From sequence record SRR31156797_2365: 64,000 nucleotides of DNA; one strand, written 5' to 3'. The translations under genes and the position numbers were made by a program. Below, piece after piece: positions 1-64,000 of the stretch; positions within the stretch are counted from its first letter, which is position 1; each line of letters opens with the position of its first letter. The notes below the pieces were generated by a model. It had not been told where the DNA came from. It was given only the letters and a program-made list of their open reading frames with translations, and did no database searches.

Positions 1-128
1 GCAAATCGTCCTTTTGGACATTGGAGCGTCAAGAAAAATCAGAGAAACACATGTTGTTGTAATTTAGTGAGATACGTTTTGTGTATAAGGTAGGTGGGTT
101 AATACGCCCTGAGTCATACACATAAATC

Positions 129-1238
129 CTACAATCCGGGAATACGCTCCTCAACCTGGGTTACTTTTTCCCTCATGAATTTTGGCGCTTCCAAACGGAT
201 ACCAAGGAAAAGATGGTAATAAATCCTGGTTTCATGATTCATGACGGAAGTGTTTTCCTGGCGGTATTGTGCGCCGGTTATGTCCACATACAAGCCTGTA
301 TAAAACTTTGAGCTGTTGTAGCCGATGCCCGATATCCCTTCCCAGCGAAAAATAAAATTATCCTGGTGGGAGATATTGTCACCTTCGGGCAATCGGGTTG
401 TGAGTTTGGTGTTCATATATCCCGCTCCGGCCATGGCGCTTAGCGAAAAATAAAACCTGCGATCGATAACAAATGTATAAGCATAACCCGGCCCGGCAAT
501 GGTTTCAATCGAATTTGATTTTTGGGTGGTTCCCTGGCCTGACTTATCATCAATATAATACCTGAACATGAACGCCGGTATAAAACTTCCGGCACTCTTG
601 AGTTGCCGCTCGGTATGAGAAGTGAGGCTGCGTAGCGAAAACGCGGAATTTCCCAGATACCCGGCTTTAAGGCTAATGCCACCATAATGCAGGTCAGGAA
701 ACTGGGTGTAAGGATCGCCATCCTGCCAGTCGATAAAATCTTCGGTGTTTTGTAGATAATACCCCTGTACTTTTGAGTATGATACTTCGGCAAACCAATC
801 CCTGAAAATTAGCGAGGTTCCCAGAAAAAAAGACTTTGTTTTACCCTTGATTTCTTCGTCACCGTTACCTGGCAGGAAACCGGGAGAAAACTTGTAACTC
901 ACGGAAATGAATTTATAATTGAGCTTCAAACGCAGGTTATTCGCAATATTGGGATAAAGTTCGATCCTGGTCGAAGGGGTATTCACCTCAAATATTTCAT
1001 AATCGTTATTAAATGAAACATCGATGGCCAGTTTATTATTCATTTTTTCTATCCAGCCATTCTCAACATAAAGATGGTTTGTATCCGGATTATCAGCAAA
1101 CGCTTTGGCAGATACAAACGGTAAAAGTGCCCCTAAAATGAAAATGAAGTAAATACCATGATTTTTAAAAAAGTATTTGGCTTTTAACAGCCGGTTTTTT
1201 AGAATTAAAGATTCTACGTTCATCAACACATTAAACAT
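129..1238 (-). CDS. DUF4421-like outer membrane beta-barrel protein
   Basis: 369-aa ORF with a hydrophobic signal-like segment and alternating beta-strand pattern. The motif ERQLKSAGSF is typical of Bacteroidota DUF4421 proteins. True start uncertain. Confidence 0.65.
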   Translation of the reverse strand: MFNVLMNVESLILKNRLLKAKYFFKNHGIYFIFILGALLPFVSAKAFADNPDTNHLYVENGWIEKMNNKLAIDVSFNNDYEIFEVNTPSTRIELYPNIANNLRLKLNYKFISVSYKFSPGFLPGNGDEEIKGKTKSFFLGTSLIFRDWFAEVSYSKVQGYYLQNTEDFIDWQDGDPYTQFPDLHYGGISLKAGYLGNSAFSLRSLTSHTERQLKSAGSFIPAFMFRYYIDDKSGQGTTQKSNSIETIAGPGYAYTFVIDRRFYFSLSAMAGAGYMNTKLTTRLPEGDNISHQDNFIFRWEGISGIGYNSSKFYTGLYVDITGAQYRQENTSVMNHETRIYYHLFLGIRLEAPKFMREKVTQVEERIPGL

Positions 1239-1397
1239 CTCATGCAGCGGTTAGTGGATAATACTTGAAACTTATGAACACATTCTGAATACTAAGAATT
1301 CAGCCTCTAAAAGTTTTGAGATGCTGCGATTTAAACGTAACTTTAGCAGAATTTGTTTAACCCGAATAATTCATCAAGAAATCATGAATTATTCGGG

Positions 1398-4070
1398 CTA
1401 AATCTTCCGTCGTTTAACAGCAATGAATAGCAACCATAAAAACAACAGTGAACCAAAAACATATGGCCACCATCCCGGGCTGCCACTTTGTTTAATGTCC
1501 AGACCGGATGTGTTTCCAAGATTTACAAAGCCACCCCAAAACCACGGGCCCGACATCACATCATCGCAGGAATTCAGATAATCGATTTTTGCCTGTTGCA
1601 GGGCCACATCCTTGTCTTTTCCTTCAGCAAGGTGTTTATAAAATCCGGCCATGATTTCCACGGTTGAAGCATCGTTAACATTCCACAGGCTGATCACCAG
1701 CGAGTGCACTCCCGAATACATAAACCCGCGCGCCAGCGTCATCATGCCCTCTCCCAGTTGGAGCTTTCCATATCCCGTATTGCAGGCACTCAGAACAGCC
1801 AGTTCGGCATGCATACTCATGTTAAAAAGCTCCCAGGTGTAAAGGTTTCCGTCCTCACCCGCATGCTCATCTTTCGCAAAAACCAATCGCGAAAACATAG
1901 GCCTGTGGTTGTCGATAATTCCATGTGTAGCCACATGCAAAAGTTTGGGCTGTCCCGCCAATTGCTTAAACTGTGATTCGGTAGCATCATCATCAAAAAA
2001 TGCCCTTCCGGGAATTATATCCAAAATTCTGTCAACCTCTGTTTTTACACCGGGTAAAGCTGCCAGATCCTCTCCCCTCTCGGCAAGCATTTTAACGTTT
2101 TCAGCACTATAGGCATATTCTTCTCTTTCAAAACTCAGTGCAAAAGCCAGCATTTCACAAGGCTTTTCCCAATGCTGGTTTTTACGGGAATTGATAAACA
2201 TTGCTGCTGAATAATTGTAACTCACCGGGTAATCCTTAATCAGATATTTCAAATCCCGGTAATTACTTATCCTGGCATTGTCTGGCATGTCAGAAATAAG
2301 CATACCAAAAGGAATATAATACAACTCGCCATCGGGAACAATGATCAGTTTATCCAATTTGTAAAATTGAAGCACCGGATAAATGAGGTGCTGATAAATG
2401 CGGTTTGCAGCATGACAAAAGTCCGGGTCGGCTTCACCAGTGTGAGTAACCTTACCGGATGTAAACTCAGATTTTAACTGTTCAAGGCTTTCCCGGAAAT
2501 CAGGTTGTAGGTCCACCTGGATTATACTGTTCCGGTTGTGCGAGATGAGAAAAGTATAGAGGATAGAATCAGTAAGATGGTATTGAACGTAAACAGACCC
2601 GGTATCCAGAAATTGCTGAACATCAGCAAATTTCACCTGATGGTGGGCTGATTTCAAATGACCATATTCCGGAAAATGATTTTCAATTTCCAGCCTCAAA
2701 TCCTCGAGCCGGCGTTTATTTAAAAAAATCAGCCTGCTGACTGAATCCCGGAAAGCCTGTCCGGCATGCCGATCTATCTGTTTCCTGTACGCTGCAGTTT
2801 GTGTTTTTAGGCGCATTTCTTCCTTTATCAGGGTATCAGGGATGTTTAAATTTACCCTGGCTTCATTTTCGGAAATCAGATCAAGCAGAATGCGTGCTTT
2901 TCCCCGTTCGGCCAGTTCAAAGGCGAGGGCTTTATATGTAGAATCTCCCGTTTTATGTAGCAACTCAATCGCTGTTGTAACCGCATCAGAATATATATCG
3001 CGGTTATGCTGCATTATATACAACTTGTTATTTTCATCAAGGTATCCCAGCCTGATCTGATCGATAAATTCGATGATCAGTTCATGCAGCCCAAAACAAA
3101 CTGACAGGGCCTCTATGTTATCAGGATTCTCATGGTATAATTTCCTGAAGGTTTGTGCCTTTTTCTTCAGGATTATCAGGGTGTTATAATCCACTTCGTG
3201 AAGCACGGGAGCCGGGTTTGCATAGATGGAAGTGTTAGAAAAACCAGGGATGATGCTGAGCATGGCCTGCTGCAAGGCCTGTAACGACGCATAGAAATCG
3301 CCCTGTGAAGATTTAAGATTGCTGATGCTCACCAGGGTTTTTGACATTCCATATTTATCGCCAATCTCTTCGCGCATCTTCAACGACTCCTTAAAATATT
3401 TCATCGCCCTGACATCATCATTTATGGCAGCAATTTCACCAAGATTGTTCAGCGAACTGGCGATCAATTCTTTGTCGCCAAGATTGCGTTTTATATCAAG
3501 TGATTTTTCGAGGTAGTAAATTGCCGAATCAAAATTCTCCCTGATTTTATGGGTAACGCCCAGGTTGTTGTAGGTTTGTGCCATTCCGGGCAGATCATTA
3601 TTTTTCAACCTGATCTCCAGGGCCTGACGGTAATATCCAAAACCCTCCTCATACTGACCCAACCGAACATATACAGTCCCAATGTTGTTGGCGGTGTTGG
3701 AAATCATCGTCTCATCACCAATTTCTTTGCGGATAGCCAGTGATTGCAGATAATATTCCAGGCCTTTACCTAAATTTCCTTCACTAACATAACTTACGCC
3801 TATAAGATTTAATGAAATGGCTTCATTGGTTTTGTTGGCCGATTTAAGCGTAATTTGATAGAACTCCTCTGCATAGGCCCTTGCTTTCTGGCTGGATTTA
3901 CGGACATTGTCAATGGCCAGCCTGCGGCAGATATCTGCTTTTATTGAGTCAGGCAAAACCTGATATTTATCCGATTGATGTAATCGGGCAAGGCTATCAA
4001 TATCAGGGCCCTGTGCAAAAACAACTGTATAAAACATCAGCAGAAAAACAATAAAATGCGCCTTTTTCAT
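1398..4070 (-). CDS. Exported TPR + CHAT (caspase HetF-associated) protease with C-terminal membrane anchor
   Basis: Signal peptide MKKAHFIVFLLMFYTVVFA, TPR repeats (NNIG/NNLG...Y..AL), CHAT catalytic motifs HVATHG and VLSACNTG, SLWNVND, PWFWGGF, and a C-terminal TM helix followed by KRRK. Start moved to ATG 4070 because a TATATTTG promoter box lies at 4095-4102. Confidence 0.9.
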   Translation of the reverse strand: MKKAHFIVFLLMFYTVVFAQGPDIDSLARLHQSDKYQVLPDSIKADICRRLAIDNVRKSSQKARAYAEEFYQITLKSANKTNEAISLNLIGVSYVSEGNLGKGLEYYLQSLAIRKEIGDETMISNTANNIGTVYVRLGQYEEGFGYYRQALEIRLKNNDLPGMAQTYNNLGVTHKIRENFDSAIYYLEKSLDIKRNLGDKELIASSLNNLGEIAAINDDVRAMKYFKESLKMREEIGDKYGMSKTLVSISNLKSSQGDFYASLQALQQAMLSIIPGFSNTSIYANPAPVLHEVDYNTLIILKKKAQTFRKLYHENPDNIEALSVCFGLHELIIEFIDQIRLGYLDENNKLYIMQHNRDIYSDAVTTAIELLHKTGDSTYKALAFELAERGKARILLDLISENEARVNLNIPDTLIKEEMRLKTQTAAYRKQIDRHAGQAFRDSVSRLIFLNKRRLEDLRLEIENHFPEYGHLKSAHHQVKFADVQQFLDTGSVYVQYHLTDSILYTFLISHNRNSIIQVDLQPDFRESLEQLKSEFTSGKVTHTGEADPDFCHAANRIYQHLIYPVLQFYKLDKLIIVPDGELYYIPFGMLISDMPDNARISNYRDLKYLIKDYPVSYNYSAAMFINSRKNQHWEKPCEMLAFALSFEREEYAYSAENVKMLAERGEDLAALPGVKTEVDRILDIIPGRAFFDDDATESQFKQLAGQPKLLHVATHGIIDNHRPMFSRLVFAKDEHAGEDGNLYTWELFNMSMHAELAVLSACNTGYGKLQLGEGMMTLARGFMYSGVHSLVISLWNVNDASTVEIMAGFYKHLAEGKDKDVALQQAKIDYLNSCDDVMSGPWFWGGFVNLGNTSGLDIKQSGSPGWWPYVFGSLLFLWLLFIAVKRRKI

Positions 4071-4094
4071 AGCATTTACCCGATTTACCAAAGG

Positions 4095-4102
4095 CAAATA
4101 TA
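4095..4102 (-). promoter_or_regulatory. Bacteroidota sigma70 -7 element (TATATTTG) for the CHAT gene
   Basis: Exact TAnnTTTG match about 25 nt upstream of ATG 4070. Confidence 0.55.
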
Positions 4103-4150
4103 GACAAATGCTTATGGAATTTAAGCACCTCGAGTATTATTATTATAAGC

Positions 4151-4181
4151 AAAAAAGCACGCTCCTTTTTGGGAAGCGTGC
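4151..4181 (-). terminator. Intrinsic terminator after the 4207-8169 gene
   Basis: Minus strand reads GCACGCTTCCC-AAAAA-GGAGCGTGC followed by T6. Confidence 0.75.
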
Positions 4182-4206
4182 AGAATGTTTAGAGAAAAGT
4201 CAGATT

Positions 4207-7200
4207 TTATTCACCAATTAAAAATCGTATGGTTTGGGTTTGAAAATTTCCTTTTGCCGTTGCAAAATAAATTCCTTTAGGAACATCCAATTCGAGCTGT
4301 AAATCAGAATCGCCATGGATGTTCTGCTGATTTACCACCTGTCCATGCATATTGGTAATGACCAACTCTACATGGCCTTCAACATTTGGCAAAGAAATAT
4401 AGATCATGCCCTGTGATGGGTTGGGATAAACTTTCATGTCAGTTGTTTCCCACACATCCTCCATTCCGGTGAGCATTGGGTTTAAAATGTTTACACCACT
4501 CAGGCCATTGGTTGTGTAGTATTCATGGTTCGGCATTTCAGCGATAAATCCGACCTCTACCGGGAATACGTCATCATCACCTGGGCGATACAATTTAAAT
4601 GTCATTTGTTCGCCCTCCTGCATACCGTCTATTTCAGCAGTTGAAACATCATCACCAAAAACCGTGAGAGCAAAAGGTGCATTTGTATATTCAGCAACTC
4701 CAACACAAAGACCATCAGCATTAAAAACTCCAATGATATCGCCATAAAGCAACTCCGTAACTGTGTCAACTGTAATGGCTACTGTGTGTGATATGGCAGT
4801 AATGGTTACATCGTTCCATGGCGTTTCGAGTTTTACTTCAGGGCTTTCAGGATCTCCGCCACCATTGTCACAACTAGGGAAATACAGTGAAGCATCACCA
4901 CTCAGGTTCATTTCATAGGCCTTTCCGGGGTTCAGATAATCTAAGGTCATAATGTTCATGGCCGGCCAGAAAACTTTAGTACCAGCAACCTCCTTAATGA
5001 TTACCAAATCTTCGTAACCGTATGCGAAAATTTCGCCCGGGGCTACATCACAGTTTGCCAGAACCGGGATAATATTCCAGCCTTCATCACAATACATGGT
5101 TGGTAAGGTAAGCTCAGTTCCTGAAAATTGAATTTCATGCTCTGTGGTTGATTTTATTTTATAACCGGCTTTGGTGTTCCAGTTCCCGATGGTATTGATA
5201 TTTTGACCGGGCCAATAAATGCCTTCATCACCCATCATCAAAACCAGATCATCACCCATCTGAGCAAACATCGATGCCACGGATGGCTCATCGGGCACAA
5301 CCCAGGAGGAAATTCCACTCCAGCCGGTTTGAACCTGTACCTGTTGCGAAGCAGTTGCATTTACCCAAACAAACATAGGATCGCCTTCAGGATTAGACTC
5401 ACCTTCTGAATAAACAGCAGTTACCTGAAACATATATGCACCCTGCAGGTTCTCCATCAAAAATTCTGTGTCAGCAATCACCGATCCGTTTACTTTTAAT
5501 CCCTTATCATACACATTGTACCCGAGCAGGTTTTTTGTGGATGGCGCATCCCATGTGAGCAGCACATCATTTATATCCAATTCATAATCCAGGTTTTGAG
5601 GCCTTTCCAGGATATCATTTGTTACCTCAAGTTTTGCAGGAATTGTAAATTCCGGAGTTGCAAAAGCATTGGTGATAAAATTCAGGTCGGCAAAATAATC
5701 CCCAAATGGCAAATCCAACGAACGGAATTCTACGGTTTGAATAAGTGTTTCACCGGGCTCAATTGTTCCATATGGAAATTCGCTATCAATCCACTTAACA
5801 CCAGGATTAAAGAACCGGACTGCAAGTCCCTCATGTATATATGATTCATTAAAAGCCACTTGAAGGCCATCACTGCCATCAGCATTTTCGATACCAATGC
5901 TACAGGAGTTTGTGATGAAAAGTCCGGGTGTGTGATCAAGGTATTGGATTACGATGTCACCATTTTTATAAAGAATTACTTCTGCATTTATCACATAGCG
6001 CAGATTAAGTGTTCCGTTCTGTGCATAATCTTTAAACTGGATTACGATGTAATCTTCAAATTCCTGATAAAAGACCTGTCCGCCGGTTTTCTTCTGGAGG
6101 TCATCCCAGCACCAGGCTATGAAATTGTTATTTCCATCTGCAATTGGAATCGGGGAATTGGTTGGGTTAGAAAATGAGCCATCAAAAGTGATCAGTCCAT
6201 TGGATGAAATATAGAATTCGTTGTAATAATTTTCATAGAATGGAAATGAAAACCCCATCGGGAATGGGCCAACATAATTGTCGTTTTGAATTCCGGTAAT
6301 TTCAACACCTGTTTCAGAAATGTCAATATAATCGAATCCGGGGCCACCGGGGTTATCGCTGTCTTCCCACAGATATCCAAAATCATCAGACCCTCCATCC
6401 ATGGGGATCTCCGCATTCGGATCATGATCTATCGAAAATGCATAATCAACAGGAACAGTCCCATCATTTTCCACCCTGAGTACATAGGTAGTTGAGGTCT
6501 CCGGAGCAAGCTTAACATCAAATTCATCAAAGTTGAAAGATAAACTCCCTTCACCCCATTGCAGAAAATCCGTTTCAGGTGCCGATTCCATGCTGTTGAA
6601 CTGCGCAGTAACCCGGTAAGAGTAATTTCCATAATCTGCAAGATCTTCCTGGAATTCAAGTTCATTGGTCGTGCCAATCAATTCGTTATCGCGATAAATG
6701 TTGTATTGCTGAACACCGGCAGGATTTTCCATAACCCATGTCAGAAGTGCAGTACCGTTGTCCCAATCAATGATTTGCGCATGAAAATCATCCGGCTTTG
6801 CAACCGGTTTTTCATCAAATGCACTGGATACTGCCAAACAAAACTGGCTTCTGAAATCTGTCCACACAGGCACTACAGTTCCATTTGCCGAACTTACGTC
6901 AATCGTTTCGCCTATATTTCCATCAGGTGAAATCAATGTACTTGTATTCATCGCCACATCACTAATCTGAAAATCTGTGTAAGTATTTCCACCGTCGTAA
7001 CTGATCGAACCCCAAACTTCGAGCATGTTGCTGCCCAGATTGCGGTTGTCATAATAAATTACGGTTACTGTTCCGGTTTCAGGATCGCAGGTGATGGCAG
7101 GCATAAAGTGTTCCTTGGAGAGGCCAACAGCATCCTGGTTCACTTTTACAGGTGCTGACCAGCTTGATCCTTTAGAATCGGAGGTGATCATATAAATATC

Positions 7201-8169
7201 CACATCCTGACCAGTATTTACTCCCGGCACACCCACATTGGCCCAAACAATGTATAAGTTGCCGTCATAAGGCCCACCACTGATATCCACAGCCATATCA
7301 GGTGCCGAAATGAGATCGAGTCCAACCAGATTGGAATAGCCACTCAGACCCTTGATATCAGACAGGATATTCCAGCTAATACCAAAGGTTTCTCCGCCAT
7401 CGAAGGAGCGGTTAAAGCCAATGGAATTTTCTCCGGAATGGGGGCCATCATCGTGATTCATCCAGCAAACATAAACCTCACCAGAAGGACCAGTTCCAAT
7501 AACCGGTGTTTGTTCAAAGGTTTCGTCGCCATCATCACCCACACAAATATTTGCCGGAGATGACCATTGTTCTGAACTATAATCGGATTTGGTGAACTCA
7601 ATGCAATAATCAGCAGATTCATAGGCAAGAAAACGCCAGGCGCTATAAACATTTCCGTTGTATAAACTGCGCTGGCTATTGTCGATATGCATGGAAGGTG
7701 TTGAAATGGAATACGCAACCTGATCAGGCTGGGCCTTCAGGATTTTCTGGTTCCAGGAGTTCCCCTGATCATCGCTCCATGCCATAAAAATGCCGATATT
7801 TCCATCGCAATAATTCACAAAATATCTCCCATCCTTATCCACCTGGACGGAGGGCCCGGTGAGATTAGAGTTTTTATTTTCCAGGTCCATTCCCTGCAAC
7901 CAGGTTTGGCCTGCGTTGGTGGATGAGAAAAAATCGCTCTCTGTGAGTTCGAAGAAAACTATCTGCCCTTGCTCAATATGATCGAAATGTTGGGTAGAAG
8001 TAATCACTTCATCAGGGTTCCAGGGGTTGACAAAAACACCGGGATTAAACTGATCGGTGTTCACTTCCGTAGAAATAAGCACGTCGGTCGTATTAACCGG
8101 CTGTGCGAAAATTTGTGTTTTTAAAAGTAAAACCAAAACAAATGTGGTTGTAAAAATGACCTTTTTCAT
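4207..8169 (-). CDS. Large T9SS-secreted protein: BNR/sialidase-like propeller, Fn3-like and nidogen-like domains, type A CTD
   Basis: Signal peptide; Asp-box repeats (SSTNAGQTW, WSDDQGNSW, RSFDGGETF, SYDGGNTY); Fn3-like YNIYRD and YNVYD segments; IAWCWDDL nidogen-like motif; C-terminal VYPNPS...GIYF CTD. Confidence 0.8.
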   Translation of the reverse strand: MKKVIFTTTFVLVLLLKTQIFAQPVNTTDVLISTEVNTDQFNPGVFVNPWNPDEVITSTQHFDHIEQGQIVFFELTESDFFSSTNAGQTWLQGMDLENKNSNLTGPSVQVDKDGRYFVNYCDGNIGIFMAWSDDQGNSWNQKILKAQPDQVAYSISTPSMHIDNSQRSLYNGNVYSAWRFLAYESADYCIEFTKSDYSSEQWSSPANICVGDDGDETFEQTPVIGTGPSGEVYVCWMNHDDGPHSGENSIGFNRSFDGGETFGISWNILSDIKGLSGYSNLVGLDLISAPDMAVDISGGPYDGNLYIVWANVGVPGVNTGQDVDIYMITSDSKGSSWSAPVKVNQDAVGLSKEHFMPAITCDPETGTVTVIYYDNRNLGSNMLEVWGSISYDGGNTYTDFQISDVAMNTSTLISPDGNIGETIDVSSANGTVVPVWTDFRSQFCLAVSSAFDEKPVAKPDDFHAQIIDWDNGTALLTWVMENPAGVQQYNIYRDNELIGTTNELEFQEDLADYGNYSYRVTAQFNSMESAPETDFLQWGEGSLSFNFDEFDVKLAPETSTTYVLRVENDGTVPVDYAFSIDHDPNAEIPMDGGSDDFGYLWEDSDNPGGPGFDYIDISETGVEITGIQNDNYVGPFPMGFSFPFYENYYNEFYISSNGLITFDGSFSNPTNSPIPIADGNNNFIAWCWDDLQKKTGGQVFYQEFEDYIVIQFKDYAQNGTLNLRYVINAEVILYKNGDIVIQYLDHTPGLFITNSCSIGIENADGSDGLQVAFNESYIHEGLAVRFFNPGVKWIDSEFPYGTIEPGETLIQTVEFRSLDLPFGDYFADLNFITNAFATPEFTIPAKLEVTNDILERPQNLDYELDINDVLLTWDAPSTKNLLGYNVYDKGLKVNGSVIADTEFLMENLQGAYMFQVTAVYSEGESNPEGDPMFVWVNATASQQVQVQTGWSGISSWVVPDEPSVASMFAQMGDDLVLMMGDEGIYWPGQNINTIGNWNTKAGYKIKSTTEHEIQFSGTELTLPTMYCDEGWNIIPVLANCDVAPGEIFAYGYEDLVIIKEVAGTKVFWPAMNIMTLDYLNPGKAYEMNLSGDASLYFPSCDNGGGDPESPEVKLETPWNDVTITAISHTVAITVDTVTELLYGDIIGVFNADGLCVGVAEYTNAPFALTVFGDDVSTAEIDGMQEGEQMTFKLYRPGDDDVFPVEVGFIAEMPNHEYYTTNGLSGVNILNPMLTGMEDVWETTDMKVYPNPSQGMIYISLPNVEGHVELVITNMHGQVVNQQNIHGDSDLQLELDVPKGIYFATAKGNFQTQTIRFLIGE

Positions 8170-8586
8170 AACTAAACGTTTTTAAGTGTTGAATTTCATG
8201 ATCCAAAGGTTGGTATGGCAGGAACGAAAAAAGTAACCCGAAAGGCGGGAAAAAGTATTTTGTTATAGGTTATCCGGGAAATACAAAAGGCATTGATTTA
8301 TTTTGGATATTGCAGAGACGTCTAATTTGGGTGTCTTTAAAATCATACAACACTGAAATATCAAACCCGGGATATCAAAAATTCGGATAATACTAATTAA
8401 CCAATACCGATTATACCATTAACCAAAAAAGTCTCCGAATTTCTCATACCGTTTTTGCGTGATTCACGGAAATTTTGTGTGAAGAAGTACAATTTCCTGA
8501 CCTTTTGTTAACCGGATAACAGAAAAACCCTATCATTGAAGCACGAAATTTTAAACACCATTTTTAATACACAAAAACTAAAAATT

Positions 8587-9939
8587 ATGGCAAACGTATT
8601 TGATCAACAGGTTAATGATTTCATGGCAAAGGTAATTGCCAAAAACCCAAGCGAAGTTGAATTCCATCAGGCAGTTCACGAAGTTGTGGAATCACTCATT
8701 CCTTACATCGAAGAAAACCCACAGTACAAAGAAGCCAAGATTCTTGAAAGAGTTGTTGAACCTGAAAGAGTTATTCTTTTCCGTGTTCCATGGCTGGACG
8801 ACAAAGGTGAAGTACATATCCAAAAAGGTTTCCGTATTGAAATGAACAGCGCCATTGGACCTTACAAAGGCGGCCTGCGTTTCCACCCGACCGTAAACCT
8901 TGGTATCCTTAAGTTTTTGGCCTTCGAACAGGTATTCAAAAACTCACTTACAACACTGCCTATGGGTGGCGGTAAAGGTGGATCTGATTTCGATCCTAAA
9001 GGCAAGTCTGACAATGAAGTGATGAAATTCTGCCAAAGCTTTATGACAGAACTTTCGAAACACATCGGACCAAATACTGACGTTCCTGCCGGTGACATCG
9101 GTGTTGGTGGCCGCGAAATCGGTTTCCTCTTTGGCCAGTACAAGCGTCTCCGCAACGAATTTACAGGTGTTCTTACAGGTAAGGGTATCGAATGGGGTGG
9201 ATCACTCATCCGTCCGGAAGCTACCGGTTACGGTGCGACTTATTTTGCTGAAGAAATGCTGAAGACCCGCGGTGAAAGCCTCAAAGGAAAAGTTGTTGCC
9301 ATTTCAGGTTCAGGTAACGTTGCCCAGTTTGCTACTGAAAAGGTAACCGAAATGGGTGGTAAAGTTGTTACTCTCTCCGATTCAAGCGGATTCATTTATG
9401 ATCCGGCCGGAATCGACAAGGAAAAACTGGAATATGTAATGTGGCTGAAGAATGTGAAGCGTGGCCGTATTAAGGAATATGCTGCCAAATTCGATTGCGA
9501 ATATCACGAAGGTATGCGCCCATGGGGTGTTAAGTGTGATGTTGCTATGCCTAATGCTACACAAAACGAGGTAAACGAAGACGAAGCCAAAACACTCGTT
9601 GCCAACGGTTGTTATGTTGTTTCTGAAGGTGCAAACATGCCTTCTACACCTGAAGCTGTTGAGGTATATCAGAACGCCGGTATCCTTTATGGCCCTGGTA
9701 AAGCTGCCAACGCCGGTGGTGTTGCTGTTTCAGGCCTCGAAATGTCACAAAACTCACTCCGCCTTTCATGGACACGTGAAGAAGTGGATGCACGTCTGCT
9801 TCAGATTATGAAAGACATCCACGCTACCTGTGTGAAGTATGGCAAGAAAGAAGACGGAACCATCGACTATGTAGCAGGTGCTAACATTGGTGGCTTTGTT
9901 AAAGTTGCTGATGCAATGCTTGCTCAGGGGTTAGTCTAA
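8587..9939 (+). CDS. gdhA: Glutamate dehydrogenase (NADP-type GdhA family)
   Basis: Motifs GPYKGGLRFHP, GGGKGGSDF, DVPAGDIG, RPEATGYG, GSGNVA, KAANAGGV. ATG 8587 preferred over TTG 8536. Confidence 0.97.
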   Translation: MANVFDQQVNDFMAKVIAKNPSEVEFHQAVHEVVESLIPYIEENPQYKEAKILERVVEPERVILFRVPWLDDKGEVHIQKGFRIEMNSAIGPYKGGLRFHPTVNLGILKFLAFEQVFKNSLTTLPMGGGKGGSDFDPKGKSDNEVMKFCQSFMTELSKHIGPNTDVPAGDIGVGGREIGFLFGQYKRLRNEFTGVLTGKGIEWGGSLIRPEATGYGATYFAEEMLKTRGESLKGKVVAISGSGNVAQFATEKVTEMGGKVVTLSDSSGFIYDPAGIDKEKLEYVMWLKNVKRGRIKEYAAKFDCEYHEGMRPWGVKCDVAMPNATQNEVNEDEAKTLVANGCYVVSEGANMPSTPEAVEVYQNAGILYGPGKAANAGGVAVSGLEMSQNSLRLSWTREEVDARLLQIMKDIHATCVKYGKKEDGTIDYVAGANIGGFVKVADAMLAQGLV

Positions 9940-10030
9940 GGATATAAGATGTCAGATGTATGATTTTAGATCTGTGATATAAAAAGATCGGACTACTGAT
10001 ATCAAAAACATATTTTTCGAGAAACCATTG

Positions 10031-10058
10031 GCCATCCCATTTTGGGGTGGCTTTTTTT
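10031..10058 (+). terminator. Intrinsic terminator of gdhA
   Basis: GCCATCCCA-TTTT-GGGGTGGC followed by T7. Confidence 0.8.
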
Positions 10059-10171
10059 GTAGATCGATCAGGAAATTCAGATCGCATATCTACATTCGCC
10101 GATCTTTAACCCGTGTCCGTCCCTCATATGGATTGACCACATAAGTCAAACATCGCGAAAACAATCTGAAT

Positions 10172-10205
10172 AAAAAAACCCGCTAGAAATATCTGCGGGT
10201 TTTTT
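10172..10205. terminator. Bidirectional terminator
   Basis: AAAAAAACCCGC...GCGGGTTTTTT hairpin between convergent genes. Confidence 0.75.
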
Positions 10206-10224
10206 CATTTACATCTTGAATTAA

Positions 10225-13200
10225 TTATTCCTTAATGAATTTCTTTAACGATGTGGTTGAACCATCATCAGCTCCAATATAATAAATGCCGTTTGGATAG
10301 TTGCTCAGATCAATCGTGATCTGACGATCCTTTGTGTCAAAATTATCAATAATTCTACCCAGAGCATTATAAACTTTCAGGTTAATGGTTTCAGCCTTTC
10401 CAGTTGCAATGACGTTAATTTCTGAAGATGCCGGATTTGGAAATACTTCAAGCGACAGTTCCATGTTCAAAACCGGCAGCGCAGGAGCATTGCCAAAATC
10501 AACCGTGTAATCTTCAACTTCTCCATTGGAGAAAGTGGCTTCGCAGGGAGATGGAGCTCCACCATTTTTCATGGTCACACGCATACGCGATTGCCCGGAT
10601 AGGCCCGATGGAACTGAGAATGATCCTGAAACAACATCTCTCTTGTTGTTAGCTGTGAATACCTGTTCACCGGCATCATCGAAATCCCCGTCGGCATTAA
10701 AATCGATCCAGACACGCCAGAATTCACGCTGTGCTTTGCCTGTAAAAACAGGTGTAAGTGTTACGCTGACGGATGAACCAGAAGTTAAAGCTACAGTTTG
10801 TCCGGTAAAATCAGAATATCCGGATGCACCGCTGGGGTTTGAAAATCCATTAAAATCAACCTGGCCTATCCAGTCAAGTGCGTTACTCAAACTTGTGGAT
10901 TCGCAATAGGTACCTGTTCCGCCTTCAGTAACTGTAATATACCCGGCAACTGTTTTAGTGTCTGATCCTATGCCGTTGGTCGCAGTAAGGCTTACATCAT
11001 AAACACCGACTGTGTTATAGGTTACTGATGGATTTTGAATTGTGGTGGAATTTGCAGTTCCTCCAGGAAACGACCATGACCAGCTAGTGGGGTTATTATC
11101 AGACAAGTCTGTAAAATCAACCGTCCCGCCAACTTCTACATTTGTTGGAGAGCCTGAAAAATCAGCAACCGGGGCCTGTGGAACAGGGGCTGAAAAACTT
11201 ACGGTATAATCTTCAACCTCTCCGGCCGGAAAGTTTTCACATGATGCAGGTACACCTTTGGCTTTCATCGAAACACGCATTCTGGTTTCACCATCCAGCC
11301 CTGCAGGGATTGCTATTGTACCTGCCACACCACCTTTCTTGCGGTCTGCAGCAAATACCTGCTCACCACCATCTGTAAAATCACCATCCTGATTAAAATC
11401 GATCCAGACACGCCAATACTCCTGGTTAGATCTGCCAGAAAATCCCGGAATTCCTGAAAAGCTGTACGATTGGCCACTTTCAAGAGAAACGGTATTGCTG
11501 GTGAAATCACCATAACCACCGTTTGATCCTGAGCTGTTTGAAAAGCTTCCAAGACTTACTGAGTTAATCCACTCTACGGCGGTACTTGCACCCGATGAAG
11601 AACAATATGAAATTACATATTCTGTAACCGTGATGTATCCATTTTTTGTAATAGCATCACCACCCGCACTATTCGACACGCTAAGGGTCACATCATAAGT
11701 TCCAATGGTCGGATAGGTAACCACAGGATTTCTATCGGTGCTTGTTGCAGGGCTACCTCCCGGGAGAGACCATGACCAAGAGGTTGGATTGTTTGCTGAT
11801 TGGTCAGTAAATGATACTGTTTGTCCTTCCATTAGAGAAGTTGGATTACCTGTAAAATCAGCCACAGGGGCAACTACAACAGGCGGGGCAAATGTAAAAG
11901 AAGCAATTTGCGTGCGCCAGTTCCAACCACCACCAGAATATTCGGTGGTGTACCAGAAAGTTGCATCGTCAGAAGGATCTACAGACATCATGGAATAGTC
12001 ACCCCAGCGGTTTACACCGGTTTGGGAAGCGGCTCCGATTTTGATGCTTGTTTCGGTAACATCCAAAATACCGGTTCCTGAATTTGCTGCCGTTTGTCCG
12101 GCAACACGAATAGAAGGATAGGTACCTGAACCTGAAACAGAATATCCAACAGCAATGTCGCCGTTGCCATTCATGGCCACACTTCCCATCCATCTGTTAT
12201 CAGCATCTGCGGGCGCAAAAGTTCCCTGCTGATAAATTTCCCAGCCACTTCCGTAATTGCGCATTTCGTACCAACGAACACCGGCCTGCCCACCTCCATC
12301 AGCGTTGACTGTATGGTTGGTTACCATCACTTCGTAACTTCCAAAGTTCCTGTATTGCAGCCGGTACATCAAACGTGAGGCAAGCGCATCAAGGGTTTGT
12401 GAGGTACCGGGTTGATTAATGGTAATTCCACTGTAAGAGAATGATTGTGTTGAAAGCGTTTTCACAAGTGAAATCGTGGAATTGGATGAATTTGCCCAAT
12501 CGATATCGGCTTCCCAGATCCTGAGTAAATTGGTACTCATATTTGCCAGATAATTGGGGCTTCCGGCAGCAGGCTGAAGGGAACCATCAGCATCAGCAGG
12601 TAGCAGACTACCATAACCTGTGCCTAAATCAAAGAATTGCATTTCAGCATTGGGATCACCACTGACCATGGCAGCCCGGTCTAAAACACAAACACCGGCA
12701 CCAGCCCAGGATAAACTTGGCGGTGCAAACTGATTAATGGTAAAATAATATCCATCAGGCCAGACACCAAATTTTGGATAATCGGGCATATCTGCAAACT
12801 CATATGCATAACGGTACCAGGCTCCAGTAGGATCACCGGTTTCCGACACAGCTACCAATTCATAAAAAGGGCCACTTGGATAGTTAGGTAAAGCAAATTG
12901 AGAAGCTATCCAACGGTCAGCATATTCATCATAAAGTACTATTGGATCACCGTCGTTGGTTCCTGTCCATGGGCCACCAAAGCCATCCCAAATTGTGCTG
13001 CCATCAGCCGGGCCATAAAGCGAGTTGCCGTTTTTATCCCAAATCTGAAATGCCAGGTTCACCATCTGCATATAATGGTTGGGGCCTACATCACCATCTG
13101 TATCCGGTGGAGCCACACCACTCAGGTTGGGTACACCTGCAAAATTCTGACCTACAGTTGCTGTAGATCTGTTATTCAGCATTTTGTCCTGCAAAACAGG

Positions 13201-13449
13201 ATCGGGCCCGGTCCACGATGAAGGTGAATTAAATTCTTCTAAAAAGCCATCCTTGTTTGGAACAACTTTTTCTTTCCACGACCGGTCAACGTATCCGGGA
13301 GGAACCGGTGTTACATCTGAAAGTTTTTCTGATATATCAAAACCTACCGGTTTGATAACTTTTGTGGGGTTTACGGACTGCGCATAAACGCCCATTGTGA
13401 AAAATAAAAACACCACTGTTAGCGATGAAAGGTAAATCTTTACGTTCAT
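10225..13449 (-). CDS. T9SS-secreted protein: uncharacterised N-terminal propeller-like domain, 2x(PKD + GEVED), type A CTD
   Basis: Signal peptide; PPDTDGDVGPNHY and RWGDYS motifs; two APVADF...PTSWSWS PKD units, each followed by a WIDFN.DGDF...GEVEDY domain; C-terminal VFPNPA...GIYY...KFIK. Confidence 0.85.
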   Translation of the reverse strand: MNVKIYLSSLTVVFLFFTMGVYAQSVNPTKVIKPVGFDISEKLSDVTPVPPGYVDRSWKEKVVPNKDGFLEEFNSPSSWTGPDPVLQDKMLNNRSTATVGQNFAGVPNLSGVAPPDTDGDVGPNHYMQMVNLAFQIWDKNGNSLYGPADGSTIWDGFGGPWTGTNDGDPIVLYDEYADRWIASQFALPNYPSGPFYELVAVSETGDPTGAWYRYAYEFADMPDYPKFGVWPDGYYFTINQFAPPSLSWAGAGVCVLDRAAMVSGDPNAEMQFFDLGTGYGSLLPADADGSLQPAAGSPNYLANMSTNLLRIWEADIDWANSSNSTISLVKTLSTQSFSYSGITINQPGTSQTLDALASRLMYRLQYRNFGSYEVMVTNHTVNADGGGQAGVRWYEMRNYGSGWEIYQQGTFAPADADNRWMGSVAMNGNGDIAVGYSVSGSGTYPSIRVAGQTAANSGTGILDVTETSIKIGAASQTGVNRWGDYSMMSVDPSDDATFWYTTEYSGGGWNWRTQIASFTFAPPVVVAPVADFTGNPTSLMEGQTVSFTDQSANNPTSWSWSLPGGSPATSTDRNPVVTYPTIGTYDVTLSVSNSAGGDAITKNGYITVTEYVISYCSSSGASTAVEWINSVSLGSFSNSSGSNGGYGDFTSNTVSLESGQSYSFSGIPGFSGRSNQEYWRVWIDFNQDGDFTDGGEQVFAADRKKGGVAGTIAIPAGLDGETRMRVSMKAKGVPASCENFPAGEVEDYTVSFSAPVPQAPVADFSGSPTNVEVGGTVDFTDLSDNNPTSWSWSFPGGTANSTTIQNPSVTYNTVGVYDVSLTATNGIGSDTKTVAGYITVTEGGTGTYCESTSLSNALDWIGQVDFNGFSNPSGASGYSDFTGQTVALTSGSSVSVTLTPVFTGKAQREFWRVWIDFNADGDFDDAGEQVFTANNKRDVVSGSFSVPSGLSGQSRMRVTMKNGGAPSPCEATFSNGEVEDYTVDFGNAPALPVLNMELSLEVFPNPASSEINVIATGKAETINLKVYNALGRIIDNFDTKDRQITIDLSNYPNGIYYIGADDGSTTSLKKFIKE

Positions 13450-13707
13450 GATTTAAGTTGTTTAATGAATAATTAAGTTAGTTAAAAAAATCGTCCCCTG
13501 CTTGACTGAAGTGTAAAGGAAAGCCAAATATCTAAAATATGCAACTTTTTAGATACTAAATTTCTGCTCCACTATTAAATGTCATCTTATATAATTGTAA
13601 TCCTGTTGGATATATCAAAGCTATTTTGTCGGTAACTTCTGAATATTCGATAAAAGCTTAAAATTTTTAACCCTGCTAATCATTGATCAATTTTCGTAAA
13701 ATCTTTC

Positions 13708-13715
13708 TACCTTTG
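13708..13715 (+). promoter_or_regulatory. -7 promoter element (TACCTTTG) for the pirin gene
   Basis: Exact TAnnTTTG match about 24 nt before ATG 13739. Confidence 0.55.
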
Positions 13716-13738
13716 AATCCATCTCAAACTCAACTATT

Positions 13739-14755
13739 ATGTATAATAAAATCCTCACCAACATCAAACCACTGGGATTTACCTGGGAAACCGGCGATCC
13801 TTTTCTTTTTTGTGTGCACCACCTGGACAAATACCCCAAAGGCAACGCGGTAATGGGGCCGGCAGCATCACTTGCCGGCAGAAACCTGGGCCAGGACTTT
13901 ACACCGAAAGACGGCTGGCGTATGTATCATGGTGAAAAAATTCCCGGATTCCCTGCCCACCCCCACCGCGGTTTTGAAACCATAACGGTTGTACTTGACG
14001 GTTTTGTGGATCACTCCGATTCACATGGTGCTTCAGGGAGGTATGGCGATGGTGACGTGCAGTGGATGACCGCCGGATCAGGCCTGCAACATGCCGAGAT
14101 GTTCCCGCTGATTTATGAGGACAAAGAAAATCCACTGGAACTATTTCAAATTTGGCTAAACCTGCCCAAAGTGAAGAAATTCGCAAATCCACACTACAAA
14201 ATGCTATGGGCTGAAGATATCCCAACCGTGGAATTTAAGGATGACAAAAACCTTGAAACAAAAGTAACCCTGATTGCCGGTACACTGGATGGCAAATCCG
14301 CTCCACTTCCTGCCCCGGACTCATGGGCTGCCGACCCCGGAAACGAAGCCGCCATCTGGCTGATCAGGATGGAAGCCAACGCATACTGGACACTTCCGAA
14401 GGGCTCGGCCGGACTGAACCGCACCTTATATTTTTATCGTGGCGCTGAAATTAAAATCGCCGGAATTGAAGTTGAAAACTATCACGCGGCAGATTTGATG
14501 TCGGAGGAAAATGCAAAAATTGAAAATGGCAATGTTCCTGCCTACCTGTTGCTGCTTCAGGGGAAACCCATCGCCGAACCTGTGGTTCAACACGGCCCGT
14601 TTGTGATGAACACCGCAGCAGAAATCCAGCAGGCCTTTTACGATTATCGCAGCACACAATTTGGTGGCTGGCCATGGGATGAATACGACAACGTTCATGA
14701 TCGCAATCGCGGGCGATTTGCAAAATATGCGGATGGGAAAGTTGAAGAGAAATAA
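13739..14755 (+). CDS. Pirin family (bicupin) protein
   Basis: Motifs GFPAHPHRGFETIT, DHSDS.G, QWMTAGSGLQHAE, QIWLNLP, HGPFVMN. Confidence 0.95.
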   Translation: MYNKILTNIKPLGFTWETGDPFLFCVHHLDKYPKGNAVMGPAASLAGRNLGQDFTPKDGWRMYHGEKIPGFPAHPHRGFETITVVLDGFVDHSDSHGASGRYGDGDVQWMTAGSGLQHAEMFPLIYEDKENPLELFQIWLNLPKVKKFANPHYKMLWAEDIPTVEFKDDKNLETKVTLIAGTLDGKSAPLPAPDSWAADPGNEAAIWLIRMEANAYWTLPKGSAGLNRTLYFYRGAEIKIAGIEVENYHAADLMSEENAKIENGNVPAYLLLLQGKPIAEPVVQHGPFVMNTAAEIQQAFYDYRSTQFGGWPWDEYDNVHDRNRGRFAKYADGKVEEK

Positions 14756-15003
14756 CTCACAGGTTAACCCGGCATCAAAATAGCAAGTTTTTGCCATGTC
14801 TTGTTGCGACGCTTGAATGTCCTGCGGACGATTCAAGGTCAGTCTTCTGACTTTCAATCCTGCGAAGCACATTGAAACGTCAAAATTTACTTGCTGCTTA
14901 TTGTTTGTGCAGATATTAAAAAGGCCCAGGCAGTTTTATATGTAGGGTAAAAATGCTGTTTTATAAAATCGCTCGTATTAAAAGTGCCGTTTATAAATTA
15001 AAT

Positions 15004-18000
15004 CTAACTGCGAATCCCGACTTTGACATCCTCAAGAATAAGGTAAAGACAAGGTACAATCACCAGAATAATGGCTGTTGCAAACACAATACCGAATCCA
15101 AGTGAAATGGCCATGGGAATCAGGTAGTAAGCCTGGCGGGATGTTTCCAGAATAATGGGTGTAAGACCACCAAAGGTAGTGAGTGTTGTTAGGATAATGG
15201 GGCGGAACCTTCGGATGCCTGCTTCATGGATGGCCTCAAATGCACTTTTATCAGCACGGTTTCTGTTGGCAAAATCAATCATGATCAACGAATCATTCAC
15301 CATCACCCCCGATAGTGCTATTACACCCATCAGGCTGATCAGCGAAAGATCATAACCAAGCAGGATATGCCCGATAACTGCCCCGACAATGCCAAACGGG
15401 ATTGCCGACATCACGATCAGGGGCTGGCTGTAATTGTTGAAAGCAATGGCCAAAAGGGCATAAATAATCATCATGGCCAGTAAAAACCCTGCCCATAGTG
15501 ACTGTGTTGATTCCCGCATTTCTGCCTGGCTGCCCTGGAAACTCCATGTAATACCCGGATAGTCGGCGCGCAACTGTGGCAGTTCTTCCCGATTGATCGA
15601 TTCCAAAACACGTGAAACAGCGCTCGGTGGAACCACATCCATTCCCACATTGATCACCCTGCGACCATCACGTCTGTTGATGGAAGTGAAAGCTTCCCGC
15701 TGGGTAACTTCCACAACATCCATTAAAGGCACTTCAATACCCTCCGGGGTGCGTACAAGAAAGTTCTCCAAATGATAGATGTCCTTGCGTTCCTCAAGGG
15801 GCAGCTTTACCCGGACTTCAATTTCGTTGGTTTCGCGGAGTTGCCTCATGGCGAGTGCACCAAAAAAAGCATCCCGCACCTGCTGACCTACCATTGAGGG
15901 TGTCAGGCCAAGGTTCCTGCCTTCCGGCAATAATTTAAAATCATACTGCGGTTTTCCTTTGTTGTAATTATCGTTCACATCGCGTGTTGCCTCATACGCT
16001 TCCATGCGATCGAAAAAAGTTTGAGCGGCCTTCTCCAACACGTTAATGTCGGAATGGCTGAGGTCCACACTGATATCCTGCTGCCAGCCTCCAGGTCCGC
16101 GTTCTGCTTCAAAAGTGATTTGGTCCACACCCTCGATATCACCAATCTCATCACGCCACAATTCTATTACCTCCTGAGCAGACATATCCCGTTCATCCGG
16201 AGGTTTCATTACAATTTCAACATCAATAAAATTCTGCCCTCTGACGTTGGTTTTTATACCTTCCGCCACTCGATACAGATTGTGCTCCTGAAACATCCGA
16301 TGGGTGGATTCCGTTATTTCATTGGCCACTTTTGCAGCCTGGTCGGGTGTGGTACTCACAGGTAATGATACTCCGGCCTCAATTTCGTCAGCAGCAACTT
16401 CCGGCATCATTATAATCCCCATATGATCGCTAATGCCGTATCCGCCAACGATCACCAGGGTAGTGATGGCTATACTGAGCGTGATATAGCGATACCTGAG
16501 GTTAAGTTCAAGAAATGGCCTGTAAATTTTATCCATAAAACGGTCGAAGGCCCCTGCGAAACTTCTCTGCCATTTTTCAAGTAGCTGAACAGGTTTTATC
16601 TTCAAGCCTTTTCCTTTATGTGCCAGGTGTGCCGGAAGAATAAACAGCGCTTCAAGAAGTGATACCGATAATACTACGATCACTACTGCGGGCAGTGGCC
16701 ACCAGAATTTTCCAGTAGTCCCCGGGATAAACAACAATGGAATAAAGGCAATGATATTGGTGATAATGCTAAAAACAACGGGTTTGGATATTTCCCTGGC
16801 TCCAAGTATGGCAGCCTTCATGTAACTCATCCCTTGCTGCCGCCGTTCATAGACGTTTTCTCCAACAACAATGGCATCATCAACTACAATACCAAGTGCA
16901 ACCAAAAATCCAAACATGGAGATCATATTAATACTTATACCGATGAGCGGTAAAAAGAGCAGGCCTCCAAGAAATGAAATAACCATCCCCATCATCACCC
17001 AGAATGACAACCGGTATTCAAGGAAAAGCGTGAGAATAACCAGTACGATGATGATTGCCATCAGGCCATTCCCGGTAAGCAGTGAAAGGCGTTCCCGGTA
17101 ATCTTCGGCCCGGTTGCTGTCGATCCGGTATGCTACACCTGGTGGCAGTGTTGATTCAAACTCAGCAAGAACTGCTTCCACTCTGTCGGCAATCTCAAGC
17201 GGAGATTGTGGTCCGACACGGTATATCTGCAGTTCAACAGAAGGTTTCCGGTTGAATTGTGCATGAAAACCTGCTTCCTCAAAACCATCAGTTATGATGG
17301 CGATATCTCTGAGTTTTACGGTAGTACCGCCCATTTCAGAAGTGATGATATCAATGTTGCCGAATTCTTCTGCCCACTGTTTTCGTTCCTGCATCCTCAA
17401 CAGTATTTCTCCGGTTTTCGTTTCCACTGCTCCGGCCGGAATGTCTTCACTTGACTGCAAAATGATGCGGGATACTTCACCCAGGGTAAGTCCGTATTCC
17501 TGAAGGCGGTGCCCTGGTATCTCCACATGGGTAACATAATCCGGAACATTTCCGATTTCCACCATCGTGATTTCGGGGTTGCTGAGCAGATAGTCGCGCA
17601 GGCGTTCGGCCAGTTTTCTGAGGGTCCAGATATCCACATCACCGTAGAGGCCGATTTCCATTACATCCCGCTGTTGATCCTGAAGCCTGACTTCCGGCTC
17701 CTCAATATCATCAGGGAAGGTCCGGATACGGTTTACCGCCTGGTCAATTTCCTGGAATGATTTCATCCGGTTGGTTCCCACAACCAGTTCGATTGCAATA
17801 CTTCCTGAACCTTCCCGTGCGGTAGAAGATATTTCCTTAATCCCCTGAAGCCCCCTGACGGCTTCCTCGACCGGCATCAGGATTCCCTGTTCTACTTCGG
17901 CAGGAGATGCCCCCGGATAAACAACGCTAACCTCAACAATATCGAGCTGAAACTGCGGAAACACTTCCTTCTGAATGCTGTACATGGTCCAGATACCGCC

Positions 18001-18111
18001 CCCGATAAGTATGATCATCAGAAGATTGGCAGCAACAGCATTTCGGGCCATGTATGCAATCGGGCCGGAATTTAAAAGCCGGTCTACTTTATTTTTCCCA
18101 ACATCACTCAT
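15004..18111 (-). CDS. RND efflux permease (AcrB/AcrD/AcrF family)
   Basis: 1035 aa with two TM clusters; motifs [34 protein letters not shown]. Confidence 0.93.
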
Positions 18112-19380
18112 CTACTTCCCTCCTCCTGGCTGGTTACCGGTTTCTTCAGAATTCATATCCTGATCAGGGTTTACGGATTTATTGCTATCCAGGCGTAAGG
18201 GAGCACCTTCACTAACGGTGGTCAGGTTTGTGGTTACAACCTTTTCCGCGCTTTTTAAACCTGAATTGATGTAGGCAAAGTCGCGATCGGTCACTAAAAT
18301 ATCCACTTTACGGATTTCAAGCTTATCATCATTCATCACCCACACTGTTTCATCTTTCCTGACAAAATCACGCCTGAGTCTGATAACATCCTTAAGCTCA
18401 ACCCCTTCAAGATTTACTTCCACAAAAGCACCGATCATTAGCGGGGGTTTCTGATCCGAAGGCTCTAAGTGCGAAAGCGGATCATCCACTTCCACCAGCA
18501 CCCTTGCCATACGTGTTTGTCTTTCGAGTGTTCCGATTAATTTGTGCAGGTGTCCGGTTCTGAAAAGGCTGTCCGGCCATGCTGTTCGGCTCCTGATTTT
18601 CACTTCTGCTCCTTTACCCGCTCCTGCTTCAGGAAATGTTAACCACCTGATTTTAGACATGGGAACAGATACCTCAATCCAATAGGTTTCTATTCCAACC
18701 AATTGTGCCAAAGGCTCTCCGGCTGACACCTGAGACCCCAGGTTTGTGAAGCGATCGATGATATGGGCGTTGAAGGGTGCCCTAATTACTGTACGGTCAA
18801 GGTTAAGTCTGGCCTGGGCAACTGCAGCCTGAGCAGCCTCCAGGCGGGCCTTTGCCGATTTGAGTTGAGGTTCACGTAAAACAAGGGCCAGATTATCGCC
18901 TGATAGTGTATCTTCAAACAACTGATAATCTTTTCGGGCAACCGTTTGCAAACCCATTTCAACATCAAATGCGGCCTGCTGCTGGTGCAGCTCGCTTTCG
19001 CGAAGCAGCAATTCATTGCGATAATCGGCCGAATCAATGCGCAGCAAAACTTCACCTTTTTTCACATAGCCGCCAGGGATAAAACCGGCAGACACAGTGG
19101 TCACCTCACCACTCACAAGCGGACTCAGCATAATATCCTGCTCCGCCCTTACAACACCTGTTGCGGTAATCACAGGCCTGAAGTTGCCATGTTCAACAGA
19201 TACCGTTCGTACAAGCATGGCTGTTTCTTTAGTGGCGCCTTCGCGCACAGCTTTGGGCTCAGTGTTGAATATCAGGAAAGTGATAATAACACCCACAATC
19301 AATATCCCGACCGATATCAGGATGGATTTAAGGTGTCTTACACGTCCTTTTTTTGATTTTTTTATATCCAAATCCGTCAT
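18112..19380 (-). CDS. RND periplasmic adaptor (membrane fusion protein)
   Basis: N-terminal anchor, lipoyl-like VSGEV...VKKGEVLLRID and IRAPFNA, coiled coil. ATG 19380 avoids overlap with the upstream gene. Confidence 0.9.
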   Translation of the reverse strand: MTDLDIKKSKKGRVRHLKSILISVGILIVGVIITFLIFNTEPKAVREGATKETAMLVRTVSVEHGNFRPVITATGVVRAEQDIMLSPLVSGEVTTVSAGFIPGGYVKKGEVLLRIDSADYRNELLLRESELHQQQAAFDVEMGLQTVARKDYQLFEDTLSGDNLALVLREPQLKSAKARLEAAQAAVAQARLNLDRTVIRAPFNAHIIDRFTNLGSQVSAGEPLAQLVGIETYWIEVSVPMSKIRWLTFPEAGAGKGAEVKIRSRTAWPDSLFRTGHLHKLIGTLERQTRMARVLVEVDDPLSHLEPSDQKPPLMIGAFVEVNLEGVELKDVIRLRRDFVRKDETVWVMNDDKLEIRKVDILVTDRDFAYINSGLKSAEKVVTTNLTTVSEGAPLRLDSNKSVNPDQDMNSEETGNQPGGGK

Positions 19381-19393
19381 CTTTACTGTATTA

Positions 19394-20776
19394 TTATCCC
19401 TCCAGTTGTCTTTCAGTTTCAAATCCACCGGCAAGCGCACGATAAAGTGAAATCCGGTATTCGATGAGAGTAAGTTTCGCAGTGAGCAGGTCGCGTTTTA
19501 GTTGCTGTTCCTGGACCATGGCAACAAGAACGTCAATATAATTGCTGATCCCGTTAAGGTATTCAACACGTAGTTGTTTTGATGTTTTTTCTGCCAACTC
19601 AAGTTGCTGCTCTATGCTTTCTATGCTCTCTTTTTGTTTTTGTTCTCTGATCAGTGCATCCTCTACTTCACGAAATGCCGTGAGAACAGATTGGCCATAG
19701 TCGTATAGTCGCTGATTTTTTAAAGCCTCATTGCGGTCCACTTCGGCCCGGAGTCTACCACCGTAAATCAAAGGTGCCAGAAGATTTCCGGCTACAGTCA
19801 TTGCCCAGTTTTCAAAAAGATTTCCTGCCTGTCCGGCAGAAGTGGTTAATGAGGCTGAAAGTGTGAGGCGTGGATATTTATTGCTGATTGCTGCTGCCAG
19901 GTCGCGATCAGCAGCCCGCAACAAATAATAAGCGCTTTTCACATCCGGTCGCCTTTCAACCAAATCCAAAGGGATGCCCGTTTGAGGCAGCGGAGGAAGT
20001 TTGGGAAGTGCATCAATCCGGTATTTTACTCCCTCCATGGGCGTTCTTCCCAGCAGGATACTTAACTGGTTTTCAAGCACCCGTACTTCAGCCTGGGCAT
20101 AGGTTTTCTGCTCACGGGAAGCTTCAAGCAACTGTTTTTGCCTCAGAATATCCACACTCCTGACCTGTCCGCTGCCAAAGCGGTTTTTAAGCACATTCAG
20201 CACTTTTTCGTTGTATTCCTCTTGTCTGGAAATAAGTTCAACCTGGTTTGTTGATTCAAGCAACTTGTACCAGGTGCTGGTAATTACAGCAGCCAGAGAG
20301 AGTGCACCTGCCTGATAATCGGTGTATGCTGCATCTGCACGGAACTGTTCAGCATCGATTTGCGATCTGATCCTTCCCCAAAGATCAACTTCATAAGTTG
20401 CACTTAGCCCGGCAGTAAAAGATTCTCCCTGAACTGATGAAGGCTCTCCACGATCCACGGTTCCACCAAATACAGCTTCAAGGTCGGGCAACAGGTAAGA
20501 TGATTCCCGTTCAACTATGGCACGTGCTGCATTTAACCTCTCCCATGCGCTTGATAGTGTGAAGTTATTGGACAATGCACTATCAATCAATGTATTCAAT
20601 ACGGTATCTGAAAAGGCCATCCACCATTGTTCTGGAATTTCCTGCTCTCCTGACAGTGAAAAGTTTTCAGAGGTATTTACCGGAGTATCAATAGCCTCCT
20701 GATTCGGCCTGCAGCCGGCTAGTGTGATCAGGATCGCGAATAATATAAAATGCGTTACGGTATATTTTCGTACCAT
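19394..20776 (-). CDS. Outer membrane efflux factor lipoprotein (NodT/OprM/TolC family)
   Basis: Lipobox LAGC; motifs YEVDLWGRIR, RRPDV, AFREVEDAL, LYRALAGG. Confidence 0.93.
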   Translation of the reverse strand: MVRKYTVTHFILFAILITLAGCRPNQEAIDTPVNTSENFSLSGEQEIPEQWWMAFSDTVLNTLIDSALSNNFTLSSAWERLNAARAIVERESSYLLPDLEAVFGGTVDRGEPSSVQGESFTAGLSATYEVDLWGRIRSQIDAEQFRADAAYTDYQAGALSLAAVITSTWYKLLESTNQVELISRQEEYNEKVLNVLKNRFGSGQVRSVDILRQKQLLEASREQKTYAQAEVRVLENQLSILLGRTPMEGVKYRIDALPKLPPLPQTGIPLDLVERRPDVKSAYYLLRAADRDLAAAISNKYPRLTLSASLTTSAGQAGNLFENWAMTVAGNLLAPLIYGGRLRAEVDRNEALKNQRLYDYGQSVLTAFREVEDALIREQKQKESIESIEQQLELAEKTSKQLRVEYLNGISNYIDVLVAMVQEQQLKRDLLTAKLTLIEYRISLYRALAGGFETERQLEG

Positions 20777-21320
20777 TCACCCGGTTTTGTATTTAGTAAC
20801 AATGGCTAACCGTGTAAGTTCATCGTATTTTACCAACATCTGTAAATGTTACAGCATCAATTATTTACAGAACTGAAATAAATATTTCATTAAAGATGTC
20901 CAGTTAGGTGCTTGCTGAAAGCACCTGGTGAGTAGCAGAAATCGATGAATTTGATAATGTATAGTGTATGCTAAAACGGTTTGCTTTATGATTAAAAGCG
21001 TTTGTGGAGGTTTACTTTATCTAAAAAAGGATGTCATAGGTAAAAACAGCTCTCGAAAAAAAAAACCGGCTGAGATTAAATTATACCCTCAAGAACCTAT
21101 TTCTGGTGAGGACTGTTTGGATTACGAATGCAATTTGACAATCGAAAAAAAGAATATTTAATATGAGTACATAATTAATCATCTCAGTATTTCTTAAAAA
21201 AAACTGCAGCTCAACGGGGTATGAAAAAAAATTAGCGTACAATACCTATCGCATTGATCGTTTAAAATGAATCGTTTTATTATTCATTTTATCTTCACCA
21301 GAATATAAAAACAAACTATC

Positions 21321-22352
21321 ATGTATTTCAAAGGCAAATTGACCATCGACCCTTCGCAACTGACAAAAATCCAAATTGAAAAACCCGAAGGCCAGTTCAA
21401 GCAATTGTTTTACAACATCACCCGCGGTAAAATTGGTGACAAAAAAGAGGTGGAAACTTTCAAAGCCCTGTCACTGATCCAACAGTTATACTCGGCTTTT
21501 TCAGGAATGGGCATCAACAACCTGGTAAGGCTAAACCATGACGATATTGAAATCTATTTTGACCAAAAAGGCGAAAAGGATGATTTTAAAACTGCTGTCG
21601 ACAGGTACAGCATCGAAATCGACCAGAGTATGTCGTCCTACTTTAATACACTTTGGATGGTACTAGAGCATGAAGATGAAAGGTTTAAATACCTCCTGGA
21701 GGTTAGTGTTAACAGAAGCCATGAAGTAAAAGCTTATCCTATCGAAATTATCATCAGCGGATTGTTGAAGGATTTTCAGGGCAATCAAAATGATGAATAT
21801 CTGAAACAACAACTCAACAAGCACTTCAAATCCCAGGAGCACTATAACAGTTTTCTCCGGTCGCGTCAGCAGGAATTTGAAGCTTTTACCAGCAATGTGG
21901 TTTTTGAGCTCAAAAAACAAATCCGCATTGATGATGTGATATCTACAACGCGAAAACGGATGACCATGCGCAAGGAAAAGCCGGGAAAGTCGGCGCCGGC
22001 AAGAGATTGTGAATATGGTGGAACACCCTATCAATATTATGGATTCGGTGATTTTATCGGATATGCATTGCTGTGGTCTGCTTTAACCTACGACCATGGC
22101 TTTCATATTGCTGACACCGAGATTGTGAATGAAGCCGGTGAAATGCTTGGCAATGTTGGAGAAGCCGGAATTGACGCTGTGGATGGATCAATCCTGGATG
22201 AAAGTGCTCCCATTGGTGAAGGTGTGGAAAACCTGGGGATTGATGGCGCTGAAGATATTAAAACTGCTGGTTTCGAAGATGTTGGAAATGACTCAGATGG
22301 CTGGTTTGATGGAATTATGGATGGAGACTTTGATTTTGATATTGATATTTGA
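21321..22352 (+). CDS. Hypothetical protein with acidic C-terminal tail
   Basis: 343-aa ORF with an A-rich leader typical of the phylum. No family recognised. Confidence 0.75.
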   Translation: MYFKGKLTIDPSQLTKIQIEKPEGQFKQLFYNITRGKIGDKKEVETFKALSLIQQLYSAFSGMGINNLVRLNHDDIEIYFDQKGEKDDFKTAVDRYSIEIDQSMSSYFNTLWMVLEHEDERFKYLLEVSVNRSHEVKAYPIEIIISGLLKDFQGNQNDEYLKQQLNKHFKSQEHYNSFLRSRQQEFEAFTSNVVFELKKQIRIDDVISTTRKRMTMRKEKPGKSAPARDCEYGGTPYQYYGFGDFIGYALLWSALTYDHGFHIADTEIVNEAGEMLGNVGEAGIDAVDGSILDESAPIGEGVENLGIDGAEDIKTAGFEDVGNDSDGWFDGIMDGDFDFDIDI

Positions 22353-22379
22353 TCTGGAAGATTCGATATATTATTCACG

Positions 22380-23576
22380 CTAATACAGGAACCCAAACAG
22401 CCATAAAGGGATTTTATTTCCAAAACCGAATTCGATATCATCTGCCGCAATGTATGAGTGATCGATTCGTGCAATCTGATGATATGTTTTGTTCTTTCCA
22501 CCAACCTCAAACCAATATTTTTCATCCACCACAAAATCACCCTTTATGGCAGATTCAACCTGGTGCAAATAGGATAATTGATTCACAAAGAAAGATTCCC
22601 GAATGCTTCCTTTATCAATGATTTCATCCTTAAAAACATAGAAATGATTTGGGTGATGAAGATACACCATTTCCGGTTTCGACAGTGCTTTTATGCCTTT
22701 CCCTTCCTGAAATATAATTTTAATTATTTCTGCCTCATTTAGGTAAGTCAGATAATTAATAACAGATTGCCAGGAGATACCGATAGCTGCGGCAAGGTTT
22801 GAAACATTGGGTTTATATGGTATACTCTCACTTAAAATGTTGAGGAATTTTTTCAACTTCCCGATGTATTTAACATCGACTTTATTTAACACAGGCAAAT
22901 CCATTTCGATGATTAAAGAAATAGTATTCGAAAGCTTGATGTGATAAGTATCTAAATTTTGAAGAAAATAGGGGTAATAACCATATCTCAGGTACTCATT
23001 AAAATATTGGAACGGCTTAATCGATTTATTAACTTCCCGACTGATTTGATCATGATTTGCCAGGATATCAGGCAGCGAAACGGACTCAATTGCATTACCA
23101 CTCTGGATTTGAACAAACTCTCTGAATGACAGGCCCTGCATGTGATATACAACAGCCCTTCTGCTCAAATCGGCTTTGCTTCTCACGATATCGAGAATCG
23201 ATGAACCTGTGAATACGACATGTAATTTCGGAAAACTATCATAAATATTTTTTAACTCAACCGACCAATTTTGATACTTATGAATTTCATCAATAAACAA
23301 ATTTTTACCTCCTGATTTCTCAAAATCCTCGGCAAGTTGAACCAGGTTTTCATAGGGAAATGCAATATCATCCAGGCTAACGTATAAACAGGATTTGTCA
23401 TAACCATAAATATCCTTAATGTGTTGAAGTATCAGGGTTGTTTTACCCACACCTCTTGCTCCTTTTATCCCGACGAGCCTTTCCTCCCAAACCACTCGTT
23501 TATGCATGCTGCTTTTAAAACTCGTTTGTAAATTTTGCAGCACTTTTTGATGCTTTATCCACAATTTTTCTAACAT
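22380..23576 (-). CDS. AAA_14 family ATPase (DUF4143-like / nuclease-like C-terminus)
   Basis: Walker A GARGVGKTT, Walker B LFIDEIHK, FTGSS, DLSRR, RESFF, FEVGGKNK, IPLWLFGFLY. Confidence 0.9.
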   Translation of the reverse strand: MLEKLWIKHQKVLQNLQTSFKSSMHKRVVWEERLVGIKGARGVGKTTLILQHIKDIYGYDKSCLYVSLDDIAFPYENLVQLAEDFEKSGGKNLFIDEIHKYQNWSVELKNIYDSFPKLHVVFTGSSILDIVRSKADLSRRAVVYHMQGLSFREFVQIQSGNAIESVSLPDILANHDQISREVNKSIKPFQYFNEYLRYGYYPYFLQNLDTYHIKLSNTISLIIEMDLPVLNKVDVKYIGKLKKFLNILSESIPYKPNVSNLAAAIGISWQSVINYLTYLNEAEIIKIIFQEGKGIKALSKPEMVYLHHPNHFYVFKDEIIDKGSIRESFFVNQLSYLHQVESAIKGDFVVDEKYWFEVGGKNKTYHQIARIDHSYIAADDIEFGFGNKIPLWLFGFLY

Positions 23577-23618
23577 ACAACACTCATTTTATCATGCAAA
23601 GTTAATAAAATTAGTATC

Positions 23619-23669
23619 TTTTTATTAACTCCAGATGATAATTTATTGCCTTTTTTATTAACTCCAGAT
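23619..23669. repeat. Two exact 18-bp direct repeats (TTTTTATTAACTCCAGAT) with 33-bp period
   Basis: Copies at 23619-23636 and 23652-23669, just upstream of the ATPase -7 box (TAACTTTG, minus strand, 23597-23604). Confidence 0.85.
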
Positions 23670-23758
23670 TATAAAATTGGAAAATAAGCAACAATAAAAG
23701 CGTGTGATTGATTTGATAGATTTATGAATAGAGAAAGAGCGGAATTCTGAAAAGGCCA

Positions 23759-24496
23759 CTAATTTGAAGGATTATCCTGATCGGGTTCCTGTTGATATGC
23801 AGCTTTAAACTCCTGGACTGTGTATGCATCTTTAGCGAGGAAATCCCCAATAGCAGTCCTTCGCAGCGATGCAAGGTAAGCGCCACTACCCAGGGCTTTC
23901 CCAAAATCGTTGGCCAGCGAGCGGATGTAAGTGCCTTTGCTGCAACGGACCCGGAAAAAGACTTCAGGCATTTTGATTTCGGAAATTTCAAAATCAAAAA
24001 TCTCGACCTGCCTTTTCCGCATTTTTACATCTTCATTTTTACGGGCATATTCATAGGCCTTTTTCCCATCTATTTTCACTGCTGAAAAAACAGGGGGTTC
24101 CTGCTCGATGATCCCTGTAAATTTTTTGGCTGTTTCTATAAGGAGTTCTTCCGTGATGTGATCGATTGGGTATTCTTTATCTGGTTCGGTTTCAAGATCA
24201 AAACTGGGGGTGGTTTTACCTATGTAAAAACTTCCGGTATATTCTTTTTCCCTGGCCTGATATGATTCTATTTCCTTGGTTTTTTTCCCTGTACAAACGA
24301 TGACAAGCCCGGTAGCCAGTGGGTCTAAAGTTCCGGCATGTCCTACTTTAATCTTTTTAATACCGAATTGCCTGCGCAAAAAATAGCGGATACTGTTCAC
24401 CACATCAAAAGATGTCCAGTTGATCTCTTTATCGATAAGGATTACCTCCCCCAATTTAAAATCAGGATGGGGATTGGATGCGTTTTTATTTATCAT
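23759..24496 (-). CDS. truB: tRNA pseudouridine(55) synthase
   Basis: Motifs WTSFDVV, KVGHAGTLDPLATG, PPVFSAVKIDG, CSKGTYIRSLA. ATG 24496 overlaps the uppP stop (ATGA). Confidence 0.97.
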   Translation of the reverse strand: MINKNASNPHPDFKLGEVILIDKEINWTSFDVVNSIRYFLRRQFGIKKIKVGHAGTLDPLATGLVIVCTGKKTKEIESYQAREKEYTGSFYIGKTTPSFDLETEPDKEYPIDHITEELLIETAKKFTGIIEQEPPVFSAVKIDGKKAYEYARKNEDVKMRKRQVEIFDFEISEIKMPEVFFRVRCSKGTYIRSLANDFGKALGSGAYLASLRRTAIGDFLAKDAYTVQEFKAAYQQEPDQDNPSN

Positions 24497-25290
24497 GCGG
24501 TAAATAAGGCATAAGCGATGGCCACACCACCAACAATGAAGCAATAAAATGCGAACCAGCTCAATTTGGCTTTTTTCACGAGGGCTATCATCCATGTACA
24601 TGCCAGGACACCGGTGATAAATGCGGCAATAAATCCAATGGCAAGCGGAATCATTTGGCCTGACTGGTAAGCAATTTCACCAGAAAGCAGGTCTTTGGCC
24701 ATGGCTCCTAAAATGAGTGGTACCACCATAAGAAATGAAAACCGGGCTGCCCGGGAGCGGTCAACCTTGAGCAATACACTGATCGAAATGGTAGCACCTG
24801 ACCGGGAAATACCGGGCATAATAGCTATGGCCTGCGCCAGGCCAATAATAAAAGCATCCAGGTAACTTACCTTTTTTTGGGTGGTTTTGGCCCGGTCGGC
24901 AAGCAGAAGCAAAATTGCTGTTACCAGCAGCATGGTACCAACCAGCAACAATCTGCCACCAAACAGACTTTCGATTTGTTCTTCAAGAAACACTCCGACA
25001 AGAGCTGCCGGAATCATCGAAACAACAATCTTTAAGGAGAAAATGGTTTGATCATTCCATTTAAAACTGAACAATCCACGAATGATTTCGGTAACATCTT
25101 TTCTGAAAACCAGGAGGGTACTAAACGCGGTAGCGGCATGAAGGACTACAGTCATAAGAAGGCTTTCCTCAGGGAGGCTGTTGTCGCCAAGAATGAATTT
25201 GGCCAGTTCGAGATGGCCACTGCTACTCACCGGTAAAAATTCGGTAAGCCCCTGGATAATTCCCAGGATTAATGCTTCGATCCAGCTCAT
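24493..25290 (-). CDS. uppP: Undecaprenyl-diphosphate phosphatase (BacA)
   Basis: Motifs QGLTEFLPVSSSGH and PGISRSGATI. Confidence 0.97.
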   Translation of the reverse strand: MSWIEALILGIIQGLTEFLPVSSSGHLELAKFILGDNSLPEESLLMTVVLHAATAFSTLLVFRKDVTEIIRGLFSFKWNDQTIFSLKIVVSMIPAALVGVFLEEQIESLFGGRLLLVGTMLLVTAILLLLADRAKTTQKKVSYLDAFIIGLAQAIAIMPGISRSGATISISVLLKVDRSRAARFSFLMVVPLILGAMAKDLLSGEIAYQSGQMIPLAIGFIAAFITGVLACTWMIALVKKAKLSWFAFYCFIVGGVAIAYALFTA

Positions 25291-25293
25291 GGA

Positions 25294-25626
25294 TTATTTG
25301 GTTTCCGGGTTGGTTGTTTTTGGCTTTTTCATAATGGCATAAACCCCAATAGCGTAACCTATCATGATGAGTATAGGGGAAAGTGTAAGCCGCTGGAAAT
25401 TAAACATCCCATAATTAAATACATCCGGATCATCAGAACCGCCGCCAATCATGAGCAGAAATCCGACAACCAAAAACGCCAGCCCAATAAGCAGCCATTT
25501 GTAGTTTTCCTTGTCAAAAGCAAATCCTGAGCGGTCCATTTTCTTTTCTTTGGTTGTGGTTGTCCTGCCACCTTGTTTGGAGGCCTTCGAAGTTGCTGTT
25601 TTTTTATTTATCGAGGTTTGTTTCAT
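25294..25626 (-). CDS. DUF3098 family membrane protein
   Basis: F.KENY..LLIG...GFLLM.GG pattern in its usual position between ftsX and uppP/truB. Confidence 0.85.
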   Translation of the reverse strand: MKQTSINKKTATSKASKQGGRTTTTKEKKMDRSGFAFDKENYKWLLIGLAFLVVGFLLMIGGGSDDPDVFNYGMFNFQRLTLSPILIMIGYAIGVYAIMKKPKTTNPETK

Positions 25627-25650
25627 CTAATTAAAATTTTGGCAAAAATA

Positions 25651-26526
25651 TCAATATAAATCTTCTGACCGTATGTTAAGGTACTTTTTTACAGCAATGT
25701 ATGTAGATAGCCAGGTAATTAAAACACCAAAGCCAATGATTGCAATACTACCCGCACCAACCATCATCATGTTTTCGGTTAGTGCAAGCTCAGGGAACCA
25801 GTAATTACTGAAATACAAAATCCCGTTGAGGAGAACCACAGAAATAATCCCACCAATAAGGCCCTGCAATACACCTTTAATAATGAAAGGCTTCCGGATG
25901 AATTGCTGGGAAGCACCTACCAGCATCATGCTTTTAATGAGCATCCGCTTTGCATAAATCGAAAGCCTGATGGTGTTATGGATCAGGATAACAGATATGA
26001 GAAGTAACAGCAAACTGAAACCCAGCACCCATTTACCAATTCGCGAAATATTTTTATCAATTAAATCAAGCAACTGGTGCTCGTATTCAATACTTTCAAT
26101 AATCCCTTTATCGAGTAAAATCTGTTTTATTTTAACCAGACTGTCAGCAGAAGTAAACTTTTCGTACAAAAACAATTCGAGGGTTGGGGGCAAAGGATTG
26201 TACCCGATGAAGCCAACAAAATCCTCCCCCAGTTCCTTTTGTAGTTTACCTGCAGCTTCTTCTTTCGAAATGTATTTCGTAGATTTTACAAAGGCAAAAC
26301 CTTCAGCCTCATCTTTAAACTCCATGATTTCCCGTGCCGTTGCATCACTTTTAATGACCAGCGATACACCAATATTTTCCCGAAAAAACGAAGAGAGCCT
26401 ACCGGCATATAGCACCATTAGCAATAATAGCCCCAACATAAAAAGCACCATGGTAATACTAAAAACCGAGGTGCTGTAAGCAAATCTGTAACGTCTTTGA
26501 TTGTATTTTTCGCCGAATGATTTCAC
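25651..26526 (-). CDS. ftsX: Cell division permease FtsX
   Basis: Motifs YISKEEA, GYNPLP, IHNTIRLSIY, MLVGA...FIRKPF. Confidence 0.93.
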   Translation of the reverse strand: MKSFGEKYNQRRYRFAYSTSVFSITMVLFMLGLLLLMVLYAGRLSSFFRENIGVSLVIKSDATAREIMEFKDEAEGFAFVKSTKYISKEEAAGKLQKELGEDFVGFIGYNPLPPTLELFLYEKFTSADSLVKIKQILLDKGIIESIEYEHQLLDLIDKNISRIGKWVLGFSLLLLLISVILIHNTIRLSIYAKRMLIKSMMLVGASQQFIRKPFIIKGVLQGLIGGIISVVLLNGILYFSNYWFPELALTENMMMVGAGSIAIIGFGVLITWLSTYIAVKKYLNIRSEDLY

Positions 26527-26746
26527 TGCGGATAATAAGGAACGAAATTAGCAAATATTGTACAGTAATTGCTTTTACAGTAAAGATCGTTGTTTTTTTG
26601 ACATCTGCACTATTATAAAATGACATATTCCGGAGCCCGTTTGGCTCACATATGAATTTTGTACCAATTTTTAAATTTACATATATGCATGCGTCTATCA
26701 CTAAAAAACTTCGTATTATTGCATCTAAAAATTAAATTCACCAGCT

Positions 26747-28024
26747 ATGAAAAGTGTTACTTACTCCTTACTCACCGTAATCTCATTACTTGGGATTTCA
26801 TTACTGATCAGCTCTTTTACTGAAAAAGAAAAAATTCAATCCCGCGAAAACACTCCCGGAACCGTTACCTTTTCGGTAACCACACAAAGTGAGGGTGGCT
26901 CGTTTGCCCCAAGACATGTACTGGCCATTTGGGTTGAACATGACGGCGAATTTGTGAAAACCCGCAAAGCCATGGCTAACCGGCGAAAACAATACCTCTA
27001 CACCTGGAAAGCCGCATCTAATTACAACGTAACAGATGCCATTACCGGGGCAACACTTACCAGCCACACTTCACACACCATCGAGTGGGACTGTACCGAT
27101 CTGAATGGTGATGTGGTTGCAGATGGCGAATATGTGATGTGGATAGAATTTACTGAAAAGCATGCACAAGGACCACTTTTTAATATCTCCTTCCAAAAAG
27201 GCCCGGACGGTTTTGACATAACCCCACCGGATGAAAACCACTTTAAAGATATGCAGCTTACCTGGGAGCCTGAATTAGTTTTGGTTGCCGATTTCACAGC
27301 AGATGTTGAAGAATCCTGTACCGAAGAAACTGTAACTTTTACAGATAATTCAACCGGTGCTACTTCATGGGACTGGGATTTTGGCGAAGGTGCCGATCCT
27401 GCTACTGCCAATACACAAGGGCCTCACGAGGTGGTTTATTCAACATCGGGAAGCAAGACTGTATCACTCACCATCGATCAGGGAGTTACCCAAACCAAAA
27501 CCGATTTTATTACTGTTTATCCTGATGCCGAGGCCGGCTATACCTGGACACAAGTGAGCCGGACCATTACCTTTACCAACACTTCAACAAATGCTACAGC
27601 TTACGCATGGAACTTTGGCGATGGCATTACCAGCAACGAAGAAAATCCTGTGCATACCTATGAAGAAGATGGAGTTTACAACGTAAGCCTTATTGCAATA
27701 CCCGTTATGTGCGAGGAAGATATGTATATCGAAGAAATTGTAATCAACACTGTTGGCTTCAATAACCCGGATCCTGAAGGACAAGTGAATATTTATCCCA
27801 ATCCGGGAAATGGGGTGTTTAACATTACACCGGCAAGCAACTGGCTCAATTCCACAATTTCGTTGTTTGATGTATCCGGGCAACTGATTCTGGAACAAAA
27901 TTATACCGGAGTACAAAATGGTTCAACCCTCACATTTGGAAATGAACTGATTAAACCAGGAATCTATCTTTTGAACATCAATCATGAAAGTGGACAGCTC
28001 ATACAAAAGGTGTTGGTAAAATAA
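26747..28024 (+). CDS. DUF2271 (flavinylation-motif) domain + 2 PKD domains + T9SS type A CTD
   Basis: DUF2271 pattern AIWVE..GEFVKT...YLYTW...DAITGAT...WDCTD.NG..V.DG.Y...E..E. Two PKD units (WDWDFGEG, WNFGDG...NPVHTY). IYPNPGNG...GIYLL...KVLVK CTD. Confidence 0.85.
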   Translation: MKSVTYSLLTVISLLGISLLISSFTEKEKIQSRENTPGTVTFSVTTQSEGGSFAPRHVLAIWVEHDGEFVKTRKAMANRRKQYLYTWKAASNYNVTDAITGATLTSHTSHTIEWDCTDLNGDVVADGEYVMWIEFTEKHAQGPLFNISFQKGPDGFDITPPDENHFKDMQLTWEPELVLVADFTADVEESCTEETVTFTDNSTGATSWDWDFGEGADPATANTQGPHEVVYSTSGSKTVSLTIDQGVTQTKTDFITVYPDAEAGYTWTQVSRTITFTNTSTNATAYAWNFGDGITSNEENPVHTYEEDGVYNVSLIAIPVMCEEDMYIEEIVINTVGFNNPDPEGQVNIYPNPGNGVFNITPASNWLNSTISLFDVSGQLILEQNYTGVQNGSTLTFGNELIKPGIYLLNINHESGQLIQKVLVK

Positions 28025-28046
28025 CCTTTTGATCACGATATGATAA

Positions 28047-28073
28047 AAAAGCCCACCTTTGTTGTGGGCTTTT
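28047..28073 (+). terminator. Intrinsic terminator
   Basis: AAAAGCCCAC-CTTTGTT-GTGGGCTTTT. Confidence 0.7.
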
Positions 28074-28094
28074 CTTTTGCCAAAATAATTTTAT

Positions 28095-28802
28095 ATGCAG
28101 CTCAATAGAATATTTCACGTATTAACCGTGACACTCCTTATTTTTGTCACAATTCCTGACCAGGTAGTCCTGGCCCAGAAACACCCTTCCTTTTTCAGCA
28201 TACAGTCAGGCGCTTCCGTTCCATTTGGAGGATACAGTTCCACAACTCTCGATGAGGGTAGTTTTACACAAACAGGTTTTAATGCCACACTTGAGGGAGC
28301 CTGGTTTTTTTCCAAACATTTTGGTGCAGGCCTTTCGGCAGGATTAAACCTTCATCCGGTGGATGTTTCTACCTTGGGCAGGGCACAGGTAAACAACGAG
28401 CCATTCCTCACTGATGTAATCATCCGGTCGGAGCCCTACAGGGTTATAACTGTTATGCCCGGATTATTTGTGGGATATCAATTGTCGGAAAAATGGTTTA
28501 TCAGCGGCAAATTCCTGGCTGGTCTATTACACGGCAAAACACCCTATCAACTCTACAAACCTGATTATTACCTGCTCCCTGATGAATGGGAGGAAATTAC
28601 TTCGAGTAGCGATTACAAATTTTCCTGGCAAATTGGAACATCCCTCAGATATCAGTTATCTTCGTGCATTGGTATCTCTTTAAATGCCGGCCTGATTTAC
28701 GATGAACTTCAATTTACTTTTCAAACTGCCCAGGGCTCAAGAACAGATAACCGGAAAATTGGAATGATAAAACTGACTCCTGGTATCGAGATTTACTTTT
28801 AG
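28095..28802 (+). CDS. Small outer-membrane beta-barrel protein
   Basis: Signal peptide, amphipathic strands, C-terminal GIEIYF. Confidence 0.7.
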   Translation: MQLNRIFHVLTVTLLIFVTIPDQVVLAQKHPSFFSIQSGASVPFGGYSSTTLDEGSFTQTGFNATLEGAWFFSKHFGAGLSAGLNLHPVDVSTLGRAQVNNEPFLTDVIIRSEPYRVITVMPGLFVGYQLSEKWFISGKFLAGLLHGKTPYQLYKPDYYLLPDEWEEITSSSDYKFSWQIGTSLRYQLSSCIGISLNAGLIYDELQFTFQTAQGSRTDNRKIGMIKLTPGIEIYF

Positions 28803-28909
28803 CCTGATGCAGCAACTAAATTGGAGAAGATACAAACTGCAATAGTTGTATTTTTCAGCCTCAGACAGCGCGAAAAACTGTTTAAAATATATCTAAATAG
28901 GTGTATTTT

Positions 28910-28923
28910 ATGACATATATCAA
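28910..28923. promoter_or_regulatory. FNR/Crp-type box (ATGAC-ATAT-ATCAA)
   Basis: 8/10 match to TTGAT-N4-ATCAA, upstream of TAnnTTTG boxes at 29006-29013 and 29022-29029 that precede the NapC/NirT cytochrome. Confidence 0.5.
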
Positions 28924-29244
28924 AATATTTCTAATCTACGTCAACAACAACGAGGGTGGATAACCTCATTGTAACTTGCTTTTATCCATCTGGTTTAATC
29001 ATACTTACCTTTGCTTTTCTCTACATTTGCCTGATTATGGTTGTTTGAAAAATTCAACAAAATATTCAGGTATTATATGTAGTCAAGGCAACTACTCTAA
29101 AAACTGTAAATTACATCTTTAGGAAAAACATAATTTATATGGGCTCATTACTGATATAATCTTTAAAACTTTACCGCAAAGGTGACTGGAAATGACATAT
29201 CAATCTATCATGAATACAGTTTGTTTCACTAAATACTTCAACCT

Positions 29245-30744
29245 ATGAAATTCCCTCCATCCATTAAAAACATGCTTTCACTTGCTGGTGTTGTATTATC
29301 TGCAATAAGTCTTTTTATCATTATTTTTCTGGTGATTATCTCCGTAATTTTTGATCAGGGGAGCTCCTACCTTGGATTATTCACCTACATTATAATGCCG
29401 GTATTTTTGGTCATCGGTCTGTTAATGGTGCCATTGGGTATGATCAGAAAAATAAGAAGGGACAAGAAATATGAAAAGGTGGAAACCCCCACCTGGCCCC
29501 AAATTGATTTCAACCTGAAAAAACACCGCAGTATTACATTGGTTTTCATATCAGTAACGATGGTCTTTTTACTGGTATCTTCCATTGGAAGTTATGAAGC
29601 TTTTCACTACACCGAGTCGGTGGAATTTTGCGGCAAGCTTTGTCATAGTGTAATGGAGCCGGAATATGTGGCATACCAAAACTCCTCGCATGCCCGTGTT
29701 TCTTGTGTTACCTGCCACGTTGGTCCGGGAGCCGACTGGTATGTCCGATCTAAAATGTCGGGACTGTACCAGGTATATGCGGCTACATTTAATGATTATC
29801 CAAAACCTATTCCCACTCCAATCACCAACCTGCGACCGGCACGTGAAACTTGCGAACAGTGTCACTGGCCTGAAAAGTTTTACGCCAGGCAACTGTCCAC
29901 CCATAAACATTACCTGGCTGATGAATCGAACACGGAATGGGACATTCATTTAAAAATTAAAACCGGCCCAAAACTCAGTGCTTTGGGCCTGAAAGAAGGC
30001 ATCCACTGGCACATAAATCCCGATGTGAAAATTGAATACATCGCCACTTCGCCTCAGCGCGATACCATTCCATGGGTAAGGTATACCAACCTCAAGACAA
30101 ACGAAGTGTATGTTTATGAAGATGCTGAAAATCCGCTGGGAAATCCTGGGGAAAAGATGACCAAAATCCGCACAATGGATTGCATGGATTGCCACAACAG
30201 ACCATCTCACCTCTACAGGGATCCTGCCGATTTTGTTGACGATGCACTTACATCAGGGAAAATTGCCAGCGACCTGCCCGACATTAAAATGCTCAGTATG
30301 GAATTGCTTTATCCGGAATTTCAATCAACAGACAGTGCCATGGTTTTTATTGCCAATGAAGTGATGTTTTATTACGACATTATGTACCCTGAAATTCTTG
30401 AAAACAGAAAAGAAGACGTTGAGCAGGCCATCAAAACCCTGCAAAGTGAATTTAAGAAAAATATATTCCCGGGCATGAAAGTCCGATGGGATGTGTATCC
30501 TAATCAGTTGGGACACGTAGAAAACGATGGCTGTTACCGCTGCCATAACGACAGGCATGAAACTGAATCCGGACGTGTTATCAGCAGGGATTGCCAGTTA
30601 TGTCACGAAATCACTGCTCAGGGTACTCCTGATAATATGGAGGTATCCTCCGTGTTGGGTGGTCTGGAATTTAAACACCCCATTGACATTGATGAGAAAT
30701 GGAGAACCATTTTCTGTTCAGAATGTCATCATGAGCTCTATTAA
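29245..30744 (+). CDS. Inner-membrane NapC/NirT-domain heptaheme cytochrome c (ImcH-like)
   Basis: Three N-terminal TM helices; YTESVEFCGKLCH (CX3CH) plus six CxxCH motifs (CVTCH, CEQCH, CMDCH, CYRCH, CQLCH, CSECH); LRPARETC motif. Confidence 0.88.
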   Translation: MKFPPSIKNMLSLAGVVLSAISLFIIIFLVIISVIFDQGSSYLGLFTYIIMPVFLVIGLLMVPLGMIRKIRRDKKYEKVETPTWPQIDFNLKKHRSITLVFISVTMVFLLVSSIGSYEAFHYTESVEFCGKLCHSVMEPEYVAYQNSSHARVSCVTCHVGPGADWYVRSKMSGLYQVYAATFNDYPKPIPTPITNLRPARETCEQCHWPEKFYARQLSTHKHYLADESNTEWDIHLKIKTGPKLSALGLKEGIHWHINPDVKIEYIATSPQRDTIPWVRYTNLKTNEVYVYEDAENPLGNPGEKMTKIRTMDCMDCHNRPSHLYRDPADFVDDALTSGKIASDLPDIKMLSMELLYPEFQSTDSAMVFIANEVMFYYDIMYPEILENRKEDVEQAIKTLQSEFKKNIFPGMKVRWDVYPNQLGHVENDGCYRCHNDRHETESGRVISRDCQLCHEITAQGTPDNMEVSSVLGGLEFKHPIDIDEKWRTIFCSECHHELY

Positions 30745-30777
30745 AAAACTTTATAATTATTGAATCTTGTGAAAACC

Positions 30778-32268
30778 ATGGAACAAACTTCTACCAATAC
30801 TTTTTGCTCCGACCTGTCAACCAGCCCTATTGATAATGCAGGCACAATACTGGTAACAGGAGCTACCGGATACATTGGCGGAAGACTCGTTCCTGAATTG
30901 CTTGGCAGAAATTACAAAGTACGGGTTATGGTCAGATCAGACTCACCCGGAATTACAGACCGCTGGCCAGGTGTAGAGGCAGTTTATGCCGACGCCAATG
31001 ACCTCGAACAACTGCTACTGGCACTCGAAGGTGTCGAAACTGCTTACTACCTTATTCATTCACTGAACCTTGGTAACAAAAAATTCGAATCCGTTGACCT
31101 GAAAGTTGCTGTAAATTTTAGAACCGCAGCAGAAAACCAGGGTGTAAAAAGGATTATTTACCTGAGCGGACTGGGCATGAGTGATGCCTCGCTTTCGCCA
31201 CACCTGAAAAACAGGACGATGGTTGCAGATAAACTTCTTGATGGAAAGATACCTGTAACTGTCCTGCGTGCAGGAATGATTGTTGGCTCAGGTAGTGCAT
31301 CCTACGAAATACTCAGGTACCTCGTAAAAAACACACCTGTATTTTTTATTCCCTATTGGGCCAAAACAAAAAGTCAACCCATATCTATAAGGGACGTAAT
31401 AAAATATCTGATTGGTGTGTTGGAACTTCCGCAGACGGCAGGCCAAAAATATGATATTGGGGGGCCTGACATTGTAACCTATGATGAGCTGTTACGCATT
31501 CTGGCTAAAATTCAGGGCAAACGGAGGTTTTTCTTTCCGGGTTTGATTACTTACACGCCGCTATATGGCTATATCGCAAGCCTGCTCACACCCGTACCTG
31601 GCCCAATCACCAAAGTACTGATTGATGGTTGTAAAAACGAAGTGATTTGTGTTAACAACGAAATCAGGCAACTTCTGCCCTTTAAACCACTTTCTCTGCA
31701 TGATGCCTTTGTGAAGGCTATGACAGCCGAAGAGTCTGATAAAATATCCTCAAGATGGTCGGATGCATACCCGCCTGGATATGAGTTGGCCATAAGACTG
31801 CCCAACCTTAACCCTCCGCCAAAATACACCAGTTCATACTGCCTGCTTAGTTATAAAGACAATAGTGTGTTGTTCGATTCATTTTGCAGAATTGGAGGCA
31901 AAATGGGTTGGTTTAACGGAAACTGGATGTGGCGGCTACGGGGCTGGTTCGACAGGCTTTTGCTGGGTGTTGGGAGTTCACGGGGGCGGCGCAGCAACAC
32001 TGAACTCAGGATAAATGATACAATCGATTTCTGGCGGGTAGAAAATATTGTAAAAGACAAAATGCTTTTGCTTAGAGCTGAAATGAAACTTCCGGGTGAG
32101 GCCTGGCTTGAATTTTCTATCGACAATTATGAAGGATTAAAGAAACTGCTTATCAACGCCTATTTTCAACCCAGAGGTTTTGCTGGATGGTTATACTGGA
32201 TTTTTTTCCTACCCTTTCACAGTTTTATTTTTAAGGATCTGCTCAAACACATAGAAAAACGTGCCTGA
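30778..32268 (+). CDS. NAD(P)-binding SDR fused to DUF2867 (YbjT-like)
   Basis: LVTGATGYIGG, AYYLIHS, GSGSASYE; C-terminal IGG..GW...W.WRLRG..D, DFWRVE, LRAEMKLPGEAWL. Confidence 0.88.
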   Translation: MEQTSTNTFCSDLSTSPIDNAGTILVTGATGYIGGRLVPELLGRNYKVRVMVRSDSPGITDRWPGVEAVYADANDLEQLLLALEGVETAYYLIHSLNLGNKKFESVDLKVAVNFRTAAENQGVKRIIYLSGLGMSDASLSPHLKNRTMVADKLLDGKIPVTVLRAGMIVGSGSASYEILRYLVKNTPVFFIPYWAKTKSQPISIRDVIKYLIGVLELPQTAGQKYDIGGPDIVTYDELLRILAKIQGKRRFFFPGLITYTPLYGYIASLLTPVPGPITKVLIDGCKNEVICVNNEIRQLLPFKPLSLHDAFVKAMTAEESDKISSRWSDAYPPGYELAIRLPNLNPPPKYTSSYCLLSYKDNSVLFDSFCRIGGKMGWFNGNWMWRLRGWFDRLLLGVGSSRGRRSNTELRINDTIDFWRVENIVKDKMLLLRAEMKLPGEAWLEFSIDNYEGLKKLLINAYFQPRGFAGWLYWIFFLPFHSFIFKDLLKHIEKRA

Positions 32269-32302
32269 AAAGAAAATATTGAGAAGAAAAGCTGTTGTGT
32301 AT

Positions 32303-33010
32303 TCATCCTGTTTCGCTGATTCGCCGGAGGGCATCCATATCATGGATACTGATTTTTTTACCTGCCTGCCCGATAATTCCAGCTTTTCGGAATTCACGAA
32401 GTGTTTTTAATACACTGTCGGTTGACATATCAGCAAGTGTTCCAAGTTCCCTGCTTGTAAATATCAGGTCGAATTCCTCAGCCTCAAATATCTGCTCACA
32501 AAGATATATCAGTACTTCTGCAAGCCTTCCCGGTACATATCGTTGGGTGAGGTTGATAAGCCGGTTGTATGTGTTAAGTGTATTAAAACTAAAATCTTTA
32601 AAAAATTCTTCAGCAAACGCCTTATTGGAATAAATGATTTGCTTGAATGCTGATACTTCGATAAAGCAGGCCTCAGTAGGTAGATGTGTTTTAACAGTGT
32701 AGTGGTGACGATGATGAACAAACATTCCGGGGCCACCAATGAAATTACCGGGTCTTACAATTTTTAAAATCAAATTTCTATTATTCAGTCCCTCAATATA
32801 GAGACTGGCAAGCCCGGAGGTTAATACGATTACATGAGACAGATAAGCACCCTGCTTCCGAATGATTTCGCCAGGTTTAAAGCTGAGCTCAAATCGATTT
32901 GCATTCATTTTTTCCAGTTCATCGGAACTCAGCTTTGAAAACAATGGGGATTTGGTATCACATGCTGGACAATTTTTTCGATTGCAATTGGTGTTTATGG
33001 AATGATACAT
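32303..33010 (-). CDS. Crp/Fnr family regulator, paralog B
   Basis: N-terminal CNRKNCPAC, cNMP-fold body, central ACF Cys, C-terminal HTH (SRELGTLADMSTDSVLKTL). Confidence 0.9.
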   Translation of the reverse strand: MYHSINTNCNRKNCPACDTKSPLFSKLSSDELEKMNANRFELSFKPGEIIRKQGAYLSHVIVLTSGLASLYIEGLNNRNLILKIVRPGNFIGGPGMFVHHRHHYTVKTHLPTEACFIEVSAFKQIIYSNKAFAEEFFKDFSFNTLNTYNRLINLTQRYVPGRLAEVLIYLCEQIFEAEEFDLIFTSRELGTLADMSTDSVLKTLREFRKAGIIGQAGKKISIHDMDALRRISETG

Positions 33011-33320
33011 ATTATATGGTTAATTTTTCCAGTCTTCAAAAGTAAGTGATTTTTCCGGCAGGTAATTTCAAAATCCAACCGGTCCCGGATAAGCTATTGG
33101 AAAAATACTGTCAACCAGCATCGATGATCAGCCACCGGCGTTTTTTTAAAAATAGTTTTTATGTTATGGATTCAATCCTGGCACCAACAGGTACTATTGT
33201 GGATATTTCAGATTTAGCATTTTCAGGGTCTTGGTCCATTTACCCTAACAATCAAACGGATCCTGGCCACACTTAAATATTTCGGGAAAATCCATGACAG
33301 CAGTGAAACAATCGAAACAC

Positions 33321-34025
33321 TTACCCTATCATACTGATCTTTTCCAGGGCAGCCATTTTTGGAATCCTTAAATGATCACCTTCTAAAATAATTACCTCTT
33401 CGGTTTTGAATTCTTTCAAAATTCTGATCACACTCTCTTTTGACAGGTTGGTCATATCGGCCAAATCCTGCCTTGACAAAGAAAGGTGGAAATCCTGGGA
33501 TTGATAGATATCTTTGCTCAGGTATAGTAATGCATCAGCAACACGCCCTGGCATTTGCTTTTGTGTGAGGTCCGCAAACCGCCCAAAACTATATACAGCA
33601 TTTCGGTTTACGTGTTCGATAAATTTTTCTGCAAAATCCGCATTTGCCCTGATCGCCTCTTTAAAACGGTGCTGGGTAACGTAGCAAACCGTACAATCCT
33701 GAAGCGCAGTAGCAGAATAGTAATTTCGACCATCCAAAAAAATACCCGGGCCTCCGAACATTTCGATAGGTTTTATCAATTTCATGATTAATCCTCGTCC
33801 ATTTGGGCCTTCGAGGTAGATTTTTACCAGGCCACTGGTCAACATTAAAATATGAGAACATGCGGAACCCTGCTTGAAAATCATTTCACCCTTTCGGTAG
33901 GTAGTTTCAAACCGATCCTTATTTAACTGTTCCAGTTGTTCAACTGTAAGCAAACTAAAAAGCGGTGACCGCTTATTGCAGTCATTACAGTTATTACAAA
34001 TGGATGATTTCTTAAATTGTATCAT
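33321..34025 (-). CDS. Crp/Fnr family regulator, paralog A (FNR-like)
   Basis: N-terminal CNNCNDC, central CTVCY, HTH LSRQDLADMTNLSKESVIRIL with an E...R recognition helix. Confidence 0.92.
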   Translation of the reverse strand: MIQFKKSSICNNCNDCNKRSPLFSLLTVEQLEQLNKDRFETTYRKGEMIFKQGSACSHILMLTSGLVKIYLEGPNGRGLIMKLIKPIEMFGGPGIFLDGRNYYSATALQDCTVCYVTQHRFKEAIRANADFAEKFIEHVNRNAVYSFGRFADLTQKQMPGRVADALLYLSKDIYQSQDFHLSLSRQDLADMTNLSKESVIRILKEFKTEEVIILEGDHLRIPKMAALEKISMIG

Positions 34026-34106
34026 CGTTAGTTTTCCCTTCTTTCATACTTAACTATGCAAAAATAAGCATATCTGGATTCATTTTGAACTAAAATCATT
34101 AAAATG

Positions 34107-34120
34107 TTGATATAGATCAA
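34107..34120. promoter_or_regulatory. Perfect FNR box TTGAT-ATAG-ATCAA
   Basis: 10/10 consensus match between divergent -7 boxes: TATTTTTG (minus, 34059-34066) and TACATTTG (plus, 34197-34204). Confidence 0.8.
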
Positions 34121-34244
34121 TTTTTCCGGTGAGAAATACCTTGTTTGGACTAGCAAATACCACCGTTAAAAAATGTTGGCGTGAATCCAATAACAGTACA
34201 TTTGACACACAATTATAAACATCAAATTTAAAGATCATATAACT

Positions 34245-35276
34245 ATGAGAAAAATTAAAATTACACACGTTTTTATGCTGATGATCCTTGCACTCGCAGT
34301 AGCTGCAGGATGTACCAAAGAAGGACCTGCAGGACCTGCAGGACCTGCAGGAGCAGATGGTACTGATGGTACCGATGGAGTTGATGGAAATGCTTCATGT
34401 ATTCAATGTCACACCTTAGAATACATGGGCCAGATTGAAGAGCAGTATGCCATGTCTGGCCACTCAGCTGGTTTGTATGTTGGCTATGCTGGTGGACGTA
34501 ACGGATGCGCCATGTGTCACTCGGACGAAGGTTTCCGTGAAACACAGCACACCGGACAGGACACAACTGCTGCCAATATTCCAATTCCAACTCACATCCA
34601 GTGTTCAACCTGTCACAGCTTCCACGAGACCCTCGACTTTGAAAACGATGGTCCTGACTACGCTGTTCGTCAAAACGGACCAGTTGACCTGTTGATGTAC
34701 CGTGGTATGGAACCTGTTGTAACACTCGACTTCGGTAACAATTCTAACCTCTGCCTGAATTGTCACCAGCCACGCCGTCCGGGACCAGAAGATGATGGTA
34801 CAGGAAACTTCACCATTACCAGTACACACTACGGACCCCACCACGGGCCCCAGGGAACATTCCTCCAGGGTATTGGCGGAGCCGAAATTGGTGTAGGCTA
34901 TCCTGAACCAGGCAGTTCAACACACGTTCAGGCAGGTTGTACCGGTTGCCACATGCATGAGTATGCCAATGAAGAAGGTGGCCATACATGGAAAGTTCCG
35001 ATTGCATCTTGTACACCATGCCACGAAGGTGCTACCACACTCGACATCAATGGTAAACAAACCGAGATTGAAGGGCTGATGGCAGAACTTGAAACCAAAT
35101 TGCATGACCTTGGCGTTGTGGATGAAGAAGGACACCCTATTCCGGGAACCTATCCACTTGTTCAGGCACAGGCATTCTACAACTATGCAGGTCTTGTTGA
35201 CGATCGCAGTTATGGTGTTCACAATTATGGTTACATCAAGCAAATTGTCACCAATTCGATCAACGCATTAAATTAA
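34245..35276 (+). CDS. Hexaheme cytochrome c lipoprotein with collagen-like linker
   Basis: Lipobox VAAGC; eight G-X-Y triplets; CIQCH, CAMCH, CSTCH, CLNCH, CTGCH, CTPCH; C-terminal helical region with DRSYGVHN. Confidence 0.9.
   Translation: MRKIKITHVFMLMILALAVAAGCTKEGPAGPAGPAGADGTDGTDGVDGNASCIQCHTLEYMGQIEEQYAMSGHSAGLYVGYAGGRNGCAMCHSDEGFRETQHTGQDTTAANIPIPTHIQCSTCHSFHETLDFENDGPDYAVRQNGPVDLLMYRGMEPVVTLDFGNNSNLCLNCHQPRRPGPEDDGTGNFTITSTHYGPHHGPQGTFLQGIGGAEIGVGYPEPGSSTHVQAGCTGCHMHEYANEEGGHTWKVPIASCTPCHEGATTLDINGKQTEIEGLMAELETKLHDLGVVDEEGHPIPGTYPLVQAQAFYNYAGLVDDRSYGVHNYGYIKQIVTNSINALN
34323..34394 (+). repeat. Collagen-like coding repeat (GGACCTGCA x3, then GAD/GTD/GTD/GVD/GNA)
   Basis: Exact 9-bp tandem repeat at 34323-34349, continuing as Gly-X-Asp triplets. 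Confidence 0.9.
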
Positions 35277-35293
35277 GAAACTAATAACGCTTC

Positions 35294-35331
35294 AAAAAAG
35301 GTTTCTTAATACTCAATAAGAAACCTTTTTT
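35294..35331 (+). terminator. Intra-operon hairpin/terminator after the hexaheme gene
   Basis: Perfect 15-bp stem AAAAAAGGTTTCTTA / TAAGAAACCTTTTTT, 8-nt loop, followed by GTTTTT. Confidence 0.7.
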
Positions 35332-35362
35332 GTTTTTACTATCACCCCAAAATTTTAACTCT

Positions 35363-35758
35363 ATGAAAATGAAGAGACTATTACAATTCACAGTACTGTT
35401 TGTGTTTATTGCAATGCTTGCATCCTGCGAATACGACTTCATCCAGCCCGAACCGGCTCCTGAACCCCCAGACCCTACAGATACCATTTACTTCGCTACA
35501 GAGGTAGCGCCAATCTGGGAAAATAACAGCTGCACAAACTGCCATAAGCCCGGAGGCATAAGTTCTTTGGACCTTACTGCAGCCAATGCATATAGCAGCC
35601 TGACATCAAAAGGCCTCTACAATGTAGATGATCCGCCTTCAAGCAAGATTTATTATTTTCCTCACCCAACAACTGGTGAGCACAATTATAAATATGCCAA
35701 TGAAACCGAGGCAGAGATCATTTTGCAATGGATCGCACAAGGTGCACTGAATAACTAA
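35363..35758 (+). CDS. Monoheme cytochrome c lipoprotein
   Basis: Lipobox LASC, Pro-rich linker, F..EVAPI...CTNCH, C-terminal WIAQGALNN. Confidence 0.85.
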   Translation: MKMKRLLQFTVLFVFIAMLASCEYDFIQPEPAPEPPDPTDTIYFATEVAPIWENNSCTNCHKPGGISSLDLTAANAYSSLTSKGLYNVDDPPSSKIYYFPHPTTGEHNYKYANETEAEIILQWIAQGALNN

Positions 35759-35780
35759 GGAGAATAACTTAAAATTGAAG

Positions 35781-36662
35781 ATGATGAAAAAGTATATAGC
35801 AGGAATTTTAATATTAGTTATTGGATGTTTACACTTGCAGGCGCAAGACGAAGCAGAAACCAAAAAGGTGGACAAACCGGTAAGGTTTTCATTTGCAAGC
35901 GGACATCTCATCGATAACCAAACCAGCACTATGCCCGTTAAAAACACACTGGAATGGGTTATAGAACACAGATTTGGAACAATGGACAACGGAACTACTG
36001 ACATGTTTGGTTTGTATGCTCCGGGAGCCAACATCAGGAATGGATTTAACTACACCATTCTTGATAACCTTCAGGTAGGTTACGGACTTACCCTAAAAAA
36101 TATGTACAGCGATTTCAATGTAAAATATGTGCCACTAGAACAAACACGTGAAAACACAATTCCCGTTTTTGTTACCATTTATGCAAACATGGCCATTGAT
36201 GGCAGAAATGAAGACGTTTTCGGAACCGAGTATAAATTCTCCAACCGCATGTCATATTTCAGCCAGTTGATTGTAGGACGTAAAATCAATAACTGGCTAA
36301 GCGTTCAGGCACACACCAGTTTTACCCACTATAATTCGGTGGCTGACGACATGAACCACGATGTGGTAGGTGTAGGTTTTAACGGAAGGATAAACTTTTC
36401 ACCGCAATCTTCTTTTTTGTTCCAGTATGATATTCCACTCAAGATTGAGTCGATTTCGGAACAAAGTGAATTTGATGCGGCAAAGCCAAACCTGGGAATC
36501 GGGTACGAAGTTTCAACCAGTACACATGCTTTCCAGATTTATATTACCTCAGCTAATGGTATTTTACCGCAGGATAATTATCTTTACAATTCCTTCGACT
36601 GGACAGAAGGTGGTTCTGATCTGATGTTTGGATTTACTATTACGCGTTTATGGGGATTTTAA
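35781..36662 (+). CDS. DUF5777-like outer membrane beta-barrel protein
   Basis: Signal peptide; IEHRFG...FGLY, RMSYFSQL, KPNLGIG.E.STSTHAFQI, FGFTITR; C-terminal Phe. Confidence 0.8.
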   Translation: MMKKYIAGILILVIGCLHLQAQDEAETKKVDKPVRFSFASGHLIDNQTSTMPVKNTLEWVIEHRFGTMDNGTTDMFGLYAPGANIRNGFNYTILDNLQVGYGLTLKNMYSDFNVKYVPLEQTRENTIPVFVTIYANMAIDGRNEDVFGTEYKFSNRMSYFSQLIVGRKINNWLSVQAHTSFTHYNSVADDMNHDVVGVGFNGRINFSPQSSFLFQYDIPLKIESISEQSEFDAAKPNLGIGYEVSTSTHAFQIYITSANGILPQDNYLYNSFDWTEGGSDLMFGFTITRLWGF

Positions 36663-36714
36663 CAGCAAACCCAAATTAAATAATACAATTGTTTAACTTT
36701 AAATCACTTTAAAA

Positions 36715-37134
36715 ATGAAAAAAGCTAATTTTTTAATGATTTCAACATTAATCGCAGGATTTTTCCTGCTCATGTCATTTATTGTACCACAAGATCAAAA
36801 GCAACCAGCACCCTGGGACGTTCCGTCAAAATACAAGAAAATGGAAAATCCATATGCAGGCGATAAGAGCCTCGACAGGGTTGGTAAAATGTTGTATTCG
36901 AAACATTGCAAATCCTGCCATGGAAATAATGGTGAAGGTGACGGCCCAAAAGCCAAGCAACTCGAAACCTGGTGTAATGATTTTACAACCGAAGATTTCC
37001 AGGCACAATCAGATGGTGTTTTGTATTACAAATCCTTCATTGGTCGTGATGAAATGCCCAACTTCGAAAAGAAAATTCCGGAAGAAGAAGATCGTTGGGC
37101 TGTTATAAACTACATGAGGGGAATGAAGAAATAG
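36715..37134 (+). CDS. Periplasmic class I monoheme cytochrome c
   Basis: Signal/anchor, NP...GKMLYSKHCKSCHG..GEGDGP, distal Met in GRDEMPNF, W.VINYMR. Confidence 0.92.
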   Translation: MKKANFLMISTLIAGFFLLMSFIVPQDQKQPAPWDVPSKYKKMENPYAGDKSLDRVGKMLYSKHCKSCHGNNGEGDGPKAKQLETWCNDFTTEDFQAQSDGVLYYKSFIGRDEMPNFEKKIPEEEDRWAVINYMRGMKK

Positions 37135-37175
37135 TAACTGAAAGTCCTTGCTAAACAAGTTAGCAACAGGATATT

Positions 37176-37234
37176 AAAATGCCCTGGCTGGATTTTCACA
37201 CCTACTATTGGTGAAATTCTAACCGGGGCATTTT
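37176..37234 (+). terminator. Long imperfect hairpin between sub-operons
   Basis: AAATGCCCTGGCTGGATTTTCAC pairs with GTGAAATTCTAACCGGGGCATTT (2 G-U pairs, 2 mismatches). Confidence 0.55.
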
Positions 37235-37389
37235 CATAACCCCCCATTTCATATGAATGGAAATCACCCGACAATGAGAGCCATAGTTCCTTTAACTATG
37301 CTCTTAAAGCCAGGTAATCAAAAAAAAACTACTTCTGGATTTTAAAACCTATTCAGACATACCAACTATTCTAAATTGATGATTCAACA

Positions 37390-38349
37390 ATGAAAATCAG
37401 ACTAGCTAATTTACTTATCATTTCAATTTTCCTGGCTATGCCATGCTTAAATGCTTTTGGCCAGGACGAAACAGATGAAATTCCTGAAAACGTGACTGCT
37501 AATCAAAAATGCTTCAAATGTCATGGCCAGGACTTTTACTATTATTATAATGACTGGATCGAACAAGATGTCCGGGAAAGAATGAACCCGTATTTTGTAA
37601 TTGATACAGCAGAGTTTTATGTATCAAATCACAAAACCTTTTTTTGTACCGATTGCCACTCACCGGATTATGAAAATTTCCCGCACGACGGGCTGCTCCG
37701 CATGGAGCCAAGTTACACCTGTATGGATTGCCATGGAGGTGATGACAATTATGCTCAATTTAATTTCGAAAAAATTGAAGAAGAGTTTGACAACAGTGTG
37801 CATGCAAGCAGGCACGATGAGACTTTTGACTGTTGGATGTGCCATGATCCTCATACCTACCGTATCAGTGCCAGAAACACCAAAAGCGTTATCAATACCG
37901 TTGCCTATGACAATGGTATCTGCCTTCAATGCCATGCCGACCTGGATATGTACCAGATAGTTACCGATAAGGAAAATCCAAATATTTTAACTACCCACGA
38001 CTGGCTGCCAAATCAGAGTCTTCACTTTGCAAATGTGAGATGTATCGAATGTCACGCCAAAATTAACGACAGTATCCTTGTAGCTCACCAGGTAGTACCT
38101 AAAGAACAGGCAGTGAAAAAATGTGTGGAATGCCACTCCACCAACTCCCTGCTCATGGCCTCACTTTATAAGCACCAGGTTCGCGAACAGCGGGGGTCAG
38201 CAGGTTTTGTGAATGGAGCAATACTCAACGAAGCCTATGTTATTGGTGCTAACCGAAGCCCACTGCTCAATAAGGTCAGCCTGATCTTATTTGGGTTTGT
38301 GCTATTTGGAATTCTAATCCACACTATTTTAAGAATTATCAAAAACTAG
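37390..38349 (+). CDS. Heptaheme cytochrome c with C-terminal membrane anchor (CbcA-like)
   Basis: Signal peptide; CFKCH, CTDCH, CMDCH, CWMCH, CLQCH, CIECH, CVECH; C-terminal TM helix containing His (GILIHTILR). Confidence 0.88.
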   Translation: MKIRLANLLIISIFLAMPCLNAFGQDETDEIPENVTANQKCFKCHGQDFYYYYNDWIEQDVRERMNPYFVIDTAEFYVSNHKTFFCTDCHSPDYENFPHDGLLRMEPSYTCMDCHGGDDNYAQFNFEKIEEEFDNSVHASRHDETFDCWMCHDPHTYRISARNTKSVINTVAYDNGICLQCHADLDMYQIVTDKENPNILTTHDWLPNQSLHFANVRCIECHAKINDSILVAHQVVPKEQAVKKCVECHSTNSLLMASLYKHQVREQRGSAGFVNGAILNEAYVIGANRSPLLNKVSLILFGFVLFGILIHTILRIIKN

Positions 38350-38356
38350 AATAAAC

Positions 38357-38971
38357 ATGTCAAAAGATAAATTATATCTATATCCTGTCTGGATCCGGCT
38401 ATGGCACTGGATCAACGCACTCCTGTGCCTGTTATTGATTATTTCGGGTGTAAGTATGCAATATTCAAATCCTCAATATCCATTTATCAGGTTTGATATT
38501 GCCGTTACGATGCATAACGTCTCAGGGATTCTGATAACCGTGAGCTATGTATGGTTTATCCTTGGAAACTGGAGAACCGAAAACGGGCGTTTTTACAGAA
38601 TGAAATTACGTGGTTTAAAATACCGTTTAACAGAACAGGCCAAATATTATGCTTTTGGGATTTTTAAAGGCCAACATGCTCCGTTTCCAATTAACAAAAA
38701 CCGGAAATTTAATCCGCTTCAAAAGATTGCTTACTCCTCTATTATGTATGTCTTTTTTCCGCTGATGTTCATATCCGGATGGTCGCTCCTGTTTCCGGAA
38801 ATTATTATTCATAACGTATTTGGATTTAGCGGTATACATATTACAGGGGTGATGCATATCATCTCCGGGTTTATCATTTCTGTATTTATGTTTGTCCACA
38901 TTTACTTCTGCACAATCGGAACAACCGTTAAAAGTAATTTCAGGGCCATGTTCACAGGATGGCATGAATAA
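38357..38971 (+). CDS. Di-heme cytochrome b (FdnI/HydC/PhsC type; CbcB-like)
   Basis: Four TM helices with His in RLWHWIN, TMHN, VMHII and VHIY; KFNPLQK motif. Confidence 0.9.
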   Translation: MSKDKLYLYPVWIRLWHWINALLCLLLIISGVSMQYSNPQYPFIRFDIAVTMHNVSGILITVSYVWFILGNWRTENGRFYRMKLRGLKYRLTEQAKYYAFGIFKGQHAPFPINKNRKFNPLQKIAYSSIMYVFFPLMFISGWSLLFPEIIIHNVFGFSGIHITGVMHIISGFIISVFMFVHIYFCTIGTTVKSNFRAMFTGWHE

Positions 38972-39027
38972 TCATCCAACACGATCTTTTGGATCGGTAT
39001 AAATAACTAAAGAAAAAACAACACGAT

Positions 39028-40002
39028 ATGAGCCAAAAAACAAATGACAAAAACTCAAGGAGGAATTTCCTGAGAAAGGGGATTCTTGCGGGTTCGGCTG
39101 CCATTGCCGGCAGTGCATTTATCTCGTCCTGTTCAAACGAACCCGAAAGCGGTGAGAAAATCAGGGTACTCACCACCGATGGCAAAATAGTAGAGGTTGA
39201 CAAAGCACATATAAAATCCGAAAAACAAGTCAGGGAAGAAGCCCGACAGGGTGTACCCGGACGGAAATTCGTCATGGTGATCGACCTTGCAAAATGTGCA
39301 AATGCCCGCAAATGTACGGAGGCATGTCAGGAAGGTCATCATCTACCAAAAAGTATCGAATACATCAGGGTTTACCTTTTACAGGATTCCGAAAAAACTG
39401 CACCTTATTGGTTCCCACGCCCCTGTTTTCACTGCGACAACCCACTGTGCGTAAGTGTATGCCCGGTTGGCGCTACTTATAAACGCTCGGATGGCATCGT
39501 GCTGGTTGACCAGGAACGCTGCATTGGTTGCAAATTCTGTATGACCGGTTGCCCCTATTCAGCAAGATCTTTTGCCTGGGAACACCACGAAAAGTACGAA
39601 ACTCCTATGCAATATGACCCGGAAACTACAGCTCCCGGCAAAGAAGGAACCGTTTCGAAATGTGTGTTCTGTGCCGACAGGGTTGCCGTAAATAAGCTTC
39701 CCTATTGTGTTGAGGCATGCCCAATGGGTGTGATCTATTTTGGGGATGTGGATGAAGATACCGTAACAAACGGAGCAGAAACCGTGCTCTTTAGTCAACT
39801 GATTAAGGACCGTGGCGGATACCGATACCTTGAAAACCTGGGCACAAGACCCAGCGTATATTACCTTCCTCCGGTAAACCGTCAGTTCGACGTTGAACGC
39901 GGTTTCAAAGGCCTGGATGAAGATGTAAAGAAAAGATATGATGACACTGAGTATTACAAAAAAAATATTTCTGATCATGGAAACAGGGATGAAAAACTAT
40001 AA
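39028..40002 (+). CDS. Tat-exported 4Fe-4S dicluster protein (NrfC/DmsB/DsrO-like)
   Basis: SRRNFL twin-arginine signal with possible lipobox FISSC; CANARKCTEAC, CFHCDNPLCVSVCP, CIGCKFCMTGCP, KCVFC...CVEACP. Confidence 0.92.
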   Translation: MSQKTNDKNSRRNFLRKGILAGSAAIAGSAFISSCSNEPESGEKIRVLTTDGKIVEVDKAHIKSEKQVREEARQGVPGRKFVMVIDLAKCANARKCTEACQEGHHLPKSIEYIRVYLLQDSEKTAPYWFPRPCFHCDNPLCVSVCPVGATYKRSDGIVLVDQERCIGCKFCMTGCPYSARSFAWEHHEKYETPMQYDPETTAPGKEGTVSKCVFCADRVAVNKLPYCVEACPMGVIYFGDVDEDTVTNGAETVLFSQLIKDRGGYRYLENLGTRPSVYYLPPVNRQFDVERGFKGLDEDVKKRYDDTEYYKKNISDHGNRDEKL

Positions 40003-41290
40003 TACAACACTGGAAGAATTTAAACACCAGATAGAACGTCCGGGATTGAAAACCTGGGTGTGGATGAGTTTTCTTGCTCTGGTGATATTATTAGGGATTT
40101 ATGCCCTGATCCGGCAAATCACCGATGGCCATATCATCACCGGTATGCGTGATAATGTGGTTTGGGGCATTTACATCGTTAACTTCATCTTTTTTATGGG
40201 CGTGAGTTATGCCGGCGCTTTAATTTCGGGAGGACTTCACCTGTTCAAAACATCATGGCGCAAACCGGTGATCCGGATAGCGGAGTTTATCACCATTATT
40301 TCTCTGCTCATCGGACCATTGTATATCCTGCTTTGTATCGGCAGGCTCGACAAATTGCACTACCTGGTGCTCTTTGGCAGAATTCAATCGCCAATCACAT
40401 GGGACGTTATTGCGATTTCAACAGATATTATCGGCTGTTTGCTTTACCTGTACCTGTCAATTCTCAGGGACATTGCCCGCATTCGCGATTTCGAGAATCT
40501 TAAAATGGCCAAATGGCGTAAAAAGCTTTATAAAGTCCTTGCGCTTGGTTACAACGGACACCCCGAGCAACAAAAGCGGCTCAACCGTGCCAGCGATATC
40601 ATGGCTGCAATGGTTATGGCCATAGCTATTATCGTATACTCTGTTCTTGCATGGATCTTTAGTGTAACACTTCAACCCGGATGGCACAGCACCATTTTTG
40701 GACCCTATTTTGTAATCGCTGCGGTGTATTCAGGTACAGGCGTACTCATTGTCCTGATGTGGATTTACCGGAAGTTGTTTCACCTTGAAGAATACATTAC
40801 CCGAAAGCATTTTGTAAATGTGGGGGTGATCATGCTCGTGCTTGCAGCGTTTTTCGGGTATTTTACCTTTAGTGAATACCTCACCAAATGGTATGGATCG
40901 GAAAAGAACGATGAACAGTTGATCCAGATCCTTTTCAACCGGTACTACTGGTTATTTGTTTTTTCAAATTATGTGGGTGTATTGTTACCTCTGATTGTAG
41001 TGGGAATTCCGTATTTCCGTAAGATCAGCTTTATCACCATTACAGCTGTTGTTGTGGTGGTAGCTCTGTGGATAAACCGTTACCTCATTGTGGTTCCAAC
41101 ACTTGAATCACCATACCTGCCTGTACAGGATTCTCGCCCGGACTGGATACACTACTCCGGAACATGGGTTGAATGGGCACTTACCATTGGTGGGATAGCC
41201 TCTTTCTGTCTGCTTTTCACCATCTTTTCCAGGTTTATCCCCATACTGCAGCTTTCCTCACCCAAGAACCAGGCAAAAACAACACAATAA
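39989..41290 (+). CDS. NrfD/PsrC-family quinone-interacting membrane subunit
   Basis: About 10 TM helices; TGMRDNVVWGIYIVNFIFF.G, IGR, SPITWD, PGWHS, W..RY..VVP. Start is ATG 39977 or 39989. Confidence 0.92.
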   Translation: MKNYNTTLEEFKHQIERPGLKTWVWMSFLALVILLGIYALIRQITDGHIITGMRDNVVWGIYIVNFIFFMGVSYAGALISGGLHLFKTSWRKPVIRIAEFITIISLLIGPLYILLCIGRLDKLHYLVLFGRIQSPITWDVIAISTDIIGCLLYLYLSILRDIARIRDFENLKMAKWRKKLYKVLALGYNGHPEQQKRLNRASDIMAAMVMAIAIIVYSVLAWIFSVTLQPGWHSTIFGPYFVIAAVYSGTGVLIVLMWIYRKLFHLEEYITRKHFVNVGVIMLVLAAFFGYFTFSEYLTKWYGSEKNDEQLIQILFNRYYWLFVFSNYVGVLLPLIVVGIPYFRKISFITITAVVVVVALWINRYLIVVPTLESPYLPVQDSRPDWIHYSGTWVEWALTIGGIASFCLLFTIFSRFIPILQLSSPKNQAKTTQ

Positions 41291-41325
41291 CTAAGGAAAT
41301 GAAGAATCATAAAAATGATGAGCCT

Positions 41326-42213
41326 ATGAAAACGACAATATATTCCAAATCTGCCATCAATTTGTTTTTGATGATACTAGCTTTTGGCATTTTTCAAAAC
41401 CTTTACGCCCAGGCCCCGGTTTATGCTGAAATGACCACATGGAAATATGACGACCTGTCACGTGAACTCATTGTGCATGCAACATCCGAAAATGATGAGG
41501 GTGAAATCCCTGCTTCAGGCCTGAACTTTGAATTCTTTGTGATGTCAGACGGAGAACCCATGCAAATTGGACAGGCCAAAAGCGATGAAGCCGGCAAAGC
41601 CGTTTTAAAATTAGACCCCGGATTTGATTTTCCGAAGGATGATGAAAATTTTGTGACAGTGAATGCTGTTTTCGGAGGAAACGCAGAATTTGAGGCTGCT
41701 GAAACTGAACTGATGTTTAAAGACGTGATCATCGACCTTGAATTTGTTGAGGATGATGAAACCAAATACATTGCCTATTCAGGAAAGATTATCGATAAAG
41801 ACGGCGAACTAATACCCCTTGCCGACGATGAGGTGCTCTTTTATGTACCACGGATGTTTAGCATGTTAAAAATTGCAGATGGCTGGTTCGAGGAAAACGG
41901 AGAAGGGGTATCAGAATATCCTACCCAGATCATTGGTGACTCTGACGGGCGACTTGAAGTGCATGCCCGCATCCTGGAGCACTTCGACTTTGGCAATGTG
42001 GAAAGGATTGAAACGGTTGATTGGGCAAAGAAAAGAAGACTGATTGCCGCCGAACAACCCTCCAGGGAACTCTGGACACCCATCGCACCACTTTGGATGA
42101 TCATCACACTTATCATACTGCTTGCCGGAGTCTGGGGACACTACTTCTACGCGATGTATGAACTTTATATGATTAAAAAAATTAGTAAAAGAGAAAATAA
42201 GAAACAGGATTAG
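41326..42213 (+). CDS. Uncharacterised exported beta-rich protein with C-terminal TM anchor
   Basis: Signal peptide after ATG 41326 (alternative 41299), acidic beta-rich body, RELW...PLWM...VWGHY anchor. Last gene before the terminator. Confidence 0.75.
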   Translation: MKTTIYSKSAINLFLMILAFGIFQNLYAQAPVYAEMTTWKYDDLSRELIVHATSENDEGEIPASGLNFEFFVMSDGEPMQIGQAKSDEAGKAVLKLDPGFDFPKDDENFVTVNAVFGGNAEFEAAETELMFKDVIIDLEFVEDDETKYIAYSGKIIDKDGELIPLADDEVLFYVPRMFSMLKIADGWFEENGEGVSEYPTQIIGDSDGRLEVHARILEHFDFGNVERIETVDWAKKRRLIAAEQPSRELWTPIAPLWMIITLIILLAGVWGHYFYAMYELYMIKKISKRENKKQD

Positions 42214-42288
42214 ATTTTGATTTGATGTTGGGTAGCCAATGGGTTACCTGTATTTGTTTATTTTTTTGGGGATAGTTTTTTCATTTTT

Positions 42289-42317
42289 CAGGGCCTTTCG
42301 GGGCCCTGTTTTTTTTT
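42289..42317 (+). terminator. Strong intrinsic terminator closing the cytochrome operon
   Basis: CAGGGCCT-TTCG-GGGCCCTG followed by T9. Confidence 0.9.
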
Positions 42318-42357
42318 GGCAAACTTTCACTCACTTATCTTGTTGGGCTTTTAATGA

Positions 42358-42684
42358 AAAAACATTTCAGAATTTAAAGCCACGGGGCTAACTCCGGTTT
42401 TTGGTGATACCTGCAAAGCACCCTTTGTGCAAGAAAGCCATATCAGGATTGGGCTGGAATATGTGTATGAAGAAAAAATCCGGATCAACAACACCATACT
42501 GATCATAGGAAAAGTCCATGAGATCATGCTGCCAGAAGATGTTCTCACAGATGATTATTTCGTGAACGCCTCAAAGGCAAACACCGTTGCAGTTTCCGGA
42601 CTTGATGGCTACTTTTCGACCACCCCGATCAAACGCCTCTCCTACCCCAGGCCTGGTATAACACCACAGGAAATCCGCATTTAG
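42358..42684 (+). pseudogene. 5'-truncated flavin reductase (DIM6/NTAB-like) remnant
   Basis: Frame reads ISEFKATGLTP...APFVQES.IRIGL...N.TILIIGKV...SGLDGY, which is the C-terminal half of the family. In-frame TGA at 42355-42357 and no N-terminal half. Confidence 0.65.
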
Positions 42685-42686
42685 CT

Positions 42687-42848
42687 ATGCCCCACAAAAA
42701 AATGCACCTTCCGGAAAAAACATGCCCGGTTTGTGGTAGGCTTTTCTGTTGGCGTAAAATGTGGGAACGCAACTGGGATGCTGTGAAATATTGCAGCAAA
42801 CGATGCAGCAACAGCAGAAAAAAGACTAACGTGGAAAATACAGATTAA
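42687..42848 (+). CDS. DUF2256 family small zinc-finger-like protein (53 aa, absent from ORF track)
   Basis: Hand translation: [53 protein letters not shown]. Confidence 0.85.
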
Positions 42849-43321
42849 TCCTCAATCTTCACACTCACCGATTGCCACCCCTGCCAGCCTTCCCGGTCGG
42901 TTACTTTTACCATAAAATGATAATCGCCGGTATCCACATCTGCCGGAATTTCGATGGAAACCTCAGCCGTGTAAGTTGAACTGCCCGGAGGAATATCGTA
43001 GTTCTGATTGAAATAAAACGGATTTACCGGCTCCTTGTCAGGATGCACCGGGCGGGTTTCCTGGTGGCTACCATGGGTATGATGGTCAAAATTTTGATGC
43101 AGCTCCAGGTTGAAAGAACCCAGTTCAACGTTGTCAGAAAATGCTGCTTTAAAAGTAAAAGTTTCACCGCGGTAAATGGTATCGCAAGGTTTGGGGAAGG
43201 CATCTGCACCTTCCATGTTGATTTCCGGTTTCATGGTATCGGTTTGCTCATCATCAGAGCAGGAGCTTAAAAATATTGCTGAAAAGGCCATCAAAACGGC
43301 CAGTATTTTTATTGATTTCAT
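42845..43321 (-). CDS. DUF4625 family His-rich lipoprotein
   Basis: Lipobox LSSC followed by [12 protein letters not shown]...[20 protein letters not shown]. Confidence 0.85.
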
Positions 43322-43509
43322 TTTGAGTTTTGTTTAAATTTTGTGATTATTTACCAAATAATGCAATCATGAATAGCTTCATTGTCCCCATCCTGCCGAG
43401 CTATTCTCGAGCATGCTCGAGGCTTTGCCTCGGCACCAGCCCTTCCTCCCCTTCAGGGGAAGGGAGTAGCCCACGCACTGGCCACCTGGTAGCCTTGTGG
43501 GGTGGTGTT

Positions 43510-43684
43510 GGGGCTGTCTCAACAGTACAAAATTGAAGAAAATGCCACTCACATAGCGATGCCTTCGGCACAAGACACCAAATCACCAAGTTACACAAAC
43601 CGCTGTTATACTGTGATTTACAATTTTGTGAAATGTTCGTGCCTTCGTGGTTTTGTGGCGAAATCAACCTAATGAGACAGCCCC
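43510..43684. mobile_element. MITE-like 175-bp element with 12-bp perfect terminal inverted repeats
   Basis: GGGGCTGTCTCA (43510-43521) and TGAGACAGCCCC (43673-43684); internal imperfect inverted repeat; no transposase and no clear TSD. Confidence 0.55.
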
Positions 43685-43706
43685 TTAGAGGGGGTCAAAA
43701 AATGAT

Positions 43707-44525
43707 TTACTCGTTTACTTCAATATGATAATGCTGCGAAAATGAAATGTGCCCCTCTTCATCCATAGCTTTCACGAGGATGTAAGCATCTCCAAGATCC
43801 CATGATTCAATTGTATTGGCCTCAGGTTGATTATTATCCTGAGCAGATCCAACCACAATAGAAGCATCAAAATCTACATCTGCCATCTCAAACTCCACCC
43901 CATGAAAAAGCACAATGGAATTGGAAGAGTTTACATCCATATCTGCAAGGTTTTCCGATTCTTTGACAATTCCAATTAATATCCCGGCAATGTGATATGA
44001 TTCGGAATGGACCTCGCCGGATATTGAAATGGTTTGTCCGGCGGTAAAAACCTCATCATCTGCAGGGTGCGAATCCACATGTATTTCAGGGCCATCGCCT
44101 TCAACAGCTTCGAGCATTTCAACTTCTTCCTCAATGGTGGTTACATTACCGTTGATGTCGGCAACTTTCATGTGAAAATGATAGGGCCCCAGATCGGCAT
44201 CATCAGCTACTTTAATCTCATGGTGGTGAACCATATCGTTTTTGGGCTGCCCCTCGAAGTACCAGGTATTTTCGTATTCCCATTCAGCGTTTGTTGATTT
44301 CATTTCAGGATGGATTTCTACGGTGTAATAATCCAGTCCTTCGTTGTCAGAAACTTCAAACTCGATATGGAGTTCACCACCCTGATGTAATTCCTTCGTG
44401 TTTCCCAGGCCAATTTCCAGCCCAGAAACGATGGGTGCCGTGCTGTCGTCGTCATCTTTTGAACATGAAAACAGCATTATTGAAAATAATGCAATGGCTA
44501 TGATTGAAAATTTGTTGATATTCAT
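43707..44525 (-). CDS. DUF4625 family two-domain His-rich lipoprotein
   Basis: Lipobox LFSC followed by SKDDDD; LHIE, VEIH, VHHHEI, GPYHFH motifs. Confidence 0.8.
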   Translation of the reverse strand: MNINKFSIIAIALFSIMLFSCSKDDDDSTAPIVSGLEIGLGNTKELHQGGELHIEFEVSDNEGLDYYTVEIHPEMKSTNAEWEYENTWYFEGQPKNDMVHHHEIKVADDADLGPYHFHMKVADINGNVTTIEEEVEMLEAVEGDGPEIHVDSHPADDEVFTAGQTISISGEVHSESYHIAGILIGIVKESENLADMDVNSSNSIVLFHGVEFEMADVDFDASIVVGSAQDNNQPEANTIESWDLGDAYILVKAMDEEGHISFSQHYHIEVNE

Positions 44526-44557
44526 AATTCTAATTTTCTTAATGTTAAACTTTTAAG

Positions 44558-46936
44558 TCAGAATTTCCATCTGACGGTTAATTGTAAATTTCTCCCGGGT
44601 TCCGGGATATTGATTAATCGATAATAACTTGTGTGATTGTAATAGGTTTTGTTGAACAGATTATTGACCTGGAAATACAATTCAAGTTGTTCACCGGCAA
44701 ACTGCGCATGGGTTCCTGCCAGGAAATTAAACATGGCATATCCGTCGGTAGGTTCCTCCGGAGGCACAATCCTTTCCTGCCTTCCGGCCAACTTTGTTTC
44801 GATAGTAAAATAGGTACCTGTGAGCCTGGAAGGCCAAATTTCCGGCGACCAGGTGAGCCCCGTCATCACTGTTGGTGGTGGTGAAAATGCGAGCCCGAAT
44901 CCTTTCTTTTCTCCTGAAAGTTGCTCTGAGAATACATATTCGCCTCCTACACTCACCGAAAAGATTTCGCCAATCTGTTGTGATACCTCCACTTCACCAC
45001 CCCAACGGACCACTTCATTTTGAACGAATCTAAAAATCTGCAATCCCGTTTCATCAGAAAATTCGCTTGTTGGGTTCATGTAGATGTATTTGGGAAACCA
45101 GGAGTAAAATCCACTAACTGACAGGATGGTCTTTTCAAACCCAAAATCCATCGAAAGATCGGCCTGCCAGGCTGTTTCGGCAGTGAGGGTGCTGTCGCCC
45201 AGTTCCTGCCTGAACATGTGATAGTTTACACCATCAGCGCCCAACTCCCGGGCATCGGGCAACCGGAAACTTCTTCCAATATTAACCTTGCCTGTAAACC
45301 ATCCTGCCGAATAATTTATCCCGACAGAACCTGTTAGCGCCGTGAAATCTTTTGAAAGTGACGGGCTTCGTTGCACATATTCTTCACCAACAATATTCCC
45401 GTCACCATCAAAAACCGGCGACTGGTACCAGTCATAATAGGGCTCCAAATCAATTACTCCGTAATCAAACCGGATACCTGCATTTGCAGAAAGCTTTTCA
45501 GACAATTTATACCTGTCGAAAATAAAGGCACCTGCCGTAAAGCGCTGGAATGCCGGGATGATAAAACCCCAGCCGCCAATCCTGTTGTTCTGGTATTCGA
45601 GATTTACTCCGCTGGTCATGGCATGGCGTTCATCAAAAAAATGATTCATCACCACGTTGGCTGACAGCACATCCTTGATAAATTCTCGTTCCAAAGCACT
45701 TGGAGGCAAAGGCCTGTAGCCATGTTCGGTGGGTTCGGCAAATTCGCGGCGCACATTGTTTTGGTAACTCAGGTCAATATCCATTTTGTGATCATCAAAA
45801 AGCAATTTTGTATTGGAAATAACCTTCAGGTGATTCACTTCCTGGTATGGCAGATCAATATCGCGATTTCGGGCATCGTAATCTATATCACTGTTTCTTA
45901 TTTCAAATCCGTGGGCATCTGCATAAAAACCGGATTTTTTATAATAATTCCCCAGGCTGATTTTTGTACTGCCCCACTTCCCGGAGATACCGCCGGCCAA
46001 AAATGCATTAATCTCATTCCCAGCTGTGTTACGCAGATAATTGTCCCTGAGAGCAAAGTCGAAGGTATTGTAAGTAACCGTATCTATGGGAAGGCGGTAA
46101 TCACCATTTGTGATCCCGGTTAGCCTGAGGTGCAAAAACCTGTTTTGTTTGTAAAGCATGGTGCTGGCCGAAACGCCCAGGAGGTTGTTATTGGATTTTC
46201 CCGTAAGGGTAACATCACCTTTCACCCCTTCGCCGGGTGGCACAACATAAGGTTCAATCTTCACCACACCACCAATGGCGTCAGAGCCATACATCAGTGA
46301 TGCCGGCCCTTTGATCACTTCAATGTTTGCCACATTGTACTGATCGATCTCCAAGCCATGATCCACACCCCACTGCTGGGCTTCATGCTTTATTCCGCTT
46401 TCGGTCACAACCACCCTGTTGAAGGACAGTCCGCGAATGACCGGTTTGGATTGGCCCGAACCAATATCTATGCTGGAAATTCCCGGCAGACGGCTCAATG
46501 TTTTCATCATATCACTATCCAGATTGCCGGCAATAAACCGGTCATCCACTGCCTGAACCGAAAGGGTTTGTTCTCTTCTGTCACGCTCCCCAACATCTTC
46601 GGATATTTCCACCCCGTCCAGGTCGTATGAAACCGGCGTCAGTACAATGGTATAATTTTTCATATCCTTCTTGAATTGGATCGTATCAAAAAATACCTCA
46701 TATCCCAAAATATGGGCATGCACATCCACCACACCAGCTTCAAGCCCAAAAACCTGAAATCGGCCATTTCTGTCTGTGGTAACATGATATTCGTGCCGGT
46801 CAAAATGGATTAAAACTCCGGGTATACCGGCTCCATCTAAATCAGACACCCTGCCAGATAAATTATATGTTTCCTGGGCAAAAACTGCAAGCGCAAGCAA
46901 ATGCAGCAAGCCCATGATTACAAACCTTTTCGTAAT
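44558..46936 (-). CDS. TonB-dependent receptor (putative metal/metal-chelate uptake)
   Basis: CarboxypepD-like N-domain, plug SKPVIRGL...QQWG.DHGLEID, EVIKGPASLMYGSDAIGG, C-terminal NLFNK.Y..H...PGRN...WKF. First ATG is 46915; the signal n-region extends to about 46936. Confidence 0.92.
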   Translation of the reverse strand: MTKRFVIMGLLHLLALAVFAQETYNLSGRVSDLDGAGIPGVLIHFDRHEYHVTTDRNGRFQVFGLEAGVVDVHAHILGYEVFFDTIQFKKDMKNYTIVLTPVSYDLDGVEISEDVGERDRREQTLSVQAVDDRFIAGNLDSDMMKTLSRLPGISSIDIGSGQSKPVIRGLSFNRVVVTESGIKHEAQQWGVDHGLEIDQYNVANIEVIKGPASLMYGSDAIGGVVKIEPYVVPPGEGVKGDVTLTGKSNNNLLGVSASTMLYKQNRFLHLRLTGITNGDYRLPIDTVTYNTFDFALRDNYLRNTAGNEINAFLAGGISGKWGSTKISLGNYYKKSGFYADAHGFEIRNSDIDYDARNRDIDLPYQEVNHLKVISNTKLLFDDHKMDIDLSYQNNVRREFAEPTEHGYRPLPPSALEREFIKDVLSANVVMNHFFDERHAMTSGVNLEYQNNRIGGWGFIIPAFQRFTAGAFIFDRYKLSEKLSANAGIRFDYGVIDLEPYYDWYQSPVFDGDGNIVGEEYVQRSPSLSKDFTALTGSVGINYSAGWFTGKVNIGRSFRLPDARELGADGVNYHMFRQELGDSTLTAETAWQADLSMDFGFEKTILSVSGFYSWFPKYIYMNPTSEFSDETGLQIFRFVQNEVVRWGGEVEVSQQIGEIFSVSVGGEYVFSEQLSGEKKGFGLAFSPPPTVMTGLTWSPEIWPSRLTGTYFTIETKLAGRQERIVPPEEPTDGYAMFNFLAGTHAQFAGEQLELYFQVNNLFNKTYYNHTSYYRLINIPEPGRNLQLTVRWKF

Positions 46937-46970
46937 TATGAGATTTAAAAAAAATGAAACTGTGATTTAA

Positions 46971-47318
46971 TTATCCAATAAAATAACCGGTGGAAGGAGG
47001 CCCGCGAAGCAGATTGGTATTAATTGGTTGCTTGTTATGAAAAATCTCATTGGTCTCAACTTCTGTTTGTGGAAATGAAAAGAAAGAGAATTCAGGTGTA
47101 AAAACTTCAGGCTGATCAAAAACAGCAAACTGGAATGCACAGATCGGGCAGTGGTCATTTTCACTCTTCAACCCATCATCATTATCATGATGCATAGCTT
47201 CACAGTGCAGATGCCCTTGATGATCGGCTACAACATGATAGGATTTATACAGCTGCGGACCAAGAAAGATTGCAATTAGCAGCAATCCGAAAATATATTT
47301 GAAAAGTCCTTTCTTCAT
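46971..47318 (-). CDS. His-rich CxxC...RGPP leader protein (DUF2946/CruR-like uORF)
   Basis: 115 aa: N-terminal hydrophobic helix, His cluster, HCPIC, then LLRGPP seven codons before the stop. Lies directly upstream of the TBDT. Confidence 0.75.
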   Translation of the reverse strand: MKKGLFKYIFGLLLIAIFLGPQLYKSYHVVADHQGHLHCEAMHHDNDDGLKSENDHCPICAFQFAVFDQPEVFTPEFSFFSFPQTEVETNEIFHNKQPINTNLLRGPPSTGYFIG

Positions 47319-47445
47319 TTCGCTGCATAAGTAACACCGAAGAACAAAATAGGTTTTATTTAAAAAAGATTTTAAGAATTTTAAACCCTTGCCCAAATCA
47401 CTTGTCTTTGGAATTAGAACTTATTAAACATAAAACTAAGTAATA

Positions 47446-48183
47446 ATGAAAAGACAAATCATCATTTTTGTAGTGCTGGCACTTGCCGTTGTTCAATTTT
47501 GGGGTTGTGACGAAGATTCAATTTACAGCCGGGTAAAAGGATCAGGTAATATCATTGACGTGGATTATGCTTTCAACGATTTTGAGCGGCTTGATGTAAG
47601 TCATGCATTCGATGTAACCGTAACCCAATCCGAAGATTTTGAAGTTGTCTTGTTCGTCGATGATAACATTGTAAACTATCTGGAAGTAAGGCGCAGTGGC
47701 AATTGGCTGATCATCGGGCTTGAGGATAGCCACAATTACAACAACGTAAATCTCAGGGCAGAAATCAGTATGCCTTATGTTGAAGAAATAAAAGGGAGTG
47801 GAGCTACCGTGGTTTCGATGAGTGAATTTTTATCAGCAGGCGAACCGAACGATTTTAAATTATCGATGTCAGGTGCCAGCGTTTTTTCGGGAAATGTTAA
47901 TGCAAATGATTGTGATCTCCACCTTTCAGGTGCCAGTATTATAAATATGAATGGCAATTGTATGGATCTGTACCTTGAATCGAGCGGTGCCTGTGAATTG
48001 AACATGGGTAACTTTGTGGCATCATCTGCTTATTTTATTTTATCAGGAGCCTCTGACGGAACCGTTCACGTTACGGATCATCTTGATGCAAATCTTTCGG
48101 GGGCGTCTGTACTTCGTTATTATGGTAATCCTGAGATTGGGAATCTGATAACTACAGGGGCGTCCTCGCTCATTAAATTATAA
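47446..48183 (+). CDS. DUF2807 / head GIN domain lipoprotein
   Basis: Lipoprotein signal (FWGC), VKGSGN, repeated SGAS beta-helix motifs, Y.GNP. Confidence 0.85.
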   Translation: MKRQIIIFVVLALAVVQFWGCDEDSIYSRVKGSGNIIDVDYAFNDFERLDVSHAFDVTVTQSEDFEVVLFVDDNIVNYLEVRRSGNWLIIGLEDSHNYNNVNLRAEISMPYVEEIKGSGATVVSMSEFLSAGEPNDFKLSMSGASVFSGNVNANDCDLHLSGASIINMNGNCMDLYLESSGACELNMGNFVASSAYFILSGASDGTVHVTDHLDANLSGASVLRYYGNPEIGNLITTGASSLIKL

Positions 48184-48317
48184 CAACAATATCTTAGTCA
48201 GGAGCTTTTATAAATCCTTTGTTTTTCCAGCATTTCTATATACCGGATTATTGGAGTTAATTAGACTTTTTGGATATTTGTGCTTTGATTAATCTCTGAA
48301 TTCGAATTTACGCAACT

Positions 48318-48854
48318 ATGGCAGGACCTTTTTCAATTAAAACACCAAGGCTTGAAATCATTGCCGGCAACCATGAAATGGCTGTTGCCGAAATGACAAA
48401 TATCCTCAATCTTTCAACCATACTGCAGGCCGAATTTAGTTTTGGCTGGCCACCACCAGAGAACAATGAGAAAACCATGGAGTGGTTTTTTAACAACAGC
48501 TACGATAACCCACACCACCGCGGATGGCTGCTCTGGTATTTTATACACATGGAAAAAGGGAAACGAATTGTTATTGGAAACGGTGGTTTCACAGGCCCAC
48601 CGAATAAACATGGTATTGTTGAATGCGGTTATTCAATTCTTGTGCCTGCGCAGCATAATGGCTTTGCTACCGAGGCCGTTGGCGGGCTGGTGAACTGGGC
48701 TTTTGCACATAAAGCCGTAAATAAGGTTGTTGCGCGGACAAAACCTAAGCATGCAGCAAGTATAAAAGTACTGGAAAACAACGGGTTTAATAAAATGGAA
48801 AGACAATCTTCAGACGGTAAAGTGGGATATGAATTGGAAAGAAAGCAGAGGTAA
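48318..48854 (+). CDS. GNAT acetyltransferase (RimJ/RimL type)
   Basis: IKTPRL, IGNGGF.GPP...G.VECGY, GFATEA, ASIKVLE.NGF. Confidence 0.9.
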   Translation: MAGPFSIKTPRLEIIAGNHEMAVAEMTNILNLSTILQAEFSFGWPPPENNEKTMEWFFNNSYDNPHHRGWLLWYFIHMEKGKRIVIGNGGFTGPPNKHGIVECGYSILVPAQHNGFATEAVGGLVNWAFAHKAVNKVVARTKPKHAASIKVLENNGFNKMERQSSDGKVGYELERKQR

Positions 48855-48878
48855 CCTGATCGATTAAAACATTTTGAT

Positions 48879-49625
48879 TTAAAGCTGGTGGATCACTTCC
48901 AGCAATTTATCCTTGTTTCTTGTTGACACAGGAGCTTCAAGGTTGCCTGTTAGCCTGATGGTGTTGGAGTTAGACCGTCCAAAAGATTTCACATGATTCA
49001 GGTTAATCAGGTATCCCCTGTGCGGTTTAATAAAATCGTTATCAACAAGTGTTTCCGAGAACTCCTTCATGGTTTTGGCTACCCTGATCACCTGTCCATC
49101 TTCAAGATAAAATGAAGTGTAATTTTTGTCTGACTTACACATGATTATCTCAGAAATATTCACCACATCATAACGCTCACTGGAGGATAAAACGATGCGC
49201 TTATGATTTTTCCCGTTGTTCAAATAAGCAAGCAGGTTATGAAATTTCTCAGTCAGGTCCCTTGATTTTAATTCTTCCTTGGCTTTCTCAACGGCCTTCA
49301 CAAGTTCTTCCTGGAATATCGGTTTCAACAGATAATCGATGGTGTTGTACTTAAAAGCCTTAACGGCAAACTCGGAATATGCGGTTGTAAAAATGATATC
49401 AAAATTGAACTCATTAACCTGGCGAAGCAGATCAAAACCATCGCCATCGGGCATTTCAATATCGAGGAATACCAAATCAGGGTTGCTCTTCACAATGCAC
49501 TCCAGGCCGGATTTTACATCATGCCCTTCACCAACAACTTTAACGTCAGGGCAGTTCTCATCGATCAAAATGCGTAAGGTTTCCCTGGCATTTTGTTCAT
49601 CCTCTATGATAACCCCCTTTATCAT
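48879..49625 (-). CDS. LytTR family response regulator
   Basis: Receiver IEDE, FLDIEMP, TTAY, DYLLKP; LytTR F...HR.YLINL. ATG 49625. Confidence 0.93.
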   Translation of the reverse strand: MIKGVIIEDEQNARETLRILIDENCPDVKVVGEGHDVKSGLECIVKSNPDLVFLDIEMPDGDGFDLLRQVNEFNFDIIFTTAYSEFAVKAFKYNTIDYLLKPIFQEELVKAVEKAKEELKSRDLTEKFHNLLAYLNNGKNHKRIVLSSSERYDVVNISEIIMCKSDKNYTSFYLEDGQVIRVAKTMKEFSETLVDNDFIKPHRGYLINLNHVKSFGRSNSNTIRLTGNLEAPVSTRNKDKLLEVIHQL

Positions 49626-49916
49626 TTTCCTGTTGTTTTTCCTGTTTGTTACTGGTCTGGATTTCAAAGGTAGTAAATAATTGTTAGCTTAATTTTTTTT
49701 AACATATTTTCCCAACCAAATTACGCCTTCAATATTTCTAAAGACTGCTACTGTCAATAACTCCACTACTAGTCCAACACAAAGTTAATTTATATTTTTG
49801 TACATGAGTGCCCCATTTTTTACTGTGTATTTAATGATGATTTTAAAGATTTTCATGGTTGTCAACTGCAGATTTGCATGAGCTTTTTAATCTATATTTG
49901 CTGAAAATTAGTGTTT

Positions 49917-50795
49917 ATGATTAAATCGATGACAGGGTATGGCAAGGCAAGCGGCCTGGCCGGAAAACGAAAATACACCGTTGAGATTAAAACCCTAAAC
50001 AGTAAACAACTTGACCTGCTATCCCGTATTCCGCAGATGTTCAAAGAAAAAGAACTCGACATCAGGTCTTTACTTCAGCATAAACTGGAAAGAGGGAAAA
50101 TTGAAACCACCATATCTGTGGATGAATCAGCGGCTGAAGCAACATTTGAGATTAATCGGGAACTCGTTAAGAAATACTACCGCGAAATCCTGGAATTTAA
50201 GGATGACATTGATGACCTGAACACCAGTGAACTGCTACCTGCAATTTTAAAACTCCCCGAAGTGGTTCAGGCAATTCCCGAAACTTTTAAAGAAGAAGAA
50301 TGGGAAGCGCTTTTACCCATTATTGAAGAAGCTATTGATAATTGCAATATCTCAAGGTTAAAGGAAGGCAGCCTGCTGGAAAATGATTTTCAAAACCGCA
50401 TCAATACCATTAAATCATTTTTGTCTTCAGTGGAAAATTTCGAAAACCAACGAATTGCCAGGATCAGGGCCAAACTGAAACAGGATCTGGATAAATATGT
50501 GGAAGACAAAAAAATTGATGAAAACCGATTTGAACAGGAAATCGTGTATTATCTTGAAAAAATTGACATCACCGAAGAAAAAGTCAGGCTCAGCACCCAT
50601 TGCGATTATTTCCTGCAAACCCTTTCGGAAAAGGATAAATCAAACGGAAAAAAACTGAATTTTATTGGCCAGGAAATTGGGCGTGAGATCAATACCATCG
50701 GTTCTAAAGCCAACAACTCCGACATTCAGAAACTGGTGGTACAGATGAAAGATGAACTGGAAAAAATCAAGGAACAACTTTTCAATATTTTATAG
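49917..50795 (+). CDS. yicC: YicC/YloC family endoribonuclease
   Basis: MIKSMTGYG, LERGK, EKIDITEEKVRL, GKKLNF..QE..REINTIGSK. -7 box TATATTTG at 49893-49900. Confidence 0.93.
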   Translation: MIKSMTGYGKASGLAGKRKYTVEIKTLNSKQLDLLSRIPQMFKEKELDIRSLLQHKLERGKIETTISVDESAAEATFEINRELVKKYYREILEFKDDIDDLNTSELLPAILKLPEVVQAIPETFKEEEWEALLPIIEEAIDNCNISRLKEGSLLENDFQNRINTIKSFLSSVENFENQRIARIRAKLKQDLDKYVEDKKIDENRFEQEIVYYLEKIDITEEKVRLSTHCDYFLQTLSEKDKSNGKKLNFIGQEIGREINTIGSKANNSDIQKLVVQMKDELEKIKEQLFNIL

Positions 50796-50798
50796 TTT

Positions 50799-51362
50799 AT
50801 GGAGGGTAAGCTTGTTGTTATTTCGGCACCATCAGGCTCTGGCAAAACAAGCATCGTAAAGCAAATCCTGAACAGTAACCTGAACATCAAATTTTCTGTT
50901 TCTGCATGTAGCCGTGCTCCTCGCACCGGTGAAAAACACGGAAGAGACTACTATTTTTTATCCGTTGAAGATTTCAGGAACAAAATCAGCCAAAATGAGT
51001 TTATTGAGTGGGAAGAAGTTTATGCCGGTAGTTATTATGGCACATTAAAATCGGAACTCGATCGCATTTGGGCAACAGGAAATCATGTGATTTTTGATGT
51101 GGACGTGGTTGGAGGCCTGAACATTAAAAAGCAGTTTGGCGACCAGTGCCTGGCCATTTTTATTCAGGCACCAGGTGTTGCAGAGTTGGAAAAAAGATTG
51201 CGTGGCAGGGCAACCGATGACGAGGAAACGATAAAAAAACGGGTTGCCAAAGCTGAACACGAAATGACCTTTGCCAAACAATTTGACGTAATTGTGGTTA
51301 ATGATAAATTTGAACATGCAGTAAACGAAACCCGGGAAATGATTAAAAAATTCTTGAGCTAA
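50799..51362 (+). CDS. gmk: Guanylate kinase
   Basis: SAPSGSGKT, R.PR.GE..GRDYYF, EWEEVY...YYGT, LEKRLRGR.TD. Confidence 0.97.
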   Translation: MEGKLVVISAPSGSGKTSIVKQILNSNLNIKFSVSACSRAPRTGEKHGRDYYFLSVEDFRNKISQNEFIEWEEVYAGSYYGTLKSELDRIWATGNHVIFDVDVVGGLNIKKQFGDQCLAIFIQAPGVAELEKRLRGRATDDEETIKKRVAKAEHEMTFAKQFDVIVVNDKFEHAVNETREMIKKFLS

Positions 51363-51365
51363 AAA

Positions 51366-52424
51366 ATGAGTGCTGAACCAAACAGGAAACTTTCAACCAT
51401 AGTATTTACGGATATCGTAGGGTATTCCCGGATAATGAATGAGGATGAAGCAGGAACACTTAAGTTGCTTGAATTTCATGACCGCATAGCAAACGAGGTC
51501 ATCTCCGGATACCGGGGAAAGATTCTTAAGAAACTGGGCGACGGACTGCTGATAAGTTTTGATTCAGTTAATGATGCATTTACTGCCACCCAGTTGCTTC
51601 AGGATGAATTTAAATCCTATAATACGGAACATAGTGATTTTCAAGACCTACTTGTAAGGATTGGTGTGCATGTTGGGGATGTAATTGAAAAAGATGGTGA
51701 TATTTTTGGGAATGGAGTGAATATTGCCGCACGGCTTCAGCAGATATGTGTACCCGGCGGAATCTGCTTTTCGCAATCAGCACATGCTGCGCTGGGTCAG
51801 GCCAATGCGCGAAGCCTAAGACTGGTATCCGATGTAGACCTAAAAAACATTGCGGAAAGATACAATGTGTTTATGCTGCCATCAATCTATCCTGACAAAT
51901 TTCCAATAAACCAGGTTTCAGATGCTTCGGATTCAGGCCGTAAATTTGTGATAAAAAGCATGCAACGTATCCCACCTGAGAAATTCTCGCTGGTCGATTC
52001 ATTGCTGGTTTCGGTTGGAGCAATTGTGTTGATCGACTTTTTAATTGCTAACGCTTTGATATACTATGCTGATTATACGCTGAACCAGGCCATTATTGAA
52101 CTATCAGGAAGCCTGGCGTTTGGTATATACAATATTGTTTTCATCTTGTTTTTCACCTATATTTTTTTGCGGGATTCTGTGAAAATTCATTTTGAAGATG
52201 TGCGGGGTGTAGATGAAATGCTAAGTTTTATGATACAGCGTTTTGGATTTAAACCACCAAAGCTGAAAGACGGCCAGCTTATTTACAAACCATCGGTGTA
52301 TAACTTCCTGATGTGGTGGTCCCAAAGCATACGGGTTGCCATCAATGGAAATGATGTAACCATTTCCGGTTCTTTTATGTTTTTGCGAAAAGTAAAAAAA
52401 ATGCTGAAATCATACCTGGAATAA
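51366..52424 (+). CDS. Class III adenylate/guanylate cyclase with two TM helices and unknown C-terminal domain
   Basis: FTDIVGYS, KKLGDG, RIGVHVGDV, DIFGNGVNIAARLQ, LKNI. Confidence 0.9.
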   Translation: MSAEPNRKLSTIVFTDIVGYSRIMNEDEAGTLKLLEFHDRIANEVISGYRGKILKKLGDGLLISFDSVNDAFTATQLLQDEFKSYNTEHSDFQDLLVRIGVHVGDVIEKDGDIFGNGVNIAARLQQICVPGGICFSQSAHAALGQANARSLRLVSDVDLKNIAERYNVFMLPSIYPDKFPINQVSDASDSGRKFVIKSMQRIPPEKFSLVDSLLVSVGAIVLIDFLIANALIYYADYTLNQAIIELSGSLAFGIYNIVFILFFTYIFLRDSVKIHFEDVRGVDEMLSFMIQRFGFKPPKLKDGQLIYKPSVYNFLMWWSQSIRVAINGNDVTISGSFMFLRKVKKMLKSYLE

Positions 52425-52437
52425 CCACACCTATCAG

Positions 52438-52629
52438 CTATGGGCTGGTAAAAAACCTGGATATTTCATCAGAATTTTCAATTCTTACCATTCCCCCATT
52501 TATGGTTTTCAGTTTAATTTCGAATAACTTTGCCTTAATTTTTCTAAGCTTCGGATTATCATTGATTTGCTCAGGCGAATGTTTCTCGTACAGCATCTCG
52601 AGGAGTTGATTTACAGTTTTCTGGTTCAT
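52438..52629 (-). CDS. Small hypothetical protein
   Basis: 63-aa ATG ORF filling the gap between the cyclase and nadD. No motif recognised. Confidence 0.4.
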   Translation of the reverse strand: MNQKTVNQLLEMLYEKHSPEQINDNPKLRKIKAKLFEIKLKTINGGMVRIENSDEISRFFTSP

Positions 52630-52885
52630 TATGGTATGATTTATTGGTTTCCAGTTGAAAAATGTGCCTTAACAATGCGAATTGAATTTAGCATAACGCA
52701 CTATTATATTAACGTACTCCATTACCTAAATGTTATTCTTAACTCATTTTCTTTCATTCAAAACACCGGCCTTCAAAAAAATGAGCAAAATCATTTTTAA
52801 CAAAAAAAAATGACCAGTGTCATGTTTAATCCCCATTTTTCGGGACAAATGGCTTTATGTTTAACAATTACAAAACACTAACCAG

Positions 52886-53470
52886 ATGAAAAAAAAAGTC
52901 GGATTATTTTTTGGATCGTTTAACCCCATTCATACGGGCCATATGATTGTGGCATCCTACATGCGCGAATTTACTGACCTTGACCAGGTTTGGTTTGTTA
53001 TTTCACCACAAAATCCACTCAAGGATAAATCAACCTTACTGGAAGACCATCACAGGTTGATGCTTGTTAAAACTGCCATTGAAGATGATCCGGAATTTGG
53101 CGTATCGGATATTGAATATAAAATGCCAAAACCCTCGTATACCATCGATACACTTACCTGGCTTTCAGAAAAATACCGCGATTATGAATTCGTATTGATT
53201 GCCGGAACAGATATCCTGAGGTCTTTCCACAAATGGAAAAACTACGAGGTTCTCCTGGAATTTTACCGGATTTACATCTACAAGCGCCCGGGATTTGATC
53301 CGGGAAAATACCGTAATCATTCTGCAATTGAATTCTTTGATGCCCCTCAGGTAGAAATTTCATCGAGTTTTATTCGAAATGCAATATCCGATGGCAAGGA
53401 TGTTAGATACATGTTGCCGCCAAAAGTGTGGGAATACATCAGAGAAATGCATTTCTACGAAAAAAAGTAA
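52886..53470 (+). CDS. nadD: Nicotinate-nucleotide adenylyltransferase
   Basis: FGSFNPIHTGH, SPQNPLK, PSYTIDTL, HKWKNY, ISSSFIR. Confidence 0.97.
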   Translation: MKKKVGLFFGSFNPIHTGHMIVASYMREFTDLDQVWFVISPQNPLKDKSTLLEDHHRLMLVKTAIEDDPEFGVSDIEYKMPKPSYTIDTLTWLSEKYRDYEFVLIAGTDILRSFHKWKNYEVLLEFYRIYIYKRPGFDPGKYRNHSAIEFFDAPQVEISSSFIRNAISDGKDVRYMLPPKVWEYIREMHFYEKK

Positions 53471-53660
53471 ACAACGAATATCCGGTGAGTTGGTGGTTTT
53501 TGATTTTAGGATAGTGATTATCGATTTTTGAATTCAATTTTGGCTACAACTGGACAAAACCTTAAATCAAAACTCGGAATCAGCAATCAGAAATCCACAC
53601 CAATGTTACTTTATTATCAGCGTGGAGTTAGTGCCCTCAAGGAAACATACATATATTTAA

Positions 53661-53782
53661 GTCTTTAGCAAAAAACGTCAAAGTCAAGGCTTGCGAAGTT
53701 TTAAAAATCAAGGAGTTTACTTTTGGAATCGACTTTTTTCAAAACGAGCGCAATGCAGTATTTGGCGTTTTCCATAAAGGAC
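53661..53782. repeat. Long imperfect palindromic intergenic element
   Basis: Nested arms AAAACGTCAAA/TTTGGCGTTTT, TTGCG/CGCAA and GTTTTAAAAA/TTTTTCAAAAC. Confidence 0.5.
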
Positions 53783-53798
53783 AGGTTAATGCATTTGG

Positions 53799-54488
53799 TT
53801 AGAATCTTCCTCTTGATCGGCTGCGCCTGGATGTTTCTTCATTGAAAAACCATAGCACTCTGAAGGAAAGTACACGGTTATATTGTTTCCTGATTTTTGT
53901 TTCGTCAGGATCAACATTCACATACTCACGCTCTCTGATCTTGAACAGTGAAAGCGCATATCGAAAATTGATTTTCAACTGTTTGTATATTGGATACTGC
54001 AGGTCGATCAATGCATTATAGTCATCCAACTCATAAGGTCCGTCGGTTAACGTAGTTGTAGCAATTCTCACGTGATCTTCCCATTCCTTTACCTCAATCA
54101 ACCTGCCATAGGACACGCCAACACCGGCACGCAATCCTGTTTTATCCTGAAAATGAACCAGCACGGGTACCTCCACATAATTCAAAACCAGCTTGTAATG
54201 GTTGTAGTCGTGACGATACCTGTAATCCATGCCACGCCCGCCTTCTTTGTGAAAACTGCCTTTTTGGTTATAAATGGTTTCGATTGTGAACGACCACTTC
54301 TCGGCGAAAGGAACGACAGCAGCGGCACCAACGTTTACACCAAACTTCCTGAATCCAAATACATCATCGCCCTCAACATGTGATAAATTACCTCCGGCAA
54401 TCCCAACACCCATTATCCGCTGGGCTGAGCTATGCTGAAAGAAAAAGAGACCGACAATTAATGGGATAAACAGCCAAGATTTCCTCAT
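53799..54488 (-). CDS. Outer membrane beta-barrel (PorT-like OMP_b-brl_2 family)
   Basis: Signal peptide; G.N.S.V.GD..FGF.K.G, E..Y.QKGS, LNYVEVPVL. Confidence 0.75.
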   Translation of the reverse strand: MRKSWLFIPLIVGLFFFQHSSAQRIMGVGIAGGNLSHVEGDDVFGFRKFGVNVGAAAVVPFAEKWSFTIETIYNQKGSFHKEGGRGMDYRYRHDYNHYKLVLNYVEVPVLVHFQDKTGLRAGVGVSYGRLIEVKEWEDHVRIATTTLTDGPYELDDYNALIDLQYPIYKQLKINFRYALSLFKIREREYVNVDPDETKIRKQYNRVLSFRVLWFFNEETSRRSRSRGRF

Positions 54489-54646
54489 GAATAAAAACCA
54501 GTTTTCAATTGATTTTTAATAACGACAAGTTATCATGGAAATTTCCTGTAGTGCGTAAATATTTGATGAAGTCCTTGGTTGGCGAGGGATGGTCATTTTA
54601 CGAAATTTCATCCAAAGGAAGAACAACCGATTTCATTTGCCCTAAA

Positions 54647-56800
<2,154 letters not shown>

Positions 56801-56883
56801 TTTTCAATTTTATAGCAATTTAAAGGAATCACCTGGAAAGATTCCAACAGCCAAAAATAATTGTTATTCACGGAAAATTGTCT

Positions 56884-59800
56884 TTACTCCCAATCTACGA
56901 CTGATAAATTTCCGGCTTCAACCTCCAGGTAAATGAGATATTTCCGGATATTGGCATAACCTATCTCACCGATAGAAATTGCATAATCATCCAATTGACG
57001 GCGGTGTTCTTCCCTGGGACTTCCTGTTTTATAATCGATTACCGAAGTTTCATTTTCATCCAAAACCACACGGTCAGGACGGATGATATCTCCATTTAGC
57101 AGGATAATATCCCGCTCGGTGATAATCGTCTTTTTGGCATCAAAAAACCTGCTTATCTTCGGATTTGAGATAATGGCCTCGATCTCCTTTTGAAGTTCAG
57201 GTGCCAGTTTTTCTTCAAGCTCACCTTCTGTAACAACATTGTGTACCGCCTTTTGGATATCATTTTTCGTTTTAATGCTTGCCAGGACATTATGCACCAT
57301 AATCCCAAAATCTCTGCGGTTGCCCTCTCCTTCAAAATCCCAGTTTTTAAAAGCAGAAAAACGAATGGAAACATTGTCCTTCCATTCGCCCCTGTCATAT
57401 TTTACATTTGGTTCTGATCCCAAATTTTCGGATTCAGTAGATTTCATATCCCGGATTCGCTGACCGGAATCACCAAAAACATATTCGCTTTTTTCTTTTT
57501 CCCACAAATGATTTTGCTGAAGAAAACCATGGAATAGGTCAGCGATATCAAGATAGGCACCCTTATTTCCCCAACTTCCATCTTTTTTATGTTTATCCTT
57601 CATGACTACAACCAATCTTTCCTTTGGACGGGTCATGGCCACATACAGCACATTGAGCTGGTCGAGGCAAGTTTTATCAACTTCCTGTTGGTATAAATCC
57701 CCAAAATTGCTTTCACCAAGCATTTTTGTAGTTTTTACAAGGGCTGAATTTAGTTGCGGAAAACCTTCTATTTCCGGTTCAATCCAAATTTCATCCTGTC
57801 CCAGCATGTTATTAGAGGCTGTGAACGGCAAGATCACCACCGGAAACTGCAAACCCTTGGCCTTGTGGATGGTCATTACCCGCACAGCCTCGGTTTTTTC
57901 AGGAATGATGATCGAATCATTACGACCTTCCTCTTCCCAGTAATCCAGAAAATCTGTGATAACCTCCTCGTTCTTCGAGGAAAATTTGAGTACGGTATCC
58001 TTGAAAAACCTGATAAATACATTTTCATCACCGGGATCAAGTTTAAAGGTGTTGATAATGTCAGAGGCCATTTCATAGAGGTTCAACTGCATCAGTTTTT
58101 GCCAATCCAATGCATAGCCAAGGTCCTTGTTGATTGTTTCCATTAAAGTTTTGGTACTCTGGCTATTTGGGTGAATCTCTATACTATCGCTTAACAAATC
58201 GTGAAGCTGACTCAGGGGCAGGTTGTTTTTACGAATCAGGAAAACCAGTATATCAGCAACTTTTACAGCATCAGCGGGGTAGCACAGGTAATTCATCATA
58301 TTTACGACAAACCGCACATCCTCGTTACTGCCGAGCATCAAGGCCTCGCTGGTAACCACACTGTGCCCGTTTTCCAATAGGAATCGTGCAACTGCCGAGG
58401 CACTTTTGTTGTTGCGCGTGAGCACGGTAATTTCGCTTAAAGCATATTCCTCATTAAATTCTTCAACCAACGCCAACACCCTGTTAAGTTCATATTGATG
58501 ATCATCATCAGTGTCCCGGTAAAATTCAAGCTGAACCCTTCCACCACTTTTCTCCGGATTATATTCCTGGGCATGTTCATAGTAGATTTTTTTGAGGTTT
58601 TCTGGTAGTTTTTGTGCTGCAAAATCAAAAAATCGATTGTTAAAATCTACAACTTCCATTCTCGAACGATAATTGGCCCTGAGGAATTTTTCATCAAAAT
58701 GTTGACGAAGAAGTGCATCGCGCCCTGGCTGTGGGGATTGTCCGGGTTTGCGATATATTTCAGGCAAGGCCGCAAATTGTTCCACCTCACCATTACGCCA
58801 GCGATAGATGGCCTGCTTGCCATCACCCACGATCATATTAAAATTATTGGCTGCAAGCGAGTTTTCGTAAAGTGGTAGCAGGTTTTGCCATTGCAACACG
58901 GATGTGTCCTGGAATTCGTCCACCAGGAAATGCCTGTATTTTTCACCAATCCGCTCATATATAAATGGTACAGGTTCATCGCTGATGATATTTGAAATCC
59001 GTTTGTTGAACTCCGAAATATGCACCATGTTTTCGTTTTCGCGAAACTCCTGCATCATTTCTTCAATTTCAGATAATACTGCAAGTGGGAAAATATTTTG
59101 GTCGATCAGTCTGAATAGCTTGATTTGAGGCAACAACTCCCTGACAACATCAGTGGTTTCGTCGAGCAACCGGGTCAATTCAGGAATTAACACCTCAATG
59201 GTTGCGGCCGTCGTTGCATTGCATGCTTTGTTTGCCCAATTGCTGGTTTCAAGCATTTTTTCCACATGTTTGTTGGGGTCTGGTTTGGAAAAATCCTGGT
59301 TGGCAATCCGCTCAAAGAATCCCCAAATGCCTGATTTTTTCTGAAAGAGATCATCCGGTGTAATTTTATTGTCGGAGAACAATTGCATAGCCTGCCTGGC
59401 AGGTGCTGCAATCTCCTGTTCCATTTTACGAATATTCGCATTGAGCCCCTGATGGATTCTAAGAAAATCATCCGGGCCAAGCGCACGGATACTTTGAATG
59501 GCTTCCAGACTATTTTCCTTAAGCAATATCTCAGTAATTTTCTTCAGGTCGCGTTCCACATCCCAGCTTCGCTCATCTTCCATCCTGGATTCAACAAACT
59601 TCACCAGCGTCCTGGTCAAAGCCTGGTCAGAGCCAACCCTGGCCAGCAACATGTCGATGGACTTGGAAATGAGTTTTTCCTGGTCCATCTCCACATCAAA
59701 ATTCACAGGTAACTCCAACTCACGGGCAAAGTTCCGCACCAGCCGGTGCACAAAACTGTCGATGGTGCTCACCGCGAAATTGGAATAGCCGTGCAAAATA

Positions 59801-60099
59801 TTTTTCAGTACGATGCCGGCCCGCTGACGGATGGTATCCGCATCCAAACCTGTTGCCTGTTTCAAATCTTTGCGCAACACATCCACCATTTCCCGGCCAT
59901 CGGTTGCTTCGGTGGATGAAAGCCCGGAAAGGTATTCAAGGATCCGGCTTTTCATCTCTGTTGCCGCTTTATTGGTAAAGGTTATGGCAAGGATGTTTCG
60001 GAAAGTATTCGGGTTTTGAATCGTGATGGTGATGTATTCCTTTACAAGGGTAAAAGTTTTTCCCGATCCTGCAGATGATTTGTAAACGGTTAGACTCAC
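56884..60099 (-). CDS. UvrD-family helicase with C-terminal PD-(D/E)XK nuclease (AddA/RecB-like)
   Basis: SAGSGKT, TFTNKAA, DEFQDT, VGDGKQAIYRWR, NYRS, MTIHKAKGLQF, YVAMTR; nuclease RPDR...IDYKTG. Confidence 0.93.
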   Translation of the reverse strand: MSLTVYKSSAGSGKTFTLVKEYITITIQNPNTFRNILAITFTNKAATEMKSRILEYLSGLSSTEATDGREMVDVLRKDLKQATGLDADTIRQRAGIVLKNILHGYSNFAVSTIDSFVHRLVRNFARELELPVNFDVEMDQEKLISKSIDMLLARVGSDQALTRTLVKFVESRMEDERSWDVERDLKKITEILLKENSLEAIQSIRALGPDDFLRIHQGLNANIRKMEQEIAAPARQAMQLFSDNKITPDDLFQKKSGIWGFFERIANQDFSKPDPNKHVEKMLETSNWANKACNATTAATIEVLIPELTRLLDETTDVVRELLPQIKLFRLIDQNIFPLAVLSEIEEMMQEFRENENMVHISEFNKRISNIISDEPVPFIYERIGEKYRHFLVDEFQDTSVLQWQNLLPLYENSLAANNFNMIVGDGKQAIYRWRNGEVEQFAALPEIYRKPGQSPQPGRDALLRQHFDEKFLRANYRSRMEVVDFNNRFFDFAAQKLPENLKKIYYEHAQEYNPEKSGGRVQLEFYRDTDDDHQYELNRVLALVEEFNEEYALSEITVLTRNNKSASAVARFLLENGHSVVTSEALMLGSNEDVRFVVNMMNYLCYPADAVKVADILVFLIRKNNLPLSQLHDLLSDSIEIHPNSQSTKTLMETINKDLGYALDWQKLMQLNLYEMASDIINTFKLDPGDENVFIRFFKDTVLKFSSKNEEVITDFLDYWEEEGRNDSIIIPEKTEAVRVMTIHKAKGLQFPVVILPFTASNNMLGQDEIWIEPEIEGFPQLNSALVKTTKMLGESNFGDLYQQEVDKTCLDQLNVLYVAMTRPKERLVVVMKDKHKKDGSWGNKGAYLDIADLFHGFLQQNHLWEKEKSEYVFGDSGQRIRDMKSTESENLGSEPNVKYDRGEWKDNVSIRFSAFKNWDFEGEGNRRDFGIMVHNVLASIKTKNDIQKAVHNVVTEGELEEKLAPELQKEIEAIISNPKISRFFDAKKTIITERDIILLNGDIIRPDRVVLDENETSVIDYKTGSPREEHRRQLDDYAISIGEIGYANIRKYLIYLEVEAGNLSVVDWE

Positions 60100-60193
60100 A
60101 GCGAGGTTGGTTTTTGTTATTTGTTATTCATTATCGGCGATTACGTTATCCTCCTTATCTTTAGTGAGGGAGGGGTTATTTGTTACTTAACAT

Positions 60194-60421
60194 TCATCCC
60201 GAAATATCGTGTACATTAATATCTTTCACAAACGAGTGTGCAATAACCGATACTGACTGTCCCGCGATTGTGGGAGATTTAGGAACTACAGCAAAATGAT
60301 ACGACAATGACACCATCAAACCGGTTGAAATCAAAAATATTATTGAAAATGCAAGTTTGTAATTTGTTCTTCTTTGGAATAATTTTGTTTCATGTTTCCG
60401 GAGTTCGTGCATATACTTCAT
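60194..60421 (-). CDS. Small single-TM hypothetical protein
   Basis: 75-aa ORF with one hydrophobic helix in an AT-rich patch. Confidence 0.35.
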   Translation of the reverse strand: MKYMHELRKHETKLFQRRTNYKLAFSIIFLISTGLMVSLSYHFAVVPKSPTIAGQSVSVIAHSFVKDINVHDISG

Positions 60422-60722
60422 TTTTTCCGATTGTGTTTTTAATTTTTCAAAAAAAAATAGGATTCAGTGGGCTATAAAACCTCATATTTTATGCTTATCT
60501 CATTATCGAATAACCCAGGAAAAGAGAAAACCGGAACCACATAAAGAATCGCAATAACGGCCATAAAAAGTGTAATTTTCAATTTATTCTCTCATTGATT
60601 TGTTAAAATTTCAAGGTCTGATTCTGATCTTTGGACAACGCCGCGACAGATCAAAAACACACAGGATCTGGCTCCAAAAATGACTTTACATAAGATGCGC
60701 AGGCTATTATTGTTATAAATCG

Positions 60723-61217
60723 CTAAAGTTCATCCAAGATGATATTAATTCCTGTAATATCAGATTCATCATCAATTGTCCTTGTGGAAATTTTTATGGT
60801 TCCTATCCCATTTTCAAACCTGCATTTATATTGAAATTCAAACCAATCCGCGTTGTCCCCGTATCCTTCATAAATGTAGTGAGAATAGGCATATGTTTGT
60901 ATTTTCCCGGTAGCCGATCTGAGTTTGACAAATTCATTTTTTACATTTTCTATGCTGATTTGTGCTTTGGCATATTCTCCAAACACATCGTACATCGCAC
61001 TCCAATCAGATTTGTTGAAGTTCATTTTAAGTTGATAAGCAACATCATTGAGCCGATCGCGAGTCAGGTCGGCAGGTAACTCTTTTTTTAACGCTGTATC
61101 GTTTTCTGAAGATTTGAGAAAATCCAAACCGTTAATGTAAGGTAGCAACAAATTGGTTGTTACAATTACAAGGATGATCACCAACAGTATTTCGATTCTT
61201 AAGATTCTTTTTTCCAT
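60723..61217 (-). CDS. Hypothetical protein with N-terminal membrane anchor
   Basis: 164-aa ORF. No family confidently recognised. Confidence 0.65.
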   Translation of the reverse strand: MEKRILRIEILLVIILVIVTTNLLLPYINGLDFLKSSENDTALKKELPADLTRDRLNDVAYQLKMNFNKSDWSAMYDVFGEYAKAQISIENVKNEFVKLRSATGKIQTYAYSHYIYEGYGDNADWFEFQYKCRFENGIGTIKISTRTIDDESDITGINIILDEL

Positions 61218-61330
61218 TTAAATCGCAGTAAATATTAACACCAAATACATTTGAAATCAGTCTGAATTTTAGAAAATACAATTGCATGTGGATCAACCTA
61301 ATTTTCTTAGTACGTCAATTCCGGAAAAAT

Positions 61331-62425
61331 CTAATGAACCACAAGCTTTTGGGTAATCACCTTTCCGGAACTGTTCAACCGAACAAAATAAATTCCACCC
61401 TGAAGTTTAGCCACAACCCGATCCAGACTGATATTTGATGTCCCTGCCGACAATTCGCCTGCGTACAGTCTGGAAACTTCTACCCCAGTCAGGTCGAAAA
61501 TAGACAAAGTAACAAACCCGGGATCATCCCTGTTAATCCGGATTTGACCAGTATTTACAACCGGGTTGGGAACAATCTCCATCGAAAAGTCTTGTTCAAA
61601 ATTTTCCGGGACTGCTGTGGGCGGGTTGTTTATGGAATCAACCCAGGCCACGGTAAGCAGCGGCCCTTCTTCGGTGACATGTAAAAGTGGTTGAACAAAA
61701 TCAGGCGACAACCACTTGTACTCGATATAATTTCGATCGAGTGCCTGCCCAAAATTAACCGAGTCGATATAAATACTGTCTTTCTCAGTTACAGAAGACT
61801 TCATGCGGAGCACCTCATAGGTGCCCAACGAAGTTTTGAGTGTTCCCCAGCCGTCAACTTCATTAATCCGTTGCCTGTCAATACTTATATACCCGATATC
61901 CGGAATTTCAAATTCCACGCCTGAATAGCTGGTGTTGGAATTTCCATATTCAACCGGAAAATTATAAATCACATCCGGATCATCAAATTTGAGTGGCAAG
62001 GGAATATCAGAAACAGTTACTGCAAAACCCACATCATTAAAAGATGAGCTGGTATTTTTAAAAAACTGGTATGGGTCTGAAATCGGTAAACCCAATGTAT
62101 CAATCTCCGGATACTTTTGTGCCAGATTAGCCACGAAGCCGGGAATAAAAACCAACTGGTATAAAAATGGAACCGAGGTAACGCTTGCAAATGTATCTAC
62201 TGACTGAAACAGGGGCGTCATGGATGAAAAATCCCAACTGTAGTCTTCACCCGTGAGTGTATAATCAATCCCTTCGGTACTCAATGCATTGCTAAACCTG
62301 ATGGTATCGCCAGGAGAGGGCATATCATCACTGGTAATACTTACCTGGGCAAATGCAGTAAAATGCAGTAAAATAAATGTGGTTGCAACAACGGCAATAA
62401 CGTTTGGAAAGGGTCTGTTAATCAT
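61331..62425 (-). CDS. T9SS-secreted protein (type A CTD)
   Basis: Signal peptide, WDFS and VDGWGTL.T..G motifs, C-terminal IVPNPV...GIYFVRL...QKLVV. Confidence 0.85.
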   Translation of the reverse strand: MINRPFPNVIAVVATTFILLHFTAFAQVSITSDDMPSPGDTIRFSNALSTEGIDYTLTGEDYSWDFSSMTPLFQSVDTFASVTSVPFLYQLVFIPGFVANLAQKYPEIDTLGLPISDPYQFFKNTSSSFNDVGFAVTVSDIPLPLKFDDPDVIYNFPVEYGNSNTSYSGVEFEIPDIGYISIDRQRINEVDGWGTLKTSLGTYEVLRMKSSVTEKDSIYIDSVNFGQALDRNYIEYKWLSPDFVQPLLHVTEEGPLLTVAWVDSINNPPTAVPENFEQDFSMEIVPNPVVNTGQIRINRDDPGFVTLSIFDLTGVEVSRLYAGELSAGTSNISLDRVVAKLQGGIYFVRLNSSGKVITQKLVVH

Positions 62426-62569
62426 GATTGGGTAAGGATTTTCAGTTTAAAAATGAAATGCGAATTTACGGAAAACAAATCATAATTTTGCAAATTCCCG
62501 GTTATTAATACTTAAGCGGTATTTTATATGCTAATTTTCAGTTTATTAACCAGTTAATCAAAACAGCTT

Positions 62570-64000
62570 ATCGTAAAGAAGGTCTTTCATATTATTGTTT
62601 ATGTCCTGACATTGCTGATCTCTCTGCAGATTGTGACTGCTTTGTTGTTGCAAAACCCACAGGTACAAACACTTACATCAAAGCTGGCCGCAGGATTTTT
62701 AACAAGATCACTTGACATGCAGATAACGGTGGGAGAGATTCAGGTAAGGCTGCCGGGTACTTTTTACCTGAAAGAACTGGCAGCATTGGACAGGAGGCAA
62801 AACAAAATGATCCAAATTGATGAGCTTGATCTGTCAATCGGTGGGATTAACCGGTCCAGCCAAACAATAACAATCAGGAATTTCAGCCTGGAAGGAGTAG
62901 ATTTCCTGATCAGAAAATATACCGCAGATGAACCCGGGAATTTCCAGAAATTCCTCAACCATTTTGTTTCAGTAAACCGGGACACCCTGGTTGCCAATAA
63001 ACAAAGCCCTGTGTGGAACCTGACAATCCGGGATTTTTCCTTGCGAAATGCCCACTTTATTTACGAAAACAAACCTGAATCAGCACAGACGAAGGCGATC
63101 AATTTTCAGGATATAGAACTGCTTGACATGGACCTGCTGGCTTCTGATGTAAAAATCAGGGGAGATTCCATAAGTGCAAATTTTCAAAACCTGGCCTTTA
63201 TCGAAAAAAGCGGATTTGAGTTGAAGGAGTTTTCCGGGGCAGCAACGTTCAGTCCAACCGGCCTTATTGTAAACCAGTTGGTGATCACAACCAACAACTC
63301 AAATCTTGACCTGGACCTGGAATTCAAATATGAAAGCCTGGCAGCATTTTCCGATTTTATTACAGATGTAACGTTTAAAGGGGATTTCAGGCAAACAACG
63401 GTCGAGATGAGCGATATTGGCTACTTTGCTGAAACCATGTTCTCGATGACTGACCGGATAGAGATTGAAGGATTTTTCAGCGGAACGGTTGGTAATCTCG
63501 TTGGAAAAAATTTCAGTATTGGATATGGCAATCATACTCGTTTTGACGGATCGGTAAGGATGAATGGCTTGCCAAATATCACCGAAACGTTTATCCATGC
63601 CGATATCAAAAACCTGAAATCTCACCCTGATGATGTGGCCTCATTTGCTCTCCCTGGTGATGCACCGGCAATTGCAGTTCCCGAGCTGATCACAAAAATG
63701 GGCGTAGTTGAAATTAACGGGAAATTTACCGGCTTTTATAACGACTTTCTGGCCAATGCTGCTTTTAACAGCGAACTTGGTGAACTAAAAACCGATATTG
63801 TCCTGATTACTGATAAAAAGAATAATTTGCTTTCATATTCCGGCGACCTGGCTGCCTCGAACCTGGATGCAGGCAAATTGCTTTCATCTAACCCCCAATT
63901 GGGGAAAACCAGTTTTGTGCTCGAAGTTGATGGCAGCGGGGTAAGCCTGCAATCTCTTGATATCAGTGCCAATGGCATGATCCAATCACTATTTTTTAAT
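62570..64000 (+). CDS. tamB: TamB/AsmA-family translocation-assembly protein, 5' part (runs off window; absent from ORF track)
   Basis: Frame appears open from the stop at 62555-62557 to the window end. Signal anchor, then LQNPQVQT, NFQKFLNHF, EKSGF, GLPNITETF. Start codon uncertain. Confidence 0.75.
   Translation, partial: MVKKVFHIIVYVLTLLISLQIVTALLLQNPQVQTLTSKLAAGFLTRSLDMQITVGEIQVRLPGTFYLKELAALDRRQNKMIQIDELDLSIGGINRSSQTITIRNFSLEGVDFLIRKYTADEPGNFQKFLNHFVSVNRDTLVANKQSPVWNLTIRDFSLRNAHFIYENKPESAQTKAINFQDIELLDMDLLASDVKIRGDSISANFQNLAFIEKSGFELKEFSGAATFSPTGLIVNQLVITTNNSNLDLDLEFKYESLAAFSDFITDVTFKGDFRQTTVEMSDIGYFAETMFSMTDRIEIEGFFSGTVGNLVGKNFSIGYGNHTRFDGSVRMNGLPNITETFIHADIKNLKSHPDDVASFALPGDAPAIAVPELITKMGVVEINGKFTGFYNDFLANAAFNSELGELKTDIVLITDKKNNLLSYSGDLAASNLDAGKLLSSNPQLGKTSFVLEVDGSGVSLQSLDISANGMIQSLFFN

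Follow-up and report, generated by a model that had tools for sequence, protein, structure and literature searches.

The gene cluster at positions 26747–42317 of the window (the whole 64,000-nt stretch of DNA analysed here) is a conserved Crp/FNR-boxed module rather than a lone island, and it is common in sediment-dwelling Bacteroidota. Besides a set of interchangeable quinol oxidases, it comprises a hexaheme lipoprotein (G), a monoheme lipoprotein (H) and a DUF5777 barrel (I). Bacteroidota are abundant fermenters of anoxic sediments, and the cluster may provide such ‘fermenters’ with a route for electrons to iron and manganese minerals. The best reading, with a probability of about 0.5, is an electron sink that would carry quinol electrons out of the cell to Fe(III), Mn(IV) or humics. 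In such a chain, induced anaerobically, the menaquinol pool would be drained to acceptors outside the cell. ImcH (C), CbcBA (K–L) and an ActC/NrfD–Fe-S module (M–N), interchangeable and joined in relatives by a CbcL-like 19-heme fusion, would reduce the periplasmic cytochrome J; J would deliver electrons to the outer-membrane pair of H and the DUF5777 barrel, and these to the OcwA-like G, whose open heme would hand them on to these acceptors. The chain would probably serve as an auxiliary sink during fermentation. We infer the order of the carriers, the binding of H to I, the membrane crossing, the surface location of G, the acceptors and the direction of flow; the gene content, the family membership of C and K–L, the folds of G and I, the synteny and the regulatory box come directly from computation. 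The features are as follows.

26747–28024, + strand: A, accessory T9SS cargo with DUF2271, a TGAT flavinylation motif, PKD and a C-terminal sorting domain
28095–28802, + strand: B, accessory small outer-membrane barrel (weak Pfam OMP_b-brl_2 match, E 0.016)
28910–28923, no strand assigned: Crp/FNR-type box 5′ of imcH, differing from the family consensus at 1 position
29245–30744, + strand: C, ImcH-type heptaheme quinol oxidase, 3 TM helices, first heme CX3CH
30760–32268, + strand: D, SDR/NmrA-DUF2867 protein, probably a passenger
32303–33010, − strand: E, second Crp/FNR-family regulator, N-terminal Cys cluster
33321–34025, − strand: F, Crp/FNR-family regulator (C13, C16 and C114 each in 44/48)
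34107–34120, no strand assigned: FNR-type box without mismatch, in the promoter region between the divergent F and G
34245–35276, + strand: G, hexaheme lipoprotein with a Gly-X-Y tether, OcwA/OmhA/NrfA fold and a His199–His200 pair
35363–35758, + strand: H, PSCyt1-like monoheme lipoprotein (start likely at 35363 or 35369, the called ORF beginning at 35330)
35781–36662, + strand: I, DUF5777 12-strand plugged outer-membrane barrel with lipid-facing H63, H183 and H249
36715–37134, + strand: J, periplasmic class I monoheme cytochrome c (His/Met)
37390–38349, + strand: K, CbcA-type heptaheme cytochrome, C-terminal TM helix with H311
38357–38971, + strand: L, CbcB-type cytochrome b
39028–40002, + strand: M, Tat-exported NrfC/DsrO-type Fe-S protein, 15 conserved Cys, twin-Arg signal SRRNFL
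39938–41290, + strand: N, 10-TM NrfD-family protein closest to ActC (true start probably ~39977–39989)
41293–42213, + strand: O, membrane-anchored, no Pfam family, possibly Ig-like (ORF called from 41173)
42289–42317, + strand: intrinsic-terminator-like hairpin 3′ of O

The five c-type cytochromes carry 22 heme motifs (C 7, G 6, H 1, J 1 and K 7), those of C being six CxxCH and one CX3CH; this recount agrees with the original prediction, and all ORFs lie where it had placed them. CxxCK occurs in the window solely within the Fe-S protein M. The term ‘island’ is not supported: the GC content of the cluster (0.39–0.44) is similar to that of its flanks and the identity of G–L to the closest relative is 59–83%, compared with 80% for the housekeeping gene tex, which rules out a recent foreign island. 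The 64-kb stretch is unbroken by joints on one contig of a run that is possibly its source, so that this support is not independent. An Rfam search of positions 25000–44000 gave no match, and sigma-70-like promoter matches (43 against 40.2 expected) stay at chance level.

Judged by sequence, the ImcH-, CbcBA- and ActC/NrfD-type quinol oxidases are real, as the proposal of three alternative quinol oxidases had it. ImcH is defined, in the published sections available, as a protein with three TM helices at its N terminus and with seven heme motifs, the first often CX3CH, and C has this build. It also has the ImcH heme-1 pocket, with E, K, Q and Y at −10, +36, +42 and +51: H134, E124, K170, Q176 and Y185 show the same offsets as the five Geobacter residues H137, E127, K173, Q179 and Y188. 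In the C family, E124, K170 and Q176 are each conserved in 22/22, while Y185, present in C, falls below the 90% listing threshold. K–L has the CbcBA layout, a heptaheme protein with a His in its C-terminal TM helix beside a cytochrome b, and is likened to the Geobacter pair by that described layout. Unlike the ‘four-His’ cytochrome b first described, L keeps five His throughout its family (17, 53, 167, 181 and 203, each 38/38), and K adds the invariant H311 (40/40); against NF011582, a thiosulfate-reductase-like cytochrome b, L scores 181 bits (cut-off 204). N best matches ActC of alternative complex III (E 1.8e-56). O co-occurs with M–N across loci, and an Atlas search with it retrieved its own family only. 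Heme numbers, topology and key residues are thus common to C and K–L and to the ImcH and CbcBA of Geobacter sulfurreducens. According to the accessible parts of the Geobacter literature, both enzymes are required there for extracellular acceptor reduction, ImcH for acceptors of high potential, and this match argues for the outward sink. Those same sources place the Geobacter genes at separate loci with a sigma54 regulator, whereas here they form one Crp/FNR-boxed cluster; no BccR/sigma54 regulator was found next to K–L, its place being taken by the Crp/FNR regulators and a box. The periplasmic carrier also differs from that of Geobacter, J being a monoheme, and the counterpart of CbcL in relatives is a 19-heme protein fused to cytochrome b, compared with 9 hemes in CbcL itself.

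G is probably a terminal reductase, with the fold of cell-surface Fe(III) reductases and a predicted open heme. A single-sequence PDB search with G gave no match; matches came from profile and fold searches only, to OcwA with E 4.6e-11 (profile) and 1.6e-6 (Foldseek). In fold comparison OmhA is best (Z 15.4, rmsd 3.1, 228 aligned), followed by OcwA (Z 15.2, rmsd 3.6, 238 aligned), with NrfA lower (Z 12.6), and the rank of these surface reductases above NrfA supports the outward sink. Hemes 2–6 of G correspond to hemes 5–9 of OcwA. G shares with OcwA (Thermincola potens) and OmhA (Carboxydothermus ferrireducens) the core of their clade, an NrfA-like heme core with a three-helix bundle and CxxCH at the open heme. 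It also has a His–His pair, putatively the counterpart of the one above their open heme. The pair is kept in the family (H199 in 116/116, H200 in 111/116), which again favours the outward sink; it lies ~4 residues off the place expected from OcwA/OmhA and outside the printed alignment. Where these two proteins have nine to eleven hemes and two open sites, G has six motifs and a single open site by prediction, is lipid-anchored with a Gly-X-Y tether and belongs to a diderm host. Thus, G is a shortened relative of OcwA/OmhA and not OcwA itself. The missing CxxCK lysine rules out NrfA, and the PF02335 matches of the G family are weak and partial, short of the five-heme full-length form. The original prediction that the locus has no catalytic terminal reductase therefore holds for molybdenum, NrfA and oxidase motifs but is otherwise not supported, G being OcwA-like with a predicted open heme. 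Distant proteins have the G domain joined to a T9SS tail or to PKD domains, which favours the outward sink. The canonical Bacteroidota lipoprotein export signal, present in two neighbouring DUF4625 lipoproteins of the window, is missing from G (0/116) and H (0/48); surface exposure of both is hence unproven, and this counts against the outward sink. So does the activity of OcwA, which in vitro also reduces nitrite and hydroxylamine.

MtrB is a large barrel able to hold a multiheme cytochrome, and a porin–cytochrome conduit of this type had been proposed for the outer membrane. I does not resemble it: it matches the DUF5777 profile (E 4e-69), its model has 12 strands and an N-terminal plug, and neither the window (PF11854, MtrB/PioB) nor any of 65 genomes carrying G has an MtrB/PioB match over the cut-off, the latter counting against the outward sink. 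A 12-strand barrel would be too narrow for a multiheme plug, and this, too, weighs against outward export. A weak search among 6236 candidates found no longer fused barrel forms, and an Atlas search with I found its own family only. By strand alternation, the three conserved His of I (H63, H183 and H249) would face the lipid rather than the lumen, two near the outer end of the barrel and one at its inner end. It is tempting, though doubtful, to propose that DUF5777 and its monoheme lipoprotein form a new class of outer-membrane conduit, in which b-hemes bound by the lipid-facing His would bridge the membrane, perhaps at contacts between protomers and with no cytochrome plug in the lumen, G being the surface reductase. 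If true, a Geobacter-like export chain overlooked by MtrB-based screens would exist in about a quarter of Bacteroidales species.

A possible but less favoured explanation has G and H anchored in the outer membrane but facing the periplasm. The acceptor reduced at the open heme of G would then be soluble (chelated Fe(III), humic quinones, N-oxides or sulfur species) and would enter the periplasm, perhaps through the plugged DUF5777 channel. The missing export signals agree with it, as do the likeness of I to FapF, KdgM and COG4313 channels (Z 17–18) and the NrfA-type fold of G, with R85 kept in 100/116 and R177 in 114/116. The lack of the CxxCK lysine, the cell-surface nature of the structures nearest to G and the lipid-side His of I speak against it. 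Physiology points both ways. Labilibaculum filiforme (48% identity) and L. manganireducens, the two described metal-oxide-reducing species of the genus, both encode G. In the available parts of the Labilibaculum paper both reduce Fe(III) oxide and L. manganireducens also Mn(IV) oxide; 2–6% of electrons go to oxides, a flux not tied to cluster genes, and 6–16% to Fe(III) citrate. The preference for the citrate fits a periplasmic reductase, the absence of nitrite reduction in these strains does not, and the small oxide flux counts against the outward sink. The candidates named there are NrfHA and a ferric reductase, the latter absent in one strain. As far as that source goes, metal reduction by carriers is more likely a minor electron sink alongside fermentation than a metal respiration that sustains growth.

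The survey of relatives supports the outward sink in several respects and bears out the expected synteny of the module genes. G is found in 65 of 251 Bacteroidales genomes, cultured genera among its carriers being Labilibaculum, Draconibacterium, Maribellus, Mangrovibacterium and Ancylomarina. G and CbcB-like proteins occur together in 50 of the 251 genomes, G only in 15, CbcB only in 7 and neither in 179, and G is present in 38/42 ImcH genomes, counts that are not independent of kinship; together with the G-carrying oxide reducers of Labilibaculum, this co-occurrence argues for the outward sink. At least one quinol-oxidase module accompanies the barrel in 50/52 loci and none of the 66 flanking genes scanned encodes a Mo enzyme, NrfA, NosZ or an oxidase, which also favours it, as does a separate full NrfA in 34 of 50 G carriers and its absence in 16. 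ImcH, CbcBA and CbcL-like proteins come together in 10 of the 52 barrel loci; the ImcH, CbcBA and NrfCD triple of the window occurs in none of the 52 within 10 kb, and ImcH was not found in the closest genome with the query used. H lies immediately 5′ of I in 49/53 copies. H–I pairs are accompanied elsewhere by YceI and OB-fold genes, with quinol oxidases absent, and DUF5777 is present in about 50 genomes that lack G; both observations count against the outward sink, as does the absence of I within 10 kb in 28/80 G loci, some of them incomplete. Cytochrome c maturation, a prerequisite of the prediction, is present in 5/5 relatives tested, and menB exceeds the cut-off in 3/5.

An improbable alternative is a general quinol:cytochrome c feeder, which would replace bc1 or full alternative complex III and load a periplasmic cytochrome pool. 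Oxidases, peroxidases or NrfA from other loci would draw on this pool, and G would be a buffer or detoxifying enzyme. The feeder reading draws on the kinship of N to ActC, the matches of J to ActE and c552, the gene order M-N-O-J in Flavobacteriaceae loci, one locus with G flanked by a full alternative complex III operon (L034) and, in the portions of the Labilibaculum paper at hand, the cbb3 and Cox oxidases of that genus, but it leaves unexplained both the most constant part, the barrel with two lipoprotein cytochromes, and the usage of ImcH, CbcBA and CbcL-like proteins. Inward flow through the same chain, with Fe(II), Fe(0), reduced humics or partner cells as electron donors, is very improbable: direction is not readable from sequence and Zhong and Shi, in the accessible part of their text, treat these families as quinol oxidases and quinone reductases, but the tested homologues ImcH, CbcBA and OcwA act outward and carriers of known physiology reduce metals, as far as the available sources tell.

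Among known systems, the MtrAB, OmaB-OmbB-OmcB and ExtABCD conduits and Cyc2 resemble the cluster in that a barrel gene lies between cytochrome genes, and differ from I with its 12 strands, N-terminal plug and separate monoheme lipoprotein partner. Alternative complex III shares an ActC-like N, an ActB2/NrfC-like M and an ActE-like J; the window lacks ActA, the ActB1 domain, ActD and ActF and has the anchored protein O instead. SmhC of C. ferrireducens (7 hemes, raised on Fe(III)) is set beside G by description only. The same holds for the seven-gene Bacteroidetes_1 anode-biofilm cluster, which, in the part of PMC8258643 available, has six multihemes of no named families and one barrel and is proposed for EET. 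ImcH and cbcBA are already noted in Bacteroidota; a literature search found neither the whole module nor a role for DUF5777, nor any paper on that family. The cluster thus provides named candidate genes for Fe(III)/Mn(IV) oxide reduction by Bacteroidota, a question directly testable because cultured genera carry them. DUF5777 gains a redox context and, should the barrel conduct electrons, electroactive bacteria are undercounted by porin–cytochrome screens.

The regulatory box of anaerobic type is supported and above chance: with ≤1 mismatch, it occurs in 38/73 upstream regions and in 72/1460 random windows of the same loci. In contrast to the FNR boxes first reported, only one box in 64 kb is perfect, that at 34107; with the family consensus from relatives and ≤2 mismatches, this one and that at 28910 are the only sites. 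A Crp gene is present in 45/80 loci. The T9SS cargo A and the second barrel B, once counted as fixed members, are found in 2/80 and 3/80 loci (B also in L132) and D in 1/80, which rules out all three as core members. In A, which also has PKD and a T9SS tail, the motif DAITGAT spans residues 97–103 and contains the [S/T]GA[S/T] pattern of ApbE-flavinylated DUF2271 proteins; the DUF2271 score of A is 25.1 bits (cut-off 27.3), with an orthologue in L001 above the cut-off. ApbE is present in 5/5 other genomes tested, and DUF2271-T9SS genes like A adjoin other DUF5777 modules in L127, L128 and L130.

The cluster is a real, widespread module. Its fifteen ORFs, labelled A to O, lie where the original prediction had placed them (26747-42213), and a recount of the heme motifs (7+6+1+1+7) gives the 22 claimed. 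Pfam and NCBIfam assign C to NapC/NirT, E and F to Crp, I to DUF5777, J to class I cytochromes c, L to the cytochrome b561 type, M to DsrO/NrfC-like proteins, N to NrfD and A to DUF2271-PKD-T9SS proteins. Its GC content resembles that of the flanks, and G, the hexaheme lipoprotein, and the housekeeping gene tex have an equal identity (80%) to the closest genome reached, an uncultured Lentimicrobiaceae bin (L001); for these reasons the cluster looks like native Bacteroidales DNA rather than an island of foreign origin.

Synteny was surveyed in the best 80 of 581 confirmed GTDB stretches (≤10 kb per side, many cut by contig ends), a member being counted as present if its match covers >40% of the query. 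As predicted, cluster genes recur together: among these best 80 of 581 loci, the barrel I is present in 52, the monoheme lipoprotein H in 48, Crp in 45, K in 41, L in 39, J in 32 and C in 28, and the rarer M, N, O, B, A and D in 16, 14, 10, 3, 2 and 1. Of 53 copies of I, 49 immediately follow H, and the order Crp-G-H-I-J-K-L-M-N-O is found again in one relative (L123). A quinol-oxidase module accompanies I in 50 of its 52 loci (CbcBA only, 16; CbcBA, ImcH and CbcL-like, 10; NrfCD only, 9; CbcBA and ImcH, 8; CbcBA and CbcL-like, 4; three other combinations, 1 each), and a ccs gene is also present in 22. The CbcL-like gene of relatives encodes a fusion of cytochrome b with a protein of 19 hemes. 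The window's triple of ImcH, CbcBA and NrfCD occurs in none of the 52 loci within 10 kb on each side.

In 251 genomes evenly drawn from the same order, where kinship inflates counts, G occurs in 65, DUF5777 in 118 (113 over the cut-off), ImcH in 42 and CbcB-like genes in 57, seven of 64 having been dropped as weak matches (31-38% identity). Hand counts, equally inflated by kinship, give 50 genomes with G and CbcB together, 15 with G only and seven with CbcB only; DUF5777 is found in 63 of the 65 G carriers, and G in 38 of the 42 ImcH carriers. The family containing the genome of L017 has G in 27 of 81 genomes; in 12 of these carriers examined, cbcBA-like genes lie within 19 kb in 11, and H and I are present in eight.

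Several relatives carry additional genes. In five loci, G and H are separated by an inserted gene with an EB_dh domain (ethylbenzene dehydrogenase gamma-like), which adds another candidate heme carrier; elsewhere, G and CbcBA are accompanied by an extra protein with 9-10 hemes and by a double rhodanese protein, a variant that recalls Geobacter ExtH/ExtKL and could indicate sulfur or selenium as acceptors. Both G and the Crp gene next to it seem to be interrupted in L113 (G241:C1:1701372-1702397).

Additional genes in relatives' loci
L011:3206-4732, EB_dh insertion
L018:12183-13454, EB_dh insertion
L090:3683-4933, EB_dh insertion
L091:10292-11557, EB_dh insertion
L095:3620-4939, EB_dh insertion
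L054:11907-13280, 9-10-heme and rhodanese variant
L026:13393-14403, 9-10-heme and rhodanese variant (also L028, L114, L134)
L034:1113-15157 (Chitinophagales bin), full alternative complex III operon, adjoined by G and a second M-N-O-J module

The module works like a Geobacter-type quinol-to-acceptor chain. C has three transmembrane helices, a first heme of the CX3CH type and residues H134/E124/K170/Q176/Y185, which, compared by published residue positions, stand at the same offsets as H137/E127/K173/Q179/Y188 of Geobacter ImcH (10.1101/2023.05.03.539133). K carries seven hemes, one His of its C-terminal helix is invariant (40/40), and the adjoining L has five invariant His (38/38), an arrangement that, compared by published description, is the CbcBA layout (10.1101/2021.04.15.440034). 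N is nearest to the alternative complex III subunit ActC (E 1.8e-56), and the 15 Cys kept in M suggest three 4Fe-4S clusters and one 3Fe-4S cluster. The rarely syntenic D (SDR-DUF2867; 30760-32268, + strand) starts 16 bases past the end of imcH and may share its transcript.

Where no catalytic terminal reductase had been seen, G is probably one, as predicted from its OcwA/OmhA-like fold. The structures closest to its model (pLDDT 90) are OmhA (Z 15.4) and OcwA (Z 15.2), followed by NrfA (Z 12.6); OcwA was also picked by Foldseek and by the family profile. By motif count in the profile alignment, hemes 2-6 of G correspond to OcwA hemes 5-9, and OcwA heme 5 is five-coordinate beneath a His-His pair (PMC6703420; PMC9250108). 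Seven conserved His of G lie outside the six heme motifs; by analogy with NrfA, five of them would be distal heme ligands, and H199/H200 would form the corresponding pair over the predicted open heme. G itself is not NrfA, because it has no CxxCK; a separate full NrfA is present in 34 and absent in 16 of the 50 strongest among the 65 G carriers. OcwA reduces oxides and shuttles and, slowly, also nitrite (PMC6703420); the fold therefore leaves the acceptor of G unfixed. SmhC, which is related to OmhA and has seven hemes, increases on Fe(III) (PMC7829351).

The module does not belong to the porin-cytochrome family, and the conduit of that kind originally proposed is not supported: the model of I (pLDDT 92) has 12 strands plus an N-terminal plug, and MtrB/PioB matches over the cut-off are absent from all 65 G carriers, with partial ones in 4/251 genomes. 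FapF, KdgM and COG4313 match the fold equally well (Z 18.0, 17.6 and 17.4). Residues H63 and H249 are invariant (52/52) and H183 is kept in 48/52; all three are kept in 8/8 distant DUF5777 copies and, by strand alternation, lie on the hydrophobic, lipid-facing side, where they could bind heme or, as in OMPLA and LpxR, be catalytic. Genes for monoheme proteins also neighbour these eight copies, accompanied in L121, L123, L126 and L129 by YceI and OB-fold genes and in L126-L128 and L130 by T9SS cargo that has DUF2271 or a heme motif. These neighbourhoods tie DUF5777 to outer-membrane redox chemistry, though not to extracellular electron transfer (EET) alone. Literature searches, with most subscription journals outside their coverage, gave no description of DUF5777. 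The gene sets of these neighbourhoods are listed below.

Gene sets beside distant DUF5777 copies
L126:4767-5552, L128:9373-10717 and L130:9152-10529, second candidate secreted redox module beside DUF5777 and monoheme pairs (Reeler-domain proteins with heme motif, similar T9SS cargo with CxxCH, DUF2271-T9SS cargo)
L121:5464-9112, L123:3766-7215, L126:5552-8259 and L129:7322-10863, separate DUF5777 type with PSCyt1 cytochromes and YceI (OB-fold protein also in three of the four)

Electron export to extracellular acceptors is the preferred reading, with a probability of about 0.5. Its strongest rival, a periplasm-facing reductase, is possible at clearly lower odds. It draws on the lipoprotein export signal (defined after PMC5080379), which is present in the window's two DUF4625 lipoproteins and absent from all 116 G and all 48 H sequences, G showing only X-K-E, in 45/116. 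Surface exposure of G is favoured by fusions of its domain, among nine proteins scanned, with PKD domains in P0241 and P0312 and with a T9SS tail in P0287, by a Gly-X-Y tether in 104/116 sequences, and by six loci of Chloroflexota and Acidimicrobiia (L044, L051, L067, L068, L071 and L077, three also with an NrfCD-type pair) in which a G homologue adjoins ImcH but DUF5777 is absent. Neither set of points is decisive. A general cytochrome feeder is unlikely, and inward electron flow very improbable. G-like modules also occur in large proteins fused to T9SS tail, PKD, LRR or Ig domains (P0287, P0241, P0312, P0225, P0221).

The predicted FNR boxes stand: the family consensus matches in the window only at 28910 and 34107, and 38/73 loci have a TTGAT-N4-ATCAA box (≤1 mismatch) in the 400 bases preceding G, as against 72/1460 random windows. 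Three Cys of F are kept in 44/48 homologues; F is presumably, as in FNR, an Fe-S cluster oxygen sensor.

A possible link to physiology comes from Labilibaculum. BZG02_15425 of L. filiforme shares 48% identity with G and keeps the His pair, and L. manganireducens is represented in the same 90% cluster. These strains reduce Fe(III) oxide, and one of them Mn(IV) oxide as well, using 2-6% of glucose electrons, and do not reduce nitrite (PMC5760507); the locus tag BZG02_15425 was not found in the available part of that paper's supplement. Labilibaculum is reported to have cbcBA, and Bacteroidetes cbcBA homologues have already been named a possible EET marker (10.1101/2021.04.15.440034). One ImcH and five CbcL-type Bacteroidetes homologues are tabulated in PMC6295460, PMC8258643 flags a Bacteroidetes bin that is enriched on an anode and encodes a barrel and six multihemes, and flavinylation of DUF2271 is shown in PMC8238504. 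This module and an OcwA-like Bacteroidota protein were undescribed in literature searches with most subscription journals outside coverage.

Two further features of the window lie outside the cluster; the one beside it is probably a metal-uptake locus.

Window features outside the cluster
42845-47396, - strand, TonB-dependent receptor, a small ORF rich in His and two DUF4625 lipoproteins whose export signals are clear
21321-22352, + strand, 343-aa protein without Pfam match, its tail strongly acidic and Gly/Asp-rich
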